From the NCBI GenBank assembly GCA_015065325.1, contig SVQO01000008.1, positions 7,840 to 71,839 of the forward strand: DNA of 64,000 bases, given 5' to 3'. Source of the DNA: Oscillospiraceae bacterium (lineage in GTDB: Bacteria > Bacillota > Clostridia > Oscillospirales > SIG627). The position numbers and the translations under genes were made by a program. The notes beneath the pieces are model-generated. The model worked only from the letters and a program-made list of their open reading frames with translations. It was not told the DNA's origin and ran no database searches. Numbering within the stretch: the stretch's first letter is position 1; each line of letters starts with the position of its first letter. This document shows positions 1 through 64,000 of this stretch, piece after piece.

Positions 1-450
1 TTCAATCCCTTCGGCGTTCTGATGGGCATTCTCTCGGGTCTGTCTTACAGCATTTACAGCATTATTGCCAAGGAGGAGGTGCTTCGCGGCTACCATTCTC
101 TGTCTGCCACCCTGTATCACTTTATGATTATGGGGCTGATCGGACTGTTTTTCTTGGATCTGCCCACCTATATCCCTTGCGTGGCAAAGGCACCTTTGCC
201 CGTGATCCCGCTTTTGATCGGCATTGGTCTTGTGACCTGTGTGATCCCTTACTTTATGTTTTCTCTGTCGCTCAAATACGTGCCCGTAGGTACCGCGGCG
301 GCGCTGGGAGTCATTGAGCCTATGTCCGCTACGATTTACAGCGTGACCTTCTTCCCCGAGAAGGAGCACCTGACCGTTCCCGCCGTAATCGGGATCGTGT
401 TGATCTTGGGTGCCTGTCTTGTGTTCAGTACCATTCGGGAGGACGCGTGA
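1..450 (+). CDS. EamA/DMT-family transporter, C-terminal part (5' end lies outside the window)
   Basis: Frame 1 is open from nt 1 to TGA at 448-450. The sequence is strongly hydrophobic and multi-TM, typical of the second EamA repeat. Its stop overlaps the next gene's ATG (TGATG). Confidence 0.55.
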   Translation, partial: FNPFGVLMGILSGLSYSIYSIIAKEEVLRGYHSLSATLYHFMIMGLIGLFFLDLPTYIPCVAKAPLPVIPLLIGIGLVTCVIPYFMFSLSLKYVPVGTAAALGVIEPMSATIYSVTFFPEKEHLTVPAVIGIVLILGACLVFSTIREDA

Positions 451-2507
451 TGGAGAATACTGCTTTTTTACACGGAAAATGGATCTGTCCCGCGGAATTT
501 GCGGATTTGGAGCCGATCGATCTGTTTCATAAGCAGCTGGACAAACGGAAGATCGAGCTCCCCCTTGCTCTGCAAAACCGTCATTTCCTTATGCGGGGAT
601 GCTTGAAGCTTGAAACGAAACGCGGAGCCTACCGCATCCGCATTACCGCGGATGACTACTACAAGCTTTGGATCAACGGGCGCTTCGTTTGCCAAGGCCC
701 TTCTCAGGGCTACTTTTTCAACTATTATTGGAACGAGGCGGATATTACCGAATATCTGACCGAGGGTGAAAACGAGATCGTGGCAGAGCTGTATTATCAA
801 GGCCTGATCAACCGCGCCTACAACAGCGGCGACCGACGGGTAGGTCTTATTGCGGAGGTGCACGGGGAAAACGGACTCTGCCTTGCTACTGACGAAACCT
901 GGGAGTGCGCGGCGATCCGCGCCTATTCCATTACCCACGCCATCGGTCACAAAACCACCTTTGCGGAAAATTTTGACAGCCGCATCCCCCGCGATCCATG
1001 GCAATCCTGCGCGGTAAAGGAAACGGATCACCGTTTTGCGCCAAAGCCCGTAAAGACCTTGCAGGTCTATACGAAAAAGCCGATCTCCTCTCAACCCTTG
1101 GAACGGGGGATCTTTTATGATTTCGGGCAGGAGCTTACCGCCGCCCTGCGGATCCGCGCCCGCGGAACGGACGGGGCAAGGATCCGTATCCTCTGCGGAG
1201 AGGAAACGGATGAGTCTGCCGAGAAGACCCGCTACCAAATGCGATGCGGCTGCCACTGCGAGGAGTGGTGGACCCTTGCAAACGGGGAATGTCTCTTGGA
1301 ACAATACGACTACCGCGCCTTCCGCTACGTGACCCTTATCCCCGACGAGGGGGTGGAGATCCTTTCCTTGGAGGCGATGGTGCGCCACTGGCCCTTTGAC
1401 GACGCTTACTGTACGCTGGAAACGAAGGACGAGGTGTTGCAGGCAGTTTGGCAAATTTGCAAAAACGGCGTAAAATTCGGCGCGCAGGAGGTTTTTGTGG
1501 ATTGCCCCATGCGTGAAAAGGGGCAATACGCGGGGGATCTGACCGTAACCAGCGCGGCGCATATCGTTTTGACGGGAGACCTTTCTCTTTTTGAAAAAGC
1601 ACTGGAAAATCAGATGCAGTCCGCCTTTATCTGCAAGGGTCTGATGGCGGTGACCCCCGGATCTCTGATGCAGGAGATCGCGGATTATTCTCTGCAGTTT
1701 CCCATTCTTGCACTGCGTCATTTCCGCTATACGGGTGACCGCGAGACCTTAGAGCGTTGCTACGAGACCTGCCTGGGGATCGTGGAGCACTTCCGCGGAT
1801 TTGAGGGAGAGGACGGACTACTCAGCGGTGTTTGGGACAAGTGGAATCTGGTGGATTGGCCGCAGAATTTGCGGGACGGATACGATTTCCCCTTGGAGTC
1901 TGTTATGCCCAAGGACAGCCCCGCGCACAACGTTCTCAACGCCTTTTATATCGGATGCGTCTTGCAGACCGAGGAGATCGCCGAGCTTCTTGGCAAGCCC
2001 TGCGAGAAGCGGGGAGACGCTTTAAAAAAAGCCTTTCACCGTGCCTTTTACCATGAGGAGACGGGACTTTTCACCGACTGTGCCGAAAGCGAGCACAGCT
2101 CTCTTCACGCCAACGTAATTCCCGCCTTTTACGGGATCCACCGACCTGAAAATGCCGCCGCCATCCGCGATCACATTATGAAAAAGGGACTTTCCTGCGG
2201 TGTGTATATGTCGTACTTTTTGCTGAAGGCTCTGTGCAGAATGGGCTTTTACGAGGATGCCTACCGCCTGATCGTCAACCAAAGCGAGCACTCCTGGTAC
2301 AATATGGTACGGGAGGGGGGAACCTGCTGCTTCGAGGCCTGGGGCAAGGATCAGAAGTGGAATACCAGCCTTTGCCACCCTTGGGCGTCGGCACCGATCT
2401 CCGTTTTGGCAGAGGATATTCTGCCCCGCCACCCCGAATACGGCAGGCTCGTTTATAAGGACGGTGAAGGATTGCGGGGTCTGCCCCGCACCCCGCAAGC
2501 TTTTTGA
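450..2507 (+). CDS. Glycoside hydrolase family 78 (alpha-L-rhamnosidase-like)
   Basis: The N-terminal region 'YRIRITADDYYKLWINGRFVCQGPS...NEIVAELYY' is rhamnosidase-like. 'VDCPMREKGQYAGD' and 'CFEAWG...SLCHPWASAP' match the six-hairpin catalytic-domain signatures. GGAGG lies 7 nt before the ATG at 450. Confidence 0.7.
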   Translation: MENTAFLHGKWICPAEFADLEPIDLFHKQLDKRKIELPLALQNRHFLMRGCLKLETKRGAYRIRITADDYYKLWINGRFVCQGPSQGYFFNYYWNEADITEYLTEGENEIVAELYYQGLINRAYNSGDRRVGLIAEVHGENGLCLATDETWECAAIRAYSITHAIGHKTTFAENFDSRIPRDPWQSCAVKETDHRFAPKPVKTLQVYTKKPISSQPLERGIFYDFGQELTAALRIRARGTDGARIRILCGEETDESAEKTRYQMRCGCHCEEWWTLANGECLLEQYDYRAFRYVTLIPDEGVEILSLEAMVRHWPFDDAYCTLETKDEVLQAVWQICKNGVKFGAQEVFVDCPMREKGQYAGDLTVTSAAHIVLTGDLSLFEKALENQMQSAFICKGLMAVTPGSLMQEIADYSLQFPILALRHFRYTGDRETLERCYETCLGIVEHFRGFEGEDGLLSGVWDKWNLVDWPQNLRDGYDFPLESVMPKDSPAHNVLNAFYIGCVLQTEEIAELLGKPCEKRGDALKKAFHRAFYHEETGLFTDCAESEHSSLHANVIPAFYGIHRPENAAAIRDHIMKKGLSCGVYMSYFLLKALCRMGFYEDAYRLIVNQSEHSWYNMVREGGTCCFEAWGKDQKWNTSLCHPWASAPISVLAEDILPRHPEYGRLVYKDGEGLRGLPRTPQAF

Positions 2508-2550
2508 AAAAAAGCTTGACCAAAAACTTTCCGCAAAAAACAGTTTTATG

Positions 2551-2583
2551 AAAAAAATCCCTCTGCTTCAATCGCAGAGGGAT
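2551..2583. terminator. Bidirectional intrinsic terminator hairpin, copy 1 of a perfect 33-bp direct repeat
   Basis: AAAAAAA-ATCCCTCTGC-TTCAATC-GCAGAGGGAT followed by TTTT. It is identical to 3523-3555. Confidence 0.75.
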
Positions 2584-2595
2584 TTTTGCTATTCT

Positions 2596-3144
2596 TTATT
2601 CGGGAAAACGGAGGATCGTTTTTTTCTTTTTTATGGCATAATCAAGAGCGATTTTTGTTCCGCTTTTACCGTTTTTGGGTTGATAGCTTTTTTCGTAGTA
2701 AACGATACAAAAATTGCTTCGGTCGATCATTTCGTAATTTCTCTTGATATAAGCGAAGCGATTGCTGCCAAGTACTTTTGGAGGATAATACGTTTCTTCA
2801 TAAAATTTAAGCAGGTATGATTGATAGTCATTGCTAATGAAAGGGTATTCAGCTCTGACGTATATTCTTTTTATTTTAGGATACTTTTCTCTTAAAACGC
2901 TTACCAATTCATAGCAGAGATCATTGAATTGACTTTTGCTGCCGAAAAGAAAAACGGTAACGTTTTCTGTATTGATCAATTCTTCGATTTTGTTATACAA
3001 ATTACGTTTTAGTTCTTCGGTTACGGATATTATCCGATGACCAAAAAAGCAACAAATGCTTTTTTCGATTTTTCTCACCTCCCTCTTGATGGAACAAATT
3101 TCTATACCACAGATTATTTTATATAATTTAATTCCATATGTCAA
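2596..3144 (-). CDS. SLOG-superfamily / DUF1273 (YpsA/YoqJ-like) protein; start codon uncertain
   Basis: 'CCFFGHR', 'VFLFGSKSQFNDLCYELVSVLREKYPKIKRIYV' and 'IKRNYEMIDRSNFCIVYY' match the DUF1273 layout. The ORF-track start is a TTG without an RBS. An AGGGAGG at about 3086-3092 suggests a shorter product. A spot count of one 60-nt line gives about 32% GC. Confidence 0.6.
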   Translation of the reverse strand: MTYGIKLYKIICGIEICSIKREVRKIEKSICCFFGHRIISVTEELKRNLYNKIEELINTENVTVFLFGSKSQFNDLCYELVSVLREKYPKIKRIYVRAEYPFISNDYQSYLLKFYEETYYPPKVLGSNRFAYIKRNYEMIDRSNFCIVYYEKSYQPKNGKSGTKIALDYAIKKKKTILRFPE

Positions 3145-3212
3145 TGAATATAAATAATTGAATTCCTCATTTTATATAACTGTATGGGCTACAATTATAT
3201 AAGAGGTGGTAA

Positions 3213-3524
3213 GTGATGTACGAAAAAAGATTTGTTAACCGTTTGACGGAATTGCGAATGCAAAAAGGCGTATCTGCACGCGATATGAGCTTAAGTATCG
3301 GTCAATCGGAATCTTATATCAACAAAATTGAAAACGGCGTTTCGCTTCCTTCCATGAGCACGTTTTTTTATATATGCGAATATCTGAATATAACGCCTGC
3401 GCAGTTTTTTGAAGATGAGATAGAATGCCCTGAAATGCTTACGAAGACTGTCGAAAATCTTAAGCAGTTATCTACGGATCAGCTTTCTCATATCAATACC
3501 ATTATCGAAGACATAAAAAGGTAA
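3213..3524 (+). CDS. XRE-family helix-turn-helix transcriptional regulator
   Basis: 'LTELRMQKGVSARDMSLSIGQSESYINKIENGVSLPSMSTFFYICEYLNITPAQFF' is a canonical Cro/C1 HTH. It is divergent from the SLOG gene. RBS is AGAGGTGG. Confidence 0.8.
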   Translation: MMYEKRFVNRLTELRMQKGVSARDMSLSIGQSESYINKIENGVSLPSMSTFFYICEYLNITPAQFFEDEIECPEMLTKTVENLKQLSTDQLSHINTIIEDIKR

Positions 3525-3555
3525 AAAAATCCCTCTGCTTCAATCGCAGAGGGAT
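3523..3555. terminator. Bidirectional terminator hairpin, copy 2 of the 33-bp direct repeat
   Basis: Identical to 2551-2583. It overlaps the XRE stop codon and lies 19 nt past the stop of the minus-strand ceramidase-like gene. Confidence 0.75.
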
Positions 3556-3574
3556 GATTTTTTTGGGGGAGCCT

Positions 3575-5065
3575 TTATCCTTGTGCCTTGCACTCTTTCA
3601 AAAGGCGGACCATTTCTACGGCGAAGTCGTCTCCGGTGGTTTCACAGAAGCGGCTGATGAATACCTCGTAAGCGCCGTGGGGGAAGGCGAGGGCGGAGGG
3701 CACGTAGCCGAAGCCGCCGTTGGAGTAGGAGCAGACGAAGGTCATTTTGAAGGGAGAGCCTTCGCGGACCTGAACGCCGTTGGTATCAAACATTTCGTAG
3801 GGAGCGGTGACAAAGCCGATATCGCCGAAGGAGATGGCGTAGAAGGGTACGTCCAGCGTTTCGCCGAGACTTGCGCGGCGAAGGATGCCTTCGATCTGGC
3901 GGGAGGAGGTAAAGCCGTTTTCTGCCAATGCCTTGGCGTAAGCCTCGGAGCCTTCCGCCTGCTTGTTGACGGTCTGCGCCTTTTCGATCGCCTCGGGGCT
4001 ATCCTGATAAACGGGCGCCTTGTACCAGTTGGAGGCGAAGCGCAGAGGACCGATTGCAACCTGCTCCTCCCCTGCAAGACAGCTTTCCGCGGTGGGGATC
4101 AAGCCTAGCTTGGTAGCATCGACAAAGGTGGAATATTTCCGTTCGCCGGGGATTGCGGAATTGAAGTTCAGATTTCCGGAGGCGCCGCTGTGATAAACGA
4201 AGTGGCAATCCCATTTCTTCTCGGCTTCTTCACGGAACACGTGAATAAAATCCGCGGAGTACTGGTTCTTATACATAGAGGTAGCGGAGCCGTAGTGAGT
4301 CTGATAGTTGACCATCAGAACGTCCTTTTTGTTTTTACGGTCGATGCGGATGGTACGCATCTGACAGTCTGCGTCGGATTCGTGTGCCACGGGGTTGCTG
4401 GATTGGGGGGCGTTGGTCTGGTAGGTTCCGTCTGCCAGCAGATAGCGGCGCACGAAGGTAATTCCCTCGGTATAGCCGGAGCCTACGTAAGCACCTTCGA
4501 CCGGATCCAGGTCGCGGAGTGCCGTGTTGATGGCGACAACCGCCTGGTTCAGCATCAGTACCTTCCATTTCAGAGCGGCGGTACTGTTAAAGGAGGAGTT
4601 GGGCGTGGAGTGAGAGTGGGTCACGTTCAGCACCACGCGGTCGGCGGGAACGTTGAATTCCTTTTGAATGCGGTCGGTAATGTCCTTGGAGAACTCCACG
4701 GTAATATTTTTAATATCCAGCGAGCAAAGCAAAGCCACGCTTCCCTCACCGTCGGAAATGGCGGTGCAGGTAAACATCAAGGGGTCGTGGGTGCTGTTGC
4801 CCGTTCCGTTGTAGATGGGCAGACCCGGCTCGGGGGTAATATCCGCTCTGCCGTAGCCTACGGAAAAGCCCTGGGGAAGCTCGTCGGGAATTTTGAAGTT
4901 TTCAACTTTCTGTGCAGGCTTTTTGCCGCTTTCCTGCTTAACGGAGGTTTTGGATTCTTCCTGCGCTGCGGTGGCTTGCGGTGCTGCCTGCTCCAAATCG
5001 GAAGCGCAGGAAGCAAAGGGGAGACAAAGCGCCAGCACGCAAAGAAGGGCGATCATTCTTTTCAT
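3575..5065 (-). CDS. Lipoprotein, neutral/alkaline non-lysosomal ceramidase-like hydrolase (paralog 0)
   Basis: The start was moved to MKRMIALLCVLALCLPFASC (lipobox, RBS AGGAGAA). Motifs are 'GFSVGYGRADITP', 'HDPLMFTCTAISDG', 'NVTHSHSTP', 'FVRRY', 'VNYQTHYGS', 'SGASGNLNFN', 'FGDIGFVTAPYEMFDTNG' and 'GAYEVF'. The C-terminus is ..CKAQG. Confidence 0.65.
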   Translation of the reverse strand: MKRMIALLCVLALCLPFASCASDLEQAAPQATAAQEESKTSVKQESGKKPAQKVENFKIPDELPQGFSVGYGRADITPEPGLPIYNGTGNSTHDPLMFTCTAISDGEGSVALLCSLDIKNITVEFSKDITDRIQKEFNVPADRVVLNVTHSHSTPNSSFNSTAALKWKVLMLNQAVVAINTALRDLDPVEGAYVGSGYTEGITFVRRYLLADGTYQTNAPQSSNPVAHESDADCQMRTIRIDRKNKKDVLMVNYQTHYGSATSMYKNQYSADFIHVFREEAEKKWDCHFVYHSGASGNLNFNSAIPGERKYSTFVDATKLGLIPTAESCLAGEEQVAIGPLRFASNWYKAPVYQDSPEAIEKAQTVNKQAEGSEAYAKALAENGFTSSRQIEGILRRASLGETLDVPFYAISFGDIGFVTAPYEMFDTNGVQVREGSPFKMTFVCSYSNGGFGYVPSALAFPHGAYEVFISRFCETTGDDFAVEMVRLLKECKAQG

Positions 5066-5332
5066 TTCGTTTTCTCCTGTAAACCCGCTTCTGTGCGGGG
5101 AATTTGACCCGTACATTTTATCACTTGCGCGGCATTCTGTCAAGAAATCGGGACACCGTCGGGCACGTTTTTTTCACGGAAATTTTGTAAAAGAATAAGC
5201 ACCCAAGCCGAAAAATAATCTCGGTTGGGTGCTTTTGTTATGCATCCGTATATAATTCATCCTCCCGCCATTTGAGAGGATTTTCGAAAATGTAACTGCA
5301 TACCTTTACGTATTCCTTTTCATCCCGAATGA

Positions 5333-5626
5333 CCCGATCGTAGAAAGAGCGTTGGAAAATCGGTTTTCCAATTTCCCGATGATTCTCTCGACTGGAAAGA
5401 TACCGCCACACCCGACAGTATTTGCGAACGGGTAACTAAAAAGGTTAAAAACGGTTCTATAGTACTTTTCCATAACGATGCCGACCATACACCCGCCGCC
5501 CTGCCGACAATACTCAAAACCCTAAAAGAACAGGGCTATGAATTCGTATTTATCGAGGACCTAATCTACAAAGAAAACTACGAAATAATCCACGATGGAA
5601 CACAGTGTAAAAAAGACGATGCGTAA
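5333..5626 (+). pseudogene. C-terminal fragment of a NodB-type polysaccharide deacetylase
   Basis: The frame opens only after a TGA at 5330-5332 and has no start codon. It reads '..DSLDWKDTATPDSICERVTKKVKNGSIVLFHNDADHTPAALPTILKTLKEQGYEFVFIEDL..', the typical CE4 C-terminus. A small hairpin plus T-run follows the stop. Confidence 0.55.
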
Positions 5627-5741
5627 TGCATCGCCTTTTTTAGTAAATAGTGAAAATGAAAAGTTTTGGTATGCTTTCGGCACAGATTTCAAACATAGAG
5701 AACCATCTACTATGCTGGTCAAAGCAGTTTTGAGATAGGAA

Positions 5742-5975
5742 CTAATTTAAAAAATTCGCAATATAGTCTTCTGGACCTACGTCAGAACAATCGCTGCACA
5801 AAACGCCGTTATCACCGCCGAGAGTTCCTGCTATTATTGCGGCTTTTTCGGAATGCATTTCGATTTCTACACCGCAATTAGCACACTTCACAACGTTTTT
5901 TGAGTTTTCATCACATCCACTACACAAAGCACATAGTATTATCACCAATAGAATGGATAGTATTTTTTTAGCCAT
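5742..5975 (-). CDS. Small Cys-rich lipoprotein, hypothetical
   Basis: MAKKILSILLVIILCALCSGC lipobox, RBS AAGGAGAA, and two CxxC pairs (CANCG, CSDCS). The region is AT-rich. Confidence 0.45.
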   Translation of the reverse strand: MAKKILSILLVIILCALCSGCDENSKNVVKCANCGVEIEMHSEKAAIIAGTLGGDNGVLCSDCSDVGPEDYIANFLN

Positions 5976-6213
5976 TTTTACTTTCTCCTTTCTTAAAAAA
6001 GTGTGTGTAACCGAAGTTACACACACGAAAAATGTGACTTCGATTTGCTACCACACAAAATCGAATGTTCCCCATCAAGAAATGGAAAAACTGAAGTCAG
6101 CATTTTTACCAAAAATAAAAATGCCACTTCTCGAAAAGGAACAATATTCGATTTTTGTGTGGTGCCCTTATTATAACATATTAATGCAAAATGCACAAGC
6201 CCTTATTTAAATA

Positions 6214-6534
6214 TTACTTTTGTTTCGTATGTTGACAAAACCGCTTGAACGTTGAGACCAAATGCGGAATTTTTGCGTTCGTAGGGGACGGCGCCCTCGA
6301 CGTCCCGCAATCCTCGCACAAAACAACAAAATGAATGTGATTCGGCATAATTACATATTGGTCAATCGTAATTCCTTTTATTTTGTTGGAGGAAAGAAGA
6401 TTTTTCTCCACAATCTTTCCGGTTTCGGTCAATTCAATGTTCGGGACGTCGTAGGCGCCGTCCCCTACGGATAAAACCCGAGACAGGATCGATTTCCGAC
6501 CTTCCGTGCAAACCGTAATAAAATACCTGCCCAC
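6214..6534 (-). pseudogene. Truncated IS200/RayT-like (COG1943, Y1) transposase-related gene
   Basis: 'GRYFITVCTEGRK...IDQYVIMPNHIHFVV' is the family core. The same frame upstream (to 6618) reads 'RWDKHDYSDV' without a canonical start. The C-terminal ~60 aa expected for the family are missing. Confidence 0.5.
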
Positions 6535-6703
6535 GTCCGAATAATCGTGTTTGTCCCAACGAATAGGCTTTCTTTTCTCTTCTCTTTTCCCTCTTACCTT
6601 TTCTCCGGAAAAGCCGCATCATTTTTGGAGAAGAGAGAAAAACGAAAAGTGAAAAGTGAAAAGTACAAAAAGAAAAAGCCACACATTCGTGCGGCTTTCA
6701 TTT

Positions 6704-6779
6704 TGGTGATTCATCGGAGATTCGAACTCCGGACCCCTTGATTAAAAGTCAAGTGCTCTACCGGCTGAGCTAATGAATC
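6704..6779 (-). tRNA. tRNA-Lys (anticodon UUU)
   Basis: I folded the cloverleaf by hand: GATTCAT/ATGAATC acceptor stem, GCTC..GAGC D arm, CTTGA-CTTTTAA-TCAAG anticodon arm, CGGAG-TTCGAAT-CTCCG T arm, and an encoded CCA. A hairpin plus T-run follows at about 6678-6700. Confidence 0.9.
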
Positions 6780-6911
6780 AGGCGCTCTTTCAAGCGTGCC
6801 ATTTATAATATCACAATTTTTTTTCTTTGTCAAGAGATTTTTGCGAAAGTATGGAAAAGAGGATTTTTTTGTGATATACTGATGAAAACACGAGGGAAAG
6901 GGGGCTTTGGA

Positions 6912-7838
6912 ATGGAGATCCTGATAGGAAAGGATCTGGCGGGACTGACCGTCAAGAAGGTATTGTTCGACCGATTGAAGTTTTCCAGAGCCGCCATTAC
7001 GAGTCTGAAGACCCGCGAAATGGGGATCACGGTGAACGGAGAACATAAAACGGTGCGGTACGTGCTCTGTGAGGGGGACGTGCTGCGGCTTGCGGTGGAG
7101 GACACCGAGCCCTCTCCCCGCATTCGGGAAAGCCGCGGGGACATCGACGTGCTGTTTGAGGACGATGCGATCCTTGCGGTGAATAAGCCTGCGGGGATGG
7201 CGGTGCATCCCTCCAAAAAGCTGCAGGATGATACTCTGGCAGGCCGCATCCTTTACCACCGCTACCCCATGGTGTTCCGTGCGGAGGGCAGGCTGGATAA
7301 GAACACCAGCGGCGTGGTGATCTGTGCCAAAAACCAGGTGATCTCCGCCAAGTTTTTCCATATGATAAAGGATCACGGGATCCGCAAGGAATATCTGGTT
7401 CTGACCGAAAGTGAAAGGACTCCTCCCGAAAAGGGGGAGATCGACCTTTGCATCCGTCGGGACGAGATCAGCTATATCAAGCGGGTCTGCTTTGAAGCGG
7501 ACGGAACGGAAAAGGACAGCGAAACGGCTCTGACCACCTTCCGCCTTTTGGCAAGCCGTCCCCCCTACCACCTGTTCCTGGCAAGTCCCGTCACGGGAAG
7601 GACCCATCAGCTCCGCGCCCACTTTTCCGCCATCGGCTTTCCCTTGGCGGGGGATACCCTGTACGGGCGTGAATCCGAGATCATCCCCCGACAGGCGCTC
7701 CACGCCCTGCGTCTCAGCTTCGACCACCCTGCCACGGGTCAGCCTCTGACCGTGACCGCGCCCCTCCACGAGGATTTCAAAAAGGCATTGCTCTCCGCCT
7801 TCGGCGATTCCGTAACGGAAGCAATCTCCAAACTTTGA
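6912..7838 (+). CDS. RluA-family 23S rRNA pseudouridine synthase (RluD-like, S4 domain + catalytic domain)
   Basis: 'ILAVNKPAGMAVHPS', 'GRLDKNTSGVVICAKN' and 'HQLRAHFSAIGFPLAGDTLYG'. The ATG at 6912 follows a GGGGG RBS. The ATG at 6882 sits inside a TGtGATATACT extended -10. Confidence 0.85.
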   Translation: MEILIGKDLAGLTVKKVLFDRLKFSRAAITSLKTREMGITVNGEHKTVRYVLCEGDVLRLAVEDTEPSPRIRESRGDIDVLFEDDAILAVNKPAGMAVHPSKKLQDDTLAGRILYHRYPMVFRAEGRLDKNTSGVVICAKNQVISAKFFHMIKDHGIRKEYLVLTESERTPPEKGEIDLCIRRDEISYIKRVCFEADGTEKDSETALTTFRLLASRPPYHLFLASPVTGRTHQLRAHFSAIGFPLAGDTLYGRESEIIPRQALHALRLSFDHPATGQPLTVTAPLHEDFKKALLSAFGDSVTEAISKL

Positions 7839-7847
7839 GGTATCACT

Positions 7848-9167
7848 ATGAAAAAAATACTCTGTTTGTTCCTGACCTTCGTTCTGCTTCTGCCGTTGAT
7901 CTCTTGCGGAAATGATCTTCCATCTTCCGAAAGCAAAACCGAAGAAGCTCTTCCCAAAACACAAGAAAAAGAAACCGAAGAAGCTCTTCCCAAAACACAA
8001 GAAAAAGAAATCGAAGAAACAAAACCCGAATATCCCACCGTGCATCAGCCTCTTACGTGGGAAAAGATCGACGCCATCCCCGTAGCAAAGGAGGGGATGA
8101 CAAGCGAGCAGCTTCGGCAGATCTGCCTGGATCTGTTCCGTTTGAGTCTGACCTTTCAGTGGACTCCCGCGCAGGATTACAGCTACAAAATTTCCGAGAA
8201 AAACGTAGTGCTGAAAACGGGCAATGTCTATGCAGGCGTTCCCTACGTTGCAGAAAATGCAGGCGGCAGCTTTTACGCCTTTCTGCGCTGTTACGACCCC
8301 GAAACGGGGATCCTGGATCTTGGCAGTGCCAAAAGCGCGGGCGTCATCCCCACCCTGGGAACCCACTGCTCCTCCGGTGCCTTCTGGGGCTGGGCAAGGG
8401 TAGTCAATTCCATTCCCTCCAGATACAGCACCGTTATGTATCACCACGAGCAAGGCTTTTTACGCGTGGGTCCCTATCAGTATTTTACGCCCGGTGACCG
8501 CTGGGACAGAGAAGACAATTCCACCAAAAACTGCTGTACGGCAAACGGGCAGGACGTGATGTTCCGCTCCTACGCCGCCATTGAGCCTGCCGACGGACTG
8601 CTTTTGGTAATGCCCTTCGGTATGCACGTGAGAATGGCGGTGAGCGTGACCGTGGTAAAAAATGAAGACGGCACCATCAACGGTGACAAGAGCTACGTGA
8701 CCTACCTGGATCAGGGCTCCTCCTGGGACGAAAAGGATCTGGGCGAGGAAGGCTCCGTTTCCTTCCAGGGCGGTGTGGACGAAAAGGAAAGCTTCTCAAA
8801 GCTCTACAAAACCGGCTACGTCCCCTTTACCTTTGGGGAGTTTTTGGGAACCGATCCCATTGAAAAGGCAGAGGCCACCCTCAAGCCGGAGGGCGACGTG
8901 ACCTTGACACAGCTGAAGGACGCCAAGCTTACCTCCAATTACTTTTTGGCAGATATCAACCTGACCGCCTACGATGCCGAGGGCAAGGTCCGCTTTACCA
9001 CCGCCTGCAATCCGGGCAACACCTTCTGTGTCAAGACCATGGAGATGGATCGCCTTTTGATGTCAGCCAAAACCCAAAAAGAAGTAAAGGCGGCGGAACG
9101 CGTCGTCATCAAAGCTTATCTTGCAAACGGAGAAACCGTAACCGTATTTGATGGAAAGGTGCTGTAA
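7848..9167 (+). CDS. Lipoprotein, hypothetical (possible Cys-peptidase-like 'GTHCSSGAFWGW' motif)
   Basis: MKKILCLFLTFVLLLPLISC lipobox, a charged repeat linker, then a globular domain. I recognise no family with confidence. Confidence 0.55.
   Translation: MKKILCLFLTFVLLLPLISCGNDLPSSESKTEEALPKTQEKETEEALPKTQEKEIEETKPEYPTVHQPLTWEKIDAIPVAKEGMTSEQLRQICLDLFRLSLTFQWTPAQDYSYKISEKNVVLKTGNVYAGVPYVAENAGGSFYAFLRCYDPETGILDLGSAKSAGVIPTLGTHCSSGAFWGWARVVNSIPSRYSTVMYHHEQGFLRVGPYQYFTPGDRWDREDNSTKNCCTANGQDVMFRSYAAIEPADGLLLVMPFGMHVRMAVSVTVVKNEDGTINGDKSYVTYLDQGSSWDEKDLGEEGSVSFQGGVDEKESFSKLYKTGYVPFTFGEFLGTDPIEKAEATLKPEGDVTLTQLKDAKLTSNYFLADINLTAYDAEGKVRFTTACNPGNTFCVKTMEMDRLLMSAKTQKEVKAAERVVIKAYLANGETVTVFDGKVL
7938..8009 (+). 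repeat. Perfect 36-bp tandem duplication inside the lipoprotein linker (TEEALPKTQEKE x2)
   Basis: 7938-7973 is identical to 7974-8009, read directly from the sequence. Confidence 0.9.
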
Positions 9168-9169
9168 AT

Positions 9170-9625
9170 ATGAAAACCATTCAAAGCTTTACCGTGGACC
9201 ACACCAAGCTCCGCCCGGGACTGTATATTTCCCGCAAGGACGGGGACGTGACCACCTTTGATCTGCGCACCCGTACTCCCAATGCAGGGGATTATATGTC
9301 AAATCTCGTGATGCACTCCGTGGAACATTTGTTTGCCACCGCGGTGCGCAACGGTCCTTTGGGGGAAGGAGTTCTGTATTTCGGTCCCATGGGCTGTCAG
9401 ACCGGCTTTTACCTGCTGACACGCGGACTTGCGCCCGAAGCGGTTCGGGATGAGATCCTTCGCGTGCTGGAGGAGATCTGCGCCTGGACGGAGGAAATGC
9501 CCGGGGGTCGGGAGATCGAGTGCGGCAATTACCGCAATCTGGATCTTGCGGCGGCAAAAGAGGAATGTGCCCGCTATTTGGCGATTTTGAAGGAAAGAGA
9601 GATCGATTTTGAATATGAAGTATAA
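9170..9625 (+). CDS. luxS: S-ribosylhomocysteine lyase
   Basis: 'FTVDHTKL', metal motif 'HSVEHL' and 'GPMGCQTGFY'. Length 151 aa. Confidence 0.9.
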   Translation: MKTIQSFTVDHTKLRPGLYISRKDGDVTTFDLRTRTPNAGDYMSNLVMHSVEHLFATAVRNGPLGEGVLYFGPMGCQTGFYLLTRGLAPEAVRDEILRVLEEICAWTEEMPGGREIECGNYRNLDLAAAKEECARYLAILKEREIDFEYEV

Positions 9626-10310
9626 AAGAGTTGGCGTGATCTGCGCCATGGCAAGTGAAGCGGATCGGATCCTTGCCGCCATGACGGAAAAGGAGACGAG
9701 ATCCGTGGGCTCTATGACCTTTTCTACGGGAAGGATCGGGGAACGGGAGGTGGTTTTATGCGTATGCGGCATCGGCAAGGTCTTTGCCGCTATGTGTGCC
9801 CAGACGATGATCCTGACCTTTTCCCCCGATTGCATCATCAATTCCGGTGTGGCGGGCTCCTTGTCCGAGGAGCTTGAGATTTTGGATATTGCCGTTGCCG
9901 AGGAGCTGGTTCAGCACGATATGGATACTTCGCCTCTGGGTGATCCTGTGGGAATGATCTCAGGGATCAACCGCGTCCGGCTTCCTGCCGATTCGGAATT
10001 GGCAGAGTGCATTTGCACCGCCGCCAAAGCCCTTGGCTTTACGACGAAAAAAGGCAGGATCGCTTCGGGAGACCAGTTTATTGCCACCGCGGAGCAGAAG
10101 GAGAGGATCAAGACGCTGTTTGATCCCATTGCCTGCGAAATGGAGGGCGCCGCCATTGCACAGGTTGCTTTCGTTGCGGGCGTGCCCTTTGCCTGCATCC
10201 GTGCCATTTCCGACTCGTATTCCGGAAAAAATGAAATGGACTATGCAAAATTTGCCGCGAAAGCGGCAAGCCGCGGAGCGGAGCTTCTCATACGCGCCTT
10301 GACGGAATAA
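9609..10310 (+). CDS. mtnN: 5'-methylthioadenosine/S-adenosylhomocysteine nucleosidase
   Basis: 'VGVICAMASEA', 'CGIGKVFAAMCAQTMI', 'INSGVAGS' and 'EMEGAAIAQVAF..PFACIRAISD'. It overlaps the luxS end. Confidence 0.85.
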   Translation: MNMKYKRVGVICAMASEADRILAAMTEKETRSVGSMTFSTGRIGEREVVLCVCGIGKVFAAMCAQTMILTFSPDCIINSGVAGSLSEELEILDIAVAEELVQHDMDTSPLGDPVGMISGINRVRLPADSELAECICTAAKALGFTTKKGRIASGDQFIATAEQKERIKTLFDPIACEMEGAAIAQVAFVAGVPFACIRAISDSYSGKNEMDYAKFAAKAASRGAELLIRALTE

Positions 10311-10392
10311 ACTTTTTTGTTCAAAAAATATTTCTTGTTTTTTCATGGATTCTATGATAGAATAAGAAAAATATCTCATAAGGAGAAACGTT

Positions 10393-11910
10393 ATGAAAAG
10401 ATTGATCGCATTGATCCTTGCCGCGATGATGCTGTTTTCTTTGGCAGCGTGTGGCAGCTCGTCACTTGAAAGCGAACCCGTCGCTCCCAAGCAGACCGAA
10501 GAAAAGAAGACCGTACAGAGCACTCCTCCTGCCGCGACTCAGGACGAGATCGTTTTGGAAACCGGTCCCATTACGTTGCCCGAGGGCTTTTCCGTGGGCT
10601 ATGCCCGCGTAGATATTACCCCTACTGCCTGGCCGACCCTGTTCTACAACGGTGAATACGCCAAAAATGCGCACGACCCCTTGCAGTTTACGGTCGTTGC
10701 TCTTTCCGACGGTGCAACCGTTGCACTCATCTGCTCGATCGATATGCGCGGTATGAACACCGAGCTGGTCGAGAAAACCAAGGATCTTTTGGTGAAGGGC
10801 GTTGAGAAAAACTCGGACATCAAGATCGCTCCCGAGAATATCTTTATCAACAACTCCCACTCTCACTCCGCGGTTGACTGCAATATGGAGGATCCCACCG
10901 TCGTACGCTGGAAATCTCAGGTTTACTACAAGAAGCTTCCTATCGTAGGCGAGGCCGCAGTCCGCGACCTGACCTCCGCCGAGCCTTATGCGGGCAAGAG
11001 CCATACCGAGGGTCTGACCTTCGTGCGCCGCTACTTCCGCGAGGACGGGACTTTTACCAGCATCCATTACAGAGACACCTCCAGCTCTCCCATCGTTCGT
11101 CACGAGTCTGATCCCGATACGGAAATGCGTACCCTTCGCTTTGACCGTGCCGGAGACGCCAAGGACGTTCTGATGGTCAACTATCAGACCCACTACGGCT
11201 CTGCGGAAAGCATTTGGCCCGACCAGATCTCTGCGGACTTCGTCCACCAGTTCCGTGAAAGAGCAGAGAAGGATCTGAACTGCCACTTCTCCTATATTGC
11301 GGGAGCAGGCGGAAACCTGGTATTCAACACCCGTATCGCAGGGGAGAGAAAGTATCCCACCATCGTGGAGGGCTCTGTTCATATGCTGGACGTTGCCAAG
11401 GAGGCGATTGCTGTCGAGGAAAAGGTTGCGACCGGCGCCATCCGTTCTTCCTACGTGATGTACAAGGGTACCCACAATCACGACTACGATCCGGACATCG
11501 TTAACAAGGCAAAAAGCATTGCCAATGCAGGCGCGCGCACGAAGGAACAGCAGGAGCTGATCGATCTGTACGGCTTCCATTCCCGCTATCAGGCAAGCGG
11601 AATCATTGCAGGCATGAGTGCCGATTACACCGAATTCCCCTTGGCTGCCATCTCCTGCGGCGATATTGTGTTCTGTGCTTTCCCCTATGAAATGTGGGAT
11701 ACCAACGGCAAGGAATGCCGCGATGCTTCCCCCTTTAAAGTGACCTTTATTTCTTCCCTGACCAACGGCGGAGTAGGCTATATTCCTGCCGCACATGCCT
11801 TCCCCAACGGTGGCTACGAGGTTTATTCCTGCCGCTTTAAGCCCGGCTGCGGTGAGGAATTCGTGGCAGAGATGCTGCGCTTGCTGGCAGACTGCAAGGC
11901 GCAGGGCTAA
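10393..11910 (+). CDS. Lipoprotein, ceramidase-like hydrolase (tandem paralog 1)
   Basis: Lipobox LFSLAAC. Motifs are 'GFSVGYARVDITP', 'HDPLQFTVVALSDG', 'NNSHSHSA', 'LTFVRRYFREDG', 'VNYQTHYGS', 'GAGGNLVFN', 'CGDIVFCAFPYEMWDTNG' and 'GGYEVYSCRF'. It ends LLADCKAQG. Confidence 0.65.
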   Translation: MKRLIALILAAMMLFSLAACGSSSLESEPVAPKQTEEKKTVQSTPPAATQDEIVLETGPITLPEGFSVGYARVDITPTAWPTLFYNGEYAKNAHDPLQFTVVALSDGATVALICSIDMRGMNTELVEKTKDLLVKGVEKNSDIKIAPENIFINNSHSHSAVDCNMEDPTVVRWKSQVYYKKLPIVGEAAVRDLTSAEPYAGKSHTEGLTFVRRYFREDGTFTSIHYRDTSSSPIVRHESDPDTEMRTLRFDRAGDAKDVLMVNYQTHYGSAESIWPDQISADFVHQFRERAEKDLNCHFSYIAGAGGNLVFNTRIAGERKYPTIVEGSVHMLDVAKEAIAVEEKVATGAIRSSYVMYKGTHNHDYDPDIVNKAKSIANAGARTKEQQELIDLYGFHSRYQASGIIAGMSADYTEFPLAAISCGDIVFCAFPYEMWDTNGKECRDASPFKVTFISSLTNGGVGYIPAAHAFPNGGYEVYSCRFKPGCGEEFVAEMLRLLADCKAQG

Positions 11911-11926
11911 ATTTAAAAAAGCAAAA

Positions 11927-11954
11927 AATGCTATGGTTTCCATAGCATTTTTTC
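11927..11954 (+). terminator. Intrinsic terminator after paralog 1
   Basis: AATGCTATGG-TTT-CCATAGCATT followed by TTTTT. A near-identical copy lies after paralog 2. Confidence 0.75.
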
Positions 11955-11983
11955 TTGTATTTCGGAAAAAAGCGTGTTATACT
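11955..11983 (+). promoter_or_regulatory. Sigma-A-like promoter for paralog 2
   Basis: TTGTAT-N17-TATACT with TG at -15/-14 (TGtTATACT). Confidence 0.5.
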
Positions 11984-12013
11984 GATGATACCGAAAAGGA
12001 AAGGAAATTTGCT

Positions 12014-13498
12014 GTGAAACGGATTCTTGCACTACTGCTTTTGCTGACAAGCCTTTTTTCTCTGTTTTCCTGTACCGCCGCGCTTCCGGAAGAAAAGATC
12101 CCTGTGCAGACGGCGGAGACTACGGAAAAACAGACTTCCGAGAATAAAGCGGAAAAGGGACCCATTACCTTGCCCGAGGGCTTTTCCGTGGGCTATGCCC
12201 GTGAAGATATTACCCCCATTACCTGGCCCGTATTTTTAACCGAAAACGGCGGTTACGCCGAAAAAGCCCACGATCCCTTGCAACTTACCTGCGTTGCGCT
12301 TTCCGACGGGAAAAACGTGGCGCTGATCTTGACCGTGGATATTATCAATATGAATCTGGAGCTGACGGAAATGTCCAAGAAGCTTCTGACCAAGGATCTG
12401 GATATCGAGATCCCGTCGGAGAATATTTTCCTCAACTGCTCCCATACCCATACCTCTGCGGATTACAAGGCAAAATCCGAGCCCAGCATCGCTGCCTGGA
12501 AGTCCCAGGTTTACTATAAGAAGCTTCCCTTGGTGTCGGAGGCGGCGCTCCGCGACCTAACCCCTGCCAAGGCGTTTACGGGAACAAGCCATACCGAGGG
12601 CTTGACCTTTGTGCGCCGCTACTTCCGCGAGGACGGAAGTTTTGAAGGTATTTTGCACAAGAATTCTTCCAATTCCCCCATTGTCCGTCATGAGTCTGAG
12701 CCGGATACGGAGCTCCGTACCATCCGCTTTGAACGTGAAGGGGAGAAAAAGGACGTCTTGATGGTCAACTATCAGACCCATTACGGCTCTGCAAGTGCGC
12801 TGTATCCCCAACAGATCTCTGCCGACTTCGTTCATCCCTTTCGCCAAGCGGCGGAGAAACAGCTGAATTGTCACTTTTCTTACTGCAACGGTGCGGGAGG
12901 AAATTTGGCGTTCAACAGCAGAATTCCCGGGGAGAGAAAGTACCCCACCTTTGAGGATGCCATTCCCCATTTGATGGACGTGACAAAAAGCGCCCTTGCC
13001 GCCGAGGAAGCGGCTGAGGTAGGTGAGCTTCGAGTTGCCCACAGTGATTACCGGGGGATCTGCAACAACACCTACGACGAGGAGACGGTGGCTTTGGCAA
13101 AAGCGATCATCAACGCTCCCGCAGAGAGTGAAGAACGTGCCGCTCTGGTTGCAAGCTCTGATTTTTACGATGCTTTCCACGCAAGCTGTGTGTATATTGC
13201 CGCCACCACGGGAAGCATCAACGTTCCTTTGACTGCCATTACCTGCGGAGATCTTGCCTTTTGTGCCTTCCCTTACGAAATGTTCGATACCAACGGCAAG
13301 GAGTGCCGCGAGTCTTCTCCCTTTAAGATGACCTTTATTTGCTCACTTACGGGAGATGCGTTGCGCTACGTCGCTTCTGCCGAGTCTTATAAAAACGGTG
13401 GCTACGAGGTGTATTCCGGCCGTTTCCGTCCGGGCAGCGGCGAGGAATTCGTGGCAGAAATGCTGCGCTTGCTGGCAGATTGCAAGGCACAGGGATAA
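12014..13498 (+). CDS. Lipoprotein, ceramidase-like hydrolase (tandem paralog 2)
   Basis: A GTG start follows AAGGAAAGGAAA. The signal is VKRILALLLLLTSLFSLFSC. It carries the same motif set as paralog 1 (NCSHTHTSAD etc.) and ends LLADCKAQG. The longer ORF-track start at 11795 would read through the terminator and promoter. Confidence 0.65.
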   Translation: MKRILALLLLLTSLFSLFSCTAALPEEKIPVQTAETTEKQTSENKAEKGPITLPEGFSVGYAREDITPITWPVFLTENGGYAEKAHDPLQLTCVALSDGKNVALILTVDIINMNLELTEMSKKLLTKDLDIEIPSENIFLNCSHTHTSADYKAKSEPSIAAWKSQVYYKKLPLVSEAALRDLTPAKAFTGTSHTEGLTFVRRYFREDGSFEGILHKNSSNSPIVRHESEPDTELRTIRFEREGEKKDVLMVNYQTHYGSASALYPQQISADFVHPFRQAAEKQLNCHFSYCNGAGGNLAFNSRIPGERKYPTFEDAIPHLMDVTKSALAAEEAAEVGELRVAHSDYRGICNNTYDEETVALAKAIINAPAESEERAALVASSDFYDAFHASCVYIAATTGSINVPLTAITCGDLAFCAFPYEMFDTNGKECRESSPFKMTFICSLTGDALRYVASAESYKNGGYEVYSGRFRPGSGEEFVAEMLRLLADCKAQG

Positions 13499-13515
13499 AT
13501 TTAAAAAAGCAAAAA

Positions 13516-13544
13516 AATGCTATGGATTTTCCATAGCATTTTTC
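13516..13544 (+). terminator. Intrinsic terminator after paralog 2
   Basis: AATGCTATGG-ATTTT-CCATAGCATT followed by TTTT. Confidence 0.75.
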
Positions 13545-13573
13545 TTGTGTTTTGGGAAAAACCGTGTTATACT
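13545..13573 (+). promoter_or_regulatory. Sigma-A-like promoter for paralog 3
   Basis: TTGTGT-N17-TATACT (TGtTATACT), homologous to 11955-11983. Confidence 0.5.
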
Positions 13574-13603
13574 AACGGTACTGAAAACGAAAGGAAAACT
13601 GCT

Positions 13604-15070
13604 ATGAAACGATTTTTTGCGACGGTGCTTGCGCTGGTAAGTCTTCTGTCCTTGGGCTCCTGCTCCTCCTCTTTGGAGACCGGAGAAGTGAAAACGGCGG
13701 AGGAAGTGAAGGAAAGCGTGGAAAAGACCCCTGAAAAAGAAGCGGAAACGGGTCCTTTCGTTCCGCCAGAGGGCTTTTCCGTGGGCTACGCCAGACTGGA
13801 TATGACCCCCTCCAATTTTCCCATTCTTTCCTATGACGACGGCTATGCCAACGGCGCGCACGATCCGATTCAGATGACCTGCGTTGCCGTTTCAGACGGT
13901 GAGACCACCGCCCTTCTGATCACCCTTGATCTGAGAAATATGGGCGTGACCCTGGCGACCCGTTGCCGCGAGATCATTTCCAAGAACGTGGGGATTCCCG
14001 TTGAGAATATCTATATGAATTCCTCCCACACCCACTCCTCCGTGGATTGCAACTTCGACGAGGATTCCGTTACCATCTGGAAGACCAAGTTTTACAAGCT
14101 TCTGCCTCAGATGGCAGAGCAGGCGATTCGCGATCTGACTCCTGCCGACGCTTACGTGGGCGCCTCTCACACCGAGGGCCTCACCTTCGTGCGCCGCTAT
14201 ATCGGTGAGGACGGTTCCTTCAACGGAATCGGCGACGCCGCCACTTCCGTCAACCTCCGTCATGAATCCGAAGCGGATTCCGAAATGCGCGTGATTCGCT
14301 TTGATCGCGCAGGGGACGCCAAGGACGTTGTGATGGTCAACTATCAGACCCACTACGGCGGTGCTACCTCCCTGTGGCCTGAAAAGCTTTCCGCGGACTT
14401 CGTGCATTTTCTCCGTCAGAGCGCGGAAAAGGAGCTGAACTGCCACTTCTCCTACTTCAACGGCGGCTCGGGGAACCTTGCCTTCAACACCAAACTGGAG
14501 GGAGAATTGAAATATCCCACCTTTGTAGATGCCATCCCCCACATGATGGACGTGGTGAAGGATGCGATTAAAGGGGAGGAAAAGGTGCAAACGGGGAAGG
14601 TGCGTGTGGAAAACAACGACTTCGTCACCGAGTCCCGTAAATTTGACGAGGATACCGTTGCCAAGGCAAAGCAGGTGGTGGACGCGGGCAAGGATACCCA
14701 AGTCCAAAAGGATCTGATCCTTCAGTACGGCTTCCGCTCCCGCTATGAAGCCGCTGCCATTTGCAGAACCGCCGCCATGGCGGATCAGACTGCCGTGAAT
14801 TTCGGTGCGGTCAGCTTCGGTGATATCGCTCTGGCCTTCGCTCCTTACGAAATGTTCGACGCCAACGCCAAGGAAATTCGCGAGGCTTCTCCCTTTCAGA
14901 TGACCTTCGTTTGCGGCTACACCAACGGCGATTACAGCTACGTTCCCGCCGCCTACGCTTGGGAAAACGGCGGCTACGAGGTCTTCTCCTGCCGATTCCC
15001 CGAGGGCTGTGGCGAGGTCTTTGCCAACGAAATACTGCGTCTTCTGAACGCGTGCAAGGCACAAGGATAA
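13604..15070 (+). CDS. Lipoprotein, ceramidase-like hydrolase (tandem paralog 3)
   Basis: ATG at 13604 after AAAGGAAAA. Lipobox LLSLGSC. Motifs are 'GFSVGYARLDMTP', 'NSSHTHSSVD', 'FVRRYIGEDG', 'VNYQTHYGG', 'GGSGNLAFN', 'FGDIALAFAPYEMFDAN' and 'GGYEVFSCRF'. It ends LLNACKAQG. Confidence 0.65.
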   Translation: MKRFFATVLALVSLLSLGSCSSSLETGEVKTAEEVKESVEKTPEKEAETGPFVPPEGFSVGYARLDMTPSNFPILSYDDGYANGAHDPIQMTCVAVSDGETTALLITLDLRNMGVTLATRCREIISKNVGIPVENIYMNSSHTHSSVDCNFDEDSVTIWKTKFYKLLPQMAEQAIRDLTPADAYVGASHTEGLTFVRRYIGEDGSFNGIGDAATSVNLRHESEADSEMRVIRFDRAGDAKDVVMVNYQTHYGGATSLWPEKLSADFVHFLRQSAEKELNCHFSYFNGGSGNLAFNTKLEGELKYPTFVDAIPHMMDVVKDAIKGEEKVQTGKVRVENNDFVTESRKFDEDTVAKAKQVVDAGKDTQVQKDLILQYGFRSRYEAAAICRTAAMADQTAVNFGAVSFGDIALAFAPYEMFDANAKEIREASPFQMTFVCGYTNGDYSYVPAAYAWENGGYEVFSCRFPEGCGEVFANEILRLLNACKAQG

Positions 15071-15077
15071 AAATAAA

Positions 15078-15120
15078 ATGCTATACAAACACAAATTTTG
15101 TGCTTGTATAGCATTTTTTA
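15078..15120. terminator. Bidirectional terminator between paralog 3 and the patatin gene
   Basis: AATGCTATACAAACAC-AAATTTT-GTGCTTGTATAGCATT flanked by an A-run and a T-run. Confidence 0.7.
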
Positions 15121-15963
15121 TCTTAAAAATTCTTTGAGCCTTTCCGTTTGTTCCTTTCCCGCATCGTACCCGAGACGGTGTGCCAGACGAAGCTTTTCGG
15201 GATCCTTTTCCGTGCGGCTGACGGGTAAGGGCTCCGAGGGCATAATGACGAAGGCTTTTCCCTCTGCCTGCTTGCGGAAGATCTCCTCCCGCTGAGCGTT
15301 GTAACGGGTGTGGCGAGACTTCATACATTGGTACAGGGCGCTTTTTTTGCCGTAGCGCAAGCCCATCAGAGCAAGGGCGGAGGAGCTCTCCTTCCGATAA
15401 GAGGAGGGCTGAGTCAGGATTACCACGTTTTTCTCAAAACCTTGGTTCTCCATAAAGGAAAGGGGGATGGAATCCGCTACGCCGCCGTCCAAATAGGATT
15501 CCCCGTCGATCATCACTTTGCGGGATACCAGGGGCATAGAGGCGGAAGCGCGGAACAGGGACATCGTCCTTTCCCGATCCCCGTTGCAGAGAAAACTGCG
15601 GGCAGTGCCCGTTTCCACGTGCGTACAGGTGACGTAAAAGGGTGTGCCGTCCCGATCCCAGGCATCCCAGTCGAAGGGGTCCAGCTCCTCGGGCAGGGTC
15701 TTATAGCAGAATTCGGCACCGTACAGATCTCCGGTGGTAACCAGGGAAAACAGACTGCAATAGCGCTTGTCACGGCAAAAACGGGTGTTATAGCGGAGGG
15801 CTCTTCCTTTTTGAGCGGAACGAAAATTGCATCCGAAGGCGGCGCCTGCACTGACGCCGACGATTCCGTCAAAACGAATTCCTTCCTCCAAAAAGGCGTC
15901 CAATACTCCTGCGGTAAAGAGTCCCCGCATAGCGCCGCCTTCCAGTACCAGTCCCGTTTTCAT
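15118..15963 (-). CDS. Patatin-like phospholipase family protein
   Basis: Oxyanion 'LEGGAMRGLFTAGVL' and nucleophile elbow 'GVSAGA'. AAAGGAG lies 8 nt before the ATG at 15963. Confidence 0.8.
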   Translation of the reverse strand: MKTGLVLEGGAMRGLFTAGVLDAFLEEGIRFDGIVGVSAGAAFGCNFRSAQKGRALRYNTRFCRDKRYCSLFSLVTTGDLYGAEFCYKTLPEELDPFDWDAWDRDGTPFYVTCTHVETGTARSFLCNGDRERTMSLFRASASMPLVSRKVMIDGESYLDGGVADSIPLSFMENQGFEKNVVILTQPSSYRKESSSALALMGLRYGKKSALYQCMKSRHTRYNAQREEIFRKQAEGKAFVIMPSEPLPVSRTEKDPEKLRLAHRLGYDAGKEQTERLKEFLR

Positions 15964-16131
15964 CCTCACTGCTCCTTTGTGGATTTCCCCTATTCTAGCA
16001 AAAAAACTTCAATTTTGCAAGTTTTGGGCTCAAAAACCCTTTTTATGCAGGTACAAAGCGGGAAAAAGACTTGACGAATGGAATAAAAGACGATAAAATA
16101 TAGAAAACTAAAGTGAAAATGGAGGTTTATT

Positions 16132-16434
16132 ATGAGCGAAAAAGAATTGGAACTGGACGAACTCGAGCCCGATCGCGTAACTCTTACCGACGAAGAAGGC
16201 GTTGAAAGAGAATTTGATATTATCAGCACTTTGGAATTGGACGGAAACGAATACTTTGCACTGGTTGCCGTAGAGGGTGACGAGGACGAGTATATCATTC
16301 TCAAGGTTGTTGAAGAAGACGGCGAGGAGGTTCTCATCACCATTGACGATGACGATGAATTTGACCGCGTTGCCGATGCTTTCGACAATGAAATGATGGA
16401 AGAGATCGACCTGGACGAGACTGACAAAAACTGA
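16132..16434 (+). CDS. DUF1292-family acidic protein
   Basis: 'VTLTDEEGVEREFDIISTLELDGNEYFALV...DEYIILKVVEEDGEEVL..IDDDDEFDRVADAF' is the typical DUF1292 pattern. Confidence 0.75.
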   Translation: MSEKELELDELEPDRVTLTDEEGVEREFDIISTLELDGNEYFALVAVEGDEDEYIILKVVEEDGEEVLITIDDDDEFDRVADAFDNEMMEEIDLDETDKN

Positions 16435-16439
16435 TCTTT

Positions 16440-16656
16440 TTTCCTGCCCTTCCCGTGATGAAGACGACAAGAAACCTACGAATTGAAATTGGAGCCCGGC
16501 TTCTCAAAACGGCTGCAGACCTCCCTGCTTTACGCGAGGACGTTGGGAGCACATAAGTTCGAGAGAGGGCACCGCCCCTGGCTAAGTGGGGTTTTCAAGA
16601 ATCTTCACACGGTCGCGGCGGGGTTAGAAAAAAGCACTCCTTTGGGAGTGCTTTTT
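16440..16656 (+). ncRNA. Candidate structured RNA or structured 3' UTR ending in a strong terminator (identity unknown)
   Basis: A non-coding, GC-rich stretch of about 190 nt. Long-range pairing links CCGTG(A)TGAAG (16453-16463) with CTTCACACGG (16603-12), and GAAACC with GGTTTT. The terminator is AAAAAAGCACTCC-TTTG-GGAGTGCTTTTTT at 16627-16656. Confidence 0.25.
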
Positions 16657-16666
16657 TCAGTGAGGT

Positions 16667-16789
16667 TTGCCTTCGGCAAGTGATGCGCCTTACGGCGTGA
16701 TGCTGCCCCTTGCGGGGCAAGTGATGTGTTTTCCCCAAAGGGAAAACGTTGCGGTAGGAATTTGTTCCGCGGAACAAATTCCGTTTTTT
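16667..16789. repeat. Array of five consecutive short GC-rich stem-loops (REP-like)
   Basis: The hairpins are TTGCC-TTC-GGCAA, GCGCC-TTA-CGGCG, TGCCCC-TTGC-GGGGCA, GTTTTCCC-CAAA-GGGAAAAC and GGAATTTGTTCC-GC-GGAACAAATTCC plus a T-run. The first three are each followed by (AAG)TGATG. Confidence 0.6.
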
Positions 16790-16812
16790 CGTTTTAAAAG
16801 GGAAAAAGGAAT

Positions 16813-17685
16813 TTACAACAGGTCGGCGGGCTTGTAATCGGGGACTGCGGCGGTTTGGGAAACCACGAAGCCCGCTACGGCAGAGGCGGTTTGCAGGCAG
16901 GAGAGCAGATCCTTTCCCGACAGATACTCGCTGACGAATGCCGCGCCGAAGCTATCTCCTGCACCGACGGTAGATTTTACCGAGACCTTTTTTGCCGGGC
17001 AGAAAGCGCCCTTTTCGTCCTCACAGCTCAGCGCATAGGCTCCTTCGCCGCCTAAGGTGATGATGATACACCGCAAATTGGAAAAGGCTTTTGCCAGATG
17101 CGCGGCAAAGGCACGGGGCTCCGTTTCCTTCGTCCCGAGAAGCCTTGCTACGGTGGGAAGCTCCTCGTCGCTGATCTTCAGGACCGTGGCGCGGGAAACG
17201 GCAAAGCGGACCGTCTTTTCCGAATAGAAGGGGGGGCGGATATTCATGTCCACGAAGATCTCACCAAAGCTTTTTTGCTTCAGAAGCTCGGTGAGGGAGG
17301 CAAAATTGTATTCGCTTCTCAGAGCGAGGGTACCGAAATAAAGCAGATCAAAATCCTCCCGTATTCCTTCGCAGGAGATACAGTCGTATGCCACGTCCTT
17401 TAAAAGGTTATAGGAAGGGATGGAGTTTTCGTCCAGGGTCACAAGACAGGCACCGGTTTCCCGGCCTGCCAGCGCAGGTACGAAGCGGTCGCCCAGATTC
17501 CAGTCGCGAAGCTGTGCCCGTGCCTCCTCGCCCAAAGAGTCCGCGCCCAGGGCGGAAAGCATATCTACCCGATGGCCGAATTTTGCCAGATGGGCGGCAA
17601 AGTTCAGGCTGGCACCGCCCAGATGCTTTTCATTGGGATAAATATCCCAAAGGATCTCTCCGAAGGATAGAATTTTTGCACTCAT
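16813..17685 (-). CDS. PfkB-family sugar kinase (fructokinase-like)
   Basis: 'FGEILWDIYP..HLGGASLNFAAHLAKFG' and the C-terminal 'GAGDSFGAAFV' ATP motif. Confidence 0.8.
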   Translation of the reverse strand: MSAKILSFGEILWDIYPNEKHLGGASLNFAAHLAKFGHRVDMLSALGADSLGEEARAQLRDWNLGDRFVPALAGRETGACLVTLDENSIPSYNLLKDVAYDCISCEGIREDFDLLYFGTLALRSEYNFASLTELLKQKSFGEIFVDMNIRPPFYSEKTVRFAVSRATVLKISDEELPTVARLLGTKETEPRAFAAHLAKAFSNLRCIIITLGGEGAYALSCEDEKGAFCPAKKVSVKSTVGAGDSFGAAFVSEYLSGKDLLSCLQTASAVAGFVVSQTAAVPDYKPADLL

Positions 17686-17686
17686 A

Positions 17687-18721
17687 TTATTGCTCCTTTT
17701 CGTGAGGGAGGATAATGAATTTTCCCTTGGCGCGCAAAGCGGCGTCGGAAAGGATCTCGGGAAGCTTTTCCATTTCCACGCGGTCGTAAACGATATCGGT
17801 CACGTTGATCTTTCCGCTTTCGATCAGCTCCAGCGCGCGTTTTTGGGTGTAGGGGTTGATGAAGGAGGCTTTCAGAGTGATCTCCTTTTTGAAGATTTCA
17901 AAGGGCTTGACGGGGATGGTATCGTCGGGGGCAGTGAGCCCGAACATCATCACCACGCTTTTTTTGCCTGCAAGGTCGATCGCCTGCGACATAGTGGCAG
18001 GCTTTCCTACGCACTCAATGACGCAGGAAATGCGGTGGATTCCGTTTGCTTCAAGAATCTCCTTGGCGTTTTCGGAGATGGGATCGATGACGAGATCTGC
18101 ACCAAGCTTTACCGCGATCTCCCGCTTTTCGGCAACGGGCTCCAGCATGATCAGCTTTCCTGCCCCGGAGAGCTTGGCAAGCTGCAGCATGATCATACCG
18201 ATCATACCTCCGCCGATGACGGCTACGGTATCGCCGCAGGAGATGTCGCACAGATCGATTCCGTGCATACAGCATGCCACGGGCTCGGTCATTGCCGCCG
18301 CTTCAAAGCTTGTTTTCTCGCTGAACCGATATGCCTGTGACTGAGGCACCGCGCAGTACTCGGCAAAACCGCCGTTGACTCCCGTTCCGATGCCGCGCAT
18401 CTCTTCGCAAAAGTGGCCGATGCCGCTTCTGCAATAGTAGCACTTTCCGCAAAGCTGGTTGGGATCCACGCAAACGCGGTCTCCGGGACGAAGCCCCTTT
18501 ACCTCTGCGCCGACTTCTTCCACGACGCCCGCAAATTCGTGACCCAGCACCGTTCCTTCGGGTGTGGGAAAGCAACCCTCATCCCCGCAGAAAATATGTA
18601 CGTCCGTACCGCATACGCCGCAAGCCATAACCTTGATCAGCACTTCGTCGGCACCGGGGGTGGGCTTTTCGATCTCGGTTACTCTCAGATCGTTTTTTCC
18701 GTAAAAACAGCAAGCTTTCAT
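17687..18721 (-). CDS. Zinc-dependent polyol/alcohol dehydrogenase (sorbitol/threonine dehydrogenase-like MDR)
   Basis: 'CGVCGTDVH', 'GHEFAGVVEEVG', the structural-zinc Cys cluster 'CGKCYYCRSG' and the 'VIGGGMIG' Rossmann motif. Confidence 0.8.
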   Translation of the reverse strand: MKACCFYGKNDLRVTEIEKPTPGADEVLIKVMACGVCGTDVHIFCGDEGCFPTPEGTVLGHEFAGVVEEVGAEVKGLRPGDRVCVDPNQLCGKCYYCRSGIGHFCEEMRGIGTGVNGGFAEYCAVPQSQAYRFSEKTSFEAAAMTEPVACCMHGIDLCDISCGDTVAVIGGGMIGMIMLQLAKLSGAGKLIMLEPVAEKREIAVKLGADLVIDPISENAKEILEANGIHRISCVIECVGKPATMSQAIDLAGKKSVVMMFGLTAPDDTIPVKPFEIFKKEITLKASFINPYTQKRALELIESGKINVTDIVYDRVEMEKLPEILSDAALRAKGKFIILPHEKEQ

Positions 18722-18732
18722 AATCGTCTCCT

Positions 18733-20307
18733 TTAAAGCGAAATTTGTTGAGGAATTCTGTTTTCGTAAAAGAACAGGTTTCGAAATCCGATTTCTTTCA
18801 GAGTCAGCAAAGCTTTGTCGTAATTCTTTCCCGCATCCTGCGGGGCGTGGGCATCGGTACCCACGGTGACAAGGTAGCCGCCCATTTCGTGATAACGCTT
18901 CAGGATCTCTCTGTCGGGCAGGAAGTCACCCAAAATACGGTAGGAGGAAACGTTGACCTCCAGTGCAATGCCTTTTTTGATGATCTTCTGCAAGATCAGA
19001 TCGATCTTTTCATCGTATTTGGCTCGGTCGATGCCAATGCCGAATTTTCCGTTGATGTAACGCAGTGGGCAGGTCAGGTGGCAGAGCACGTCAAATTCCA
19101 CGCAGTCGATCATCGTCAGCATATCGGTAAAATACCGATCCAGATACTCCTCGATCACCTCTCGGGAAAGGGAGGGAAAGTCCAGCGCGGAATAAGCGCG
19201 AGTCAGATCCTTGTACTGAACAAGATGCACCGAGCCCAGGATCACGTCGTAATCGGTCAGACGTCTTACCTGCTCGTAAATTTCGGGGTGCCAGAATCCC
19301 TCGCTGATCTCTACACCCGTCAGCACGCGGAACCTGTCACCGAGCTTTTCGTTTAGTGCCCGTGCCTCCTCCGCCGCTTTTCCGATGGGGGTGACCACGT
19401 CGTAGCGCAGGTAGGAATGGGTATCGAAGTGATCGGTGACCGCAAAGCCGTCCATTCCCTTTTCCATTTGCGCGTCTGCCATATCCCGAATTTTGCACAC
19501 CGAGTCGTGGGAGTGCTCGGAATGGGTGTGCATATCGATTCGCAGACCCTTGTTTTTCGGCGGCTTGATCTGCCCGTTGGTTTCAATAATATCGGCTCCC
19601 AAGGCTTCGGCATCTGCCAGATCCCGATAGCTCGACAGGATCCATACCCCGAGAGAGGCGTAGGGCTTGATCATTTCCGCCAGTCGGGGATTGGCAAATT
19701 CTACCTTGACCCAAGTGGTTTTGGGATTTTGGTGGGGAAGCCAGACGGTGAGACGCTCCTTGGGTAAAAGCGTTCCCAGCTCCTCCAAAGCTTCGGGAGT
19801 GACGGCTCCGTCATAATGCAAGTGCATTTCGGGAAAGGCGCTTACCGCTTCCGTAATGGCTTCAAGATTGGAGCAGGTGAGGCTTGCTACCGTTTGATAG
19901 GGAGCAAGGAGCTTGAAAAAGGCTTCCTTTTGTTCCGGGGTGTAGCGCTGATACTTGTTGTCGATCTTCAGGCGGATCCCTTTTTTCTCTGCAAGGGCAA
20001 GCACGTCGTCAAACAAGGCGATCTTCGTACCGCGGAACTTCTCGGAGAACCATACGCCGAAATCGTATTCCAGCGCCTTTTCGTAGGGAATGTCGGTAAT
20101 ACGGATCTCCTCGGCAATAGGGGAACCGTCGGGGTTTCGACCGGTTCGGTTTAAGGTGGCGTCGTGGATCAGGACAAAACGTAGATCCTGCGTGGGGGCA
20201 ACGTCCAGCTCAATAATATCGTACCCCTGCTCCATTGCCGCCAGAAATGCGGGCATGGTGTTTTCGGGATGCTCGGTGCTGACGCCTTTATGTGCTTGGA
20301 ACTGCAT
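18733..20307 (-). CDS. Fusion protein: N-terminal glycerophosphodiester phosphodiesterase (GDPD) + C-terminal PHP phosphoesterase domain
   Basis: GDPD: 'AHKGVSTEHPENTMPAFLAAMEQGYDIIELDV...LIHDATLNRT'. PHP: 'IDMHTHSEHSHDS...AVTDH...GSVH...VGTDAH'. The ATG at 20307 follows AAAGGAG. Confidence 0.7.
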   Translation of the reverse strand: MQFQAHKGVSTEHPENTMPAFLAAMEQGYDIIELDVAPTQDLRFVLIHDATLNRTGRNPDGSPIAEEIRITDIPYEKALEYDFGVWFSEKFRGTKIALFDDVLALAEKKGIRLKIDNKYQRYTPEQKEAFFKLLAPYQTVASLTCSNLEAITEAVSAFPEMHLHYDGAVTPEALEELGTLLPKERLTVWLPHQNPKTTWVKVEFANPRLAEMIKPYASLGVWILSSYRDLADAEALGADIIETNGQIKPPKNKGLRIDMHTHSEHSHDSVCKIRDMADAQMEKGMDGFAVTDHFDTHSYLRYDVVTPIGKAAEEARALNEKLGDRFRVLTGVEISEGFWHPEIYEQVRRLTDYDVILGSVHLVQYKDLTRAYSALDFPSLSREVIEEYLDRYFTDMLTMIDCVEFDVLCHLTCPLRYINGKFGIGIDRAKYDEKIDLILQKIIKKGIALEVNVSSYRILGDFLPDREILKRYHEMGGYLVTVGTDAHAPQDAGKNYDKALLTLKEIGFRNLFFYENRIPQQISL

Positions 20308-20442
20308 TGGGGCTCCTTTCTTGTTGACAGTGGTAGCATCTGATGCTATTATAAAGGAAACGATCAGAATGTTCAACTCTCGCCAACAAATTTGAGCAAA
20401 TGATCGTGATTTTGAGCAAACGAAGGGGAAAACGGTGGTTTT

Positions 20443-21144
20443 ATGAGCGCGGAGAGAGAAAAAAAGATTCTGGAGATCCTTTTAAAGGAAAAGAAATGCA
20501 CCGTGAAGGAGCTGGCAAAGACCCTTTACATCAGTCAGCCCTCCGTCCGTCGGGATCTGCAAAGCCTGGAACAGCAGCATCTTATCAAGCGTGTGCACGG
20601 CGGCGCAATGCTGGAGGAGAGCGCTTTATCCAAAAACAAGATCCCCTTTCTGATTCGGGAATACGAGCAGAGCAGTGCCAAGGCACTGATCGCCCGCAAG
20701 GCAGCGGAACTGATCAGAGACGGGGATGTAGTCTTTCTGGATGCCTCTACCAGCTGTTATTATATGATCCCCTATTTTGCCGCCAAAAAGGGAATTACCG
20801 TGGTGACAAGCGGTGTAAAGGCCCTGTCCAAGCTTGCCGAATACGACGTGCGCACCGTTTCTACGGGGGGAGCTCTTATCAACAGCTGTCTTGCCCTGGT
20901 GGGGGAGGAGGCGTACGCCACCTTGGAGTCCTTCAATGCCGACGTAGCGTTTTTCTCCTGCCGAGGGATTTCCGACGACGGGTATCTTACGGATATTTCT
21001 CCCGAGGAAAACAACGTGCGCAAGAAGATGATCCGTCACGCCAAGCGCTCCTATCTCCTTTGCGCCACGGAAAAATTCGGGAAGAGCTATTTTCACAACC
21101 TGTGCCACAAAGATGAGCTTGACGGCATCATCACCGAAGAATGA
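20443..21144 (+). CDS. DeoR/GlpR-family transcriptional regulator
   Basis: 'REKKILEILLKEKKCTVKELAKTLYISQPSVRRDLQSLEQQHLIKRVHGGA' plus a sugar-binding C-domain. It is divergent from the GDPD operon. Confidence 0.85.
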   Translation: MSAEREKKILEILLKEKKCTVKELAKTLYISQPSVRRDLQSLEQQHLIKRVHGGAMLEESALSKNKIPFLIREYEQSSAKALIARKAAELIRDGDVVFLDASTSCYYMIPYFAAKKGITVVTSGVKALSKLAEYDVRTVSTGGALINSCLALVGEEAYATLESFNADVAFFSCRGISDDGYLTDISPEENNVRKKMIRHAKRSYLLCATEKFGKSYFHNLCHKDELDGIITEE

Positions 21145-21205
21145 ACTAAAATTGCACCCTCAAAGCACTGTGCCTTGGGGGTGCAATCGTATTTTTCGGA
21201 AGTAT

Positions 21206-22180
21206 TTATATCACCTTCAGGACGACCTTGCCTACGTTTTCACAGCGCTGCAGGATCCCGTGGGCTTCCTCTGCCTGTTCCATAGGCAGAACCTTATAAA
21301 TGGAGGGACGGATGGCACCGCTTTCGATCTTCGGCCATACCTTTTCCACAAGCTCTGCCAGAAGGGCTGCCTTGAATGCGGGGGTACGGTTGCGCAGCAT
21401 AGAGCCTACCAGATGCAGACCCTTGGTCAAAAGGGGGCGGAGCTGAACGGTGGTTTCGATTCCCGCAAGGGTGGAGATCACGACCCAATAACCGCCGCGT
21501 GCCATATAGGGCAGGCTCTTGCCCAGGGTCTCACCGGAAAGGCAGTCCATGGAAACGGCAACGGGAGTTCCGTTTTCCTCCTCCTGCTTCAAGACCTCCT
21601 CCACTGCTTCCTTGGCGGAATTGATAATGAGGTCTGCCCCCAAAGGCCTGATCTTTTCGGCGATCTCATCGGATAGGACCGAGGTGATGACCCGTGCACC
21701 GAATGCCTTTGCCATAGGGATTGCCACGGATGCCAGACCGCTGGCACCTGCGGGGATGAAAGCGGTCTTCCCCGCTTCCAGATGACCCTCGATAAATAAA
21801 TTCAGATAAGAGGTGGCGTATGCCTCGGGGAGCGCGGAGGCCTCCTCCATCGTCAGACCCTTGGGTACGGGCATCAGCATATCCTCCTTGACCGCTACGT
21901 ATTCTGCGTAGCCGCCACCGCCCAGCAGAGCGCAGACCTTGTCGCCCGCCTGCCATTTGCTGACCCGTTCGCCGATTTCAACGATCTCTCCCGCGATCTC
22001 TAGACCCATCCATTCGGGACAGCCGGGAGGAGAGGGGTATTTTCCCTCTCTTTGCAGAAGGTCGGCGCGGTTCAGTGCGGCGGCGTGGATCCTGACGATC
22101 ACGTCCTCCTCCCCCATTTTCGGGTAGGGAACCTCACTCCAAACGAGCTTTTTATTTTCATCGATCAGCATTGCTTTCAT
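21206..22180 (-). CDS. NAD(P)H:quinone oxidoreductase-like MDR (zeta-crystallin family)
   Basis: 'VRIHAAALNRADLLQREGKYP', 'GLEIAGEIVEIG' and 'AGASGLASVAI'. Confidence 0.75.
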   Translation of the reverse strand: MKAMLIDENKKLVWSEVPYPKMGEEDVIVRIHAAALNRADLLQREGKYPSPPGCPEWMGLEIAGEIVEIGERVSKWQAGDKVCALLGGGGYAEYVAVKEDMLMPVPKGLTMEEASALPEAYATSYLNLFIEGHLEAGKTAFIPAGASGLASVAIPMAKAFGARVITSVLSDEIAEKIRPLGADLIINSAKEAVEEVLKQEEENGTPVAVSMDCLSGETLGKSLPYMARGGYWVVISTLAGIETTVQLRPLLTKGLHLVGSMLRNRTPAFKAALLAELVEKVWPKIESGAIRPSIYKVLPMEQAEEAHGILQRCENVGKVVLKVI

Positions 22181-23214
22181 TTTGCTTCCTCCTGCTTTTT
22201 GGCAAAGTATTCGTCCATTCGCTCGTTGACCCTTGCACGGATCTTATCCACACGAAGATTGTCAAGAGAGAGTTTTGCAAGCTCCATCTTCATTGCGTCG
22301 TAAAAGGGCATCAGCTCCTCCTGCTTCATACCCGTAATGGCGAGAATTTTGGAATTGTCGGTGATGCGGTCGAAGAGTCTGGCGTATTCCAGCTGCCACC
22401 GCACGAAGGGAGAGATCGCGTTCCGATCCTTGGACATGATCTGCAGATACTCCTCCTGATCCACCCACTCGTATTTCAGACCGATCAGATCCCGATAGAT
22501 CTCGGCGAGCTCACCCCATGTATGGTATTCTGCGGTGGAAGCGATGAATTTCTCTCCCAGCGCCTCCTTCTTTCCCGCAAGGCGGGCGATCATCACGCCT
22601 ACGTCTCCCGCCCAGGACATGGTGGCGGGCTTGTCCTTTGCTTGAATTGGAATCACCACCGGCTTTCCTTGAAGGGCACGGTAAACGAAGGTGCCCGCCT
22701 CCAGCGTTACAAGCTGTGCTCTGCCGGTGGAAAAGGTGGTGGCGGGGAGGATAATGGTCCAGTTTTTCTTTCCCGATTTGGTGAGAAGATCCTCCTCTGC
22801 CGCCTTGAAAAGGGAATATTCCTTTTCCACGTATTGTAAATACTCCTTGTTTTTGGAAACGTCGATGAGGCGGGGGGAGGATTCCCGAACAGGCACCTCC
22901 TCATTGGCGTACACCCGACAGCTGGAAAGGAACATATACTGATCCGTATTTTCCAAAAATAGGGGGGCGCGTACCCGAAATTGAGGCAGAGTATAGCTCA
23001 TAAAGTCCAGGATCACGTCAAAGTGCGTTTTCGTGATCTTTTCCGTCAGCCACGCATCGTCCATGGCGTTGGCAATGCTTGCCGTCAGGTGTTCGTGGGT
23101 AATTGCGGGCTCGTCCAGTGCGACTACGTCCACGGAAAAACCCAGGCGTAAAAGCTCGGGAACCGCATATCTGCCCATAGCACCCGTGCCGCCCAAAACC
23201 AAAATTTTTTTCAT
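22177..23214 (-). CDS. NAD-dependent epimerase/dehydratase-like SDR (NmrA-like)
   Basis: 'MKKILVLGGTGAMGRY' Rossmann motif. Its stop overlaps the next ATG (ATGA at 22177-22180). Confidence 0.65.
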   Translation of the reverse strand: MKKILVLGGTGAMGRYAVPELLRLGFSVDVVALDEPAITHEHLTASIANAMDDAWLTEKITKTHFDVILDFMSYTLPQFRVRAPLFLENTDQYMFLSSCRVYANEEVPVRESSPRLIDVSKNKEYLQYVEKEYSLFKAAEEDLLTKSGKKNWTIILPATTFSTGRAQLVTLEAGTFVYRALQGKPVVIPIQAKDKPATMSWAGDVGVMIARLAGKKEALGEKFIASTAEYHTWGELAEIYRDLIGLKYEWVDQEEYLQIMSKDRNAISPFVRWQLEYARLFDRITDNSKILAITGMKQEELMPFYDAMKMELAKLSLDNLRVDKIRARVNERMDEYFAKKQEEAK

Positions 23215-23229
23215 AGGGAAAGCTCCTTT

Positions 23230-24243
23230 TCAGTCAATATTTTTGCCATTGAAGCCAACCCCTCCTACGATCTCGTCAAGGACCTTTTGCACCAAAAAGT
23301 CGTGCTCGTAGGTAAAGGGGTTTTGCTTTTCGCCCAAAATGTAGGCGTGGAAATCCTGCATCATCTCGTCGTATCTTCCTCCCGCCGTATGATCCTCGAA
23401 GGGGAGGGTGACCTTGCGGTCCTCGTAGGTTTTGTCTGCAATTTCAAGGTCCGACCAGGTCATGGTAATAGGCCGCTCCAAGGGACAGATATTTGCCGTT
23501 CCAAGGCTTCCTCCCACCATAAACTGCCGTCTGCCGAAGCCGTTGACCTCCACGGAGGAAACGAAAACGCGGGCAAGAGCCTTATCGAATTCCAGAACGG
23601 CGAGATTGTTGTCCTCCAGATCCACTCCGTCCAGTCTCGTGCGGGAGACGAAGGAGCTGATCTTTTTCGGCTCACCCAAGAGATATACGATCAGATCCAC
23701 CAGATGGCTTCCGAAAATATACATACCGCCGCCGCGGAAGTTGGTCAGCCATTTTCGCGTATCCGTGGGATGCAAGGTGCTCATTTCCGCGTGAATGGAA
23801 TGAATTTCTCCGAGTTCACCCTTTTTGATCCTTTCAAAGCATTCCAGCACGGCGGGGTTGTAGCGGTACATATAGCCCAGCTGGACCACCAGATTCTTTT
23901 CCTTTGCAGTGTCGAGAAGCGCCTTGTATTCCTCCAAGGTTCCGCTTGCGGGCTTATCCATGTGGATATGCTTGCCCGCATCCACGCACATTTTGGCGTA
24001 TTTGGTCAGATCCCATACGTCGCTTTCCACCAAAACCGCGTCGGCGCCATCGATGACCTCCTTTACGCTCAGGCGTGGGAGACCCTCGTAGCCCTTCCGA
24101 TCTCCTCTTTTTTCGATCCAGCGCCGGTTTTCCTCGGCGTAGCCGATGACCTCGAACAGTTCGGGAAACTTCCTTGCTGCCTTCATTTTCGATTCGCCGT
24201 GATTGTGTCCGATGCCGATCTGTCCGATCTTGATTTTTTTCAT
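23230..24243 (-). CDS. Gfo/Idh/MocA-family oxidoreductase
   Basis: The N-terminus 'KIGQIGIGHNHG' and 'HIHMDKPAS' are typical of the family. Confidence 0.75.
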   Translation of the reverse strand: MKKIKIGQIGIGHNHGESKMKAARKFPELFEVIGYAEENRRWIEKRGDRKGYEGLPRLSVKEVIDGADAVLVESDVWDLTKYAKMCVDAGKHIHMDKPASGTLEEYKALLDTAKEKNLVVQLGYMYRYNPAVLECFERIKKGELGEIHSIHAEMSTLHPTDTRKWLTNFRGGGMYIFGSHLVDLIVYLLGEPKKISSFVSRTRLDGVDLEDNNLAVLEFDKALARVFVSSVEVNGFGRRQFMVGGSLGTANICPLERPITMTWSDLEIADKTYEDRKVTLPFEDHTAGGRYDEMMQDFHAYILGEKQNPFTYEHDFLVQKVLDEIVGGVGFNGKNID

Positions 24244-24409
24244 TCCGATCCACTCCCATCCAAGACGGCTGCAAGCTCGCTCTTATAATTTGATTATAAA
24301 GCTTTCCCCATATTCGTAAATGGAGATTGTGATAGTTTTGTCGATTTTGATACAAAATTTCTTGCAAAAATTAAATTTTTGTGCTAAAATCAAGGAGAGA
24401 GGTGATCTT

Positions 24410-25180
24410 GTGTTTGTCGATTTTACGCCTGTTCAGGTGGTTTCCGTCACCCGAAAGCTGAAATCTTCCGTGGGTGTTACGGTGCGAAACCGTCGGCGAA
24501 AGTATTGGGGGATCGCTTATAAAAAAGAAGGCGAGACCTACTATTATCAGAACGGAAAGCAATTTCTTTCCGACAAAAATCACGTGTTGCTTTTGCCCAA
24601 GGACGGAAATTACGCCTGGGAATGCAAAAAGGCGGGGGAGTGCATCCTCGTCGATTTTGAGGCGACGGGTGCCCGTGAGGAGATCCAAAGCATTTTTATC
24701 GGCGACGGAGGAGAGCTTTTGACCGCTTTTTCCAAAATGGAGCGCTGTATGAGCCCCGATAATCCTGCGGGAGAGCTGGAGGCAATGCAACAGCTGTACG
24801 GGATCTTGGTGATCCTGACGAAGGCGGAAAATAAAAAGTACGCTCCCAAGGACAAGCAACGCCGATTGGAGCCCGCTATGGACGCGATTTTGGCGCATTA
24901 CTCCGAACCCGACATCACCAACGAAAGCCTTGCCCGCCTTTGCGGGATGAGCGTGGTGTATTTTCGCAAGTGCTTTGAGTCGGTGTACGGGGTCTCGCCC
25001 ATTCGTTATCTGCACCATTTGCGGATGGATAAGGCGAAGGGAATGCTTCTGAGCGACTACGATTCCATTACCCAGATCGCCCAAAGCGTGGGCTACGGAA
25101 GTATTTATCACTTTTCCAAAATGTTTCGTGCCTACACCGGCGTAAGCCCCTCCGAATATGCAAAATCCTCCCGATCGTGA
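24410..25180 (+). CDS. AraC-family transcriptional regulator (AraC-1)
   Basis: A GTG start follows AAGGAGAGAGG. The C-terminal double HTH reads 'LARLCGMSVVYFRKCFESVYGVSPIRYLHHLRMDKAKGMLL...IAQSVGYGSIYHFSKMFRAYTGVSPSEY'. Confidence 0.8.
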   Translation: MFVDFTPVQVVSVTRKLKSSVGVTVRNRRRKYWGIAYKKEGETYYYQNGKQFLSDKNHVLLLPKDGNYAWECKKAGECILVDFEATGAREEIQSIFIGDGGELLTAFSKMERCMSPDNPAGELEAMQQLYGILVILTKAENKKYAPKDKQRRLEPAMDAILAHYSEPDITNESLARLCGMSVVYFRKCFESVYGVSPIRYLHHLRMDKAKGMLLSDYDSITQIAQSVGYGSIYHFSKMFRAYTGVSPSEYAKSSRS

Positions 25181-25195
25181 TCGGGAGGATTTTTT
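25157..25195 (+). repeat. 39-bp direct repeat, copy A (last codons of AraC-1 + its terminator hairpin)
   Basis: TATGCAAAATCCTCCCGAtcgTGATCGGGAGGATTTTTT. It matches 30870-30908 except for 3 loop bases. The stop codon sits in the hairpin loop. Confidence 0.85.
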
Positions 25196-25370
25196 CCGGT
25201 ACCATTTGAGGAAGATCCCCTATATCAAAATTTGGAGCCGAGGGATCGGAAGCACCGCAAGAGGTGCATTTCCAGTTGCTGTAATTGTGAGGGAGAGGGG
25301 CTCCTTCGGTGATTCCGCAACTGCTGCAGTTTTTTCTTTTGCAAGAGAAAAAAGGAAAAGCACCGATTTT

Positions 25371-25389
25371 TTTCGGTGCTTTGGGATGA
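25371..25389. repeat. 19-bp direct repeat, left copy (part of the original GRE-operon terminator)
   Basis: TTTCGGTGCTTTGGGATGA is identical to 26967-26985. Here it forms the right arm of the hairpin AGCACCGA-TTTTTTT-TCGGTGCT. Confidence 0.85.
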
Positions 25390-25411
25390 GGGGGAGTTGC
25401 AATGCTTTTTA

Positions 25412-26776
25412 TCATTCAATGCTCATGGTACCGTCAGCAAGATCCTTTGCTACAAACGGGATAAAGTAAAACGGTATCGTGAGCAATTTTTGTTCGGGAT
25501 TGTAACCGTAATTGTTTTTGGAAACCTTGATAGCATATTCAAATTTGTTGTGATTTGAAAACTTTTCCAGAGAATGAAGTGTTCCGCGACCTTTCTTGAC
25601 GTCCATCGGGTAAAGCTTGTTGTCTGACTCAATGATGAATTCAAGCTCAGATGATGCTTTTCCGCGCCAATAAAAGAGCTTGTGTCCTTTAGCGACCATC
25701 TCATTTGCCACAAAATTTTCAAAGAAAATACCTGATAAGGTGTTTTCTCTTTCGCCGGATATGAACGATGCCGCGTTAATTCCGCTTTGGTAAGAAAACA
25801 TACCGATATCACCAAGGAACAGACGAAAATTACTTTCATTGTCCGGCATAAGCGGCGTTGTTACGTGCTCCTTTAATTGGAAAGACTGATTGACGACATG
25901 CGCCATCATAAGCCACTGAATAGAAGTTGCAAAATCTCTTGTTTTGCTCTTTTCCTCAATTAGTCCCGGAGAGAAGTTTTTGGATTCCTTGTTTAGCTCC
26001 CGGTAAATATTTTGGAACAAGATTCTAGAACGTAAAACGGCTTCTGGGCTTGCTTGATACAACTCCATATCTGCAAGGTAATTGTCATATAAAACCTTGA
26101 GAATTTCTCTTGCTTCAAGGATATTGTTGCCGTCAATATAGGCTTCTACAGCTTCCGGCATTCCTCCTATGAGAAGATACTTATATACTTGTTCCATTGC
26201 CAATTCGTGGATCTTGCCATCCAACGGTTTTTTGCTGTCATAGGCTTTTTTTATGGCGCTGTAGAGCATCTTGTTGCTATTCATCAAAAACTCGTCTAGG
26301 GTCATGGGATAAACGGTTATTTGGTTGATCTTGCCTACAGGAAAGAGAAATTTACCGTTATCTTTAGAACCTCGCTTGTGAAGCTCTCTTTGAAGTTTGA
26401 TGCGCACCATTGAGCCGGTTGCAATCACGGGAATGTTTCTGAAATCCTGACAGAAGTATTTGAGCGAGGAAATAATATTGGGACACTCCTGTACTTCATC
26501 GAAGATCAGAAGGGTTTTTTCGTCAATCTGTTTTCCCTTGCGTAGGGAAATATATTCGATGATTTTCTCTGCATTTGCTGTTTCGGAACAGAAATTTCGG
26601 ATTTCATCTTCTTTTTTGCAATCCACATAGACGTAGTTATTTGCGTAATAGCGTTTGGCAAAGAGCTCTTGAATAAGATAGGTTTTACCAACCTGCCTTG
26701 CGCCCCAAATGATCAAAGGCTTTTTGCGTTCGTTGTTATTCCATTCTACTAATTTTTGCAATGCAATTCGTTCCAT
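25412..26776 (-). CDS. AAA+ ATPase with C-terminal DUF4143-like region (AAA_14 family)
   Basis: Walker A 'IIWGARQVGKTYL' and Walker B-like 'LLIFDEVQ'. Start at MERIAL after GGAGG. A spot count of one 60-nt line gives about 43% GC. Confidence 0.7.
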   Translation of the reverse strand: MERIALQKLVEWNNNERKKPLIIWGARQVGKTYLIQELFAKRYYANNYVYVDCKKEDEIRNFCSETANAEKIIEYISLRKGKQIDEKTLLIFDEVQECPNIISSLKYFCQDFRNIPVIATGSMVRIKLQRELHKRGSKDNGKFLFPVGKINQITVYPMTLDEFLMNSNKMLYSAIKKAYDSKKPLDGKIHELAMEQVYKYLLIGGMPEAVEAYIDGNNILEAREILKVLYDNYLADMELYQASPEAVLRSRILFQNIYRELNKESKNFSPGLIEEKSKTRDFATSIQWLMMAHVVNQSFQLKEHVTTPLMPDNESNFRLFLGDIGMFSYQSGINAASFISGERENTLSGIFFENFVANEMVAKGHKLFYWRGKASSELEFIIESDNKLYPMDVKKGRGTLHSLEKFSNHNKFEYAIKVSKNNYGYNPEQKLLTIPFYFIPFVAKDLADGTMSIE

Positions 26777-26805
26777 AAATGAACCTCCAAGCAACTTGTA
26801 TATAT

Positions 26806-26834
26806 ATTATAGAACAACTTGCACCATTTTACAA
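26806..26834 (-). promoter_or_regulatory. Sigma-A-like promoter of the ATPase cassette
   Basis: On the minus strand, TTGTAA-N17-TATAAT about 30 nt upstream of the RBS. Confidence 0.5.
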
Positions 26835-26966
26835 TAGAAAAAATGAGTTATTTGCACCTTTTTTTACTCTGTTTCATCTATTATTTGCACCTTTTGTCGA
26901 TTCGGAGCGGAAAAGCAGGTAAAACGCGCTTTTTTCGGAAACATGAAAACGTCTCATCGAGGGCGC

Positions 26967-26985
26967 TTTCGGTGCTTTGGGATGA
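26967..26985. repeat. 19-bp direct repeat, right copy (abuts the activase stop codon)
   Basis: Identical to 25371-25389. The second hairpin arm is absent here. Confidence 0.85.
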
Positions 26986-27777
26986 TCAGGAGAAAAGCGA
27001 TTGCACTCGGTTGATCTCTTCCTCGGTGGGGATTTGACGGGGCAGGGTGTTTTCCATTCCCAGTGCCTTGTACTTGGAGCCTGCCAGATCGTGATAGGGG
27101 AGGACCTTTACCTTTTCGATACAAGTAAGAGGACGGAGAAATTCTGCCAGTTTTTCCATCTGGTCGTCGTTGTGCCCGGGTACGTAGGGAATGCGGATCT
27201 CTACCTTTGCCCCCACGGAATTTAAGTAAAGAAGGTTTTCCAGAATTTGCTCGTTGCTTTGCCCCGTGCAGCGGATATGCACCTTTTCGTCAAAGGCTTT
27301 CAGATCGTATAGGAACAGGTCGGTATAGGGCAAGACCTTCGTCAAGGTTTCCCGCGGCACGAAGCCGCAGGTATCTACGGCGGTATGGATCCCCTCCTCC
27401 TTCAGCCGCTTTAAAAGCTCGGCGGCAAAGGGTGCCTGAGAAAGACATTCTCCCCCCGAAAGGGTCACACCGCCTCCGTTTTCGTAAAAGGGGCGATCCT
27501 CCAGCAAAAGGGGCATCAGCTCCTCGACGGTCATTTCCTTTCCGTAGAGGATGCGGGCTTCCCCGAGACAGTCGCGGGGGTGAAAGTCCTTGCTTTGACA
27601 GGCGCCGCAGCCGATACATTTGTTTTCGAAAAAGGCGGTCTGCTCCTCAAAGGAGATGCCCTCGGGATTGTGACACCAGATACATTTTAAGGGGCACCCC
27701 TTGAAAAAGACCGTGGTGCGGATGCCGGGGCCGTCGTGGACGGCAAAGCGCTTCAGGTCGGTAATTTTTGCTTTCAT
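26986..27777 (-). CDS. Glycyl-radical enzyme activating enzyme (radical SAM)
   Basis: 'FAVHDGPGIRTTVFFKGCPLKCIWCHNPE' (CxxxCxxC) plus a ferredoxin-like 'CIGCGACQ'. The ATG at 27777 overlaps the GRE stop (ATGA). Confidence 0.85.
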   Translation of the reverse strand: MKAKITDLKRFAVHDGPGIRTTVFFKGCPLKCIWCHNPEGISFEEQTAFFENKCIGCGACQSKDFHPRDCLGEARILYGKEMTVEELMPLLLEDRPFYENGGGVTLSGGECLSQAPFAAELLKRLKEEGIHTAVDTCGFVPRETLTKVLPYTDLFLYDLKAFDEKVHIRCTGQSNEQILENLLYLNSVGAKVEIRIPYVPGHNDDQMEKLAEFLRPLTCIEKVKVLPYHDLAGSKYKALGMENTLPRQIPTEEEINRVQSLFS

Positions 27778-30008
27778 CGGGCGATATTCTCCGCTCTCAG
27801 AATGTAGGCGTCCTGCTCCGCCTTTGACATATTGTTCCAAAGGGTGTTCCAGCCGCAGACGCGCACCTGCAGATTGCGGTACTTCTCCGGATGCTCCTGT
27901 GCGTCCCGCAGGGTTTCGGAACGGAAAACGTTGAACTGGATGGATTGTCCGCCGCCCTTTAAATAGGTGGTCAAAAGATTGTTCCAGACCGCAAAGCCTT
28001 CCTCCCCCGAAAGGGTACTGGGATGGAGCATTATGTCTAGGCAGAAGGACTCGTGGTAATTGGAGGGACAAAGCTTCAGAGCCGAGGAGATCAGCGCAGT
28101 GACGCCTTGTTTATCCATTCCCGCCACGGGGGAAGCGTTTTTGGAAAGCTCCTCTCCGCTTTTTCTTCCGTCGGGGAGGGCACCGGTCAAAGCGCCGTGT
28201 CGGATGAAGCCGCGTGCCGAATGGAGGATGGCTTTATACACACCGCCCTTTTCGTTGGGCACGTTGTTTACCTTTTGGGCGAAAAAGTCTGCCATTGCCG
28301 CCGCATAGGTGTCGGCAAGAGGGTCGCCGTTGCCGTATTTGTGGGGAGATTTTTTGATCTTTGCCCGCAAAAGCTCGCTTCCCTCCCAGTTGTTTTTCAA
28401 CACTTGGGCAAGCTCGGTCAGGGTCAGTTCCTTTTGATCGTAAACGAATTCCTTTACCGCAAGGATGCTGTCCACTGCACTGGCAAAGGAGCAGTTCAGC
28501 ATTCCGTTATTGCAGAATTTTACACCGCCGCCGTAGCCGTCCTTACCTTTTTTCAAGGCGCTTTCCACGGTTGCGGAGTACATGGTGGAGGGATTGACGA
28601 AGGCAAGGTATTTTTCCGCGTCGTTGGTGATACGGATCCCGATCTCCACAAGGTTTTCCCACTGCTTGAGAAAGGCAAAATAAAAATCCTCGAAGGTGAC
28701 AAGGCTTTCGAGCTCGCCCGTTTGCACGCCGATCTGCTTGTTTAACGCAGTGTCAAAGCCGTTGGAGAATACGTATTCCACGGCTTTTGCGGCGTTGATA
28801 TAGCCGGAGGTGGAGCATGCCTCGTTGCCGCGGACGCCCGTTTCGTAGCAACCGCGGATATCGAAATTCAGCGCTTCCTCGTAGGTGGCGCCGTATCCCA
28901 TCACCGCCTTGATCATTCCCGGCTCACAGCAGAATACAAGGCTTGCGTTTTTGCGCCGCACCATATCGAAGGCTTTTCTTAAAATGGATTCGGGCGTGTT
29001 TTCGTTGATCTTTAATTGGATCTTGGGGTTGTAGATCTCAAGGCCGTCGTAAACCTCCAGGATCAGGTGAGAAAGCGCGTTATATTTGCTGCTGCCGTCG
29101 GAATTGGTTCCGCCCAAATAAAAGGGCTGACCCCAATAGTTGCCGATGGCGGACCACTGCATCAAAAAGTAGGAGAGAAAATGTCCCAGCTCCTCCTCGG
29201 TGTATCTGCCGCTTTCCAGATCCGTCTTATAAAAGGGATAAAGCGTGCCGTCCAGACCATTGCCGAGAGAACGGACCTGATAACGGTCGATGCACTCCGA
29301 GATGATAAAGTAGAGATAGATCAGCTGGAGTGCCTCGTAGAAGGTGGTGGGAGGACCGTGGCGCAGATGCTCCAGACAGACGGTGATCTCCTTTGCTTTT
29401 TCAAAGCTTTGCTTCTCGGCAAGGGCGATCATTCGGTCGAGCAGATGCAGGATCGCCGTATATTGAAGCTCGATCCCCTCGAAAAAGGCGTCTGCTTCTT
29501 CGGTTAGGGTTCCTGCCGTCCGATGCATTTTGCGATATTTGCGGGCGCGCTCAATGATCCCCGTAAAGCCAAGCTTCATCAGGGAGTCCCAATCGGGAAC
29601 CACATGGTCGTAATCCACCCAGTACATCATAGCGCCGCAGGCGTTGACGTCCTCGGAAAGCCGTACCAGCTCGGGGTCGCGAAGCGCAAGGGATTCCTCC
29701 GCCCATTTGCTGAAGGTGACGCATTTTGCAAGACGGTCCAGGGAATACAGACCCACGAAATAATCGTGCTCGTTGAGATAGATCCGCTGGTGCTGCAAAA
29801 GGTACTCGATTGCCCGCGCCTTTGCCACGGGATGGGGAAGGTTATCCAGGGGAAGGGCTTTCAGTCCCTCCAGAAGTTCCTCGTCGTCAAGTCCGCTTTC
29901 CTCCAAATAGCCGATGCCGTGGTACGCCATTCGCTTGAAGGGATTGAATTCTTTTTCGGGATCGTGGTATTTCCGTTCCACGAAATAACGGTCCGAAGAA
30001 TGGATCAT
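27774..30008 (-). CDS. Glycyl-radical enzyme, PFL2/dehydratase-lyase clade, substrate unknown (744 aa)
   Basis: Gly-radical motif 'RVCGWN' (Gly codon 27852-27854). Cys loop 'RGCYETG' (Cys codon 28848-28850), 332 residues upstream. The ATG at 30008 follows AAAGGAG. The longer ORF-track N-terminus overlaps the divergent AraC gene. Confidence 0.8.
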   Translation of the reverse strand: MIHSSDRYFVERKYHDPEKEFNPFKRMAYHGIGYLEESGLDDEELLEGLKALPLDNLPHPVAKARAIEYLLQHQRIYLNEHDYFVGLYSLDRLAKCVTFSKWAEESLALRDPELVRLSEDVNACGAMMYWVDYDHVVPDWDSLMKLGFTGIIERARKYRKMHRTAGTLTEEADAFFEGIELQYTAILHLLDRMIALAEKQSFEKAKEITVCLEHLRHGPPTTFYEALQLIYLYFIISECIDRYQVRSLGNGLDGTLYPFYKTDLESGRYTEEELGHFLSYFLMQWSAIGNYWGQPFYLGGTNSDGSSKYNALSHLILEVYDGLEIYNPKIQLKINENTPESILRKAFDMVRRKNASLVFCCEPGMIKAVMGYGATYEEALNFDIRGCYETGVRGNEACSTSGYINAAKAVEYVFSNGFDTALNKQIGVQTGELESLVTFEDFYFAFLKQWENLVEIGIRITNDAEKYLAFVNPSTMYSATVESALKKGKDGYGGGVKFCNNGMLNCSFASAVDSILAVKEFVYDQKELTLTELAQVLKNNWEGSELLRAKIKKSPHKYGNGDPLADTYAAAMADFFAQKVNNVPNEKGGVYKAILHSARGFIRHGALTGALPDGRKSGEELSKNASPVAGMDKQGVTALISSALKLCPSNYHESFCLDIMLHPSTLSGEEGFAVWNNLLTTYLKGGGQSIQFNVFRSETLRDAQEHPEKYRNLQVRVCGWNTLWNNMSKAEQDAYILRAENIAR

Positions 30009-30122
30009 CGCATTCACTCCTTTTCCCCGATTATAGGACGAAAAATAATAAATTTGAATAGATAAAAGAAAAATACTTGACTGTTTCGAAACAAAACCGT
30101 AAAATATCCTTGAGGTGATGAA

Positions 30123-30893
30123 ATGCAGGAATTTATGAAACGGGATCTTACCGTTGAAAAAATCGAGCTTGCCTGCCTTGTGGAGGCGGGGAAGGCTGCC
30201 CCCGTTCACAAAAACAGAAAAAGCCACGGTCTTGCTTTGTTCCCCGGAGGAGAGAGGATCATTTCCTTCGAGGGGAAAAAGCTTCTCGTGGGCAAGGATA
30301 CCGTGGTATATTTCCCAAAGGGCTCCGATTATACGGTGCGCGATCGGATCCCCTTCGAATGCTACGCCATCAATTTTCAGCTGGCGGGGGACGAGGTCTT
30401 CGAGCCTTTTGCCGTTGGGGTAAAAAACGTGAACGCGGTCTTGCAAAGCTTTCGGGAAAGCCAGAGGATCTGGAGAAAAAAGAGCGTCGGCTATTCGTCG
30501 AAGATCAAAGCCGAGCTGTACAGCATCATTTATCAGCTGCAAAGCGAAAACCGGATCCCCTACGCCAAGACCTCCGTCATCGAGCCTGCTGTCCGCTATA
30601 TTCATTCCCATTACGACAAGGAGGAGATCCGTGTTTCCGACCTTGCCGAGCTTTGCGGGATCAGTCAGGTATATTTGCGCTCTCTGTTTCAAAAGCGCTT
30701 TGCCACCACTCCCGTAGGGTATATCGAGCACCTGAGAATGAGTCGCGCCGAGGAGCTCCTGAGCTCCCAGATGTACGCGGTCCGCGACGTATGCTTTCTC
30801 TCGGGCTTCCGTGATGAAAGCTACTTCTCCCGCCGTTTCAAAAAGCAGTTTGGAGTCCCTCCCGGGGACTATGCAAAATCCTCCCGAGCTTGA
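30123..30893 (+). CDS. AraC-family transcriptional regulator (AraC-2, cupin + HTH)
   Basis: 'LAELCGISQVYLRSLFQKRFATTPVGYIEHLRMSRAEELL...FLSGFRDESYFSRRFKKQFGVPPGDY'. It is divergent from the GRE. Confidence 0.8.
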   Translation: MQEFMKRDLTVEKIELACLVEAGKAAPVHKNRKSHGLALFPGGERIISFEGKKLLVGKDTVVYFPKGSDYTVRDRIPFECYAINFQLAGDEVFEPFAVGVKNVNAVLQSFRESQRIWRKKSVGYSSKIKAELYSIIYQLQSENRIPYAKTSVIEPAVRYIHSHYDKEEIRVSDLAELCGISQVYLRSLFQKRFATTPVGYIEHLRMSRAEELLSSQMYAVRDVCFLSGFRDESYFSRRFKKQFGVPPGDYAKSSRA

Positions 30894-30908
30894 TCGGGAG
30901 GATTTTTT
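30870..30908 (+). repeat. 39-bp direct repeat, copy B (last codons of AraC-2 + terminator)
   Basis: TATGCAAAATCCTCCCGAgctTGATCGGGAGGATTTTTT. See 25157-25195. Confidence 0.85.
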
Positions 30909-30911
30909 GTA

Positions 30912-31036
30912 TTATTCCGGCATGTTGGAGAGCATATTTTCGATAAAGATTCCGTAGCCGCGGGTGGGGTCGCCCACCAAAACGTGGGTCACCGCACCCA
31001 CCAGCTTGCCGTTTTGAATGATGGGGGACCCGCTCA
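30912..31036 (-). pseudogene. Displaced copy of the spoIVB 3' end (last ~41 codons + stop)
   Basis: It matches 38873-38997 over 125 bp with 5 mismatches and encodes ..[40 protein letters not shown]. No start codon, and a stop lies upstream in frame. Confidence 0.85.
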
Positions 31037-31309
31037 CGCTGATGTCAAGTAGGGGACAAAAGAATTTTGTGTTTTTCTGCGGTTTTTATGCGTTTTTGCA
31101 GGTAAAAGGCAGGTTTTGGCACACCTCAACCGCGATCCCTAAGTTGACATAGATGAATTGTCGAAACCAGTCGCTTTTAAATTTTCTCTCACTTTCGACA
31201 AATTCTGATATTTGCCGGACCGTCGGTTTTTCCTCCTAAATAGTCAAAGCCTCCGGACAACCGGAGGCTTTGCTTGTTATGTGCTATTTTTTACGATTAA
31301 GATCGCGTT

Positions 31310-32230
31310 TTAGCTGTGCTCCAAAACGCGCCTTGCCGTGTATTCGTCGGTGATCAGCGTGTCGATCATTTTTGTTCGCAGCGCTCCCGCGATTGCTTCT
31401 GCCTTTTCTTTTCCACAGGCGATGGCAACGGATTCCCTTGCGTTCTTGATATTGTCCACGGAGGCGCACAATGTGTTGCTATACAGATTGACGAACGTTC
31501 CGTTTTGATCGAAAAAGTGTGTGGCTATGTCACCGATGGCTTGGCAGTGGATATCGCTGTACCCAAATGTTTTGCCGAAGATATCCAGGATTTCCGTGTT
31601 TCCTATTCCCAAAATGGCAAGATCGGCGGTATTCCACATATCCTGCATTCTCTTGTAATAGCCAAGCTGCTTCAGTAACACAGAATCTTCATCGCTGTCA
31701 GCAAGATAGGGAAACCATGCGCATTTGGGCGTGGCATCCAGCTTATCTGCCATCTTCCGGGCTAACTCGTTAGAGGAAAAATAAGAATGTTCAGTATCGG
31801 TAGCGCCAAATAACGGGAATACGGTGTTACCGGCGGTAGAGAGCTTGGGAAGGTTTTGAATCAATTCTTGAATCGTCCGTCCCCAGGATAGGGCAATCTT
31901 TTGGTTGCCCTTTTGGACAATTGGCAGGATATATTCAACCGCCGCCTTAACCGTCATAAGCCGATGCACCGACTCATTTCTGCCGCTGACACTGCATACA
32001 ACACAGTCCCGAATGCCAAAGATAGCACAAATCTGCTCTTCTAGCTCTTTGCAGTCCTTTGGCGGATCGTGTATGATGATTTCTACTATTTTTTCTTCTA
32101 TGGCATCGCTTAAAAGCTTGGAAACCGTTTGCCGGGACAGATGCAAAGTTTCTGCGATTTCCTGTTGGGTCAGGTTTTCCTTATAGTAAAGGGTCGCGAC
32201 TTCGGACATCAGTATTTTTTCTGTATTCAT
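31310..32230 (-). CDS. SorC/DeoR-type sugar-binding transcriptional regulator
   Basis: 'VATLYYKENLTQQEIAETLHLSRQTVSKLLSDA' HTH plus a CggR-like sugar-phosphate-binding domain. Start at MNTEKIL. Confidence 0.75.
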   Translation of the reverse strand: MNTEKILMSEVATLYYKENLTQQEIAETLHLSRQTVSKLLSDAIEEKIVEIIIHDPPKDCKELEEQICAIFGIRDCVVCSVSGRNESVHRLMTVKAAVEYILPIVQKGNQKIALSWGRTIQELIQNLPKLSTAGNTVFPLFGATDTEHSYFSSNELARKMADKLDATPKCAWFPYLADSDEDSVLLKQLGYYKRMQDMWNTADLAILGIGNTEILDIFGKTFGYSDIHCQAIGDIATHFFDQNGTFVNLYSNTLCASVDNIKNARESVAIACGKEKAEAIAGALRTKMIDTLITDEYTARRVLEHS

Positions 32231-32362
32231 AGACTTGCTCCTAAGTGTTGGTGACTTAATTCTACAATGAAATGCGTAGTTTGTCAATTATTTAACATTT
32301 GTAATTGACAAATGTTAAATAAAAGGGTATAATGTTTCTGCAAAAACAAAGGAGGGAACAAA

Positions 32363-33232
32363 ATGCTCGTTTCAATGAAAGAAATGCTGGAAGATGCCCG
32401 TAAGAACCATTACGCCCTTCCTGCATTTGATGTTAGCAATTACGATATGATGAAAGCTGTTTTGGAAGCCTGCGAGGAGGAGCGGTCTCCGGCACTGCTT
32501 ATGGCACTGGGTGTGGATCTGCAGGGCAGAGATATGAACCTGCTGGCATCCATGATCCGCAGCGCATCGGACCATTTCAATATTCCTGTTTGCCTGCATC
32601 TGGATCACGCAACAGATTTTACCATGATCGCAAAGGCTATTGATGCAGGCTTTAGTTCCGTTATGTACGACGGCTCCGTCCTGGATTTTGCCAGCAACGC
32701 GAAAAATACCGCTCAGGTGGTAAAGCTCGCACACGCCCACGGCATCACTGTGGAAGCAGAGCTTGGCCATGTGGGTAACGGCAGTGTGGGGTCAATCAGT
32801 GAAACCGGCACGGATACCGATCCCGGCGAGAGCCTGACTGTCCCGGAGGAGGTCGCAAAATTTGTGGAGATCACCGATGTGGATGCCCTTGCGGTAGCTA
32901 TTGGTACCGCCCACGGTGTATATCAGAAGACACCCGAGCTGCGAATTGACCGGCTGGACGAGATCACAGCTGTTTGTCAAAGGCCCTTAGTGTTGCATGG
33001 CGGTAGCGGCACACCTGATGAGCAAATGCAAGAGGCCATCCGACACGGCATCACTAAGATCAACATCTATTCCGATGTGGTAGCCGCTATGAACAAGGGT
33101 CTGAAAGAAAAGCTCAACGCTATGGATAACCCCGCCACCTGGCCTTTTCTGGTGTTTGCCGATGCCCGGGAGGAGATGAAGGAAGTAGTCCGGAACAAGC
33201 TGCGTATCTTTGGCAGCGCCGACCGTCTGTAA
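32363..33232 (+). CDS. Class II ketose/fructose-bisphosphate aldolase family
   Basis: 'YALPAFDVSNYDMMKAVLEACEEERSPALL', 'HLDHA', 'EAELGHVG' and 'LVLHGGSG'. Confidence 0.8.
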   Translation: MLVSMKEMLEDARKNHYALPAFDVSNYDMMKAVLEACEEERSPALLMALGVDLQGRDMNLLASMIRSASDHFNIPVCLHLDHATDFTMIAKAIDAGFSSVMYDGSVLDFASNAKNTAQVVKLAHAHGITVEAELGHVGNGSVGSISETGTDTDPGESLTVPEEVAKFVEITDVDALAVAIGTAHGVYQKTPELRIDRLDEITAVCQRPLVLHGGSGTPDEQMQEAIRHGITKINIYSDVVAAMNKGLKEKLNAMDNPATWPFLVFADAREEMKEVVRNKLRIFGSADRL

Positions 33233-33244
33233 GGAGGAAACAGG

Positions 33245-34486
33245 ATGAAAACAAAAGCAGTTCGCCTTTATGGTGAAAATGATTTGCGTTTGGAAGAATT
33301 TGAATTGCCGGAACTGAAAAACGGCGAGATTCTCATCAAGATCATTTCCGACAGCGTTTGTATGTCTACCTACAAGACTGTGAAACAGGGCGCAAAACAT
33401 TTGCGTGTACCGGACAATGTAGCAGAAAAGCCTGTGATCATCGGCCACGAATTCTGCGCGGAAGTTGTGGAAGTTACGGATAAATGGAAAGATCAATTTC
33501 ACGTGGGAGATAAGGTGGCTATGCCTCCTGTGCTGTCCTATCTTGGCGGTATGCAGACCGTTGGTTATTCCTTCGGCGAGATCGGCGGCGTTTCTACATA
33601 TTCTATTGTTTATGAGCACATCATTGAAAACGGATATCTGATGAAGCTGGATAGTGACTGTTTCTTCAAGGGATCGCTGATCGAGCCTGCTTCCTGCGTA
33701 CTCCGGGGTTATAAGGGGAGTATGCATTTAGATACCGACGGCGTTCCTTATACAAATCTCAGATCCGGCGGCAAGGTGGCCATTCTGGCAGGCTGCGGTC
33801 CTATGGGCCTTGTAGCCATCGACCTGGCTATCCACGGCACCGTGAAGCCCTCCGTTGTGGTGGTCACCGATCTGGACGAGAATCGTCTTGCCAGAGCGGA
33901 GGAAATCTTCTGTCCTGAAAAGGCTGCACAGGACGGCATCAACCTGATCTTCAGCAATTCCACCCATGCCGATGAGCTGATTGCGCTGGCGGGCGGAGAA
34001 TTTGATGATGTGTTTGTGTATGCCCCTGTTCCGGCGGTTGTGGAACTGGGTGATGAAATTCTGGGCTTTGACGGCTGCCTAAATTTCTTTGCAGGTCCGC
34101 TGGATCAGAGGTTCAGCGCAAAGTTCAATTTCTACAATGTCCACTACAAGCAGCATCATGTGTCCGGAACCAGCGGCAGCACCATAGAGGATATGCAGGA
34201 TATTGTACGCCTGATTAGCCAGCAGAAGATTGATCCTGCGGTAATGATTACCCATATCGGCGGTATCGATGCAGCGATTGATACTACCATACATCTGCCC
34301 CAGATCCCCGGCGGCAAAAAGCTGATCTATACCCATATCAACTTGCCCCTGACTGCCATTGCTGATTTTGCTGCTTTGGGAGAAACAGATGACCGGTTCA
34401 AGGCCCTCGATACCCTTGTAAAGGAAGGTAACGGCTTGTGGAATGCAAGAGCCGAAAAATATTTCCTGGAGAATTTTGGAGGTTAA
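33245..34486 (+). CDS. Zinc-binding dehydrogenase, sorbose-1-phosphate-reductase-like MDR (413 aa)
   Basis: 'ISDSVCMSTYK', 'IGHEFCAEVVEV' and 'ILAGCGPMG'. Confidence 0.6.
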   Translation: MKTKAVRLYGENDLRLEEFELPELKNGEILIKIISDSVCMSTYKTVKQGAKHLRVPDNVAEKPVIIGHEFCAEVVEVTDKWKDQFHVGDKVAMPPVLSYLGGMQTVGYSFGEIGGVSTYSIVYEHIIENGYLMKLDSDCFFKGSLIEPASCVLRGYKGSMHLDTDGVPYTNLRSGGKVAILAGCGPMGLVAIDLAIHGTVKPSVVVVTDLDENRLARAEEIFCPEKAAQDGINLIFSNSTHADELIALAGGEFDDVFVYAPVPAVVELGDEILGFDGCLNFFAGPLDQRFSAKFNFYNVHYKQHHVSGTSGSTIEDMQDIVRLISQQKIDPAVMITHIGGIDAAIDTTIHLPQIPGGKKLIYTHINLPLTAIADFAALGETDDRFKALDTLVKEGNGLWNARAEKYFLENFGG

Positions 34487-34488
34487 CT

Positions 34489-35568
34489 ATGAATTTACCG
34501 AATCATATTTTCAGCGGAAATTGGAAAGAGGGACATGTGCAGGGAATTGCCGTGGATACGCAGCGGGGTTTTGTATATTACTCGTTCACCACGATCCTTT
34601 TGAAGACTGATTTGCAGGGAAATCCTCTTGCCAGCGTTAAGAATATCATTGGTCATCTTGGCTGCATTGCCTTTGACAAGGAAGCAAACCGAGTGTATGG
34701 CTCTCTGGAATTGAAACATGATATTATCGGCAGAGGAATTATGGAGCGGACCGGCATAGAATTGGCGGAGGAAGATGCCTTCTATTTAGTGTCTTTTGAC
34801 TTGAGCAAGCTGGATCGCATGGAGATGGATGCAGAAAAGGACGGCATTATGCAGGCGGTCTATGTACGGGATGTGGTCCGGGATTACAGTGAAAAGGACG
34901 ACCTGACCGGACTGCCGGGACGCTATGGCTGTGGCGGTATGGACGGCGTTTCCATTGGACCGATCTTTGGTGCAGATGCGGATAGTCCCAGAAAACTGTT
35001 CCTTGCGGAAGGAATTAAAAAAGAGCTTGACCGCAGCGACAACGATCATCAGGTGTTGCTGCAGTACGATCTTTCTATCTTTGATACCTATGGTCAGCCC
35101 CTGACTCAGCTGCAACCCCATCATAACGGACCAGAAAGCTGCGAAGAGAGATATTTCTTCTACACAGGCAATACCAATTGGGGAATTCAAAACTTAGAAT
35201 ATGATCCCTATACTCGCTACTGGTTTACAGCCGTTTATCCGGGCGCAAAGCCGGAATTTGAAAACTTCCGTATGTTTGCCATTGATGGTGCAATCCCTGC
35301 AAAGAAAGCACCCCTAGAAGGCAGACCGGGAGAAACGGGATTGCTTCTGACTTCTGCCAAAATCGGAGAGGGACAGAAAGACGGCAGGATCTACGGCTCT
35401 CACCTGAAATGGGGTTCTACAGGAATTGCATCCCTTGGAAACGGAGAATTCTACATCTCCCATCACGGAATGATCAAGGAGCAAGCGCTGCATTTCTCCA
35501 ATCTGAAGCTGTATTACTTTGATCCTGAACACCCTGAGTGGTTCCGCAAAAAATATGAAGTTTTGTGA
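34489..35568 (+). CDS. Hypothetical protein (possible beta-propeller), 359 aa
   Basis: ATG at 34489 after GGAGG, 2 nt past the previous stop. I recognise no family. Confidence 0.5.
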   Translation: MNLPNHIFSGNWKEGHVQGIAVDTQRGFVYYSFTTILLKTDLQGNPLASVKNIIGHLGCIAFDKEANRVYGSLELKHDIIGRGIMERTGIELAEEDAFYLVSFDLSKLDRMEMDAEKDGIMQAVYVRDVVRDYSEKDDLTGLPGRYGCGGMDGVSIGPIFGADADSPRKLFLAEGIKKELDRSDNDHQVLLQYDLSIFDTYGQPLTQLQPHHNGPESCEERYFFYTGNTNWGIQNLEYDPYTRYWFTAVYPGAKPEFENFRMFAIDGAIPAKKAPLEGRPGETGLLLTSAKIGEGQKDGRIYGSHLKWGSTGIASLGNGEFYISHHGMIKEQALHFSNLKLYYFDPEHPEWFRKKYEVL

Positions 35569-35640
35569 TAATAACAACAACCGGGTTCAGGCATTTTGCC
35601 TGAGCCCGGCTTTCTGTATTTTACGGATAGCATTTGTATA

Positions 35641-35760
35641 TTATGCTGCAGCATCTAACATATTTTCAATAAAAATACCATACCCGGTAGTCGGATCGTT
35701 CACAAGGACATGGGTCACGGCGCCCACCAGCTTTCCGTCTTGGAGAATGGGGCTGCCGCA
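35641..35760 (-). pseudogene. Second, diverged copy of the spoIVB 3' end
   Basis: It encodes ..[38 protein letters not shown]. No start codon. It lies between the two AT-richer islets. Confidence 0.75.
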
Positions 35761-35789
35761 CACACACGTGTCAATATAGGACCAACCAT

Positions 35790-37820
35790 TCAGAATTGAA
35801 CGAAAAATTCATCCGTTACATCTATACCGTTTCGTAAAATCACGCAGTTTACCAATTTCTCGTTTTTGATCTCGGCTTCAACCGTGATTCCGCCTTTTGC
35901 CGCTAATTTAAAGGAGACGTCGGTGGTGTGGGGGAATGCGGGCAATAGATGAATGGTATTACCCTCTGCTTGCAAAAGCATATCGTTTACGGCAGAGATG
36001 AAAATCCCTGCGGCGGTTGAAAACCAAGGGCGGTTCCGTCGGACCGGCTCATTGATTTCAAACAATTCGCCAAAAACTCCGGCAGATGGATAGACCTGCT
36101 TCAGGGCTTTGTAAGCGTTTTCTGCCATTTTTGCTCTGGCATATCCTAATGCTTTCCAACAGGCATACCACGGTGAAATGTTGTTCCCCACCGGATACAT
36201 ATTCCCGTAGGCGCGCCCATTTATTTCGAAATCTTCCCAGGCGCAGAGCATTTTCTCATCAGAATCATTTAAAAGGTCAAAGGGAAATTTGCCGGCGAAA
36301 ACTGCAATGCTTTTTTGCTTGCAGTTCAAGTGCGGAACATACATTCCGTTTTCTGCCGGCAAATTTTCATAAAGTTTTTTAGAGATATAGGCACACTCGG
36401 CTGAATATTTTTCGTCTGTTTCCAATATGTCGGCGGCTTTTTTGCAACATTGAAGGAGCTTAATGGCGCCGCAGGCAGTCATAAACGGATTTTGTATGGA
36501 GGAGCCAAGCCGTTCGAGATCGGTGCATTTTCCGATATAATATTGATCGCCGTCTTTATACAGCATATGCTTTGTGATAAATTTTGAACAAGCACGAATC
36601 ATGGGATAACAGTCTCTCAAAAAATCAACGTCTTTTGAATATTCATAGTATTCGAATGCGCCAATACCCACGAGAGGGATATGAAAAATATGATCCAACC
36701 AGTGCCCTTCCGCTGCCAGTTCAATTCGATCAATTTCTCCTGTTTGCCAATGAAAACGAGCCATATCTTCTGTCTCGGTGGTTCGATGGGAATCACTTGC
36801 CCGATGGATCGCCACATCCAAACAAACGTTCTTTCTGTATAGTGGCACTCTTTTGGCAAGCTCCAATCGGTTTGCACTCAATAGACCATAATAAGAGGTA
36901 TATTCATCAAACGCAAAGTAGCGCCCATCCCAACTTCCGTTATTGAACCCTACCGCGATGGATGCTTTCGTGGTGTTGCATTTAACCGAATAAAGCGACG
37001 TTTTATAAATGGAGTTAAGCTTTTCATCTGCGGTTTTTACATATCCAAGCTTGTAGAAGGAATCATAATGATCTGTGCATTCCTTTAGCAAACCCTCAAA
37101 GCCAAGCGCGTCAATGGTTTGTTTGTATTGATGGAGCACCTCTCTAAAATCGGCTTTTTCCATATCATCTTCAAGATAATAGTAAAAGGTTACGGTTTCG
37201 CCCGCAGATGCCGAAAAGGAAATTTGAGCACCGGTGTCGGTGAGATTTACAGAAAAATCTTTATCAACAAAGAAATGAATTTCGCCGGTAAAAACATCCA
37301 TTCCATACATTTTAAAGCCGATGCAACAAATGTTTTCATGCTTCTTCGTATATAAAACTTGCATATACCGGCTGATGCTTTCATTATATCCGCAAAGGGT
37401 TACTTCGTATGCGAATTCCCTTGTGCCGGAGATGTTTTCAAATGTTTTTTGAAGAGCATAGATATTATGAGAGGGGTGAATAAAGCCTTTTGAACGGATG
37501 GTTGCCCCACTTTCATATAAGCACTCGCTTTCAAAAAAGCCATTTTCAACGTTCAGCTCCTGTGTCCATTGCTCGAGGGAGCTTCCCTCGCGGAACGTAA
37601 ATTTTCCAAAGGGAAACAGCCGCGCCCGAACGTCGTTGCACATTGCGCTTCTTCTTCCGTAGTGAACAACGATTCCGTCGAAGGCTCGAACTCCTTTCTT
37701 TTTATAATCATCGAAGGTATAGCCGAGCATTCCTTCTGCATCCGCCGCAAAAGAAATATCGCCGTTGGAAAGCATTGGCGGGAAATAGCAATTTTTGTTT
37801 TCCTCACTATGATAAGTCAT
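35790..37820 (-). CDS. Hypothetical protein, putative (alpha/alpha)6-barrel glycoside hydrolase
   Basis: A large soluble protein paired with a divergent AraC regulator. Its C-terminal half has the helix-rich, W/Y-rich composition of six-hairpin glycosidases. No specific family motif was recognised. Confidence 0.35.
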
Positions 37821-37988
37821 AATATTTACCATCCTTTTCCGAGTTATCTTTTATTTTATGATAAAACGAAACTTTTAAGAAATCAATTGGTTAATTACTC
37901 AAAAGATTATTCAAATTACGCATTTTGATTGACTTATCGAAGAAAACAATATATGCTTTATATAAAGCTGTTTAGGGAGTGAAAAGCT

Positions 37989-38774
37989 ATGCCGATGTTT
38001 CTGAAGAAGTTTACAAATGCAGATAGAAATTTATTCGTAACGGAATTCGGGCACAGTATGTATACAGAATCCAAACGGGTAGGTCCGTGGTCCCGAGGAA
38101 TCTATATTTTACACTTTGTTTCAAGGGGATATTGCGAATTTTCGGGGTTCAAAGCGGAAGCAGGGCAGGCTTTTTTAATTGCAAAAGAACATCTGCATTC
38201 GTTTACCACCAGCGAGGATTATGAGCATTATTGGATTGGTATTTTAGGAGACTCATTGGAAAAAATCTTTGAAGGATTTAAGATAGGATATAAGAGCCAT
38301 CAGCTGTTTTGGGTAGAAAACATTGATTTTGTTAAAACACTCTTTGCTACCGCGTCCGAAAACCTGCAAAGCGGGGCGCCTGAGTTTGCCGATTCGTATG
38401 TGCTTTCTATATTTACCGCGGTTCTTCCGTTGTTAAAATCTGATGCTCAATCATCTATGCATTACAAAATCAACTATGCGGAAAGGGTGAAGATCTTTAT
38501 TGAAACCAATTACTCATATCCGATTAAAATGAGTGATATTGCAAAAGAGATGCATTTATCCGAAAAGCATATGTATCGTTTGTTTATGAATCGATTTGGT
38601 ATTTCGCCCCAAAAGTACCTTGTAAAAACCCGTATGGAGGCAGCGAAAGAATTGCTTTTGAAAAAGCAATTATCGGTAAAAGAGATTGCATATATCGTCG
38701 GATATACATCCCTGCCGACTTTCTCAAAAAAATATTCAGATTACTTTGGCGTTAGTCCATCCAAGTACCAATAA
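37989..38774 (+). CDS. AraC-family transcriptional regulator (AraC-3)
   Basis: 'IAKEMHLSEKHMYRLFMNRFGISPQKYLVKTRMEAAKELL...IAYIVGYTSLPTFSKKYSDYFGVSPSKY'. Confidence 0.8.
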   Translation: MPMFLKKFTNADRNLFVTEFGHSMYTESKRVGPWSRGIYILHFVSRGYCEFSGFKAEAGQAFLIAKEHLHSFTTSEDYEHYWIGILGDSLEKIFEGFKIGYKSHQLFWVENIDFVKTLFATASENLQSGAPEFADSYVLSIFTAVLPLLKSDAQSSMHYKINYAERVKIFIETNYSYPIKMSDIAKEMHLSEKHMYRLFMNRFGISPQKYLVKTRMEAAKELLLKKQLSVKEIAYIVGYTSLPTFSKKYSDYFGVSPSKYQ

Positions 38775-38872
38775 AATGCTCACCGCGAGATAGCGGTGAG
38801 CATTTTATTTCTTGTAGGGAACGTCACAAAGGCCGTTCCCTACCTTTTCGCAGCAATTTGCTGCTGTTTTTT

Positions 38873-40045
38873 TTATTCCGGCATATTGGAGAGCATATTT
38901 TCGATAAAGATTCCGTAGCCGCGGGTGGGGTCGCCCACCAAAACGTGGGTCACCGCACCGATGAGCTTGCCGTTTTGAATGATGGGGGACCCGCTCATTC
39001 CCTGAACGATGCCGCCCGTCATTTTTAGAAGTGCGGGATCGGTAATGCGAAGGACAAAGTTTTTGCTGTCCCGATCCTTTCCGATGATTTCTTCGATTTC
39101 GATTTCGTATTCTTTCTTGCCGCTGCCGTCCAGTGTGCAGAGGATGGACGCTTTCCCGGGCTTCACTTGATTTTTCAGGCCGATGGGAATGCTTTTTCCG
39201 CCCTTGGGCGTTTTTTCATCCAGGATGCCGTAGACGCCTTGAGGAGAGTTGGAGGTCAGGACGCCTACGTTGGACTGCTCCAGACTTCCTTTCAACTCTC
39301 CCGGTGAGCCTTCGCCACCCTTGGTGATGCTTTCCACCTGTGCGTGGCAAACACTGCCCGACCCAAAGGGAAAGGGAATTCCCGTTTCCGAGTCGCAGAC
39401 GGGATGGCCGAGTCCGCCGAAGGCACCCGTTTTCGGGTCTATGAAGGTAACGGTGCCGATGCCTGCCGCACCGTCCCGTACCCAAAGCCCTGCCCGATAC
39501 CCTGCCGCGTCCGCAGACAGAGCGGGCGTCAGAGTCAGCTCCAGGGCTTCCTCGCCCCGTTCCACCGTCAGACGAATGCTTTTTCCTTCGCTTTTCGCGA
39601 TAATCTTGGAAAAGGTGGCGGCACTTTTCAGCTCCATTCCGTCAGCCTTCAGGATTACGTCTCCCTTTTTCAGACCTGCATCCTTACCCGGGGAAACGCT
39701 TTTGTCCCCCGTTTTGATGCTGTCAATGCCCGTTACCAAAAGACCGCGGGTCTCCATACGGAGGCCGAACAGATCGCCTCCGCAGAGAAGCTCCGTTTTT
39801 TCATAGTAATTTAAGGAAACCTCCTTAACGGGAATGACCCCGAAGGCGAGGACCTGTCCCTGCGCGGGAATGGCTCCGTTTTCCTCACTTTCGCAGGAAA
39901 AGCAAAGCACGCTCTCCGGCGTTTCACCGGTAAAAAGGCTTACGGTGTCGGGGTAAAGGTAGTCTCCCAGCCCGACCAGATTTAAGAATACAAAGAAAAG
40001 AATCATCACAAAGGACAAAGAAGCTTTTGCGATTTTTCTGATCAT
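38873..40045 (-). CDS. spoIVB: Stage IV sporulation protein B, S55 signalling peptidase (PDZ + peptidase)
   Basis: N-terminal TM, PDZ domain 'GLKKGDVILKADGMEL', 'GIGTVTFIDPKTGAFGGLGH' and catalytic 'GMSGSPII'. The ATG at 40045 was chosen because the upstream extension has no support. Confidence 0.8.
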   Translation of the reverse strand: MIRKIAKASLSFVMILFFVFLNLVGLGDYLYPDTVSLFTGETPESVLCFSCESEENGAIPAQGQVLAFGVIPVKEVSLNYYEKTELLCGGDLFGLRMETRGLLVTGIDSIKTGDKSVSPGKDAGLKKGDVILKADGMELKSAATFSKIIAKSEGKSIRLTVERGEEALELTLTPALSADAAGYRAGLWVRDGAAGIGTVTFIDPKTGAFGGLGHPVCDSETGIPFPFGSGSVCHAQVESITKGGEGSPGELKGSLEQSNVGVLTSNSPQGVYGILDEKTPKGGKSIPIGLKNQVKPGKASILCTLDGSGKKEYEIEIEEIIGKDRDSKNFVLRITDPALLKMTGGIVQGMSGSPIIQNGKLIGAVTHVLVGDPTRGYGIFIENMLSNMPE

Positions 40046-40241
40046 GATGTGCTCCCGGTTGTTTTTGTCTTTTTCAGACAGGTTTAATTTGCGCAAAATA
40101 AGAGAAAATATGTTGTAATAAAATCGGTTTTGCAAAGAGTTTCTTCCAAAGAATCTGACGGGAAAATTTGGATTGTTATTGAAATGCGTTTCGATATGTG
40201 ATACAATAAATAAAAGTATTCGTTTGATGTGCGGAGGAAAT

Positions 40242-40793
40242 ATGGCAAATAACGGAAATGAATTTTTACCCAATTACGTAGAGCATTTGGTTCCTTTGCA
40301 GGAAAAGAAATACGTCACTCCCAAAAAGCTGGGGATCATTGCTCTTGCCATTGTTTTGACTCTGGGAGTGATCGCCGCCACCATTTTGTCCAATTTGCAG
40401 CTCCTGGGCGGTTTGATCTTCTTCTTGCTTTTGGGCATTGCGGTCCTGGTCTGGTACTTGTGGCGCTTCGTATCCATTGAGTATGAATATACCATTCTGG
40501 GCGGAGAGATCTCCTTTGAAGCCATTTACGGCAGAAGACAGAGAAAGCCCTATTACAGTGCCCAGCTCAAGCGCATCGAGAAGCTTGCCCCCGTTGGCGG
40601 AAAGTTCGTTTCGAAGGCGGATTTTCAGGGTGTTACCCGCGAGGTGTTCTGTGCGGCGAAAATGAATAACCCGAAAACCTGGTACGCCATTGTTAAAGAG
40701 GAAAACGGGGATAAGACCCTTTTATTCTTTGAGGTGACGGAAAAGGCGGAGAAAGCCCTCCGTTTTTACAACGGCAGAGCCTTCTTCGGATAA
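40242..40793 (+). CDS. Hypothetical two-TM membrane protein
   Basis: GGAGG lies 5 nt before the ATG. Two hydrophobic helices are followed by a soluble domain. Confidence 0.55.
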   Translation: MANNGNEFLPNYVEHLVPLQEKKYVTPKKLGIIALAIVLTLGVIAATILSNLQLLGGLIFFLLLGIAVLVWYLWRFVSIEYEYTILGGEISFEAIYGRRQRKPYYSAQLKRIEKLAPVGGKFVSKADFQGVTREVFCAAKMNNPKTWYAIVKEENGDKTLLFFEVTEKAEKALRFYNGRAFFG

Positions 40794-40870
40794 TTTTTTC
40801 AGTTAATTTTCACACAGTATTCATTTTTAATCGTTATAATCGAAGCAGTTTCAAGAAAGGAGACTCTTTT

Positions 40871-42262
40871 ATGTTTGATAATAATCCCTTCCCCGGCTCC
40901 GATCAGAAGCCTGAGGGAATGAATGACAATCCCGTACAGCAGGAAAACGGTTCCGCTCAGCCCGAGCCCGAGCAGCAGGCAACGTATCAGCAGACGTCCT
41001 ATCAGCAGACGCCTCCTCCCAATTTCGGAGCACCTTACGGAATGCCCCCCACGCCGCCCCAGCCTCCCAAAAAGCCTAAGAATAAGCTGGTCGGCTGGAT
41101 CATTGCGCTGGCAGTTTTGTATTTTCTGATGCTGGCGGGCATTTTCGTTGCCATCGGAACGGGCGTGCTGAACTCTGCCGATAGCGGCAAGGAAACGGAG
41201 AAGAACGCGGCTCAGGGAAATGCCGATGCCGATGACAATGGCAAAAAGACCTCGGAAAAGAACGAGGGCGAAAAAACGAAAGAAGACAAGAAGGATAATC
41301 CTCCTCTTGAGCCAAATACGCTGAAGGAGGATCCCGAGGCGATGACCGCCACGGAGCTTTATAAAGAAAACGTTGAAAGTGTCGTATTCGTAGAAGCCAA
41401 TTATGCCAGAGGTCAAGCAACCGGCTCAGGCTTTGTCATCGATGCGAAGAACGGCTATATTCTCACCAACTATCACGTGGTGGAGGAGAGCGATGATATT
41501 GCCGTCACCTTCTCTAACTCCGACAGCTACGACGCGGAGCTGATCGCAGGCGACGAGATCAACGACGTTGCCGTATTGCAGATCAAGGCAGAGGATCTGA
41601 CCGCCGTTTATATCGGCGATTCCGACTCTATTTTGATCGGTGATGACGTTCTGGTCATCGGTAATCCTCTGGGAGATCTGACCTTTACTTTGACCCGCGG
41701 TGTTGTTTCCGGCACGGAGCGTGATATCAATACGGGCGAATACACCATCAATACCTTCCAGACCGACGCTGCCATCAACTCAGGCAACTCCGGCGGTCCT
41801 GCATTCAACGCCACCGGCGAGGTGATCGGTATTGCTTCCGCGAAATACGCCGCCACCGGCGTAGAGGGAATCGGCTTCTGCATTCCCATCAACGATGCTA
41901 TGGCAATCGCCGAGGATCTGATCGAGTTCGGCTACGTGAAGGGAAGACCTAACTTCGGTATTTCCGTTTCCGACTCTCCCGGATATGAATACGTCACCGA
42001 CGAGCGCGGCAGACGCGTTTTGGTGGAGACCGCTTACGGTGCCCGCATCGAAGAAGTGGGTAAGGATTCCTGTGCCGCCGATGCCGGTCTGAAGCCCGGT
42101 GACATCGTAACCAAGCTGGATAAAACCAAAATTGAAAATGCCAACGATCTGATCAACGCCAAAAACCAGCACAAGGCAGGCGATACCGTAACCCTTGAGG
42201 TTTACCGTGACGGTGAGACCATCGAGCTGGAAGTTACTCTGGACGAATATTCCCCCGAATAA
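40871..42262 (+). CDS. HtrA/DegP-family S1C serine protease with C-terminal PDZ
   Basis: A Q/P-rich N-terminus and a TM, then 'TNYHVV', 'NDVAVLQI', 'NSGNSGGPAFN' and the PDZ motif 'GLKPGDIVTKLD'. Confidence 0.85.
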   Translation: MFDNNPFPGSDQKPEGMNDNPVQQENGSAQPEPEQQATYQQTSYQQTPPPNFGAPYGMPPTPPQPPKKPKNKLVGWIIALAVLYFLMLAGIFVAIGTGVLNSADSGKETEKNAAQGNADADDNGKKTSEKNEGEKTKEDKKDNPPLEPNTLKEDPEAMTATELYKENVESVVFVEANYARGQATGSGFVIDAKNGYILTNYHVVEESDDIAVTFSNSDSYDAELIAGDEINDVAVLQIKAEDLTAVYIGDSDSILIGDDVLVIGNPLGDLTFTLTRGVVSGTERDINTGEYTINTFQTDAAINSGNSGGPAFNATGEVIGIASAKYAATGVEGIGFCIPINDAMAIAEDLIEFGYVKGRPNFGISVSDSPGYEYVTDERGRRVLVETAYGARIEEVGKDSCAADAGLKPGDIVTKLDKTKIENANDLINAKNQHKAGDTVTLEVYRDGETIELEVTLDEYSPE

Positions 42263-42348
42263 TTGCTTTGTAAAATCCGCTGCAGCTTCGTCAAGGTGCG
42301 ATAAATTGCTCAGTCATTTACAGTAGTAAACTCCTTCGCAATTTTCTT

Positions 42349-42510
42349 CCTTTCCTCGCTTCGCAGGATTTTACTTCGCAATTCGGCTGCGGCTTTGTCA
42401 GGACATCGAAAAAAACTCGGTTATTTGCGTTTAGCAAACGCCCTCGTTTTTTTCTCGCCTTCCTCGTCTCGCACAAATTTACTTCGCAATTCGGCTACGG
42501 CTTTGTCAAG
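42349..42510. repeat. Two ~55-bp direct repeats in the htrA/GH2 convergent spacer
   Basis: 42349-42402 matches 42456-42510. The core TTTACTTCGCAATTCGGCT(G/A)CGGCTTTGTCA (42370-42400 and 42478-42508) differs at 1 base. A partial inverted match, GTAAAATCC, is at 42270. Confidence 0.8.
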
Positions 42511-42566
42511 CCTTGGAGCAAAAGTTTTTCGCTTCCTTTTTTCAAAAAGGAAGGAGACCAAAAAAC

Positions 42567-42598
42567 AAAAGAGACCTTCGGGAGAAGGTCTCTTTTTT
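42567..42598. terminator. Bidirectional intrinsic terminator
   Basis: AAAA-GAGACCTTC-GGGA-GAAGGTCTC-TTTTTT, 3 nt from the GH2 stop. Confidence 0.8.
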
Positions 42599-42601
42599 CG
42601 T

Positions 42602-44320
42602 TTATTCTTCGGATTCGTAAGCGGCTTTGCGTGCAAAGATGTTGTGGATCACCGAGGGGTCGAATTTTGGCTTTCGGTCGTAGGTGTAGAGTCCGTTTTG
42701 CTCCTGCTCCACATCGGTCAGCTGGGTATAGCAGAGACCGAACATCAAAGGATTGTCCAGCAGAACGTCGGTCAGACCCTTCAGACGGCTTAAGAATTCT
42801 TCTTCGGTTTTTGGACCGTTGCCGTAGCCCCATCCGCTTTCATCCTCGGTCCAGCGGATTCCGCCGTATTCACTGACGAAAAAGGGCATTGATCCGTCGT
42901 AGGTCAGCTGGCGGTCCATAAAGGCGGTGCGGAAATTAAATTCATTGGTCTTGCCCAAAGGCTCGTAGTGCTCCGCAAAGACTGCGGGATCTTGCATATA
43001 GTCGTGGAGATCGTAAACGTCGGTTACCACGTGGAAGTTGCCGCTGGTGTCGATGCAGGGACGGGTAGGATCGGCGGCTTTCGTTGCCTGATAGACCAGC
43101 GCCAGAAGGGGATCGTATTGCTTACGGAAGTTTTTGTCCCAAGTCTCGTTGAAGGGGCACCAGCCGATGATGGCGGGGTGATTGAAGTCGCGCTCTACCT
43201 CCTCCAGCCACTCGGGAAGAATGCCGTAGATGCTGTCCGAATAGCTGTGATCCAGACCCCAGTTGGGAAATTCTCCCCAGACGATATAGCCCAGTCTGTC
43301 GCAATGGTAGAGGAAGCGTTCCTCAAATACCTTCTCGTGGAGACGGGCGCCGTTGAAGCCCATGGCAACACTGCGCTCAATATCGGCAATGAGCTCCTTA
43401 TCGTCGGGAGCGGTGTAGATGCCGTCGGGGTAGAAGCCCTGATCCAAAATCAGTCTCTGGAAGATCTTTTCGTCGTTGATGAGGAATTTTTCCTTTTCCA
43501 AACGGATATCGCGCATGCCGAAATAGCTCTTGACGCGGTCTTCGCCGAAGGTCAGCTCCAGATCGTACAGACCGCCCTTGCCAACCTGCCACAAATGGCA
43601 TTCCTCCAGCAGGATGTTCAGGGTCACGGTGCCGCCCTTTGCGCAGATCTCGGTGCAGCCCATTTCTTTGCCCTCAAAATATGCGGTGGCGGAAAGCGTG
43701 CCTTCACCCTGCAAGGTGGCGATGACGGTCAGGCTCTGATCCTGCACGGAGGGATAGTATTTTACCTTTTGGATATACGCCTTGGGGACGAATTCCAGCC
43801 ATACGCTTTGCCAGATACCCGTGGTGCGGGTATAGTAGCACTTGAAGGATTCGTATTTAAAGGACTGCTTGCCCGAAGGGATCAGACGGTCTCTGCTGTC
43901 ATCCTCGGCGTAGAGAGCGATCTGGTTTTTCCCAACCTTGGCGTATTCTGTGATATCAAAGGAGAAGGAGACGTAGCCGCCGCGGTGCGTGCCCACCTTC
44001 TTTCCGTTGACGTAAACGGTGGCGTCGTAATCTACTGCGCCGAAATGGAGCAGGATGCGGCCGCTGAATTCCTTTTCGCTTAATTCAAACTCTTTTTTAT
44101 ACCATACGGCACGGATGAAATCCGTATAGCCGATACCGGAAAGACGGCTTTCGGGGCAGAAGGGGACGTTGATCTCGGAGGAAAGCTTTACCTCCGGCTT
44201 GTAAAGACCTCTTGCTTCTCCCGATGCTCCGTGGTCCATCTCAAACTGCCAGATGCCGTTCAAGGTGCGCCAGGTTGCTCTTTCAAATTGGGGCTTGGGG
44301 TGTTCGGTACGGTAGATCAT
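42602..44320 (-). CDS. Glycoside hydrolase family 2 (beta-glucuronidase/beta-galactosidase-like)
   Basis: Sugar-binding N-domain 'WQFEMD..', 'VYVNGKKVGTHRGGYVSFSFDIT', and a TIM barrel with 'FNGARLHEKV' and 'NHPAIIGWCPFNE'. Confidence 0.75.
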   Translation of the reverse strand: MIYRTEHPKPQFERATWRTLNGIWQFEMDHGASGEARGLYKPEVKLSSEINVPFCPESRLSGIGYTDFIRAVWYKKEFELSEKEFSGRILLHFGAVDYDATVYVNGKKVGTHRGGYVSFSFDITEYAKVGKNQIALYAEDDSRDRLIPSGKQSFKYESFKCYYTRTTGIWQSVWLEFVPKAYIQKVKYYPSVQDQSLTVIATLQGEGTLSATAYFEGKEMGCTEICAKGGTVTLNILLEECHLWQVGKGGLYDLELTFGEDRVKSYFGMRDIRLEKEKFLINDEKIFQRLILDQGFYPDGIYTAPDDKELIADIERSVAMGFNGARLHEKVFEERFLYHCDRLGYIVWGEFPNWGLDHSYSDSIYGILPEWLEEVERDFNHPAIIGWCPFNETWDKNFRKQYDPLLALVYQATKAADPTRPCIDTSGNFHVVTDVYDLHDYMQDPAVFAEHYEPLGKTNEFNFRTAFMDRQLTYDGSMPFFVSEYGGIRWTEDESGWGYGNGPKTEEEFLSRLKGLTDVLLDNPLMFGLCYTQLTDVEQEQNGLYTYDRKPKFDPSVIHNIFARKAAYESEE

Positions 44321-44461
44321 AATGCTCTCCTTTCAAAATACGCTTCTCGAACGCGAGAAAAGAAACGAAAACTACTTTTATTTTTATTGCTGAAAAACTT
44401 GATATATATGTATCATAGCAGAAAAAACAAGCCTTGAACAGAGCATTTTCTACCGATTTGA

Positions 44462-44489
44462 TTGACATATCCTACTGTTTTGATATAAT
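44462..44489 (+). promoter_or_regulatory. Sigma-A promoter of AraC-4
   Basis: TTGACA-N16-TGaTATAAT (extended -10), about 27 nt upstream of the ATG. Confidence 0.55.
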
Positions 44490-44515
44490 AAAGAAAAAGG
44501 GAAAGGAGAAACGGT

Positions 44516-45310
44516 ATGTTTCAGATCACGGGCGTTCGACATATGTACCCCGAGCCGGCGGGGTTTTTCATTGATCGCAAAAAGGGGCATCCCCACTACA
44601 CCTTCCTCCATTTTCACAACAGCGTTCGTCTGCGCATCGGAGAGCGGGAGATCGTCACACAGCCCCACGCGGTGATCCTGTTCCCCCCCGACGAGCCGCA
44701 GTTTTTCCAAAGTGAGGAAGTGCTGCTTCACGATTGGTTTCATTTCGTGGGTGATTTTTCCGCCTTGCCCCTGGAGCATATTCGTCCGTGTCGGGTCTAT
44801 TATCCCGCGTCTCACGAGGGGATCACCCGACGGGTAGCGGAGCTGGAGACGGAATTTTTTGCAGGAAAGGCATCCTCCCCGCTTTTGTCCGACTGCAAAC
44901 TCAAGGAGCTTTTTATTATTCTGGATCGGGAAATGCGGCAAAAGGAGCCGATCTCGGTAAATAGCAGTACCGTAGAAAAATTTCGCTATTTGCGCGGGGA
45001 AATGTTTTCCTCTCCGGAGGAGCATCACACCATCGACTCCTTGTCCCGCAAGGTTTGTCTCAGCCCCTCCCGCTTTTTTGCTCTGTATCGGAAGATCTAC
45101 GGAACCTCCCCTCTGGCAGATCTGATCGCCTGCAGAATTCGCAGTGCAAAGAATAAACTGGCGTATTCCGACGACAGCGTGGAGGCCATCGCCGCCTCCC
45201 TTGCCTACGACAATACCACCCACTTTATCCGCCAATTCAAATCTCGGGTGGGAATGACTCCCGGAGAGTACCGCCGCCGCACAAGACCGGAGGAGAAAAA
45301 AGAAAAATAG
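44516..45310 (+). CDS. AraC-family transcriptional regulator (AraC-4)
   Basis: 'LSRKVCLSPSRFFALYRKIYGTSPLADLIACRIRSAKNKL...IAASLAYDNTTHFIRQFKSRVGMTPGEYRR'. Confidence 0.8.
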   Translation: MFQITGVRHMYPEPAGFFIDRKKGHPHYTFLHFHNSVRLRIGEREIVTQPHAVILFPPDEPQFFQSEEVLLHDWFHFVGDFSALPLEHIRPCRVYYPASHEGITRRVAELETEFFAGKASSPLLSDCKLKELFIILDREMRQKEPISVNSSTVEKFRYLRGEMFSSPEEHHTIDSLSRKVCLSPSRFFALYRKIYGTSPLADLIACRIRSAKNKLAYSDDSVEAIAASLAYDNTTHFIRQFKSRVGMTPGEYRRRTRPEEKKEK

Positions 45311-45373
45311 AGAAAAAAGGTGGACAAACCTTGAACATTTTGTTACAATGAGGAAAAAAGAAAGGTGATCTTT

Positions 45374-46492
45374 ATGTTTTGCACAAAATGTGGAGCGGAT
45401 AAAGGAAATTTGTCCTATTGTCCGAATTGCGGTGCCGGAGTAAAAAAAGACGTGCTTTATGCACAATCTGAAACGAATTTTCCTGTATTTGCAGTTGTTT
45501 TTTCCGTAGTGATCTTGATTATAATGGGAATAGACGTTTTTCAAACCATAAAATACTATACCCGTCTGGATGCTTCGTTTGCCGAAATGTTTCTTGTTTA
45601 TTATGCCGAGATTCTTGCCGTCGGGCTGGTGGTTGGGTTGATGGTTCAGTTGATCCTCAAAAAAAGAAAAGGATTATTTGCTCTTTTTTTGTGTTATTCC
45701 CTATTTCTTTTGCTTGGAAGTTTGGGAAAAATCACCGGGAACGTCGGGGCGATCGAGGAGGCTTTCGATCATTCGTATTTTGAAGATTATTATAGTGATT
45801 ACAGCGTTTTGAGTTCTTTGAATACATATATTCAGGGATTCGTAGCTTTGCTTTGCGATTCTTTTGTTTTGCTTTGGATTGGAATTTTGACCTTTTCCCG
45901 ACAAAGGTCAAAGAAGTTTCTCAGAGATGCGCCGTTTCTTGTTGCCGGTGTATATTTCATTGAAAGACTGCTGATCTTTTTGGGCAATCATGGGCTGATT
46001 TGGTTTGCAACGCTAAACCATCCGGGAAGTTATGACTCTTCTTCCTATTTACCGTTTTGGAAAATTGTGGATATTTTGGTATGGGTCGGGTTTTATTTCT
46101 TCTTAACAAGATTCTTTGCAAAGTTTTTTGTTTCCCCGCCTGTATATTATTCTGCTGAAGAAACCGAATACACGCCGTCTTCGGAGTATAATTCTTCTTC
46201 GGATTTTACCTATAATTCTACTGCCTCTTCTGAGACGGAAGCTGTGGAGGAGGAAGAATCGGCGGATGAGTCGATTACCGAGTCCTTTGGCGAAGCTGAA
46301 AAATCGCCTCTGAAGTCGGAAATGGAAAATGAAGCTGAAAAAGCCGAACCGACAGTTCAGGAAAGTGCTAGATCAAGTCAACTGAGCGATAAAGAAATCA
46401 TTGAGGCGTTGAAACAGTACAAGGAGCTTTTGGATCTTGGTGTGATCACACAGGAAGAATTCGACAGGAAAAAGCTCCGTTTATTGGGATAA
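45374..46492 (+). CDS. Membrane protein: N-terminal zinc ribbon + multi-TM core + acidic linker + C-terminal SHOCT domain
   Basis: 'MFCTKCGADKGNLSYCPNCG', at least 5 hydrophobic segments, and the C-terminal 'EIIEALKQYKELLDLGVITQEEFDRKKLRLLG'. Confidence 0.65.
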   Translation: MFCTKCGADKGNLSYCPNCGAGVKKDVLYAQSETNFPVFAVVFSVVILIIMGIDVFQTIKYYTRLDASFAEMFLVYYAEILAVGLVVGLMVQLILKKRKGLFALFLCYSLFLLLGSLGKITGNVGAIEEAFDHSYFEDYYSDYSVLSSLNTYIQGFVALLCDSFVLLWIGILTFSRQRSKKFLRDAPFLVAGVYFIERLLIFLGNHGLIWFATLNHPGSYDSSSYLPFWKIVDILVWVGFYFFLTRFFAKFFVSPPVYYSAEETEYTPSSEYNSSSDFTYNSTASSETEAVEEEESADESITESFGEAEKSPLKSEMENEAEKAEPTVQESARSSQLSDKEIIEALKQYKELLDLGVITQEEFDRKKLRLLG

Positions 46493-46515
46493 TCGGACGA
46501 AACGGAGGGATATTT

Positions 46516-47457
46516 ATGTTTTGCACAAAGTGCGGAAAAGAGAAGGGGACGGAGGCTTTTTGCCCCTATTGCGGAGCAAAGGGAGGGAAGATCGTGCTTT
46601 CCGTAAAAGATCCCGAGCGATTTCCGATTTTTGCAATTATCTTTGCATTTTTGGCGTTTTTTGTTTTGGTAATGGATACGATCTCGGCTTCTACCTTGAT
46701 GTTTTGGTCGGGCGCGATTCAAACAACGATGGAAATCGTAGAATTTTATTCTAATTATATTTTCCTATTTCCTTTTCTCGTGATTGCAATGGACTTGTTC
46801 TCCAAGAGCCGAAGCTGGGTTTTTTCGGGAATCGTATGCTTCTATATCGATTTTTGCCGCACTCTTCTTATGCAGATCAGTATGAACCCGGAGTGGGCTC
46901 TGCTTTTCTTTTTCATATTGCTTTGCTGGACCTTTCTTTTGATATGGTGTGGGATTTTTACCTTTTCAGCTTCAAAAAAAAGGGGCTTTGTCACAGCGGC
47001 ACCTTACATTGCTGCCGGAGTTCAGCTCATTTCTGCACCTCTTTGCGCATGGTTCAATCTGAGGATTCATGAAAGTTTGGATGTATTAGGCTTTGGCGGC
47101 ATTATTCCGGAATTTTTCGGCAGTACTGCGTGGATGATCTTGACCGTGGTGATCTGGGGCGGATTTGCCTTCTTTATTACCAAGTTCTTTGCAGATTTTT
47201 ATTCGGTGGAGACTGCAATTGTAGCCCCCTCTGTACCTGCTCCCAAGATAGAGCTTGACCCCGAGGAGGAGACTTTCCAAGAGGAACAAACCGAAAAAAC
47301 GGAGCAAAACGGTTTTGCTTTCGTTCCGAACGAAGAAAAGAGAGAAAGGAGCGAGAAAGAGATTGTGGAGACTCTGCTTGAATACAAGGCTCTTTTGGAC
47401 AGCGGCATCATTACACAAGAGGAATTTGACCGAAAAAAGGCTCAGCTTTTGAAATAA
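46516..47457 (+). CDS. Paralogous zinc-ribbon / multi-TM / SHOCT membrane protein
   Basis: 'MFCTKCGKEKGTEAFCPYCG' ... 'EIVETLLEYKALLDSGIITQEEFDRKKAQLLK'. Confidence 0.65.
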   Translation: MFCTKCGKEKGTEAFCPYCGAKGGKIVLSVKDPERFPIFAIIFAFLAFFVLVMDTISASTLMFWSGAIQTTMEIVEFYSNYIFLFPFLVIAMDLFSKSRSWVFSGIVCFYIDFCRTLLMQISMNPEWALLFFFILLCWTFLLIWCGIFTFSASKKRGFVTAAPYIAAGVQLISAPLCAWFNLRIHESLDVLGFGGIIPEFFGSTAWMILTVVIWGGFAFFITKFFADFYSVETAIVAPSVPAPKIELDPEEETFQEEQTEKTEQNGFAFVPNEEKRERSEKEIVETLLEYKALLDSGIITQEEFDRKKAQLLK

Positions 47458-47461
47458 GAAC

Positions 47462-47493
47462 AAAAGACTGCTGCAATTTGCAGCAGTCTTTTT
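47462..47493. terminator. Bidirectional intrinsic terminator
   Basis: AAAGACTGCTGCA-ATT-TGCAGCAGTCTTT flanked by an A-run and a T-run. Confidence 0.75.
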
Positions 47494-47553
47494 GTATGGA
47501 TTCAAATCTTTTTCGGGAAGCTTTCTTTGCCCACCTTTCTCGAAAGAAACCGA

Positions 47554-48417
47554 TTATTTATCCTCCAGAAAGAGGGTTTGACCGGGGGCAATGGCGTAAT
47601 CTGTGCCGTCGATGGCAAAATACAGGGTGTGAAGGGTGGGATTCATGATGCGTCTGCTGTCGGCACTGTAGATCAGGGATTCGTAAGCCTTTACGTATTC
47701 GTACAACTCAATATTCGTACAGTACCAGATATCCTCCTTGCCACCCAGGGCGACACAGATCTTGTCCAGAAGATCCCAGTTATCCTCGCGGTCGAATTCA
47801 AAGCTGTGTCCCCACAGATAAAAGAGACGGGGGAAGCGGTTTGCTTTGTAGCGGGAGTTTACATCCAGAGAGACGAATTCTTCGATCCAGTCCATCAGCT
47901 TCGGGTTGGTGTGATGGGCGGTGGGGATCCAGTTGTGCCAATCGCGGGGTAAGCGAAAGTCGTTGTTGTCTCCGCCCAGAGAACGGGAATAGACGATTCC
48001 GAGATCGGAAAGATAGTCCTTGATATCCTCGTAGGAGGAGGTGTTGGTCAGTTTGGTGATACCGCTGTCGGGATAAGCCATTCCGCGGATGATCCTGCCG
48101 TATTCCGCCTCCAGCTCCAGTCTGCAATCCAGTACCTCGCGAATGCCTTCGATGGGGCGCAGATGCCCCTCGGCGCGGTGTCCCCATCCGTGGACGGCAA
48201 CCTCGTGTCCGCGGGAGAAGATATATTCCTCGCAGGTCTCGGGGGAAAAGGATTTTTCGCCGCGGTAGGAAACGCCGTTTAAGTTAAAGGTGCACTTGAT
48301 ACCGTATTTGGTAATGACGTCGGAGAGGCGGAGGTCGGAGGGGTGACCGTCGTCGTAGCTGAAGGTGACTGCTTTTGGCTTTCCTTGGGGAAAGCGTAAA
48401 AACTGGTAGCGGATCAT
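47554..48417 (-). CDS. Polysaccharide deacetylase (CE4/NodB) family protein
   Basis: 'AVTFSYDDGHPSD' and 'HEVAVHGWGH'. Its ATG overlaps the PHP gene stop (ATGA at 48414-48417). Confidence 0.75.
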   Translation of the reverse strand: MIRYQFLRFPQGKPKAVTFSYDDGHPSDLRLSDVITKYGIKCTFNLNGVSYRGEKSFSPETCEEYIFSRGHEVAVHGWGHRAEGHLRPIEGIREVLDCRLELEAEYGRIIRGMAYPDSGITKLTNTSSYEDIKDYLSDLGIVYSRSLGGDNNDFRLPRDWHNWIPTAHHTNPKLMDWIEEFVSLDVNSRYKANRFPRLFYLWGHSFEFDREDNWDLLDKICVALGGKEDIWYCTNIELYEYVKAYESLIYSADSRRIMNPTLHTLYFAIDGTDYAIAPGQTLFLEDK

Positions 48418-49220
48418 AATGCCTCCTGTAAGGTGAATTTTTGTTCTTCGGTCAGTGCCAGTGCGTCGATGGCTTTTTCCCAGTGTTCTTTTTGGCGAAG
48501 GTAATCGGTGGGAGCGTGAATATCGGAGCCCAGATAAAAGCGGCATCCCTCGCGCTTTGCAATGCGGAACAGACGTAAAACTACGTCCTCCTCCTCGGGG
48601 AGGTAGTTCATATCGGAAGAATTCAGCTCGATTCCCATTCCTGCCTTTGCCGCCTTGGAAAAGAGGACAGAGAGAGCCGCTTCGGGCAGGGCGGATAAGG
48701 TATCCAGGTAACCCTCTCGGCTTTCCTTGTGAATGAGCGGGCAGGCGGGATGGGCGAGACCTACCTTGTAAAAGGGAAGCTTCAGGGACAGCAGACGGTC
48801 CAGACGGCGGATATAGGCATCCACCCGTTTTTCCACCGTGTCCTTTTCCTCTGCGGCAAGATTTGCCGACATATGAAAATGGGTGGTGGGAACGATAATA
48901 AAGTCAAAGCAATGGATTTTTTCCTCGGATAGACCGAGAGTGAGATCTCCGTTCAGCTCCGTTTCACAGCCAAAGAGAAAGGAAACTCCCTCTGCAGTGG
49001 GCAGAGGGAGGTCACCGCAAATATGGGGATAATTCTGCTCACTGTACCAGGCACTTGCACCCGGGACAGCTTCGTCCCAAAAGTGATTGGTCATACAGAG
49101 GGTAGTAAGCCCCGCTTGCCTTGCCCCGTCCAGAATCCGCTCGGGAGTCTGGTCGGGGTTTTTGGCACATTTTGACAGGAAGGAGTGAATATGAAGATCG
49201 TGATCGATCTGATACTTCAC
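48414..49220 (-). CDS. PHP-domain phosphoesterase (histidinol-phosphatase-like)
   Basis: 'DLHIHS', '..TNHFW' and 'VPTTHFHM'. The GTG start lies 7 nt after AAGGAG, which overlaps the TAA of the upstream giant gene. Confidence 0.65.
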   Translation of the reverse strand: MKYQIDHDLHIHSFLSKCAKNPDQTPERILDGARQAGLTTLCMTNHFWDEAVPGASAWYSEQNYPHICGDLPLPTAEGVSFLFGCETELNGDLTLGLSEEKIHCFDFIIVPTTHFHMSANLAAEEKDTVEKRVDAYIRRLDRLLSLKLPFYKVGLAHPACPLIHKESREGYLDTLSALPEAALSVLFSKAAKAGMGIELNSSDMNYLPEEEDVVLRLFRIAKREGCRFYLGSDIHAPTDYLRQKEHWEKAIDALALTEEQKFTLQEAL

Positions 49221-49231
49221 GTTTTTTCTCC

Positions 49232-52200
49232 TTAGTTTGATTCTTTCATTGCGCGCAGAGCAGCCGTAAGTGCTGCGGCAACGCCGTCGCCGGTTCCGTC
49301 TTCATAGCGGCAGGTGTAAACCTCGTATCCGCCGTAGTGCTCCTTTGCCGCCTCGTTTTCGATGGAGGAAAGGTTGGAGGGAACGTAGCTCTTGGTACCG
49401 TTGGTATAACCGCCGCTGAAGGTCATCTTGTACAGATCGGCTACACCGTCGCGCATCTGTTTGCCGTTGGTATCGAACTGCTCGTAGGGAACGAATCCCA
49501 TGGCAATATCACCGAAGGAGAATGCGAAGACGTCGATGATCAGGTGGGTGGTTCCGGCAGTCTTGTAGTTGTTACGGGTGATGATGCTGGACATATGGTA
49601 GGTAGACTGCAGGAAGGGAGCCTCGGTTGCGTGGTTGTTGAAAATGTAGTTTCTTTGCTGAGTGACGCTGGTCCAGGCACCGTTTTCCGCTGCGTATGCC
49701 TTGCAGGCTTCGTTGACTGCCAAAGCTTTTTCGCGGATATCGTCGGGATCTACCTTTACGGGTGCGTTGTACTCGATATGATTTACTTGGAATGCACCGG
49801 TTTTGACCTTTTCTTCAGCGGCAACAGCTTCTTTTACGGTTCCTACCAGGCTCTTGCCGACGCCTTCAAAGTACTGATTGGTGAAGTACTTTGCGGCGAT
49901 GTCTTCCGCCGTCTTAGGTGTGAAGTTTAGGTTACCGGAGGAACCGTTGCAGTAAACGAAGTGAACGTCCATGTCCTCCTGAACACCCTTGCGGAGCCAA
50001 TAAACGAAGTCTCCGGTGAACTGAGTCTTATAGAGGTTTGCACCGTGTGCGGCGTGTCCCTGCCAGTTCACGAAAACGATGTCCTTCTTATCTCCGCGCT
50101 CAAAGCGAATGGTACGAAGCTCCTTGTCTGCCTCGGATTCGTATCCGACGACGGGGGAAGAGGTATCAGTCTCGTAAACGTGGATACCGGTGTAGCTTCC
50201 GTCCTCACGCACGTAACGGCGGACGAAGTTGGTACCGGGGGCAGAGGTTGCTTTGCCCACGTACGTCTCTGCGGGAGCCAGGTCCAGAATTGCTTGCTTG
50301 GTAGAGGAGATCAAGCTGGGCTCGAAGATCTCGGCGTACCATCTGGGAACGTTTTCTTTTGTTCTGGAGGTGGCGTCGGGACTGGAATGGTTATGGGTCG
50401 CGTTGAAGAAGATCTTGTCGGGATCGACGCCGAAGGTTTCGGAGATCAACGCCTTGTAGGTCTTGGTAAAGGTATCGTCGCACTGACGAACGTCAACGGA
50501 ATAGTAAAGGGCAAGCTCACCGCCGTCCCACAGGGCAAGACAGGTGACGTAGCAGGGATCAATGTAGAATTGTCCTACCGCGTAGCTGTACATATGCATT
50601 TTGAAGCCGTAGGAGGAGATATCTGCCATGGCATATCCTGCGGAGAAGGTTTCGGGATACGTAAAGTCATCCGGAAGCTTTTGATCGGAATAGTACGCTA
50701 CGCTTGCCTGAACGTAGTACTGGAGGGTCGCACCCACGTCCTCGAAGCCTTCTACTGCGGAAAATTCTTCCGCCAGAGCGTCCAACTGATCGATGTGATC
50801 AATAACGAAGGTAGTGGAGTTGTTCAGGGTTGCCTGTTCGGTGACGTAGAATCGGACGTAATTGCCGATGGTAGAGGGGTACAGAGGGATATCCACAGTG
50901 ACCCGATAGTAACCTGCGGGGAAGATCAGGCTCTCATAGCCGTCGGAGACCCAAGTCTTGGTAATGGTTGAAGTAATGTCCTCGCAGCCGTACCAGAAAT
51001 GCAGGTTGTGTACTTTGGCACTGCTCTGGTTCATTTGCTTCATTCTCTGACCCTTCAGAGTGTAGCGAATGCGCATACCGTCATCCAAAATCAGCTGCTT
51101 GCTCTCCAGGATCAGGTGAGCAGTTTCAGTCAGAGTCATATAGCCTCTGCCGCGGTTTTCGGTAACGTTCATCCCCTCCTGCAGGGTTGCAAAATCGGTG
51201 GGAGTGACGGGGTTTTCATAGGGGAGCGCGGTGGATTTGCTGTTTTTATAGTTATCGGTTGCGATGGCGTAGTTGGAAAACGCTTTGAGTAGTGCACCGA
51301 GCTCCGGATTCTGTCCCGCCTTATCGTAGATCTTGATGCCGTTGGCGGCTACCTCCAGGAGCGTGAAGGACTGCTCGGGAAGATAGTTGCCGGAATAGGT
51401 GATCGCTTTGTTGTAGTTGACGGTATTGATGGGTTCGGAAACCAAGGTGTAGTAGCCGTCCGCCAGAGTCAAGTCTGCAAATTTGGCGGCGTTGACGATG
51501 GTCTCGGTTCCTGCTTTCGCGGTGAAGCTGAATGTGCTCTGAATGCTCTCGACCCACTCCTTATCAAAAGCAAAGCGGATGGAAACGTTGTCGGAGAAGA
51601 CGAAGGCGACGCCTGCCAGCGCAGAGGAAAGGCCCTTGACAACACCGTTTTTCACCTGGACGCGGCCAAAGACGGTATCCGTCTCGGTGATGACGATGGC
51701 GGTGCCTGCGGGGGAGGCAAAGTAGGTGTTTGCGGACCAAAGCTCGGTCTGATGAAGAGCTACGGTGCCTATGACCTCGCTTGCGGTAATTCTCGTTCTG
51801 GCGCCGATGTTAATGACTTCGCCCCTCGAATCCAGCTTGCCGATGTTTGCCGCACCGAAGATCTTGGGAGCGCCTGCGCCCTCCTCCACGGTAAAGCTTT
51901 CGGCGGTGAATTTCCCGTTGATGGTAAGCGCCTTGCTTCCGCGGGCAACGATATTTTTTGCGGTAAAGTCGGTGGTCAGTGTCAGATCAAATTTGTCGGA
52001 GGAGGCGCTGATGTCGTTGTATTCCGAACCTATGGAAATAGCAAGAGGCTCAAGACCCTTTTCGGTATCGATATTGAGAAGGGTTTCGCCGTTGTAGGAG
52101 CCCAGACGGCAGTTGGGGTCAACGGTGTTCAGGAAAGTACCGCCTGCAAGGGTCAGAACGGTGTTACCCACGTGCTCTTTTGCTTGGGATTCATCATTGG

Positions 52201-54130
52201 GGATAGAACCGCCTGCCACGTAGCCGGGGAAGGTACCGCCGCGGATCAAGGTGGTGACGTTGCCTTGGTGTTTTCCGTTGCGGCAGCCGCCTGCAAAGGA
52301 GTTGGTCTTGGAGGTATTGTAGTAATTGAAGGTGCCGCCGGAGATCTCGTTATAAATGTTGCCCTTGTGGGTGGAGCTTCCACCGCCGGAGCCGCCCCAA
52401 ACGCCCTTGAAGGAACCGCCCGAGATGTAGTTCTTTACGGCAAAATCCACAGAGGTATTGGTGATCTTACCTCCGCGGGTACCGCAGTACAGATAAAGGG
52501 TATCAAAGTTACCGCCGGAAACGTGGTTCTCGATCTGTCCTTTGATCTCCGGAGAGTAACCGCCCAGATAGACCTCCTGGAAGTAGGTGCCGCCCTGAAC
52601 GTAGTTGGTGACGTTACCCGTGACGACACCGTTGTTGCTGGCGCCGTAAACGTAGTGGTTGTAGGTGCCGCTCTTGATGGTGGAGGTAATATTACCGTTC
52701 ACGGTGCCGTGATAGGTGCCCATATACAGGTTCACGTTTTTACCCAGGGTCACGTTCTCCAGGGTGTTGATGAGGTTACCCTGGATGCGCGCGGTGTCTC
52801 CTGCGGTGGCGCCCATATAAACGTGCTGTGCGGAGTTCTGCTCGGGAATAACGACGTTTTTCCAGCTCGTAGTCAGGTTGCCGGTCAAGACGGGACATTC
52901 GTCGAGACCTCTGTAAAAGGGAGCCGTTACGTTTTCCAACGTGTTGGTCACGTTACCCGTAATGGGGGCGTTGCCAAAACCGGCGTAGATGAAGCGGCTG
53001 AATTCGCTGTCCTTGATGGTGAGGGATATGTCGCCGTTGATCCCGCTGCTTCCGGTGGAAAGACCGCCGTAGTAGCGGTCGGCTTTCACGTTTTCAAGGC
53101 GGACGCTCAGATCGCCGTTGATCGTAACGTTGCTGAAGCCGATCTGAATCATTTTACCGTTTTCGACGGTATTGTTCATCAGATCCACGTTCTTGATGGT
53201 AGCGCTTACGTCACCGTTGACGGTGACTTCACGGAAAAGGCGGGGGAAGTCGGTCAAGGTGCCGCCGTCTACCTGAACGGTGATGTTACCCGTCAGCGCA
53301 GTCTGAAGACCAAAGCCGCCTGCGTAAAGATGCTTGATGGTGCCGCTCTTGACGTGAAGAACGGAATCTGCCACGGGGTTTTTGCCGCTTCTCACCATGG
53401 TATTGGTGAGGATGGCTCCGTCGATCACCAGCTTGGGGCAGGTATCGTCCGCGGAAACGGTCTTGCTTCCAACCTTGGCAGAGAAGTCCGTGGAGGAGCC
53501 GACAGCAGCGTAGGGATAGGCAGAGGGGTTCTCATAAATGAAGCCGTTGCCCAGGGTCATAGAGGAGGTGAACAGACCGTTTTCGGTGTAAAGGGCAAGG
53601 TTGTCCTCAGTCCATCCCTCAAAGGCTTTCGCGGTGAAGTTGTCACCGTAAAAGCGGGACTTGTATTCCCCTGCGGTGCCGTTGACGTCCATGGTGATAT
53701 TTCCCAGGGTTACGTTACCGGTTCCTGCATACAACTTGGTCTGCACGTCGTCAAAGGGAATGGTGATTCCCGTGAAGGTGTAGTCGTTGGTACAAACCAC
53801 GCTTGCCGCGGGGAGGTTCAGCGTGCCGCCGGTAATGGTAATGGGCAGCTTCTTCCCGCCGGGCAGAAAAATGGTTTTTTGACCGAACAGAATGCTGTTT
53901 TGGCTGGTTGCGGTATGGGTGCCCGATAAAACGATTCGGACGCCTTTTGCGTTCAGCTCACCGTTTGCTGCCATGGTTTCCACGGCGGCAAGAGCATTTT
54001 CAACGGAGGTATAGTCTCCGCCGGTTACTGCAACGGTGATCTCCAATGCATCGTCTGCCTGTACGGAGAGTGCAAGCCCCGCAAAAACAAGACAAACGGA
54101 AAGGAGAATGACCCAAAGTGTCTTTTTCAT
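49232..54130 (-). CDS. Secreted 1,632-aa protein: Sec signal + beta-helix-like repeat region + C-terminal ceramidase-like domain
   Basis: Signal ..ALSVQA|DD. Residues ~280-670 (nt ~52120-53295) carry at least 14 units of G-[ND]-[IVL]-x-[NST]-x-[IVL]..GG-x-F. The last ~474 aa (nt ~49235-50656) carry FSAGYAMADIS, FNATHNHSSP, NFVRRYV, VNWQGH, CNGSSGNLNF, FGDIAMGFVPYEQFDTNG and GGYEVY. Confidence 0.7.
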   Translation of the reverse strand: MKKTLWVILLSVCLVFAGLALSVQADDALEITVAVTGGDYTSVENALAAVETMAANGELNAKGVRIVLSGTHTATSQNSILFGQKTIFLPGGKKLPITITGGTLNLPAASVVCTNDYTFTGITIPFDDVQTKLYAGTGNVTLGNITMDVNGTAGEYKSRFYGDNFTAKAFEGWTEDNLALYTENGLFTSSMTLGNGFIYENPSAYPYAAVGSSTDFSAKVGSKTVSADDTCPKLVIDGAILTNTMVRSGKNPVADSVLHVKSGTIKHLYAGGFGLQTALTGNITVQVDGGTLTDFPRLFREVTVNGDVSATIKNVDLMNNTVENGKMIQIGFSNVTINGDLSVRLENVKADRYYGGLSTGSSGINGDISLTIKDSEFSRFIYAGFGNAPITGNVTNTLENVTAPFYRGLDECPVLTGNLTTSWKNVVIPEQNSAQHVYMGATAGDTARIQGNLINTLENVTLGKNVNLYMGTYHGTVNGNITSTIKSGTYNHYVYGASNNGVVTGNVTNYVQGGTYFQEVYLGGYSPEIKGQIENHVSGGNFDTLYLYCGTRGGKITNTSVDFAVKNYISGGSFKGVWGGSGGGSSTHKGNIYNEISGGTFNYYNTSKTNSFAGGCRNGKHQGNVTTLIRGGTFPGYVAGGSIPNDESQAKEHVGNTVLTLAGGTFLNTVDPNCRLGSYNGETLLNIDTEKGLEPLAISIGSEYNDISASSDKFDLTLTTDFTAKNIVARGSKALTINGKFTAESFTVEEGAGAPKIFGAANIGKLDSRGEVINIGARTRITASEVIGTVALHQTELWSANTYFASPAGTAIVITETDTVFGRVQVKNGVVKGLSSALAGVAFVFSDNVSIRFAFDKEWVESIQSTFSFTAKAGTETIVNAAKFADLTLADGYYTLVSEPINTVNYNKAITYSGNYLPEQSFTLLEVAANGIKIYDKAGQNPELGALLKAFSNYAIATDNYKNSKSTALPYENPVTPTDFATLQEGMNVTENRGRGYMTLTETAHLILESKQLILDDGMRIRYTLKGQRMKQMNQSSAKVHNLHFWYGCEDITSTITKTWVSDGYESLIFPAGYYRVTVDIPLYPSTIGNYVRFYVTEQATLNNSTTFVIDHIDQLDALAEEFSAVEGFEDVGATLQYYVQASVAYYSDQKLPDDFTYPETFSAGYAMADISSYGFKMHMYSYAVGQFYIDPCYVTCLALWDGGELALYYSVDVRQCDDTFTKTYKALISETFGVDPDKIFFNATHNHSSPDATSRTKENVPRWYAEIFEPSLISSTKQAILDLAPAETYVGKATSAPGTNFVRRYVREDGSYTGIHVYETDTSSPVVGYESEADKELRTIRFERGDKKDIVFVNWQGHAAHGANLYKTQFTGDFVYWLRKGVQEDMDVHFVYCNGSSGNLNFTPKTAEDIAAKYFTNQYFEGVGKSLVGTVKEAVAAEEKVKTGAFQVNHIEYNAPVKVDPDDIREKALAVNEACKAYAAENGAWTSVTQQRNYIFNNHATEAPFLQSTYHMSSIITRNNYKTAGTTHLIIDVFAFSFGDIAMGFVPYEQFDTNGKQMRDGVADLYKMTFSGGYTNGTKSYVPSNLSSIENEAAKEHYGGYEVYTCRYEDGTGDGVAAALTAALRAMKESN

Positions 54131-54149
54131 GATCGAAGATCCTTTCTGC

Positions 54150-54215
54150 TTGGTTTTTGTATCTTTGATACAATCCTACATCTTATAGTATATCACAAAA
54201 TTTTATCGCTTGCAA
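54150..54215 (-). promoter_or_regulatory. Sigma-A-like promoter of the downstream giant gene
   Basis: The minus strand reads TTGCAA-N17-TATACT (..CATTGCAAGCGATAAAATTTTGTGATATACT..), upstream of RBS AAAGGA. Confidence 0.45.
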
Positions 54216-54292
54216 TGGTGAAAAAAGAACCTTGTTTTTTTCACTTTTTTGCACAAAATATGAATTGTTTTTTTGGTAAAAAAAGATAAAAA

Positions 54293-54324
54293 AACGAAGC
54301 AATGAAACGTTTCATTGCTTCGTT
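54293..54324 (-). terminator. Intrinsic terminator after the upstream giant gene
   Basis: A perfect 16+16 nt palindrome, AACGAAGCAATGAAAC/GTTTCATTGCTTCGTT, followed by a T-run on the minus strand. Confidence 0.8.
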
Positions 54325-54339
54325 TAAAAACATAGGTTC

Positions 54340-57300
54340 TCAGTTGTTTTTCATTGCTCTTAAAGCTTCTACCAGAGCAAAGGCAATATCGTCGCCGGTG
54401 GAATCCACGTAGCGGGATGAGTAAACCTCGTAGCCGCCGTGGGGGGCTGCATATGCGGAGGGAATGTAGCTGTGAGAGCCGTTGGAATAGGCGGCGGTAA
54501 AGGTTATCTCGTAAAGATCCTCCACGCCGTCACGGATCTGCATGGCGTTGGTATCGAACTGCTCGAAGGGAACGAAAGACATTGCTGCGTCGCCGAAGGA
54601 GAAAGCGTACAGACCGATGGTGTTTGTCTCACCCATGCCGGAACGGGTGATGATATGAGAGATCTCGTATTTGGATTGGAATCCCGTCTGGGTCTGGATT
54701 TGCTTTGCGGGCATATCGGTACCGTGCTCTGCTTTGTACGCTTTCAAAAGCTCGTTTGCCTCCTTTGCTCTTGTTACGGTATCCTCATCCTCGTGCTTGA
54801 CAGAAGCAAGGAAGGGAATGTAGGTGACCTTGAAGGCGTCCGTTTCGATCTGCTTTTCGGTGGCAACCGCCTTTTTCACCGTTCCCACAAGGCTCGTACC
54901 GATCTGGGAGAAGTAGGGGCTGGTAAAGTATTTTGCATCGATATCCGCCTGCACCTTGGGAGTAAAGTTGATATTGCCCGAGGCACCGTTGCAATAGATA
55001 AAGTGCACGCCCATATCCTCTTCCACTCCGCTGCGGAGCCAATTCACCAGATCTGCGGTGAACTGATATCTGTATGCCGCACCGTGGGCAACGTGTCCCT
55101 GCCAGTTGACGTATACGATGTCCGTCTTGCCCTCGCGTTCAAAGCGCATGGTGCGAAGCTCCTTGTCCGCCTCGGTTTCGTAGGCGACCACATTGGAGGC
55201 GGGGATAATATTGTGAATGCCCGTGACGGTGCCGTCCGCATTCACGTAGCGGCGCACGTAGTTGGTGCCGGGGTCGGAAAGTGCCGAGCCGGTATAAAGC
55301 CGGCTGGGAGCAAGGTCCAAAATAGCCTTTTTGGTCGCCATCATAAGGGCGTCGTCAAAAATGGTTTCGTACCAGACCTTTACGGTTGCGCTGTTCATGC
55401 TGGAGGCGTTGGGACCGGAATGGTCGTGGGTGGCGTTGAAAAAGATCTTGTCGGGGTCGATCAGTCCGCGAAGCTCGTTTTTCAGAACGTTTTTGTATTT
55501 TTTGGCGAAATCTGCACTGACACCGCGGAAGTCCAGGGAATAGATCAACGCCAGCTCGTCTCCGTCCCAAAGGGCAAGACAGGTCACGTACATCGGGTCC
55601 AGGACCACCTTGCCGTTTCTGCCGCTGTACATATCCATATCGTAGCCGTAAGGAGAGAAATCTTCTCTGCCGAAGCCCGCGGAAAACTCGGTGGGATAGG
55701 TGAAATCGGAAATATCGGGCTGGGTTTCGTAGTAGGCGGCACCGGCCTGCAGGTAATAAAGCAGGGCTGCACCGAGCTCTTCGGAGCCTGCGGTACCCGC
55801 AAGCTCCTCGGCAATGGAATCCAAACGATCAATGTAATCCTCAGATACGTAGGTGGTGTAGGGCTCAGTGGAATCTGCCGGAAGCGCGGTATGCAGATCG
55901 TCTTTTTCCGCTACGATAAAGCGGATGCGATCATCGCTCTTGGAGGGGGTAACGGGCAGATCCACCGTGATTTCAAAATATCCTTTTCGGGAACTGCTTG
56001 CCACCCAGGTTTTTTTGACGGAGTTCGTTACGTCGACACAGTTGTAAAAGTAATGAAGGCTGTTGACAGGAGACGAGTTTTTCATGGTGGTATTCATTTC
56101 ATCCGATTTCAGATAGTAACGGATGCGCATCCCGTCGTCCAGAACGAGCTGCTTATTTTGCAGCTGTACCAAAGGTGTATTCACGATGGGGACAAAACCC
56201 TTTTGACCCACAAAGCCTGTTTCCGCGGTCGCGTTTTCATAGGGCAGGGGGGTGTTTTTCCCGTTTTTGTAATTATCGGTGGCGACCGCGTAGTTGGAGA
56301 ATGCTTTCAGAAGCTCGCCCAACTCCTTGTTCTGAGAGTCTTTTCCGTAAAGATGAATGCCGGTCTCGGCAAGTTGGAGCAGAGTGAAGCTCCTGCTTTC
56401 CATCATGTTTCCGCTGACGATGACCGTGGCGCACAGCTCAGTGGCGGAAAGATAGTCGGATTGGACCGTGTAGTATCCGTTTTTGAGAACCAGGTCGTCA
56501 AAACGGACGTTTTCTGCCAAAGAACGATCTCCGCAAACAGCGTTGAACAGGAAAAGGTCCTTTTCATTTTCAACCGACGCTTTGTCGAAGAAGAAACGCA
56601 GAGAGATCTTATCGTCGAAGACGAAGGAAACGCCTGCAAAGGCGGAACTTGTGCCCTTGACCACACCGTTTACGGCGGTGGCTTCACCGCTGGCGCTTTC
56701 TGCCATAGAAAGGGTAATATCGGTTCCTGCGGGGGAGGTGAAGTAGGTTCTCGGCAGCCAGTACTCCGATTGGTACAGGTTTACGGTGCCGTCCGTTTGC
56801 TCTACGGTAAGTGTGCCTTTTGCCCCCAGAGTCAGCTTCTTGCCGCCGGAAAGGAGACTTTTTGCCTTGACGGTTCCGTAAATCTCGGGTACGGCGGCGT
56901 TTGTCTCTACGGTGAACACGTCGCAGATCACGGTGCCGAACACTTGCAAAGCACCCGTTCCGCGCGCGATCAGCTCTTTGCAGGTCACGGTCATCGTCTG
57001 CACGGAGGGGGCGGAGGAATGGGCGGCAATAAAGGACTCGCATTCCAAATCGTATCCGAAGGAAAGGGGCTCCAGCGCCTTTTCCGTATTGACGTAGAGG
57101 TGGCTTTCCTCAAAGGCACCCCAACGGCTGTCGGCGCCGATGATATAGCGAAATTCGCCGCCTGCAAGGGTGAGCGTGGAGACGCCTTTGTGGGTATGGC
57201 CCCAATCCGCCTGGTTAGGGATGGCTCCGCCGTACACGTAGCCCTCGAAGACACCGCCGCGGATCAGAGTATCCACGTTTGCGTTATGGGTACCGTTTCG

Positions 57301-59193
57301 CACGGAGCCCGCAAAGGAATTGATCTTATCTTGGTAGTTATAGACACCGAAATGACCGCCGGAGATCTCGTTGTAAACGTTTGCGGTCAGAACACTGTCT
57401 CTTCCGTTTCCGCCGCCGCCCCAAACGCCCTTGAAGGAACCGCCGGTAAAGTAGTTTTCAATGGGGTAGGGGATGCTTGCATTGCTGACCTTGCCGTTGC
57501 GGGTGCCGCAGAAAAGATACAGTGTGTCGAAATTTCCGCCTGAAATGTGGTTTTCAATCTTACCGGTAACCGTAGGCATATAGCCGCCAAGGTATACTTC
57601 TTGCAGGTAGGTGCCGCCTTGCACGTAGTTGAGCAGAGTGCCCTTTACGGTGCCGGAATAGGGGCCGCCGTAAAGGTAGTGAGAGAAGGTGCCGCTTTTA
57701 ACGGTGTTGGTGATGTTGCCGTTTACGGTACCGCCTTGATTGGCACAGTACAGAGAAAGCTTGCCTTGGACGGTTACGTTTTCCAAGGTATTGGTGATAT
57801 CTCCGGCTACCTCACAACTGACGCTTGCACCGAGATGTATCGTGTCCTCTTTGGCCGGCTCGGCAAAGGTAACGTTCTTTAAATGGTTGGTCAGGTTTCC
57901 GACGGAGGATTTGCTACCGGTATATTCTTCCTTGTTCCCCAACGTGGGGCACTCGTCCAGCCCGCGAAAGCGGGGGCCGATATTTACGTTTTCCAAGGTG
58001 TTTTCCACGTTTCCGTAAACGGCGGACTGTCCGAAGCCGCCGTAGAAAAAGCGGGTGAAGTCACAGTTTTTGACGGTTGTGCTTACGTCTCCCGTAACCT
58101 TGTAACCCTTTCCTCCCATAGCTCCGTAATAGCGGTCGGCTTTTACGTTTTCCATATAAACGGTGACGTTTCCTTTGACGGTGACGCCCGCAAAGCCGAT
58201 CTCGATCATCTGCCCGTCGTCCGTGGGATTGTTTTGTGTCAGATCCATGTTTTTCAGAAAAACGGACAGATTTCCGTTCAAGGTCGTCTTGTTCAGGATG
58301 CGGACGAAGTGACGGATGGAACCTCCCTCCACGAGGACGGTGATACTACCGGTGTGGGTGACGCCGTTGGTGCTGGAGGGAGTTGCGTACAGGTGATTGA
58401 CGGCACCGCTTTTGATCTGCAGAACGGAGTTTCCGACGGGGTTGAAGCCTACTCTCGACATGGTATTTGCCAGCGTTGCACCGTCAACGATCAGCTCGGT
58501 GCGGGTGTCGTCTGCGGAAAGGGTTTTGCTTCCGATCACTGCGGTAAAGTCCGTGGAGGATCCTACCGAGGCGAAGGCATAGGTGGAGGCGCTTTCATAG
58601 TTGAAGCCCTCTCCCAGGGTCATGGAGGAATAGAAGAGACCGTTTTTCATATAACCGTTCAGATTTTGCTCGGTCCAACCTTCAAAGACCTTTCCCGTAA
58701 AGGTGTCTGCGTAGAAGTAGCTTTTATACTGGGCAGTACCGTTCAGGTCAAGGGTGATATTCTTTAAAGTAACGTTACCGCTTCCCGCGTATAGCTTGGT
58801 GGCGATGTCGTCAAAGGGGATGGAAATATCCGTAAAGGTGTAGTCGTTGGTGCAGGCAACGTTGCCCGTTGGCAGGGTCAGGGTTCCGCCGCTGATGGTG
58901 ATGGGGAGCTTTTTGCCCGTGTACAGAAAGATGGTCTTCTGACCGAACAGGATTCCGTCTTTTGCCGTTGCGGTATGAGAGCCTGACAGGATCAGGTGAA
59001 CGCCTTTTGCGTTCAGCTCGCCCTTTTTCGCCATGGTCTCCACGGCGGCAAGAGCGCTTTCTACGGTGGTATAGTCCCCTCCGCTTGCCGCTACGGTAAG
59101 CTCCAGGGCAGTATCTGCCTGCACGGACAGTGCCAGGGCGGCAAAGGTCAGGCAGAAGGTGAAGAACAAAGCGATCATCGTTTTCTTCATCAT
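54340..59193 (-). CDS. Secreted ~1,617-aa paralog: Sec signal + beta-helix-like repeats + C-terminal ceramidase-like domain
   Basis: Start at MMKKTMIAL after AGGAAC. Signal ..ALSVQA|D. It has the same repeat grammar (GNVTVYMENVKA, GNITNTVKSGTF, GKIENHISGGNF, NVYNEISGGHF). The C-domain (nt ~54343-55697) carries FSAGFGREDFS, FNATHDHSGP, NYVRRYV, VNWQGH, CNGASGNINF, FGDAAMSFVPFEQFDTN and GGYEVY. Confidence 0.7.
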   Translation of the reverse strand: MMKKTMIALFFTFCLTFAALALSVQADTALELTVAASGGDYTTVESALAAVETMAKKGELNAKGVHLILSGSHTATAKDGILFGQKTIFLYTGKKLPITISGGTLTLPTGNVACTNDYTFTDISIPFDDIATKLYAGSGNVTLKNITLDLNGTAQYKSYFYADTFTGKVFEGWTEQNLNGYMKNGLFYSSMTLGEGFNYESASTYAFASVGSSTDFTAVIGSKTLSADDTRTELIVDGATLANTMSRVGFNPVGNSVLQIKSGAVNHLYATPSSTNGVTHTGSITVLVEGGSIRHFVRILNKTTLNGNLSVFLKNMDLTQNNPTDDGQMIEIGFAGVTVKGNVTVYMENVKADRYYGAMGGKGYKVTGDVSTTVKNCDFTRFFYGGFGQSAVYGNVENTLENVNIGPRFRGLDECPTLGNKEEYTGSKSSVGNLTNHLKNVTFAEPAKEDTIHLGASVSCEVAGDITNTLENVTVQGKLSLYCANQGGTVNGNITNTVKSGTFSHYLYGGPYSGTVKGTLLNYVQGGTYLQEVYLGGYMPTVTGKIENHISGGNFDTLYLFCGTRNGKVSNASIPYPIENYFTGGSFKGVWGGGGNGRDSVLTANVYNEISGGHFGVYNYQDKINSFAGSVRNGTHNANVDTLIRGGVFEGYVYGGAIPNQADWGHTHKGVSTLTLAGGEFRYIIGADSRWGAFEESHLYVNTEKALEPLSFGYDLECESFIAAHSSAPSVQTMTVTCKELIARGTGALQVFGTVICDVFTVETNAAVPEIYGTVKAKSLLSGGKKLTLGAKGTLTVEQTDGTVNLYQSEYWLPRTYFTSPAGTDITLSMAESASGEATAVNGVVKGTSSAFAGVSFVFDDKISLRFFFDKASVENEKDLFLFNAVCGDRSLAENVRFDDLVLKNGYYTVQSDYLSATELCATVIVSGNMMESRSFTLLQLAETGIHLYGKDSQNKELGELLKAFSNYAVATDNYKNGKNTPLPYENATAETGFVGQKGFVPIVNTPLVQLQNKQLVLDDGMRIRYYLKSDEMNTTMKNSSPVNSLHYFYNCVDVTNSVKKTWVASSSRKGYFEITVDLPVTPSKSDDRIRFIVAEKDDLHTALPADSTEPYTTYVSEDYIDRLDSIAEELAGTAGSEELGAALLYYLQAGAAYYETQPDISDFTYPTEFSAGFGREDFSPYGYDMDMYSGRNGKVVLDPMYVTCLALWDGDELALIYSLDFRGVSADFAKKYKNVLKNELRGLIDPDKIFFNATHDHSGPNASSMNSATVKVWYETIFDDALMMATKKAILDLAPSRLYTGSALSDPGTNYVRRYVNADGTVTGIHNIIPASNVVAYETEADKELRTMRFEREGKTDIVYVNWQGHVAHGAAYRYQFTADLVNWLRSGVEEDMGVHFIYCNGASGNINFTPKVQADIDAKYFTSPYFSQIGTSLVGTVKKAVATEKQIETDAFKVTYIPFLASVKHEDEDTVTRAKEANELLKAYKAEHGTDMPAKQIQTQTGFQSKYEISHIITRSGMGETNTIGLYAFSFGDAAMSFVPFEQFDTNAMQIRDGVEDLYEITFTAAYSNGSHSYIPSAYAAPHGGYEVYSSRYVDSTGDDIAFALVEALRAMKNN

Positions 59194-59257
59194 AGAGTTC
59201 CTTTCGATTCCGATCATTTATGAAAATTAAGGCGAAACAGATAAAAATACATAATAA

Positions 59258-59285
59258 ATTATATCATAGGTGAAGACCGTTGCAA
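59258..59285 (-). promoter_or_regulatory. Sigma-A-like promoter of the upstream giant gene
   Basis: The minus strand reads TTGCAA-N16-TATAAT. Confidence 0.5.
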
Positions 59286-59372
59286 ATACCTTGAATTGAA
59301 CAAAAATGAGCACGTTGTTTTGTGCAAAAAGCAAAAGAAAAAATGCGGCGAGAATTTTCTCGTCGCAAAGTT

Positions 59373-60260
59373 TTATCGTTTCCACCGCAGAGTGTTGCCT
59401 ACCTCCTCCAAAGGAAGCAGGATCACCCGTTCCTCGGTGCCGTCCTCGGCGGGCTTGTTGGGGGAGTGGATTGCCAGGGTCATCTCTCCTTCAAGAGAGG
59501 TGAAGATCATTCCGTGTCCTCCGTCGTAATCCCCCGAAAACAGGCGGGAATAAAGCAGATCACCGTGCTTCCAGGGACCCGTTACCAGACCGCTTTCGCT
59601 CTCGGAAATGCCTACGCAGTAGCCGTTGTCGGAATAATTGGACCAGATCATCAAAAGCTTTCCGCCTTCGGTTTTGTGCATAAAGCAGCCGTCCGTGACC
59701 TTTCTGCCCTTTGCCCATTCGGGCTCGGGTGCGGAAAACAGCTCCGTGATCTCTCCCTCCAGTCGGGTCAGATCCTCGGAGAGGCGGCAAGCCATCATCC
59801 TGCCCATTCCGTCCTCGGTGCACTTCCACTCCTTTACGAAGACAAGCCAGGGCTTGCCGCTTTCATCAACGTAGAGGGTTCCGTCCAGACATTCCCACTC
59901 GGCAGGAGTCAGGTGCCCGTCGGAGATCTCGCGAAAGGGTCCCTCGGGAGAATCTGCGGCAAGGACCGTGCAGCCCTTTCGTCCCGTCTTGGAGGAAAAA
60001 TAGGTGGTGAGCATATACCATTTTCCTCGGTAAAGCCAGACCTCGGGTGCCCAGAAGTTCTTCTCGGCGTATTTCGGAAGCTCGGCAACGTTTTCCACCT
60101 TTTCCCAATCCCCTGCAAGATCTCCGCAGGTATTTTTGTAAAGGGTCCAGCGGGTATTTGCCCAGTCGGTTCCGACAACGCCCGTTCCGTAGGCGTAATA
60201 GATCCCCTCGTGGACGACGATGAAGGGGTCGCGTAATTTATTTATTTTGGTGACGATCAT
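59373..60260 (-). CDS. Glycoside hydrolase family 43 protein
   Basis: 'LRDPFIVVHEGIYYAYGT', 'FWAPEVWLYRGKWYM' and a five-bladed-propeller-like repeat pattern. A terminator hairpin lies at about 59345-59368. Confidence 0.7.
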   Translation of the reverse strand: MIVTKINKLRDPFIVVHEGIYYAYGTGVVGTDWANTRWTLYKNTCGDLAGDWEKVENVAELPKYAEKNFWAPEVWLYRGKWYMLTTYFSSKTGRKGCTVLAADSPEGPFREISDGHLTPAEWECLDGTLYVDESGKPWLVFVKEWKCTEDGMGRMMACRLSEDLTRLEGEITELFSAPEPEWAKGRKVTDGCFMHKTEGGKLLMIWSNYSDNGYCVGISESESGLVTGPWKHGDLLYSRLFSGDYDGGHGMIFTSLEGEMTLAIHSPNKPAEDGTEERVILLPLEEVGNTLRWKR

Positions 60261-60296
60261 TGTTTCTCCTTTTTTCGATCCTGTTTTGTGGTAGGA

Positions 60297-61721
60297 TCAA
60301 AGGGATCTTGCGTAAACGCGGTTCATCTCTGCAAATTTTTCGGTATTCAGAGAGGCAATCTGCTCTGCAGTAAAGCGCATTTGCCAATTTCCCTCGGCAA
60401 CGCCGGGGGTGTTGATGCGGGTGTCGGCGCCGTAGCCCAAAAGATCCTGCAGGGGGAAGATGACCCGCTCTGCACGGCTCCGCAAAAGGGCGCGAAGGAT
60501 CCCCTCCACGGCGTCCCGCGGTTCGCCCAAATAACGGCTTGCCTGTTCCCGAACGGAGTCCTCCAGCTCGAACCAAAAACCGAGCAGAGTATTGTTGTCG
60601 TGGGTGCCGGAATATGCTACCAGATTTTCGGGATAATTATGAGGCAGATGGGGGGAGAGGGGATTGGAGTCGAAGCCGAACTGGAATACCGCCATTCCGG
60701 GATAGCCTGCATAAGAAAGCAGATCGCGGGTCTTTTCATCGATGGTACCCAGGTCCTCCGCCAGAAGGAATTTTCCTTCGGAAACCTCGGCAAAGGCATC
60801 AATGAGCTTTTTTCCCGGTCCGGGCAGCCAGGTGCCCTCCAAAGCGTTTTCCGCCTCGGCGGGGATGGCAAAATATCCGCTTGCGGCGCGGAAGTGATCG
60901 AAACGAACTCCGTCAAACAGGCGAAGCTGATAGGAAAGCCGCGCCTTCCAGTAGGAAAAACCGTCCTTTGCCATCGCGTCCCAATCGTACAGAGGATTGC
61001 CCCACTTTTGTCCAAGGGGAGAGAAGTAATCCGGGGGGACGCCCGCGACCTTGACGGGAGCAAAATTCCGATCCAACCAAAAGGAATCGGGACGGGAAAG
61101 GACGTCGTAGCTGTCGTGAGAAACGTAAAAGGGAAGGTCTCCGATGACCTCTACGCCGTGATCGGCGCAAAAGCGGTGGAGCTTGTCCCACTGGCCGTGA
61201 AAGAGCTGCTGCATAAAGCCGTAGGCGGAAAGCAGCTCCTCATCGGGTTCCCGGATCTTCCATTGGGTCCAGGGACGAAGCCCGTTCTGCTCCCGCAGGG
61301 CAAGAAAACGGCAGGTTCCCGCGATCTCGGGATTTTCCGCAAGAAAGGCGGTAACGGCTTTTTCGTTTCCTGCCCGCTTTGCCGCTTTTTTCAGAAAGGG
61401 AAGCCGCTTTTCCTCCAGAAAGGCGTAGTGGCACTTGTAGGGGTCCGACACCTTTTGTTCTTCCAGCTCCCCGCGGGTTACAAGACCCAGCTCGAAAAGC
61501 TCCTCGGGATCGATGAGCCACGGATTTCCTCCGAAGGAGGAGAGGGACATATAGGGGGAATGGTAGGAGTCGGTAATCCCGAAGGGAAGCACCTGCCAAA
61601 GAGAAAAGCCGCCGTCGGCGATGTGCTTGACGAACTCTCTTGCGTGGCGGGAAAAGGTGCCGCAGCCGAATTCGCCGGGCAGGGAAAATACGGGGAGTAA
61701 AACTCCGCTTTGTCGTTTCAT
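60297..61721 (-). CDS. malQ: 4-alpha-glucanotransferase (amylomaltase, GH77)
   Basis: 'SGVLLPVFSLPGEFGCGTF', 'WQVLPFG', 'GDLPFYVSHDSYDV' and 'GVPPDYFSPLGQKWGNPLYDW'. Confidence 0.85.
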   Translation of the reverse strand: MKRQSGVLLPVFSLPGEFGCGTFSRHAREFVKHIADGGFSLWQVLPFGITDSYHSPYMSLSSFGGNPWLIDPEELFELGLVTRGELEEQKVSDPYKCHYAFLEEKRLPFLKKAAKRAGNEKAVTAFLAENPEIAGTCRFLALREQNGLRPWTQWKIREPDEELLSAYGFMQQLFHGQWDKLHRFCADHGVEVIGDLPFYVSHDSYDVLSRPDSFWLDRNFAPVKVAGVPPDYFSPLGQKWGNPLYDWDAMAKDGFSYWKARLSYQLRLFDGVRFDHFRAASGYFAIPAEAENALEGTWLPGPGKKLIDAFAEVSEGKFLLAEDLGTIDEKTRDLLSYAGYPGMAVFQFGFDSNPLSPHLPHNYPENLVAYSGTHDNNTLLGFWFELEDSVREQASRYLGEPRDAVEGILRALLRSRAERVIFPLQDLLGYGADTRINTPGVAEGNWQMRFTAEQIASLNTEKFAEMNRVYARSL

Positions 61722-61929
61722 AAAAATACCTCGTTTTTATACTTTTTTTATCATACACCCGAAACGGAAAAAGTGCAAGAGCGAAAAAAAGAAAAAGAGA
61801 GTAAAGAAAAATGCACATTAATTTATATATGTTCCGTTTTGCACTTTACAAAACTAAAATTTCGTTGTATAATGTTCATACAAAATACATATTTTTGAAG
61901 TTTAAAACGGGAAAGGAAGGGATCGTGCT

Positions 61930-63789
61930 GTGATTCGCGAAAAAATGGAACGCTTTTATCGCGGGGAAAGTGACGATGCCTATACCTTTATGGGTGCGCA
62001 TCCTTTGGAGGGAAAAAAGGGTTTTTCCTTCCGTGTTTGGGCGCCCCGAGCCGAAAGTGTCCACGTAGTGGGAGATTTTAACTTCTGGAACAGAACCGAG
62101 ATCCCTATGGTAAAGGATGCTCACGGTTCCTGGTATGCCGAGGCGACGGGTGCCCGTGAGGGTCAGCGGTATCAGTATCTGATCTGCGGGGCAAACGGAA
62201 AAGAGATCTACAAGACCGATCCCTATGCCCGCGCCGTGGCACCGCTTCCCGATACTGCCGGTATTTTGTGCGGAGAAAAGGCGTTCCCTTGGAGGGACGG
62301 GTCTTATCGCGAGAATAAGAAGAATCCTCTGAATGCTCCTATGAGCATTTACGAGGTACATCTGGGCTCCTGGCGCCGTCACCCGGACGGCAGATTTTAT
62401 ACCTACACGGAGTTGAAGGAGCACTTGGTACCCTACGTGAAGGAAATGGGCTATACCCACGTGGAGTTTTTGCCCCTGACCGAGTACCCTTACGAGGGCT
62501 CCTGGGGCTATCAGGTCACGGGATATTACGCTCCCACGCATCGCTACGGCTCTCCCGAGGAGCTGAAGGGACTGGTGGATGCCTTCCACCGTGCGGGGAT
62601 CGGTGTGATCCTGGACTGGGTGCCCGCCCATTTTCCCAAGGATGAATCGGGTCTGTACGAATTCGACGGCTCCTTCTGCTATGAGAAGCGTGATCCCGTG
62701 ATGAACGAGCATCGCGGATGGGGAACCCGCGTTTTCGATTGGGGCAGGTTTGAGGTGCGCAGCTTTCTGATCTCCTCGGCTCTGTTTTGGTTGAGGGAAT
62801 ATCACTTCGACGGGTTGCGCGTGGATGCGGTGGCGTCTATGCTCTACCTTGATTATTGCCGCGAGGAGTTTACGCCCAACGCCGACGGCGGGAATTACGA
62901 TCCGGATGCCATTGAGTTTTTCAAGCGTCTGAACCTTGCCGCCTTCCGTCACGACCCCTCCGCTTTAATGGTGGCAGAGGAGTCCACCGCCTTTCCTATG
63001 GTGACCAAGCCTCCCGAAATGGGCGGTCTGGGCTTTAATCTGAAGTGGAATATGGGATGGATGAACGATATTCTGGATTATATGGAGACCGATCCTCTGT
63101 TCCGCAAGGGCAAGCACAATACCCTGACCTTTTCACTGATGTACGCCTTCTCGGAGAATTACGTTCTTCCTCTGTCTCACGACGAGGTGGTGCATCTGAA
63201 AAAGTCTATGATGGAGAAGATGCCCGGCTCTTACGAGGAGCGCTTTGCCAATCTGCGCCTTTTGTACGGATATATGTTTGCCCACCCCGGCGGCAAGCTG
63301 AACTTTATGGGAAGCGAGCTTGGGCAATTCGGTGAGTGGAACGAAAAACGGGAGCTGGATTGGATGCTCTTGACCTTCCCCTCCCATATCGGACTGCGCC
63401 GCTACCTTGGCGAGCTGAACCGTTTTTACCGCAAGGAAAAGCTGCTTTGGGAAAACGGATTTTCCTCCGACAGCTTCCGCTGGATCTCTGCGGACGACAG
63501 AGACAACGGCGTTATCGCTTTTTTGCGGCAAAACGAAAGGGGCGAAAAGCTCCTTTGCATTTTTAATTTCTGTCCCGTGGAGAGAAGGGGATACCGTATC
63601 GGCGTTCCCGAGCACGGCGTTTATATCCCCGTTTTCCACTCCGACCGACGCCGTTACGGCGGCGAAGGAAGGATTTTGAAGCGCTTTACCCCCGAACAAA
63701 TCCCCATGCACGGCTTTGCATATTCCCGTGAATTTACGATCCCCCCCTTGTCGGCAAGCTTTTACAAGTTGCAAAACAGTGAGAACTGA
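61930..63789 (+). CDS. glgB: 1,4-alpha-glucan branching enzyme (GH13)
   Basis: 'FRVWAPRAESVHVVGDFNFWN', 'SWGYQVTGYYAP', 'GIGVILDWVPAHF', 'DGLRVDAVASMLY' and 'AEESTAFP'. The GTG start is uncertain; an alternative ATG is at 61945. Confidence 0.85.
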   Translation: MIREKMERFYRGESDDAYTFMGAHPLEGKKGFSFRVWAPRAESVHVVGDFNFWNRTEIPMVKDAHGSWYAEATGAREGQRYQYLICGANGKEIYKTDPYARAVAPLPDTAGILCGEKAFPWRDGSYRENKKNPLNAPMSIYEVHLGSWRRHPDGRFYTYTELKEHLVPYVKEMGYTHVEFLPLTEYPYEGSWGYQVTGYYAPTHRYGSPEELKGLVDAFHRAGIGVILDWVPAHFPKDESGLYEFDGSFCYEKRDPVMNEHRGWGTRVFDWGRFEVRSFLISSALFWLREYHFDGLRVDAVASMLYLDYCREEFTPNADGGNYDPDAIEFFKRLNLAAFRHDPSALMVAEESTAFPMVTKPPEMGGLGFNLKWNMGWMNDILDYMETDPLFRKGKHNTLTFSLMYAFSENYVLPLSHDEVVHLKKSMMEKMPGSYEERFANLRLLYGYMFAHPGGKLNFMGSELGQFGEWNEKRELDWMLLTFPSHIGLRRYLGELNRFYRKEKLLWENGFSSDSFRWISADDRDNGVIAFLRQNERGEKLLCIFNFCPVERRGYRIGVPEHGVYIPVFHSDRRRYGGEGRILKRFTPEQIPMHGFAYSREFTIPPLSASFYKLQNSEN

Positions 63790-63810
63790 TCAAATTTCAG
63801 GAGGCATATT

Positions 63811-64000
63811 ATGGTTTTTCGCAAAAAAGAGTGTGTGGCTATGATTCTGGCAGGCGGTCAGGGCAGCAGACTGATGGTGCTGACCGAAAATACGGCAAAG
63901 CCCGCCGTTCCCTTCGGCGGAAAGTATCGTCTCATTGACTTTCCTCTGTCCAACTGTGTAAACTCGGGAATCGATACCGTTGGTATTCTGACTCAGTATC
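63811..64000 (+). CDS. glgC: Glucose-1-phosphate adenylyltransferase, N-terminal part (3' end lies outside the window)
   Basis: '[45 protein letters not shown]'. RBS is AGGAGG. Confidence 0.85.

Follow-up and report, generated by a model that had tools for sequence, protein, structure and literature searches.

Tandem lipoproteins with a predicted short neutral-ceramidase fold in an Oscillospiraceae bacterium: an old array with signs of gene conversion

The closest described proteins are human neutral ceramidase (ASAH2; PDB entry 4WGK) and the Pseudomonas aeruginosa enzyme PaCD (PDB entries 2ZWS and 2ZXC). In the human numbering His194, Glu540 and Tyr579 are zinc ligands, and His196, Arg257 and Tyr591 are catalytic (PMC6952831). 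Both enzymes have the catalytic-domain fold that is predicted for the lipoprotein P1 described below, share its HxH, Arg, Glu, Tyr and Tyr residues and, like the lipoproteins encoded in the stretch of DNA analysed here (the window; 64,000 nt, positions 7,840–71,839 of contig SVQO01000008.1 from the Oscillospiraceae bacterium assembly GCA_015065325.1), are extracytoplasmic. However, ASAH2 and PaCD are proteins of about 650–780 residues with a C-terminal Ig-like domain and occur as one copy, whereas the window domain comprises about 450 residues without the Ig-like domain, is lipid-anchored in a Gram-positive host, and is found in six copies within 64 kb and in about 30 copies per genome in related Clostridia. 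In addition, the GDVSPN serine motif (Ser354) of the ceramidases appears to be replaced by G-A-x-G-N-L-N, without a conserved serine. The roles of the ceramidase residues were reportedly also described by Airola in 2015.

Also related are cytoplasmic proteins of about 440 residues from Oscillospiraceae, Lawsonibacter and Faecousia MAGs (such as P0211 and P0356), which match PF04734, belong to the same family as the window proteins (E values of 1e-55 to 1e-60) and have the same catalytic residues and catalytic-domain length. They differ in lacking a signal peptide, in being usually single-copy in housekeeping-type contexts and in that more of them reach a PF04734 match; all are annotated 'hypothetical protein' and none has been characterized. 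Many distant family members are of this cytoplasmic type, a location that one would not expect of an enzyme hydrolysing membrane lipids.

Head-to-tail lipoprotein paralogs with strain-variable copy number are known from the Lpl (DUF576) cluster of Staphylococcus aureus, but Lpl is an unrelated family without an enzyme fold, whereas the window copies all keep their catalytic site. Animal catabolism of NAPE through GP-NAE to NAE employs ABHD4, GDE1 and FAAH/NAAA. This set of an acyl-ester hydrolase, a GDPD phosphodiesterase and an N-acyl amidase may be mirrored by the association of patatin, GDPD and ceramidase-like genes reported here, although the amidase is not homologous to FAAH/NAAA and the compartments differ, with a surface amidase and a cytoplasmic patatin and GDPD. 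The genes of interest in the window are as follows.

3575..5065, minus strand: P4, lipoprotein paralog of 496 aa, signal peptide MKRMIALLCVLALCLPFASC (start MKRMIALL...FASC)
10311..10392, plus strand: region upstream of P1, with RBS AAGGAGA
10393..11910, plus strand: P1, ATG start, lipoprotein of 505 aa with a predicted short neutral-ceramidase-fold domain
12014..13498, plus strand: P2, GTG start, lipoprotein paralog of 494 aa, lipobox LFSC
13604..15070, plus strand: P3, ATG start, lipoprotein paralog of 488 aa, lipobox LGSC
15118..15963, minus strand: patatin-like acyl hydrolase without a signal peptide (Patatin 9e-22, DUF6363 1e-22)
18733..20307, minus strand: cytoplasmic GDPD-PHP fusion (GDPD 1.4e-21, PHP 2.4e-21)
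48414..49220, minus strand: PHP-domain protein encoded directly 3' of G1 and in its orientation (sub-threshold PHP match, E 2.6e-4)
49232..54130, minus strand: G1, secreted, 1632 aa, with a signal peptide and a C-terminal predicted ceramidase-fold domain
54340..59193, minus strand: G2, paralog of G1 of about 1617 aa with the same domain at the C-terminus

This inventory agrees with a sequence-only reading of the stretch, which had described three head-to-tail lipoprotein paralogs ending in CKAQG, a fourth copy with the 3' end of P3, two giant fusions carrying the domain C-terminally, a patatin gene converging on the array and a GDPD-PHP gene, the last two now confirmed by Pfam. P1, P2 and P3 all lie on the plus strand, with the C-termini LLADCKAQG, LLADCKAQG and LLNACKAQG, respectively, and P4 shares its 3' end, TGCAAGGCACAAGGATAA, with P3. 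Counting the domains at the C-termini of G1 and G2, the window has six family copies. Pairwise identities are 59% (P1–P2), 54% (P1–P3) and 52% (P2–P3), 43% between P4 and P1–P3, 30–37% between the giants and P1–P3, and 57% between the catalytic domains of G1 and G2. Searches with tblastn between the window copies give E values of 1e-69 to 0, so their likeness reflects paralogy and not chance, and dN/dS values of 0.16–0.49 across all copy pairs indicate that the copies are functional proteins.

It appears probable that all six copies (P1–P4 and the C-terminal parts of G1 and G2) act as metal-dependent amidohydrolases with a shortened, single-domain neutral-ceramidase fold, which would remove acyl groups from amide-linked lipids or glycolipids outside the cell. 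The array itself is old and has undergone gene conversion. An AF2 model of P1 (pLDDT 86.4, pTM 0.84) was compared with the PDB using Foldseek and matched the human (4wgk; E value 4e-20) and Pseudomonas (2zxc/2zws; E value 2e-17) neutral ceramidases with a TMq of about 0.6, a TM-score normalized to the target of 0.46–0.50 and a sequence identity of 12–14%. No other fold was found in the PDB below an E value of 1e-3, the next match being at 2e-3. A family profile also retrieved 4wgk from the PDB (E value 6.8e-10, over two stretches), and the profile alignment equates His156/His158 of P1 with human His194/His196, Arg212 with Arg257, Glu433 with Glu540, Tyr463 with Tyr579 and Tyr475 with Tyr591. 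These six residues and His267 are retained in 146–150 of the 150 copies compared (38 MAGs plus the window), and are invariant in alignment A1. His267 (motif NYQTHYG; 149 of 150 copies) is placed by inference as the equivalent of His303, the fourth zinc ligand of the human enzyme, and as a seventh catalytic residue; its order along the chain is right, but this position cannot be aligned by sequence, the middle third of the domain being unaligned and a profile of the middle segment finding no ceramidase.

The domain of the window proteins is thus predicted to have the fold and active site of a neutral ceramidase while falling outside PF04734 (Ceramidase_alk), so that the earlier label 'ceramidase-like' holds for the fold and the six catalytic residues and does not extend to Pfam membership or to the C-terminal domain. 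Against a gathering threshold of 32.1 bits, P1 scores 12.0 bits (E value 0.08) and P4, the best of the window, 18.9 bits (E value 6.7e-4), and P2, P3, G1 and G2 give no match. Distant family members do pass (P0231 with 50 bits and P0177 with 54 bits), and many carry precomputed PF04734 matches; no peptidase or esterase family was matched. The proteins end about 30 residues beyond the Tyr475-Glu476 motif, with no Pfam match there in the place of an Ig-like domain.

The signal peptides of P1–P4 end in LAAC, LFSC, LGSC and FASC, respectively, which supports the assignment of these small proteins, as previously read, as extracytoplasmic lipoproteins. The lipoboxes of P2 and P4 depart slightly from the typical pattern ([LVI][ASTVI][GAS]C); a lipobox pattern is present in 115 of 150 family copies, and NCBIfam lipoprotein signal models match residues 1–40 weakly. 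In P1 the lipobox cysteine is Cys20, followed by a disordered linker (residues 20–50) and the catalytic domain (approximately residues 55–505). After export, lipid modification of the lipobox cysteine would hold each enzyme on the outer side of the membrane through a flexible linker of about 35 residues. By analogy with the ceramidases, a Zn2+ ion bound by a pair of His residues, a Glu and a Tyr would activate water, and the His/Arg/Tyr set would stabilize a tetrahedral intermediate leading to cleavage of an N-acyl amide bond. The surface enzymes are thus probably extracellular hydrolases of amide bonds. Ceramide-like sphingolipids and N-acyl lipids of plant, host or other bacterial membranes would be the best guess at substrates, sphingolipids being a choice that we infer, and the many paralogs would span different head groups or acyl chains.

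The two spacers of the array, 11911–12013 and 13499–13603, match at 91 of 102 positions (89%), and the likeness continues into the preceding coding sequence.

11840..12013, plus strand: homogenized block 1, final ~70 nt of the P1 reading frame and spacer 1; hairpin 11923–11953, TTGTAT 11955–11960, TGT-TATACT 11975–11983, RBS 11996–12007
13428..13603, plus strand: homogenized block 2, final ~70 nt of the P2 reading frame and spacer 2; hairpin 13513–13543, TTGTGT 13545–13550, TATACT 13568–13573, RBS ~13589–13597
15075..15117, unstranded: bidirectional terminator hairpin common to P3 and the convergent patatin gene; −22.8 kcal/mol, z −8.4

In each spacer a T-run follows a hairpin of 14 bp (−16.1 kcal/mol, z −6.8 for 11923–11953; −16.8 kcal/mol, z −5.3 for 13513–13543); the hairpins, which would form intrinsic terminators, are strongly supported. 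The arms of the 15075–15117 hairpin are related to those in the two spacers and to the terminators that close the related loci L001 and L021. Downstream of each spacer hairpin are TTGTAT or TTGTGT, 17 nt, TGnTATACT and an AGGAAA-type RBS. The spacing lies in the 16–18 nt range of sigma-70-type −35/−10 hexamers, the extended −10 element has 5/6 consensus positions and the −35 only 3/6, and the element is absent from the automatic scan list; these candidate promoters are such by consensus resemblance only. Every gene of the array in this lineage carries a predicted terminator and a promoter-like module of its own. Alignment of the upstream regions showed no homology between the P1 upstream region and the two internal spacers.

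The near-identical spacer modules had been taken as evidence for tandem duplication of the entire transcription unit. The modules themselves stand, and a recent whole-unit duplication, with young copies diverging rapidly under positive selection, would agree with them and with the regular unit period (1588/1572–1594 nt). Such an origin is nevertheless highly improbable. The dS between the P1, P2 and P3 copies is 1.26–1.65, corresponding to saturated synonymous sites, with a dN/dS of about 0.25, and P1 and P2 have separate orthologs in three other species-level MAGs (80–84% identity for P1 in L021, L002 and L001; 81–82% for P2 in L002 and L021); for these reasons the array must be old. P3 has no close ortholog in the loci examined (best identity 56%). 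Copy number at the array locus is 1, 2, 3 and 3 across four genomes. Segments 11840–11971 and 13428–13561 are 88% identical, whereas identity over the remainder of P1 and P2 is 60%. The terminal 60 nt of the two genes agree at 54 positions, whereas the same 60 nt agree with their own orthologs at 37 (P1) and 41 (the other paralog) positions; the orthologous spacers in relatives differ in sequence. Because the 3' ends are closer between paralogs than to orthologs, the 3' end and spacer block has evolved in concert. The spacers and the adjoining ~70 coding nucleotides accordingly reflect gene conversion on an old array, in which a block of about 170 nt (3' coding end, terminator, promoter-like element and RBS) has been copied between P1 and P2.

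The multiplication of the family is not peculiar to this lineage. Comparison of copy number in related genomes revealed arrays of at least 13 (L019), at least 12 (L020) and about 17 genes (L003 and L006), and at least 33, at least 29 and at least 16 distinct family copies in three MAGs. These amplified relatives are uncultured ruminant-gut Clostridia of the Oscillospirales, from sheep, yak and goat gut MAGs. The amplification is thus very large and extends across the clade, with the window array as one of its old members; the earlier description 'lineage-specific' was too narrow, and the arrays are far from a conserved single-copy housekeeping context. The family has no name and no prior study, every named homolog being annotated 'hypothetical protein', in line with its previous description as uncharacterized.

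In four of four genomes a patatin gene is convergent with the array, with orthologs in L001 and L002 (71–74% identity) and also in L021. An ortholog of the GDPD-PHP gene (79% identity) lies about 7 kb from a four-copy array in L005, and the GDPD-PHP protein is a possible functional partner. A UgpQ-like GDPD gene is found inside large arrays in three MAGs (75–87% identity). These conserved neighbours hint at lipid substrates, and the cytoplasmic patatin and GDPD/PHP enzymes would process imported lipid fragments; as neither the patatin nor the GDPD protein has a signal peptide, they connect with a surface enzyme only indirectly. CAZymes are also abundant in the window and related loci (GH78, GH95, GH2, GH43, GH77, GH28 and the NAGLU family GH89), and on this gene content the organism is strongly saccharolytic.

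A narrower candidate function is that of bona fide secreted ceramidases, which would act on ceramides and sphingolipids (GlcCer and GIPC from plants, dihydroceramides from Bacteroidota) and release a sphingoid base and a fatty acid, as do the Pseudomonas and human enzymes. That neutral ceramidases are the sole structural relatives, that every mappable catalytic residue is conserved, that distant members pass PF04734 and that the patatin and GDPD neighbours are conserved all speak for this assignment, which is nonetheless doubtful given the low identity, the window scores below the Pfam cutoff, the absent Ig-like domain, the unalignable middle third, the cytoplasmic relatives and some 30 paralogs per genome, far above any known ceramidase repertoire. 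Equally doubtful is a role on non-lipid targets, as surface amidases or deacylases acting on N-acetyl or N-acyl groups of plant or host glycans, glycoproteins or peptidoglycan, accessory to polysaccharide degradation. The abundance of CAZymes would suit this role, as would the CE4 polysaccharide deacetylase within the G2-G1-PHP gene string, but any gene in a saccharolytic genome lies near CAZymes, and none is linked to the arrays as consistently as patatin and GDPD. Fusions join some family members to discoidin (F5/8 type C) domains, to MucBP or to dockerin-like repeats, and a RicinB lectin gene is located near an array; the fusions would suit glycans or glycoconjugates no less than lipids. 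Discoidin domains also bind membranes. Many invariant charged residues without a stated ceramidase counterpart (Arg213, His237, Glu238, Asp242, Arg246, Arg249, Arg252, Asp282, Arg288 and Arg443) would be in keeping with such a role, while the Foldseek comparison with the PDB found no glycan deacetylase with this fold.

It is very unlikely that the proteins are instead variable surface antigens or adhesins, in which arrays and conversion would vary the surface in defence against phage or host immunity, with the enzyme fold as a scaffold only. Large surface-lipoprotein arrays with mosaic conversion tracts, fusions to adhesion-type modules and hypervariable segments (residues 121–130, 161–175, 221–230 and 321–415) would be expected of such proteins; a scaffold, however, has no need of the catalytic residues kept in nearly all copies, and purifying selection throughout and the existence of cytoplasmic members also argue against it. 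The reading as amide-cleaving surface hydrolases with a shortened ceramidase fold is preferred.

In the giants, the domain follows an all-β N-terminal region of about 1140 residues in G1, the fold of which was not recognized. This region is shared with G2 at 51% (tblastn) or 53% (alignment A2) identity.

The tandem lipoprotein paralogs P1, P2 and P3 are arranged head-to-tail, each with a basic, hydrophobic N-terminal signal peptide closing in a lipobox-like motif and each with a C-terminus reading LLADCKAQG or LLNACKAQG. The window also encodes a fourth copy (P4) and two giant proteins (G1 and G2) of the same family, which is defined by a ceramidase-fold domain.

Family genes and spacers in the window (P1, P2 and P3 from the ORF list and translation)
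10393-11910, + strand: P1, 505 residues, signal peptide ending in LAAC
12014-13498, + strand: P2, GTG start, 494 residues, signal peptide ending in LFSC
13604-15070, + strand: P3, 488 residues, signal peptide ending in LGSC
3575-5065, - strand: P4, final 18 nt the same as in P3
49232-54130, - strand: G1, ~1630 residues, secreted, family domain C-terminal
54340-59193, - strand: G2, ~1630 residues, secreted, family domain C-terminal
11911-12013: spacer 1, between P1 and P2, 14-bp hairpin then T-run (-16.1 kcal/mol, z -6.8)
13499-13603: spacer 2, between P2 and P3, 14-bp hairpin then T-run (-16.8 kcal/mol, z -5.3)

Downstream of each spacer hairpin come TTGT(A/G)T, a 17-nt gap, TGnTATACT and then a ribosome-binding site of AGGAAA type; the proposed terminator and promoter elements together span 11923-11983 in spacer 1 and 13513-13573 in spacer 2. 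The assignment of the hairpins as terminators is well supported; the putative promoter is only a resemblance to the consensus, matching at 3/6 positions of the -35 element and being absent from the promoter-scan listing. An Rfam scan found no RNA families in the spacers, the sole match in the window being a tRNA. ORFs, translations and alignment bear out every detail of the genes, lipoboxes, C-termini and spacers as described in the sequence-only reading, and Pfam confirms the two other genes it had named, the patatin gene converging on the array (15118-15963) and, at 18733-20307, the gene for the GDPD-PHP protein.

Against the Pfam family Ceramidase_alk (PF04734), P1 and P4 score 12 and 18.9 bits, both below the cutoff of 32.1, and P2, P3, G1 and G2 give no match; an NCBIfam scan of the four lipoproteins returned weak lipoprotein-signal matches and no family model. 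A 42-member family profile searched against the PDB matched human neutral ceramidase (4WGK) over two stretches (E 6.8e-10). A search of the PDB with the AlphaFold2 model of P1 (pLDDT 86.4, pTM 0.84) matched neutral ceramidases, the human one at E 4e-20 and that of Pseudomonas at 2e-17 (TMq ~0.6), and found no other fold below E 1e-3. The ceramidase-like fold and chemistry had been recognized correctly from sequence alone, both being already known.

Zinc-ligand assignments in human neutral ceramidase were reportedly made by Airola et al. in 2015. HMM alignment equates family residues H156, H158, R212, E433, Y463 and Y475 with human His194, His196, Arg257, Glu540, Tyr579 and Tyr591, respectively, which in human neutral ceramidase serve as metal ligands and catalytic residues. 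The mapping is based on the numbering of the 4WGK construct, which begins at residue 99, and the roles of His196, Arg257, Tyr579 and Tyr591 are those described for the human enzyme (PMC6952831). Among 150 non-redundant copies drawn from 38 MAGs and the window, these six residues and H267 are kept in 146-150. Hypervariable segments lie at residues 121-130, 161-175, 221-230 and 321-415. H267 is a candidate equivalent of His303, the mapping of His303 and Ser354 being tentative because a PDB search aimed at these two positions, with a profile built from residues 236-335 (the domain's middle third), matched no ceramidase.

The family lipoproteins differ from neutral ceramidases in lacking the C-terminal Ig-like domain, which is called absent because the proteins end ~30 residues past the YE motif, and apparently in having G-x-x-G-N-L in place of the Ser354 motif GDVSPN. 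True neutral ceramidases also reach the PF04734 threshold, whereas the window proteins do not. The latter probably work like a neutral-ceramidase-type metallo-amidase but are not filed as strict PF04734 members; they make up a divergent sister group of short proteins that shades into PF04734, since the distant family representatives P0231 and P0177 exceed its threshold and a precomputed PF04734 match exists for many distant members.

All pairwise comparisons of the family copies in the window give saturated dS (1.1-4.4) and dN/dS of 0.16-0.49, and the copies are old and under purifying selection. P1 has orthologs of 80-84% identity in three other MAGs and P2 of 81-82% in two, the best match to P3 in the loci examined being at 56%. 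The patatin-bounded locus holds one copy in L001, two in L002 and three in both L021 and the window (L-numbers denote loci from related MAGs or metagenomes). Positions 11840-11971 and 13428-13561 are 88% identical, compared with 60% for the remainder of both genes; these are the scored part of a homogenized block comprising 11840-12013 and 13428-13603, which was extended to the P2 and P3 start codons because the spacers match at 91/102 positions over their whole length. Over the last 60 coding nucleotides P1 and P2 match each other at 54/60 positions, but match their own orthologs at only 37/60 and 41/60, respectively, and in L021 and L002 the spacers at the orthologous positions differ in sequence or length.

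The sequence-only reading took the paired spacers as showing tandem duplication of the whole transcription unit. The saturated dS, the separate P1 and P2 orthologs and the 3'-end matches lead to the rejection of a recent or preserved whole-unit duplication and point instead to gene conversion in the window lineage, of which the shared 3' ends and spacers are the signature. The hairpin arms in the window, AAAATGCTATGG...CCATAGCATTTTT, recur unchanged in the bidirectional terminator that closes the array beside the patatin gene in L001 and L021. The ancestral position of the module is therefore the 3' end of the array, from where it spread inward by copying. Shorter high-identity patches within the genes (10555-10635, 10991-11056 and 11674-11752) suggest further mosaic tracts, although the same patches coincide with conserved motifs. 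The locus offers a clean natural case of gene conversion homogenizing a terminator, promoter and ribosome-binding-site module between anciently diverged paralogs.

Searched exhaustively, a set of 1.84 billion cluster representatives yielded 5,234 from the family at E<=1e-3 and 540 at E<=1e-30. Every source name returned, those from a profile search included, was 'hypothetical protein', ten distant-homolog clusters that were looked up carried no names, and no paper was found on the short family or on ceramidase-like lipoproteins in Oscillospirales. The MAGs with close relatives belong to uncultured Eubacteriales/Oscillospirales of the gut of Tibetan sheep, yak and goat, among them Faecousia, Lawsonibacter, Acutalibacteraceae and Oscillospiraceae; human gut MAGs (Hadza) contributed a few distant members. 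P1 itself is present in JGI metagenome 3300018494, which like 3300018495 derives from a goat-faeces enrichment culture, on a contig (Ga0187911_10012338, L017) that stops a few bases past the P1 stop codon, in spacer 1. This suggests that short-read assemblies break at paralog arrays, so that MAG copy numbers are lower bounds.

Counted only from fetched DNA, and hence as minima, distinct copies number at least 33 in MAG JAZPZL, at least 29 in JAZOSM and at least 16 in JAZLXV. One 26-kb contig (L003 and L006) carries ~17 tandem copies and almost nothing else, and the arrays at L019, L020 and L010 hold at least 13, at least 12 and eight copies, respectively. The family had been proposed to be amplified on the strength of six copies in the window; amplification holds, and its scale was understated, relatives reaching ~30 copies per genome. 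Intergenic gaps in the large arrays are 13-30 nt, an operon-style packing, compared with which the terminator-promoter spacers are peculiar to the locus in the window. Some array members (L021 13126-14481, L003 7141-8421 and L012 8571-9848) have no signal peptide and begin at a conserved FSVGYGR motif; either the arrays combine surface copies with apparently cytoplasmic ones, or these start codons have been placed wrongly. A cytoplasmic relative at L018 has housekeeping genes as neighbours, an uninformative context.

Giants of ~1600 residues comprise 25 proteins, confined to this clade and mostly paired on one contig. The N-terminal 1143 residues of G1 have no Pfam match, and photoactive-yellow-protein matches in a phmmer search of the PDB (E ~1e-3) are spurious. 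AlphaFold2 gives a confident all-beta model for this region (pLDDT 87.7), for which Foldseek found nothing at E<1e-3 and generic Ig matches only. In both G1 and G2 the N-terminal ~1140 residues contain GGxF/Y-type repeats, limited to about 25 proteins of the clade. Two P4-like copies (L009 3800-5491 and L007 3507-5240) have no lipobox; after the signal peptide they have two repeats of ~45 residues, and each repeat contains a C..C pair as well as a Ca-loop of dockerin/EF-hand type (GDLDQNGxxDxxDAxYLL). The dockerin assignment is a lead only, because the Pfam Dockerin_1 match is weak (E 0.056). The family representative P0121 (565 residues) probably has the same repeat type. A 943-residue member with two MucBP domains (L080 5650-8481) adjoins genes for a GH25-SH3 lysozyme and a D-Ala-D-Ala carboxypeptidase, on a contig labelled Muribaculaceae that has Firmicute-looking gene content and may be mis-binned.

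Established for the lipoproteins are an export signal with lipobox, a ceramidase fold, a conserved catalytic set and purifying selection, and for the family huge amplification. The proteins would hydrolyse N-acyl amide bonds in a Zn-dependent manner on the external side of the membrane, and extracellular N-deacylation of amide-linked lipids or glycolipids is tentatively regarded as the single likeliest function. The lipid-type context consists of a patatin-like acyl hydrolase that is a conserved neighbour in 4/4 genomes, a 79% ortholog of the window GDPD-PHP protein ~7 kb from an array in L005, a PHP protein following G1 and a 270-residue cytoplasmic UgpQ-like GDPD gene inside arrays of 8-17 genes in three MAGs (75-87% identity).

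Array-embedded UgpQ-like GDPD genes, conserved in position
L020 10280-11092
L003 14386-15192
L010 14371-15228

Because the patatin, GDPD and PHP proteins have no signal peptides, they would act on imported fragments rather than beside the surface amidase. A role as a deacylase of non-lipid glycoconjugates, ranked close behind, is possible if rather unlikely: glycoside hydrolases are plentiful in the genome, a CE4 deacetylase lies within the G2-G1-PHP gene string, and members elsewhere are fused to F5/8 type C, MucBP or dockerin-like repeats. Glycolipids would fit both the lipid-type and the glycan-type evidence. The cytoplasmic location of many distant relatives calls for caution in extending a membrane-lipid substrate to every member of the family. 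Surface variation as a purely non-catalytic role is unlikely, as the active site is conserved.

A bolder form of the lipid-deacylation proposal, distinctly unlikely at present, is that the arrays constitute a Gram-positive 'lipid utilisation' system, the lipid counterpart of polysaccharide utilisation loci. Dozens of surface-tethered amidases of diversified specificity would release fatty acids from the many amide-linked lipids in the gut, such as host glycosphingolipids, GIPC and NAPE of plants, and the sphingolipids and lipoamino acids of Bacteroidota; the giants and the forms fused to dockerin, MucBP or discoidin modules would dock the enzyme on foreign cell or plant surfaces, and the co-encoded cytoplasmic GDPD, PHP and patatin proteins would complete head-group processing. 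If true, this would raise the interest of the family considerably, and it would give an Oscillospirales clade of the ruminant gut, as yet uncultured, a new nutritional niche in membrane-lipid scavenging.

Known neutral ceramidases are enzymes of virulence or signalling, encoded in single copy. In abundant but uncultured Clostridia from the gut of sheep, yak and goat the same catalytic machinery is stripped down, lipid-anchored and amplified to ~30 copies per genome. What is new is the short single-domain architecture, lipid-anchored or giant-fused, the ~30 paralogs per genome in a ruminant-gut Oscillospirales clade, the conserved GDPD and patatin association, the conversion-homogenized regulatory module and a family without any prior annotation or study, its roughly 5,000 public cluster representatives being nameless, without a Pfam or NCBIfam model of their own and without a studied member. 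To our knowledge, gut degradation of sphingolipids and related bioactive lipids currently has no Firmicute enzymes assigned to it. Were the substrates amide-linked lipids, the bacteria described here would be major gut degraders of such compounds; were they glycoconjugates, the family would represent a new accessory deacylase class. It is a well-defined and testable way into an enzyme family whose several thousand clusters lack annotation, not a new principle.

Elsewhere in the window, a glycyl-radical enzyme (PFL-like plus Gly_radical; 27774-30731, - strand) has a ~370-residue N-terminal extension and is neighboured by Zn-ADH, GFO/IDH/MocA, AraC and SorC-type regulator genes. Together with GH78 and GH95 of the window it could form a deoxy-sugar or diol pathway. 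In L005 a glycyl-radical enzyme (9145-11385) lies ~1.7 kb upstream of the GDPD-PHP ortholog (13057-14628). Long ORFs of 478-1034 codons run antisense to family genes.

Other features of the window
10462-11943, - strand: long antisense ORF
13892-15328, - strand: long antisense ORF
54439-57543, + strand: long antisense ORF
51752-53929, + strand: long antisense ORF
6707-6779, - strand: tRNA gene (Rfam, 73.7 bits)
6882-7838, + strand: pseudouridine synthase, one of two real genes in the 6711-8453 region
7848-9167, + strand: unannotated 439-residue protein, the other real gene there, with a 36-nt tandem duplication at 7929-8000

The antisense ORFs, also found opposite orthologs in L001 and L002 and striking at 50% GC, are probably a codon-usage artefact. 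The 580-codon ORF at 6711-8453 (- strand) is spurious, as the tRNA gene shows.

What the first reader, a model, noticed from the sequence alone, without database searches (positions are those of the whole stretch)
25371..26985. A lone DUF4143 AAA+ ATPase cassette is inserted into the GRE-operon terminator, flanked by a 19-bp direct repeat
Seen in sequence: TTTCGGTGCTTTGGGATGA occurs at 25371-25389 and at 26967-26985. The right copy touches the activase stop codon (TCA at 26986). The left copy is the distal arm of a complete hairpin plus T-run on the minus strand, i.e. the operon's original terminator, now displaced by 1.6 kb. The 1,596 bp between them is AT-richer; my spot count of one 60-nt line gives about 43% GC. 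It holds one gene (Walker A GARQVGKT, DUF4143-like tail) with its own TTGTAA-N17-TATAAT promoter. Inference: this is a single-gene mobile cassette that landed in a terminator loop with target duplication and carries no recombinase. Orphan AAA_14/DUF4143 ATPases are widespread and functionally unassigned, so a conflict or defence role is conceivable but unproven.
Basis: partly seen in the sequence, partly recalled or inferred. Interest (0 to 1): 0.65.

Follow-up and report, generated by a model that had tools for sequence, protein, structure and literature searches.

The report
Foreign ATPase-nuclease gene splitting a terminator
One foreign gene, encoding an ATPase fused to a nuclease from a very common but untested phage-defence candidate family (PDC-S01), sits directly behind a glycyl-radical-enzyme operon and duplicates 19 bp of that operon's terminator; the feature is real, but both the gene family and this style of insertion have been described before.

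Summary
TTTCGGTGCTTTGGGATGA occurs only at 25371-25389 and 26967-26985. The right copy abuts the activase stop codon. The left copy is one arm of a strong minus-strand terminator. The 1,577 bp between the copies has 39.7% GC, against 51-53% in the flanks, and holds one gene with its own promoter.

The gene (25412-26776, minus strand) matches PADLOC PDC-S01 over its full length (E 2.8e-122). It is an Orc/Cdc6-like AAA+ ATPase fused to a PD-(D/E)XK nuclease with intact motifs. The family is abundant but has no experimental validation.

The closest relatives of the host operon (77-78% activase identity) have a terminator directly after the activase stop and no ATPase gene. That supports an insertion.

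The cassette is not a defined mobile element:
- Homologues in about eight other contexts share only three GGTGCAAAT boxes, the promoter and the ORF.
- There are no conserved ends.
- Only one other context (pyruvate kinase 3' end, 39 bp) has flanking repeats.
- Two more repeat pairs at gene 3' ends (42 and 131 bp) bracket neighbouring segments in this same window.

[quoted passage not shown] I found no empty site. The insertion mechanism and the defence function remain inferred.

The parts
26967..26985 (.). Direct-repeat copy next to the activase stop codon (TTTCGGTGCTTTGGGATGA)
   Evidence: Exact match. Abuts the stop codon TCA at 26986-26988.
25371..25389 (.). Direct-repeat copy that forms the 5' arm and loop start of the terminator
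   Evidence: Exact match. Overlaps the hairpin at 25357-25382.
25347..25382 (-). Intrinsic terminator (AAAGCACCGA-AAAAAA-TCGGTGCTTT plus TCCTTTTTTC). Inferred to be the original terminator of the GRE operon; it now ends the ATPase transcript.
   Evidence: Terminator scan. Fold energy -18.2 kcal/mol, z = -3.5. Unique in the window. Relatives have a hairpin in the same position after the activase stop.
25390..25411 (-). 22-nt 3' tail of the insert, between the ATPase stop and the repeat. Not conserved in homologous loci.
   Evidence: Sequence. Homology to other loci ends at 25407-25424.
25412..26776 (-). PDC-S01 gene: AAA+ ATPase (residues 1-155), helical region (about 160-290) and PD-(D/E)XK nuclease domain (about 295-450); 454 aa
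   Evidence: Pfam AAA_14 and DUF4143. PADLOC PDLC04786, E 2.8e-122, residues 1-443. Invariant K31, D93/E94, E353, E377 and K394 (nearly invariant) in the D/E392-V393-K394 motif. AlphaFold model with pLDDT 92. Foldseek matches.
26784..26788 (-). Ribosome-binding site GGAGG, 7 nt upstream of the ATG; conserved in all homologous loci
   Evidence: Sequence. Invariant columns in alignment A1.
26806..26834 (-). Sigma-70-type promoter TTGTAA-N17-TATAAT
   Evidence: Scan, 10 of 12 positions match. The -10 box and spacing are conserved in 8 contexts.
26819..26896 (-). Three direct repeats (A/T)AGGTGCAAAT, 33 bp apart, at -49, -82 and -115 from the ATG. The proximal one lies in the promoter spacer. Presumed operator sites.
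   Evidence: the repeat finder families D1/D2. Same positions in homologous loci from unrelated contexts. None at the 3' end.
26897..26966 (-). Non-conserved 5' segment of the insert. It holds two further terminator fragments, CCGAAAAAA (26930-26938) and TGCTTTTCC (26909-26917), in terminator order.
   Evidence: Two separate shared 9-mers occurred in 0.0001 of 20,000 shuffles. There is no homology to other ATPase loci beyond 26896.
26986..27777 (-). Glycyl-radical-enzyme activase (263 aa), the last gene of the target operon
   Evidence: Pfam Radical_SAM and Fer4_12. Gene calls in L001.
27774..30008 (-). Glycyl radical enzyme (744 aa), the first gene of the target operon
   Evidence: Pfam PFL-like and Gly_radical. 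Gene calls in L001/L007.

Best explanation
A roughly 1.58-kb piece of foreign DNA carrying one gene was inserted directly behind the glycyl-radical-enzyme (GRE) operon, inside its intrinsic terminator. The insertion duplicated at least 19 bp of target, and terminator fragments extend to about 36 bp. The DNA carries no mobility gene and has no defined element ends.

This is the pattern called 'insertion with long target duplication', described for restriction-modification genes. I take it to be produced by host recombination or repair acting on incoming DNA, not by the cassette itself. That step is inferred.

The gene encodes a PDC-S01 protein: an Orc/Cdc6-like AAA+ ATPase fused to a restriction-endonuclease-like (PD-(D/E)XK) domain. 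I infer that it assembles on DNA in an ATP-dependent way and cuts nucleic acid, as McrBC does, and that it acts against phages or other invading DNA.

The gene has its own promoter, overlapped by three 33-bp-phased GGTGCAAAT boxes (presumed operators). The activase-proximal repeat copy has lost the second hairpin arm and the T-run, so the gene is probably also transcribed by read-through from the GRE operon. The displaced terminator now ends both transcripts.
For: Shown:
- An exact 19-bp repeat, unique in the window and absent as a repeat from reference genomes.
- Foreign composition.
- The nearest relatives have activase, then a hairpin terminator, then DeoR, with no ATPase.
- The rebuilt empty site restores a stop codon followed by hairpin and T-run.
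- There is no terminator-like site between the activase and the ATPase gene. The region there folds only weakly, z = -1.7.
- PADLOC PDC-S01 match at E 2.8e-122.
- Walker A/B and nuclease motifs are invariant among 44 diverse relatives.
- The full-length model (pLDDT 92) matches archaeal AAA+ proteins 2fna and 2qen and Orc/Cdc6.
- The top matches of the C-terminal domain model are mostly PD-(D/E)XK nucleases such as McrC, Can2/Card1 and NucS.
- dN/dS is 0.02-0.045, so the gene is under selection.
- The boxes, promoter and RBS are conserved in position in eight contexts.
- The gene sits in unrelated neighbourhoods, with gene GC of 36-40% whatever the host GC (33-53%).
- A second case has 39-bp flanking repeats at the pyruvate kinase stop codon.
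- Two further repeat pairs at gene 3' ends lie in this window.

From the literature: restriction-modification units inserted with 46-400-bp target duplications, unique in the genome, often spanning stop codons, with deviant GC and no mobility genes (PMC2853133).
Against: - No empty site was found. Every contig of this species has the cassette and is clonal here. Insertion is therefore inferred from relatives that are only 77-78% identical.
- 19 bp is below the 30-bp cut-off used to define long target duplication (PMC2853133).
- Flanking repeats are absent in 7 of the 8 other contexts of close homologues and in 3 of 3 distant ones.
- No PDC-S01 protein has been shown to defend against phage (PMC12988326; bioRxiv 10.1101/2024.01.29.577857).
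- dN/dS of about 0.03 with saturated dS is unusually conservative for a defence gene.
- The matches of the nuclease domain to solved structures are weak (E 0.02 or worse).
- Operator function of the boxes and read-through transcription are untested.
Confidence: 0.6

Rival explanations
1. The cassette is a cis-mobilisable element without a recombinase, like a CIME or IMEX. The 19-mer would be the shared core of attL and attR, and an integrase encoded elsewhere would move a circular form in and out of gene 3' ends.
For: Direct repeats at the 3' ends of genes are typical of integrase targets. The L021 repeat (39 bp, 3 mismatches) keeps the coding sense of the pyruvate kinase C-terminus in both copies and ends at the stop codon, as expected if an element carries a replacement 3' end. 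Repeat-flanked segments also lie side by side in the window.
Against: The repeats of two cassettes about 80% identical in DNA are unrelated in sequence. The DNA between repeat and gene, where arm sites would lie, is not conserved and is only 12-73 nt long on the 5' side. No integrase family was found among the window ORFs tested. Most contexts have no repeats.
Confidence: 0.12
2. The gene moves itself. The ATPase-nuclease would cut near stop codons or terminators with a wide stagger and insert its own gene, so PDC-S01 would be a one-gene transposable element.
For: The protein joins an AAA+ ATPase to a restriction-like nuclease. Both activities occur in transposition systems such as Tn7 TnsC/TnsA (from general knowledge). 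The gene lies in many unrelated sites. The PADLOC models were built from genes found embedded inside other operons (bioRxiv 10.1101/2024.01.29.577857). Two insertions show 19-39-bp target repeats at stop codons. COG1373 is listed among genes shared across gut genera (PMC10782964).
Against: There are no conserved ends and no 3' recognition site. The boxes occur only at the promoter. There is one copy in the window. Repeats are missing in most contexts. Similar repeat-bounded segments in this window carry ordinary metabolic genes. dS is saturated between copies, so there is no sign of recent bursts.
Confidence: 0.08
3. The gene is an old resident of this lineage. The repeat would come from local duplication or gene conversion of terminator sequence, and the relatives simply lost the gene or never had this arrangement.
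For: dS between this copy and all others is saturated, and GC3 (0.45) is higher than in homologues (0.36-0.40), which suggests a long residence. The relatives also lack the neighbouring four-gene block, so the locus differs in more than the cassette. The ATPase-pyruvate kinase linkage in L021/L044 is old.
Against: GC3 is still 10-22 points below that of neighbouring genes. The repeat copies are 19/19 identical and bracket the foreign DNA exactly. Rebuilding the site yields a canonical terminator placed as in relatives.
Confidence: 0.1

Closest known systems
PADLOC phage-defence candidate PDC-S01 (COG1373; Pfam AAA_14 + DUF4143)
   Same: Full-length HMM match (E 2.8e-122), single gene, ATPase fused to a PD-(D/E)XK domain. 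The family is reported as the most frequent individual defence locus in rumen genomes and the fourth most common system across prokaryotes (PMC13356809, PMC12988326).
   Different: The family was nominated because members sit inside BREX, DISARM or type I RM operons. This copy is attached to a metabolic operon, with no defence gene within 10 kb. The family has no experimental validation.
Insertion with long target duplication of restriction-modification genes (Nobusato et al. 2000, as cited in Furuta et al.; Furuta et al. 2010, PMC2853133)
   Same: A nuclease-encoding, defence-type unit with deviant GC and no mobility gene, flanked by a direct repeat of unique target sequence that touches a stop codon.
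   Different: The repeat here is 19 bp exact, with fragments to about 36 bp. That is below their 30-bp threshold and far below the 46-400 bp they list. The cargo is a one-gene PDC-S01, not an RM system. No empty-site genome was available, which their definition requires.
McrBC-type NTP-dependent restriction (AAA+ motor plus PD-(D/E)XK nuclease)
   Same: Same pairing of an AAA+ NTPase with a restriction-endonuclease-like domain. McrC is among the best structural matches of the C-terminal domain.
   Different: Here the two parts are fused in one 454-aa chain. The ATPase is closest to the Orc/Cdc6 and archaeal PF01637 type, not to McrB. There is no evidence for recognition of modified DNA.
Recombinase-less, repeat-flanked cassettes (CIMEs derived from ICEs; XerCD-dependent IMEX and pdif modules) - comparison from general knowledge
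   Same: Small cargo flanked by direct repeats, with no recombinase of its own, located at a gene 3' end.
   Different: Those elements share a conserved att or dif core within a family. Here the repeats of related cassettes are unrelated target sequences, and most copies have none.
Archaeal AAA+ ATPases SSO1545 (2fna) and PAB2304 (2qen), and Orc1/Cdc6
   Same: Best structural matches of the full-length model (E 3e-8). There is also a weak Pfam ATPase_2 match.
   Different: Sequence identity is 15-16%. None of these was among the matches to the C-terminal domain when it was searched on its own. Their functions are unknown or lie in replication initiation.

Membership tests
PADLOC PDC-S01 | Significant full-length match to a PDC-S01 profile HMM | tested here: met
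   PDLC04786: E 2.8e-122, residues 1-443 on profile positions 3-433 of 439. Two more PDC-S01 models match at E 1e-88 and 1e-85.
PADLOC PDC-S01 | Single-gene system, with no obligatory partner gene | tested here: met
   The insert holds one ORF. Homologues in eight contexts share no neighbour.
PADLOC PDC-S01 | Protection against phage | not testable with these tools
   The literature says the PDC systems are untested candidates (bioRxiv 10.1101/2024.01.29.577857; PMC12988326).
AAA_14 / DUF4143 ATPase-nuclease (COG1373) | Pfam AAA_14 and DUF4143 above gathering score; Walker A and Walker B present | tested here: met
   86.1 and 66.8 bits against cut-offs of 27 and 28.1. G25, G30, K31, D93 and E94 are invariant in 44 sequences.
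PD-(D/E)XK nuclease superfamily | Alpha-beta-beta-beta-alpha-beta core with E...(D/E)...(D/E)xK catalytic residues | tested here: met
   Model elements: H349-362, E367-371, E380-384, E387-393, H401-409, E415-419. E353 and E377 are invariant and K394 nearly invariant (at least 90%) in D/E392-V393-K394. DUF4143 is listed as a PD-(D/E)XK family (PMC3424549). Structural matches to McrC, Can2, Card1 and NucS are weak, E 0.02-0.13.
Insertion with long target duplication (Furuta et al. 2010) | Direct repeat of target sequence flanking the insert and unique in the genome | tested here: met
   Two copies only in 64 kb. No related hit in 185,579 genomes. The whole genome of this organism was not available.
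Insertion with long target duplication (Furuta et al. 2010) | Repeat longer than 30 bp | tested here: not met
   19 bp exact. Only two further 9-mers extend the similarity to about 36 bp.
Insertion with long target duplication (Furuta et al. 2010) | A related genome with the empty site, in which the repeat occurs once | tested here: inconclusive
   The empty-site pattern was not found in JGI metagenomes. All contigs of the species are occupied. Relatives at 77-78% identity lack the gene, but their terminator sequence is not alignable.
Insertion with long target duplication (Furuta et al. 2010) | No mobility gene in or beside the insert | tested here: met
   No integrase or transposase family among the window ORFs scanned or in the gene calls within 10 kb on either side.
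Insertion sequence / DNA transposon | Transposase gene and conserved terminal (inverted) repeats | tested here: not met
   Pfam finds only AAA_14 and DUF4143. Homology among copies ends at the distal box and the stop codon, with no terminal repeats.
Integrase-dependent integrative element (attL/attR) | An att core shared by related elements, plus an integrase in cis or a known one in trans | tested here: not met
   The repeats of the window and L021 cassettes are unrelated. No integrase was found.
Rho-independent terminator | GC-rich hairpin followed by a T-run directly downstream of a gene | tested here: met
   10-bp stem with 5 GC pairs, 6-nt loop, tail TCCTTTTTTC. z = -3.5.

The most novel reading that the evidence does not exclude
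PDC-S01 genes may not be passive cargo. They could themselves cause this kind of insertion: the AAA+/PD-(D/E)XK protein would nick widely spaced positions at stop codons or terminator hairpins and so install its own gene with a 19-40-bp target duplication. One of the most common 'defence candidates' in prokaryotes would then be a one-gene selfish mobile element. Its 'embedding' in other operons would be a footprint of that mobility, not evidence of immunity.
Probability: 0.08. Interest if true: 0.8.

Novelty: new member of a known kind. Interest (0 to 1): 0.36.

Why it matters
PDC-S01 is counted among the most abundant defence systems in prokaryotes, yet nobody knows what it does or how it spreads. 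This locus gives a clean anatomy:
- a compact, conserved unit (three phased boxes, promoter, ORF);
- a rare insertion scar, from which the pre-insertion site can be rebuilt;
- an expression design that couples the gene to a metabolic operon by loss of the operon's terminator.

The scar extends 'insertion with long target duplication', known mostly from restriction-modification genes, to a different nuclease family and to gut or rumen Clostridia. Very strong purifying selection (dN/dS about 0.03) together with placement in non-defence neighbourhoods is also a caution against reading every PADLOC PDC-S01 hit as immunity.

Tried and rejected
- **Chance repeat:** rejected.
- **Frequent genomic repeat:** the 19-mer gave only 8 single hits in the reference genomes; the two I inspected lie inside unrelated coding sequence. 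The full hairpin is unique in the window.
- **Empty site:** an exact 28-nt empty-junction pattern found nothing in JGI metagenomes.
- **Exact-protein look-ups:** the ATPase and the activase returned only the same clonal context.
- **Viral contigs, phage records and plasmid records:** no close relatives, identity 33% or less. There was no PHROG match and no PDB sequence match.
- **Second copy or box-like motif elsewhere in the window:** none. The exact box match at 14580 lies inside a coding region.
- **Terminal or 3' copies of the GGTGCAAAT box, as possible element ends:** none.
- **Flanking repeats as a general hallmark:** absent in L024/25, L028-30, L036, L044, L047 and L048, and around two distant homologues (plus one unrelated ATP-binding gene) on a Segatella copri plasmid.
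- **'High protein identity means recent transfer':** I first read the more than 120 clusters at 87-90% identity this way and then withdrew it, because dS is saturated and dN/dS is about 0.03.
- **Short contigs as a sign of repeats:** not used, because the collection's median contig length is about 1 kb.
Full report
**1. The observation**

The 19-mer TTTCGGTGCTTTGGGATGA occurs at 25371-25389 and 26967-26985 and nowhere else in the window, even with three mismatches allowed. A local alignment of the 500 bp upstream and downstream of the gene scores 38, against at most 27 in 100 shuffles.

The right copy abuts the stop codon of a radical-SAM activase (26986-27777, minus strand). The left copy overlaps a minus-strand intrinsic terminator at 25382..25357 with a 10-bp stem, a 6-nt loop and a T-rich tail. 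Its fold has z = -3.5, and the hairpin is unique in the window.

The 1,577 bp between the copies have 39.7% GC, against 51-53.5% in the flanks. GC3 is 0.45 for the gene, against 0.55-0.675 for ten neighbouring genes.

The insert holds one gene, 25412-26776 on the minus strand, 454 aa. It has an RBS and a TTGTAA-N17-TATAAT promoter.

A scan of one genome per species (185,579 genomes) found eight single hits to the 19-mer. I inspected two, and both lie inside unrelated coding sequence; about four hits are expected by chance. The repeat is therefore real and not a dispersed repeat.

**2. The gene**

Pfam gives AAA_14 and DUF4143 above threshold. PADLOC gives a full-length match to candidate system PDC-S01, E 2.8e-122. 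There is no PHROG match, no useful NCBIfam match and no PDB sequence match.

A HMMER search of 1.84 billion cluster representatives finds 7,026 relatives at E up to 0.001. In an alignment of 44 diverse members, several residues are invariant:
- Walker A: G25, G30, K31.
- Walker B: D93, E94.
- Nuclease motif: E353 and E377, with K394 nearly invariant (at least 90%) in D/E392-V393-K394.

The AlphaFold model (pLDDT 92) shows an N-terminal AAA+ domain, a helical region and a C-terminal alpha-beta-beta-beta-alpha-beta domain. The full-length model is closest to the archaeal AAA+ proteins 2fna and 2qen, then to Orc/Cdc6, MalT and NLR proteins.

The C-terminal domain, modelled alone (pLDDT 89), matches mostly restriction-endonuclease-fold proteins such as McrC, Can2, Card1 and NucS. 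These matches are weak, E 0.02 or worse. DUF4143 is catalogued as a PD-(D/E)XK family (PMC3424549).

PDC-S01 comes from a 'guilt-by-embedding' screen that yielded 145 untested candidates (bioRxiv 10.1101/2024.01.29.577857). It is reported as the fourth most common system in prokaryotes and the most frequent individual locus in rumen genomes (PMC12988326, PMC13356809). It has not been validated.

**3. Is it an insertion?**

The exact ATPase and the exact activase each occur on 22-23 metagenome contigs. All have the same arrangement and both 19-mers. These contigs are clonal around the cassette, and the empty-junction pattern was not found. No empty site is therefore available.

The nearest activase relatives are only 77-78% identical. 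Their loci read AraC, GRE, activase, a hairpin terminator starting 1-8 nt after the stop, then DeoR on the opposite strand, with no ATPase. Removing the insert and one repeat copy from the window gives TGA-TCATCCCAAAGCACCGAAAAAAATCGGTGCTTTTCCTTTTTT. That has the same architecture.

The relatives also lack the adjacent four-gene block (AraC, GFO/IDH/MocA, epimerase-like, ADH), so the loci differ in more than the cassette.

**4. Is it a mobile cassette with defined ends?**

Homologues of the ATPase are very numerous. More than 120 clusters at 87-90% identity come from MAGs labelled Lachnospiraceae, Acutalibacteraceae and Clostridia.

I fetched eight further contexts. The gene lies beside pyruvate kinase, beside a Fic/HTH island, between housekeeping genes, next to an MmeI-like RM gene, and so on. 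Gene GC stays at 36-40% whatever the host GC, which ranges from 33 to 53%.

DNA homology to the window is 77-81%. It always runs from window 26859-26896 to 25407-25424. That span is three boxes (A/T)AGGTGCAAAT at -115, -82 and -49 from the ATG, the promoter, the RBS and the ORF.

Nothing beyond that span is conserved, and there are no terminal repeats. The 70 nt and 22 nt at the two ends of the window's insert are private to it.

Identical proteins also occur with one flank shared and the other different (L020 against L021, L024 against L025). These loci are therefore recombination breakpoints.

dN/dS between copies is 0.02-0.045 and dS is mostly saturated. The gene is under strong constraint, and the high protein identity does not by itself show recent transfer.

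**5. The flanking repeats**

Among the other contexts, only L021 has a significant flanking repeat. It is 39 bp with three mismatches, covers the last 13 codons of pyruvate kinase, and ends at the stop codon. L044, a related genome that is 87% identical across the gene, the spacer and pyruvate kinase, lacks the second copy. Seven close contexts and three genes tested on a Segatella copri plasmid (two distant homologues and one unrelated ATP-binding gene) have none.

In the window, the junction is more complex than a clean duplication. The 73 nt inside the activase-proximal copy contain CCGAAAAAA and TGCTTTTCC, two more pieces of the terminator in the right order. That result occurred in 0.0001 of shuffles.

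The same window has two further direct-repeat pairs at gene 3' ends:
- 42 bp at 93% identity, at 25154-25195 and 30867-30908. This is the last codons plus terminator hairpin of two AraC genes that are otherwise 30% identical. The pair brackets the whole GRE module.
- 131 bp at 95% identity, at 30906-31036 and 38867-38997. This is the 3' end of spoIVB starting from its stop codon. The pair brackets a 7.8-kb sugar-utilisation segment of lower GC.

No integrase or transposase family was found among the window ORFs scanned.

**6. Interpretation**

The pattern has four elements: a nuclease-type unit of deviant GC, no mobility gene, no defined ends, and a direct repeat of unique target sequence that touches a stop codon. 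This matches 'insertion with long target duplication' described for restriction-modification systems. There the repeats are 46-400 bp, are unique in the genome and often span start or stop codons (PMC2853133).

The window's repeat is shorter than the 30-bp threshold used in that work, and the defining empty-site comparison could not be made. I therefore say that it works like that class and do not claim membership.

Because similar scars bracket ordinary metabolic cargo next door, I attribute the insertion to a host-level recombination or repair process. I hold that view at about 0.6. The rivals are trans-mobilisation by an integrase (0.12), an old resident gene (0.10) and self-mobility of the ATPase-nuclease (0.08).

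**7. Consequences for expression (inferred)**

The activase-proximal repeat copy keeps only the first hairpin arm. No terminator-like site lies between the activase and the ATPase gene, and the region folds only weakly and lacks a T-run. GRE-operon transcripts should therefore read into the ATPase gene and stop at the displaced terminator.

The gene's own promoter has one GGTGCAAAT box in its spacer and two more upstream at 33-bp (three-turn) spacing. That suggests repression, possibly by the protein's own helical or winged-helix region.

**8. Function (inferred)**

By analogy with McrBC and other NTPase-nuclease defence proteins, I expect ATP-dependent assembly on DNA followed by cleavage by the PD-(D/E)XK domain.

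Points in favour of a defence role:
- the PADLOC match;
- a homologue next to an MmeI-like RM gene;
- distant homologues on a Segatella copri replicon rich in DUF262, WYL and IS genes.

Points against:
- no experimental validation;
- very low dN/dS;
- frequent non-defence neighbourhoods.

**9. Verdict**

The gene belongs to a known candidate family, and the insertion style resembles a known but poorly understood class. The locus is a good specimen, not a new kind of system.

Noticed in passing
window 30906-31036 and 38867-38997: A 131-bp direct repeat, 95% identical. Copy B is the 3' end of spoIVB (38873-40045, minus strand), starting at its stop codon. Copy A is an orphan fragment, called as a 41-aa Peptidase_S55 ORF. 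The 7.8 kb between them (SorC-type regulator, aldolase, ADH, a 359-aa ORF, GH95, AraC) has lower GC (0.38-0.53). It looks like a second, larger insertion with target duplication.
   Followed up: partly
window 25154-25195 and 30867-30908: A 42-bp direct repeat, 93% identical. It covers the last 8 codons (..YAKSSR), the stop codon and the terminator hairpin of two AraC-family genes that are only 30% identical overall. The pair brackets the whole AraC-GRE-activase-ATPase segment. The ortholog in L039 has a different hairpin sequence at the same place. This could be an insertion scar or gene conversion.
   Followed up: partly
window 21206-25180: A four-gene block (AraC, GFO/IDH/MocA oxidoreductase, NmrA/epimerase-like, zinc ADH) lies between the cassette and the DeoR gene. 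It is absent from the nearest relatives (L039-L043), where the activase is followed directly by DeoR.
   Followed up: no
L021 3829-3867 and 5620-5658: A homologous ATPase gene is flanked by a 39-bp direct repeat with 3 mismatches, all silent. The repeat is the last 13 codons of pyruvate kinase and ends at the stop codon. L044 shares the ATPase-pyruvate kinase junction at 87% identity but lacks the second copy.
   Followed up: yes
ATPase genes of the window, L021, L024, L028, L036, L044, L047 and L048: dN/dS is 0.02-0.045 with saturated dS; the unsaturated pair L021/L044 gives dN 0.011 and dS 0.278. This is much stronger purifying selection than is usual for defence genes. The upstream boxes are also conserved in position.
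   Followed up: partly
L020 against L021 (break at 5549); L024 against L025 (break at 3959): Contigs that encode the identical ATPase share one flank and differ completely in the other. The breakpoints lie 184 bp after the stop codon and 42 bp before the ATG, the latter inside the box region. The gene therefore sits at synteny breakpoints.
   Followed up: partly
L002, corresponding to window 32500-34476: A contig that is identical to the window over 17 kb becomes about 18% divergent across the aldolase/ADH genes. This looks like a recombined segment in an otherwise clonal population.
   Followed up: no
window 49232-54130 and 54340-59217 (minus strand): Two adjacent ORFs of 1,632 and 1,625 aa with no Pfam match at E up to 0.01.
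   Followed up: no
L048 4409-7063; L049 (Segatella copri plasmid NZ_CP085933.1, 1-50000): A 90%-identical homologue lies 46 bp upstream of an MmeI/Eco57I-like RM gene. Three distant homologues lie on one S. copri replicon among DUF262, WYL, TnpB and IS genes. These are defence-island-like settings, unlike the one in the window.
   Followed up: partly

Follow-up and report, generated by a model that had tools for sequence, protein, structure and literature searches.

What does a glycyl-radical enzyme (GRE) act on when its catalytic motifs are those of an eliminase and its sequence falls in no family of known substrate? The question is raised by a locus of an Oscillospiraceae bacterium (GCA_015065325.1, contig SVQO01000008.1, positions 7,840-71,839 of the forward strand). 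The whole stretch analyzed, 64,000 nt long, is called the window here, and all coordinates are positions within it. At its center of interest is a three-gene cassette, with the GRE and an activase on the minus strand and an AraC regulator transcribed divergently on the plus strand. A sequence-only reading had described an eliminase-type C-x-E GRE of unassigned substrate with a coupled activase and a divergent AraC gene, and that description held. The particulars it gave, namely the 744-aa ORF, the Cys and Gly codons, their spacing of 332, the ATGA overlap and the 114 bp separating the AraC gene, held to the base.

The enzyme, its activase and the divergent regulator

The GRE gene (27774..30008, minus strand) encodes 744 aa plus a stop, and its product is a member of the PFL-like superfamily, with a PFL-like barrel (PF02901, 3.4e-96) and a C-terminal glycine-radical domain (PF01228, Gly_radical, 1.6e-24). 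Both criteria of the family, an R-V-x-G-[FYW] glycine loop and a loop-tip Cys ~330 residues upstream, are fulfilled. In the translation, Cys387 (codon 28850-28848) lies within ..FDIRGCYETG.., with the G-C-Y-E loop at 28842..28853 on the minus strand, and Gly719 (codon 27854-27852) lies 332 residues further on within ..LQVRVCGWNTLW.., where R716-V-C-G719-W-N721 (27846..27863, minus strand) forms the glycine loop and glycyl-radical site. Formation of the radical itself is inferred. The AF2 model has a pTM of 0.83 and matches GRE structures at a TM of about 0.8 (Foldseek). It is weak precisely in the loops of the active site, where pLDDT drops under 50 (residues 290-292 and 390-397), and the pocket assignment therefore depends on sequence alignment; near residues 290-297 the profile alignment and the one from phmmer disagree by one or two positions.

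The neighboring gene (26986..27777, minus strand; 263 aa) encodes a radical-SAM protein that belongs to the GRE activases, as its Pfam match (Radical_SAM, 3.9e-25) and its score on NCBIfam TIGR02494 (292 bits, with the cut-off at 174) show. The radical-SAM cluster motif CX3CX2C reads CPLKCIWC (C28, C32 and C35; 27673..27696, minus strand; Radical_SAM and Fer4_12 matches) and is followed by CIGCGAC. According to a review, GRE activases with a ferredoxin-like insert combine CX3CX2C with eight further Cys that make up two auxiliary clusters. The activase does not meet the eight-Cys criterion, since its insert of 66 aa has only four Cys (C54-x2-C57-x2-C60-x9-C70; 27568..27618, minus strand), and it is thus a family member with a reduced insert. 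Inserts of 66-67 aa with four Cys are found in its own sub-clade, and inserts of 88-90 aa with at least eight Cys in more distant orthologues. The third gene (30123..30893, plus strand; 256 aa) encodes an AraC/XylS-family regulator with a double helix-turn-helix C-terminal domain (HTH_18, 2.5e-19; HTH_AraC, 4.1e-15) and an N-terminal sensor domain without a Pfam match. The domain matches of all three proteins are far above chance.

The activase ATG (27777-27775) overlaps the GRE TGA (27776-27774), read as cgATGAaa, and an AGGAG lies 8 nt 5' of the GRE ATG. The divergent control region of 114 bp, which separates the GRE gene from the AraC gene (30009..30122, no strand assigned), holds two promoter-like pairs back to back, TTCAAA-17-TATAAT on the minus strand (30058->30030) on the GRE side and TTGACT-17-TAAAAT on the plus strand (30077->30105) on the AraC side. 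These sites are consensus matches only, and shuffled sequence yields as many. A terminator-like hairpin lies at the end of the AraC gene (30875-30906). Within the window, the cassette includes no gene for a transporter, an esterase or product handling. On balance, we favor the view that the cassette is a self-contained, AraC-controlled unit for an oxygen-sensitive radical enzyme.

Comparison with characterized GREs

The GRE falls under every NCBIfam curated family cut-off. It scores 326.8 bits on TIGR01774 (the PFL2/glycerol dehydratase family; cut-off 678.2), 308 on the HypD model (cut-off 1100), 225 on CutC (cut-off 1050) and 259 and 254 on HpfG and HpsG (cut-off 1000); no IslA model was reported among these results. 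Identity to solved GREs (HypD, glycerol and propanediol dehydratases and A. fulgidus PFL2) is only about 22-25%. The sequence-only reading would have been refuted by tight clustering with a GRE of known substrate or by the loss of active-site residues on proper alignment, and neither was found. Scored against the family profile, the solved GREs that match best are enzymes that cleave C-O bonds, namely HypD (425 bits), glycerol dehydratase (GD, 408) and propanediol dehydratase (PD, 380). PflD reaches 359 bits and YbiW 316; the solved IslA and IseG are among the weaker matches (316 and 309 bits).

The catalytic residues are those of the dehydratases. C387-Y388-E389 aligns with the CVE of HypD, GD, PD and 2f3o in single-sequence and profile alignments, and His135 (29604..29606, minus strand), part of a clade-wide D-x-x-H motif, aligns with the dehydratase general-acid His (GD His164, HypD His160) in phmmer and profile alignments alike. 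After profile alignment the Cys, Glu, His and Gly of catalysis are all retained. The definition of C-x-E as the motif of GRE 1,2-eliminases and the roles of Cys, Glu and His are taken from a review. We infer, from sequence alone, that the enzyme carries the Cys/Glu/His set of C-O-cleaving dehydratases and has not kept the substrate contacts of the known enzymes.

GD (C. butyricum, 1R8W/1R9D) and PD (R. inulinivorans, 5I2G) resemble the GRE in fold (Foldseek TM about 0.8), in the CXE Cys loop, in the His of the first barrel strand, in a Cys-Gly distance of about 330 and in having an activase from the same family. However, identity is only 23-24%, the GRE is about 45-100 residues shorter, and G-C-V-E and R-V-A-G-Y-S are replaced by G-C-Y-E and R-V-C-G-W-N. 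The position of GD Tyr640 is occupied by His596, and the GD Phe333 loop is remodeled to N-Y-W-G-Q-P. Unlike those of GD and PD, the cassette is AraC controlled and lacks microcompartment or aldehyde-handling genes. HypD (C. difficile, 6VXC/6VXE), the top solved profile match, shares the Cys, Glu and His, and its Tyr450 aligns with Tyr403, but its essential Asp278, Asp339 and Ser334 are not retained, the first corresponding to Gln244, the second to Gly or Gln and the third to a deleted loop; HypD Thr645 and Arg156 correspond to Ala598 and Asp134. Substrate contacts thus differ from those of both HypD and GD in sequence alignment. The top single-sequence match, Archaeoglobus fulgidus PFL2 (2F3O, 6.7e-76), has the His, and its radical Gly is likewise followed by Trp (RVAGWS), but it is archaeal, about 25% identical and has G-C-V-E; its function is debated and it has no assigned substrate (review). 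YbiW and PflD, isomerases of 1,5-anhydroglucitol-6-P and 1,5-anhydromannitol-6-P, are the sole characterized sugar-acting GREs. With a CXE motif and C-O cleavage beside a carbinol radical (review), they offer the best parallel in mechanism for a GRE directed at sugars, although they are weaker sequence matches and their substrates are phosphorylated, whereas the cassette has no kinase or PTS genes.

Specific identities were considered and did not fit. The HypD identity fails on score (308 against 1100), on the change of Asp278 to Gln244 and on the shortened loop region of Ser334 and Phe340, both essential substrate residues of HypD. CutC and HpfG/HpsG fail on model scores; the sulfonate-anchor residues were not placed in an explicit alignment. 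The sulfonate anchor of the C-S lyases consists of two Arg and a Gln. CutC has an acidic first-strand residue, at a position occupied by His in the GRE.

A widespread clade and its carbohydrate-associated genes

The GRE had been called an orphan, a label that holds for function and fails for sequence. At least 144 species genomes encode relatives, almost all of these genomes being of uncultured gut or rumen Clostridia from herbivore guts and high-fiber human guts, and at least 150 representative clusters of this very large clade outscore every solved GRE. Among about 127 full-length representatives at 50% identity, G-C-Y-E is present in 112 and R-[VL]-C-G-W-N in about 100, so that the two motifs mark a whole radiation of short GREs. 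The loop Tyr, the RVCGWN loop and the short length are clade-wide and therefore identify the clade, not the substrate; the use of the Tyr and the length as substrate hints in the sequence-only reading failed. Across 84 GREs of related loci, C387, R716 and G719 are invariant, His135 is present in all 84 and E389 in 79. Co-occurrence with AraC in other genomes held as well, a divergent AraC gene lying directly upstream of the GRE in 51 of 64 orthologous loci. Of 67 such loci, 50 have the activase downstream of the GRE, 14 of them with the identical 4-nt overlap. Only AraC, GRE and activase are conserved across loci; flanking genes vary. A part of the clade has Sec, lipoprotein or Tat signal peptides, and in these members the activase still adjoins the GRE.

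The absence of transporter and accessory genes that had been proposed holds for the window only. In a survey of related loci comprising 1006 ORFs, 118 of them in the GRE operon, that operon held all SMP30/gluconolactonase homologues (7/7), SASA carbohydrate esterases (4/4) and GDSL hydrolases (2/2), most EamA transporters (8/10) and two of three PTE-family members. In some relatives lactonases, carbohydrate esterases and an EamA transporter sit between GRE and activase, and GRE operons also hold GH42, GH39, UxaC, RhaA and FucI. Clade members with the active-site signature of our enzyme (Q-V-R-[ST], N-Y-W-G-Q-P and H-[SC]-A-R) are fused to AXE1 (acetyl-xylan esterase), SASA, GH2 or 3-keto-disaccharide-hydrolase domains; in a sister type of the clade, the fusion is to GH78. 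Such fusions recur on several independent contigs, with the qualification that the fused proteins are relatives of 36-42% identity and not orthologues. In PVC bacteria, relatives adjoin AraC, BD-FAE, Abhydrolase_3, DLH, SMP30, GH88 and GH94 genes. Carbohydrate-active enzymes and associated genes are plentiful in the window as well, which encodes GH95-like, GH2 and GH78 proteins along with a class II aldolase and a SorC regulator.

These hints of a carbohydrate substrate rest only on guilt by association, and the accessory genes are present in a minority of orthologous loci. The esterases and lactonases found (beta-lactamase fold, PTE, SMP30, DLH and feruloyl esterase) would suit non-carbohydrate esters or lactones equally well. 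At the mapped pocket positions the GRE has Tyr, Trp, Gln, His, Thr and Ser; Asp132 and Asp134 lie close by, and no Arg or Lys was found at these alignment-based positions. This composition, itself only a sequence inference, would be compatible with a neutral polyol.

Proposed function and rival explanations

We lean toward the GRE being an AraC-induced radical C-O eliminase on a sugar-derived substrate, the exact identity of which was not established. Catalysis and net 1,2-elimination are inferred, without experiment and without a characterized clade member. The substrate would be a neutral sugar or sugar-derived compound (a monosaccharide, glycoside, anhydro-sugar or cyclitol), possibly originating from plant or host glycans that carry acetyl or other ester groups, and is inferred not to be glycerol, propanediol, hydroxyproline, choline or a sulfonate. 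In the proposed mechanism, the activase would take the pro-S hydrogen from Gly719, and the glycyl radical would form a thiyl radical on Cys387 that removes the hydrogen atom of a substrate carbinol carbon. Transfer of the hydroxyl proton to Glu389 would give a ketyl-type radical, and His135 would protonate the oxygen substituent on the adjacent carbon, whose C-O bond would then be cleaved, releasing water, opening a ring or splitting a glycosidic linkage, before Cys387 gives the hydrogen atom back. Sequence cannot decide among dehydration, ring opening and glycosidic cleavage. An economical version, speculative and unlikely, has hydrogen abstraction at the anomeric carbon and loss of the 2-OH yield a 2-deoxy-aldonolactone, which, if true, would explain why lactonases are recurrent but dispensable.

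Several other explanations deserve consideration. The enzyme could be an isomerase of the YbiW/PflD/HplG type, with CXE chemistry opening a ring C-O or C-N bond to give an isomer, for example from an anhydro-sugar or cyclic sugar derivative. GRE isomerases retain CXE, as does our enzyme, and share the first steps (review); PflD, YbiW and HplG match at levels near the dehydratases, with a Foldseek TM of about 0.8 for all, and the sugar-linked gene context is compatible. Against this, the isomerases score 316-374 bits on the profile, below the dehydratases, HplG lacks the His that is invariant in the clade, and the cassette has no conserved association with PTS, kinase or phosphate-sugar genes; binding-site residues of the isomerases remain unmapped. 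We consider this rival unlikely, though the distinction from an eliminase is chemical and not sequence based, and it therefore overlaps our main reading. Also improbable is a non-sugar substrate, a hydroxylated acid or alcohol set free from an ester or lactone of plants. Examples would be quinate or shikimate, derived from quinides or from esters of the chlorogenic-acid type, or a further lactone of secondary metabolism. In favor of this reading are recurrent partners that hydrolyze esters and lactones and represent many folds (BD-FAE feruloyl esterase, dienelactone hydrolase, beta-lactamase fold, PTE and SMP30), AraC-linked pairs of SDR and DHquinase_I-like genes near the cassette (loci L011, L034, L051 and L061), and hosts in herbivore and high-fiber human guts. 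However, those pairs lie outside the operon and in only 4 of 80 loci, the fusion partners (AXE1, SASA, GH2, GH78 and 3-keto-disaccharide hydrolase) are bona fide glycan active, the operons contain GH42, GH39, UxaC, RhaA and FucI, and Asp134 at the position of HypD Arg156, with no basic residue mapped to the pocket, counts against a carboxylate.

Less likely still, and in our view very unlikely, is a plain divergent glycerol, 1,2-propanediol or hydroxyproline dehydratase. These are the best solved relatives and have Cys, Glu and His in common with the GRE, but the low identity (22-25%), scores far under curated cut-offs and the at least 150 own-clade clusters that outscore any solved GRE argue otherwise, as do the substitutions (HypD Asp278 to Gln, Thr645 to Ala, Ser334 loop absent; GD Tyr640 to His596) and the lack of a microcompartment, aldehyde/alcohol dehydrogenase or P5C reductase gene conserved with the cassette. 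That the protein is a decayed or purely structural homologue is all but excluded. The signal peptides of some clade members would fit such a view, as to our knowledge no activation route exists outside the cytoplasm, but over dozens of species Gly719, Cys387, Glu389 and His135 vary little or not at all, and the GRE has a dedicated activase, coupled to it in translation here and encoded next to it in most relatives, those with signal peptides among them.

For the radical eliminase that we favor, the accessory genes and fusions of its relatives provide a lead to the substrate that is invisible from the window alone.

The cassette and the clade to which it belongs

The glycyl radical enzyme (GRE) is encoded by a 744-codon open reading frame on the minus strand (30008->27774) that matches the Pfam PFL-like (3.4e-96) and Gly_radical (1.6e-24) domains and is preceded by AGGAG 8 nt upstream of its start. 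Translation places Cys387 in FDIRGCYETG (28850-28848, minus strand) and Gly719 in LQVRVCGWNTLW (27854-27852, minus strand), a spacing of 332 residues. The activase (263 aa, 27777->26986, minus strand) carries CPLKCIWC followed by CIGCGAC, matches Radical_SAM (3.9e-25), and has its start codon within the GRE stop codon (cgATGAaa). On the opposite strand, an AraC regulator (30123-30893, plus strand) begins 114 bp from the GRE, with an HTH_18 match (2.5e-19) and a sensor domain without a Pfam match. The coordinates, motifs, ATGA overlap, and divergent AraC of the sequence-only reading all held on translation and Pfam analysis, and its interpretation, a GRE of eliminase type, unassigned in substrate and accompanied by activase and AraC, held in essence.

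To place the cassette, we called and clustered 1006 open reading frames from 80 related loci and the window. Only AraC and the activase are conserved partners, with AraC directly upstream of the GRE and divergent in 51 of the 64 loci with enough flank and the activase downstream in 50 of 67, either directly adjacent (42, of which 14 share the same 4-nt overlap) or beyond inserted genes (8). As the flanks vary from genome to genome, this is a portable three-gene cassette. Clusters of SpoIVB, HtrA, and quinone oxidoreductase were rejected as functional partners, their recurrence reflecting synteny among close relatives. The auxiliary insert of the activase is shortened to 66 aa with four Cys (CX2CX2C-x9-C; window 27568-27618, residues 54-70), whereas GRE activases mostly have two CX2CX2CX3C motifs, or 8 Cys (GRE review). 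The four-Cys form is common to the whole subclade nearest the window (13 loci), and more distant orthologues have inserts of 88-90 aa with 8 or more Cys.

The query GRE is a member of a very large, coherent, and uncharacterized clade, much larger than any characterized GRE family. Over 120 clusters in the protein database are 69-100% identical to it, all of ~745 aa and all unnamed or "hypothetical protein," and an identical GRE is present in an NCBI rumen-type Ruminococcaceae/Oscillospiraceae metagenome-assembled genome (MAG). Relatives occur in 144 stretches of the species-level genome collection; the 80 loci retained (49-80% identity) are nearly all from MAGs of Clostridia inhabiting gut and rumen (Acutalibacteraceae, Oscillospiraceae, and Christensenellales), plus one Kiritimatiellia. 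At 50% identity, at least 150 representative clusters match the query (283-916 bits), almost all of 680-750 aa and all outscoring the best solved GRE against the query (260 bits); the series stops abruptly at the onset of canonical G-C-V-E/R-V-A-G-Y-S proteins.

In an alignment of ~127 full-length representatives, G-C-Y-E is found in 112 and R-[VL]-C-G-W-N in ~100; two further shared motifs are D-x-x-H, which holds His135, and x-R-[ST], which holds Arg246. The loop Tyr and short length had been read initially as hints of a new substrate. Both features, like the Cys-Gly-Trp-Asn glycine loop, are common to the whole radiation and are therefore markers of the clade, not of the substrate. We infer that the clade-wide loop motifs probably reflect a remodeled interface between the Cys and Gly loops. 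The positions that do vary between subclades are those aligned with substrate-contact residues of known GREs, and the query subclade (~25 representatives) is distinguished by Q244-V-R-S, N290-Y-W-G-[QH]-P-x-Y297, and H596-[SC]-A-R599. What is new beyond the earlier reading is the large clade, the motifs as its markers, the comparative genomic lead to esterified carbohydrates, the four-Cys activase insert, and the export signals of some relatives.

Seven loci (L013, L026, L027, L033, L053, L042, and L079) have paralogues near the orthologue. Some genomes have AraC-GRE-activase cassettes in tandem, two or three together; their GREs share only 22-26% identity with one another and are all of 680-750 aa, with Cys loops G-C-N-E, G-C-W-G (no Glu), A-C-C-T, and S-C-M-G; such genomes may gather GRE cassettes of differing chemistry. 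The Kiritimatiellia locus (L067:871-12805) belongs to a different phylum and encodes a 53%-identical orthologue that neighbors neither AraC nor activase. After it come genes for large proteins of lectin/glucanase-like and GH123-like type and a lactonase-type gene, Amidohydro_2, an arrangement suggesting that the GRE was transferred horizontally into a glycan-degrading PVC bacterium.

Placement among known enzymes and the predicted active site

No NCBIfam model passed its cutoff for the query GRE, and therefore no family name can be transferred. Scores fell well short for the PFL2/glycerol dehydratase subfamily (327 bits versus 678), trans-4-hydroxy-L-proline dehydratase (HypD; 308 versus 1100), sulfopropanediol dehydratases (~255 versus 1000), and the choline TMA-lyase CutC (225 versus 1050); the activase passes the generic GRE activase model (292 versus 174). 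Among solved structures, the top single-sequence matches are Archaeoglobus fulgidus PFL2 (2F3O; 6.7e-76), then HypD and glycerol dehydratase (GD), and family-profile scores rank as HypD (425 bits), GD (408), 2F3O (385), 1,2-propanediol dehydratase (PD; 380), the isomerases HplG (374) and PflD (359), and CutC (353). The AF2 model (pLDDT 79, pTM 0.83) matched every GRE class in the PDB by Foldseek at TM 0.77-0.84 and 20-25% identity, so that this predicted structure confirms the GRE fold and gives no discrimination of function. The model is poor at loops 290-292, 390-397, 493-502, and 624-633. The query matches none of the enzymes in a 2026 GRE review (PMC13450708), which counts six C-O eliminases, CutC, three C-S lyases, and three isomerases and stresses that whole GRE clades are still unannotated. 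Full-text literature searches found no characterized match, nothing on the motifs RVCGWN, RLCGWN, or GCYE, and nothing relevant on a GRE combined with a glycoside hydrolase or esterase; coverage was incomplete, and an unindexed paper on the enzyme or its motifs is not excluded.

Residue equivalences were identical in phmmer and profile alignments. Cys387 and Glu389 align with the Cys-x-Glu motif, and His135 corresponds to His164 of GD and His160 of HypD, so that, by sequence alignment, the catalytic Cys/Glu/His trio of C-O-cleaving dehydratases is present (roles in GD, PD, and HypD from PMC13450708). The same alignments indicate that no known enzyme's set of substrate-binding residues is retained. 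Tyr339 of GD is matched by Tyr297 and Tyr640 by His596, both GD residues having roles described in the literature. For HypD (residue roles from PMC7077986), Phe152 is replaced by Trp130, Arg156 by Asp134, Asp278 by Gln244, and Thr645 by Ala598, with Tyr450 matched by Tyr403. The loop bearing HypD Ser334 and GD Phe333 is shorter in the query and can be aligned only to within one or two residues, and the AF2 model is unreliable there also. As mapped from the alignment, the pocket is aromatic and polar without a basic residue, and may suit a neutral polyol.

Association with carbohydrate esterases, lactonases, and glycosidases

A minority of loci have genes inserted between GRE and activase, encoding SMP-30/gluconolactonase, EamA transporters, SASA carbohydrate esterases, phosphotriesterase (PTE)-family lactonase-like proteins, and GDSL and beta-lactamase-fold hydrolases. 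GRE operons hold just 118 of the 1006 open reading frames, and within the loci they account for 7/7 SMP30 homologues (two being fragments that adjoin a frameshifted GRE), 4/4 SASA, 8/10 EamA, 2/3 PTE, and 2/2 GDSL. GH42, GH39, and glucuronate, rhamnose, and fucose isomerases are also found in such operons. The window's own cassette has none of these inserted lactonase, esterase, transporter, glycosidase, or isomerase genes. In L011, L034, L051, and L061, an AraC-linked gene pair within a few kilobases of the cassette encodes an SDR and a weak match to type I dehydroquinase (PF01487, 3e-11), a hint that cyclitols (quinate or shikimate) may be metabolized by genes of these neighborhoods.

In seven long representatives, the GRE forms the C terminus of a carbohydrate-active enzyme or unknown module: AXE1 acetyl-xylan esterase (two), SASA esterase, a 3-keto-disaccharide-hydrolase-like domain, a GH2 beta-mannosidase-like module, GH78 rhamnosidase, and one unknown 950-aa module. 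Six of the seven have the query subclade signature. The SASA, GH2, and unknown-module fusions each occur on 3-9 independent contigs, ruling out artifacts of one assembly. The N-terminal 815 aa of the fusion P0201 have no Pfam match. Related loci of PVC type, from Kiritimatiellia, Lentisphaeria, Victivallales, and Verrucomicrobia, have next to the GRE AraC (7), feruloyl/acetyl-xylan esterase BD-FAE (3), Abhydrolase_3 (3), and dienelactone-hydrolase-like (3) genes, along with SMP30, GH88, GH94, and KduI. Taken with the Clostridia, the association with ester/lactone hydrolases and glycosidases therefore recurs in two phyla, in operons as well as fusions.

Clade members of PVC bacteria begin with export signals (representatives P0146, P0147, P0151, P0156, P0158, P0159, P0169, and P0201, and loci L081-L092, including L089:4299-6767 and L086:7061-9484). 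Twin-arginine motifs are clear in some (MKATRRKFLGG.., ..TRRRFLEGL.., ..TRRHFLELI..), and in the carbohydrate-enzyme fusions the signals are of Sec or lipoprotein type (..GLVGAAVAAAC..). Several signal-bearing GREs still adjoin a short activase. To our knowledge, there is no route by which a glycyl radical could be formed or maintained once outside the cytoplasm.

Outside the cassette, carbohydrate-active enzymes are abundant in the window. Carbohydrate-active and related genes lie at 447-2507, 35790-38774, 42602-44320, and 31310-35568; the window includes GH78 alpha-L-rhamnosidase, GH2, a GH95-like gene with its own divergent AraC (AraC_binding domain present), a class II aldolase with a zinc ADH of 413 aa under a SorC regulator, and an open reading frame of 376 aa without a Pfam match. 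Just past the cassette lies a second AraC-divergent operon (21206-25180), in which AraC (24320-25180, plus strand) faces GFO/IDH/MocA oxidoreductase, NmrA/epimerase-like, and zinc-ADH/quinone-oxidoreductase-like genes (24243->21206, minus strand). The same three-oxidoreductase module adjoins the GRE cassette in the otherwise nonsyntenic L050 and L051, and may process the GRE product. Between cassette and second operon is an AAA_14/DUF4143 ATPase (25412-26794, minus strand) with its own promoter-like site; this domain pair adjoins GRE cassettes in 3 of 18 PVC loci, such as L081, and could be coincidental or a mobile or defense-type gene traveling with the cassette. Tandem open reading frames at 49232-54130 and 54340-59217 (minus strand) encode 1632- and 1625-aa proteins, 52% identical, both with signal peptides and neither with a Pfam match. 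Tandem ~500-aa predicted lipoproteins at 3575-5143 (minus strand) and 10393-15070 (plus strand), with lipoboxes ..LAACGSS.. and ..SLGSCSSS.., form a family without a Pfam match that is expanded in the window and in the closest relative's locus (four copies in L001).

Mechanism, substrate, and significance

The components of a GRE system and the dehydratase Cys/Glu/His set are established here; catalysis is inferred. The activase would generate the Gly719 radical, and Cys387 would take hydrogen from the carbinol carbon of the substrate. Glu389 would then remove the hydroxyl proton and His135 protonate the vicinal oxygen substituent, upon which the C-O bond would cleave and the hydrogen atom be given back. 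Comparative genomics points to esterified carbohydrates, and the balance of evidence tips modestly toward a sugar-derived compound from esterified glycans as the substrate class, with the exact substrate undetermined. The reaction type is undecided among dehydration, ring opening as in the isomerases YbiW and PflD, and glycosidic C-O cleavage. One hypothesis, which we regard as improbable, is that dehydration begun at the anomeric carbon would yield a 2-deoxy-aldonolactone; this would explain the recurrence of lactonases of three folds, which would be dispensable because such lactones also hydrolyze spontaneously.

Other explanations deserve weighing. A bolder reading, which we hold to be less likely than not, is that the G-C-Y-E and R-x-C-G-W-N motifs mark an unrecognized, very large class of carbohydrate-active GREs whose radical C-O chemistry would act on sugars or glycosides themselves, for instance by anomeric dehydration to a 2-deoxy-aldonolactone or by radical glycosidic cleavage, jointly with esterases, lactonases, and glycosidases, and even exported in PVC bacteria. 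The export part draws on the Tat or Sec signals and the fusions to secreted carbohydrate-active enzymes. A hydroxy compound other than a sugar, quinate for example, could be freed by ester and lactone hydrolases from plant material, and is doubtful when set beside the recurrent glycosidases. An isomerase-type reaction also appears unlikely; on the family profile, HplG and PflD score below HypD, GD, and PD. That this is a divergent enzyme of known substrate is very unlikely, with glycerol, propanediol, hydroxyproline, choline, and sulfonate rejected on residues and on NCBIfam and profile scores. A nonfunctional homologue is all but excluded, with a pseudogene rejected on conservation.

GREs let anaerobes carry out reactions out of reach of polar chemistry, and every assignment of a new GRE has brought to light a gut pathway previously missed (those of choline to TMA, of hydroxyproline, of isethionate to H2S, and of anhydroglucitol). 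The cassette, with its regulator, enzyme, and activase, is a compact entry point into an uncharacterized clade that is widespread among uncultured, fiber-degrading Clostridia in the guts of humans and ruminants and that is linked or fused, time and again, to esterases of carbohydrates, lactonases, and glycosidases. If the link to sugars is true, the signal-bearing relatives would raise the question of how a GRE could function outside the cytoplasm, and the clade would represent a radical step in anaerobic glycan catabolism and a new class of carbohydrate-active enzymes. The bolder reading, if true, would mean a radical route for glycan breakdown in anoxic guts.
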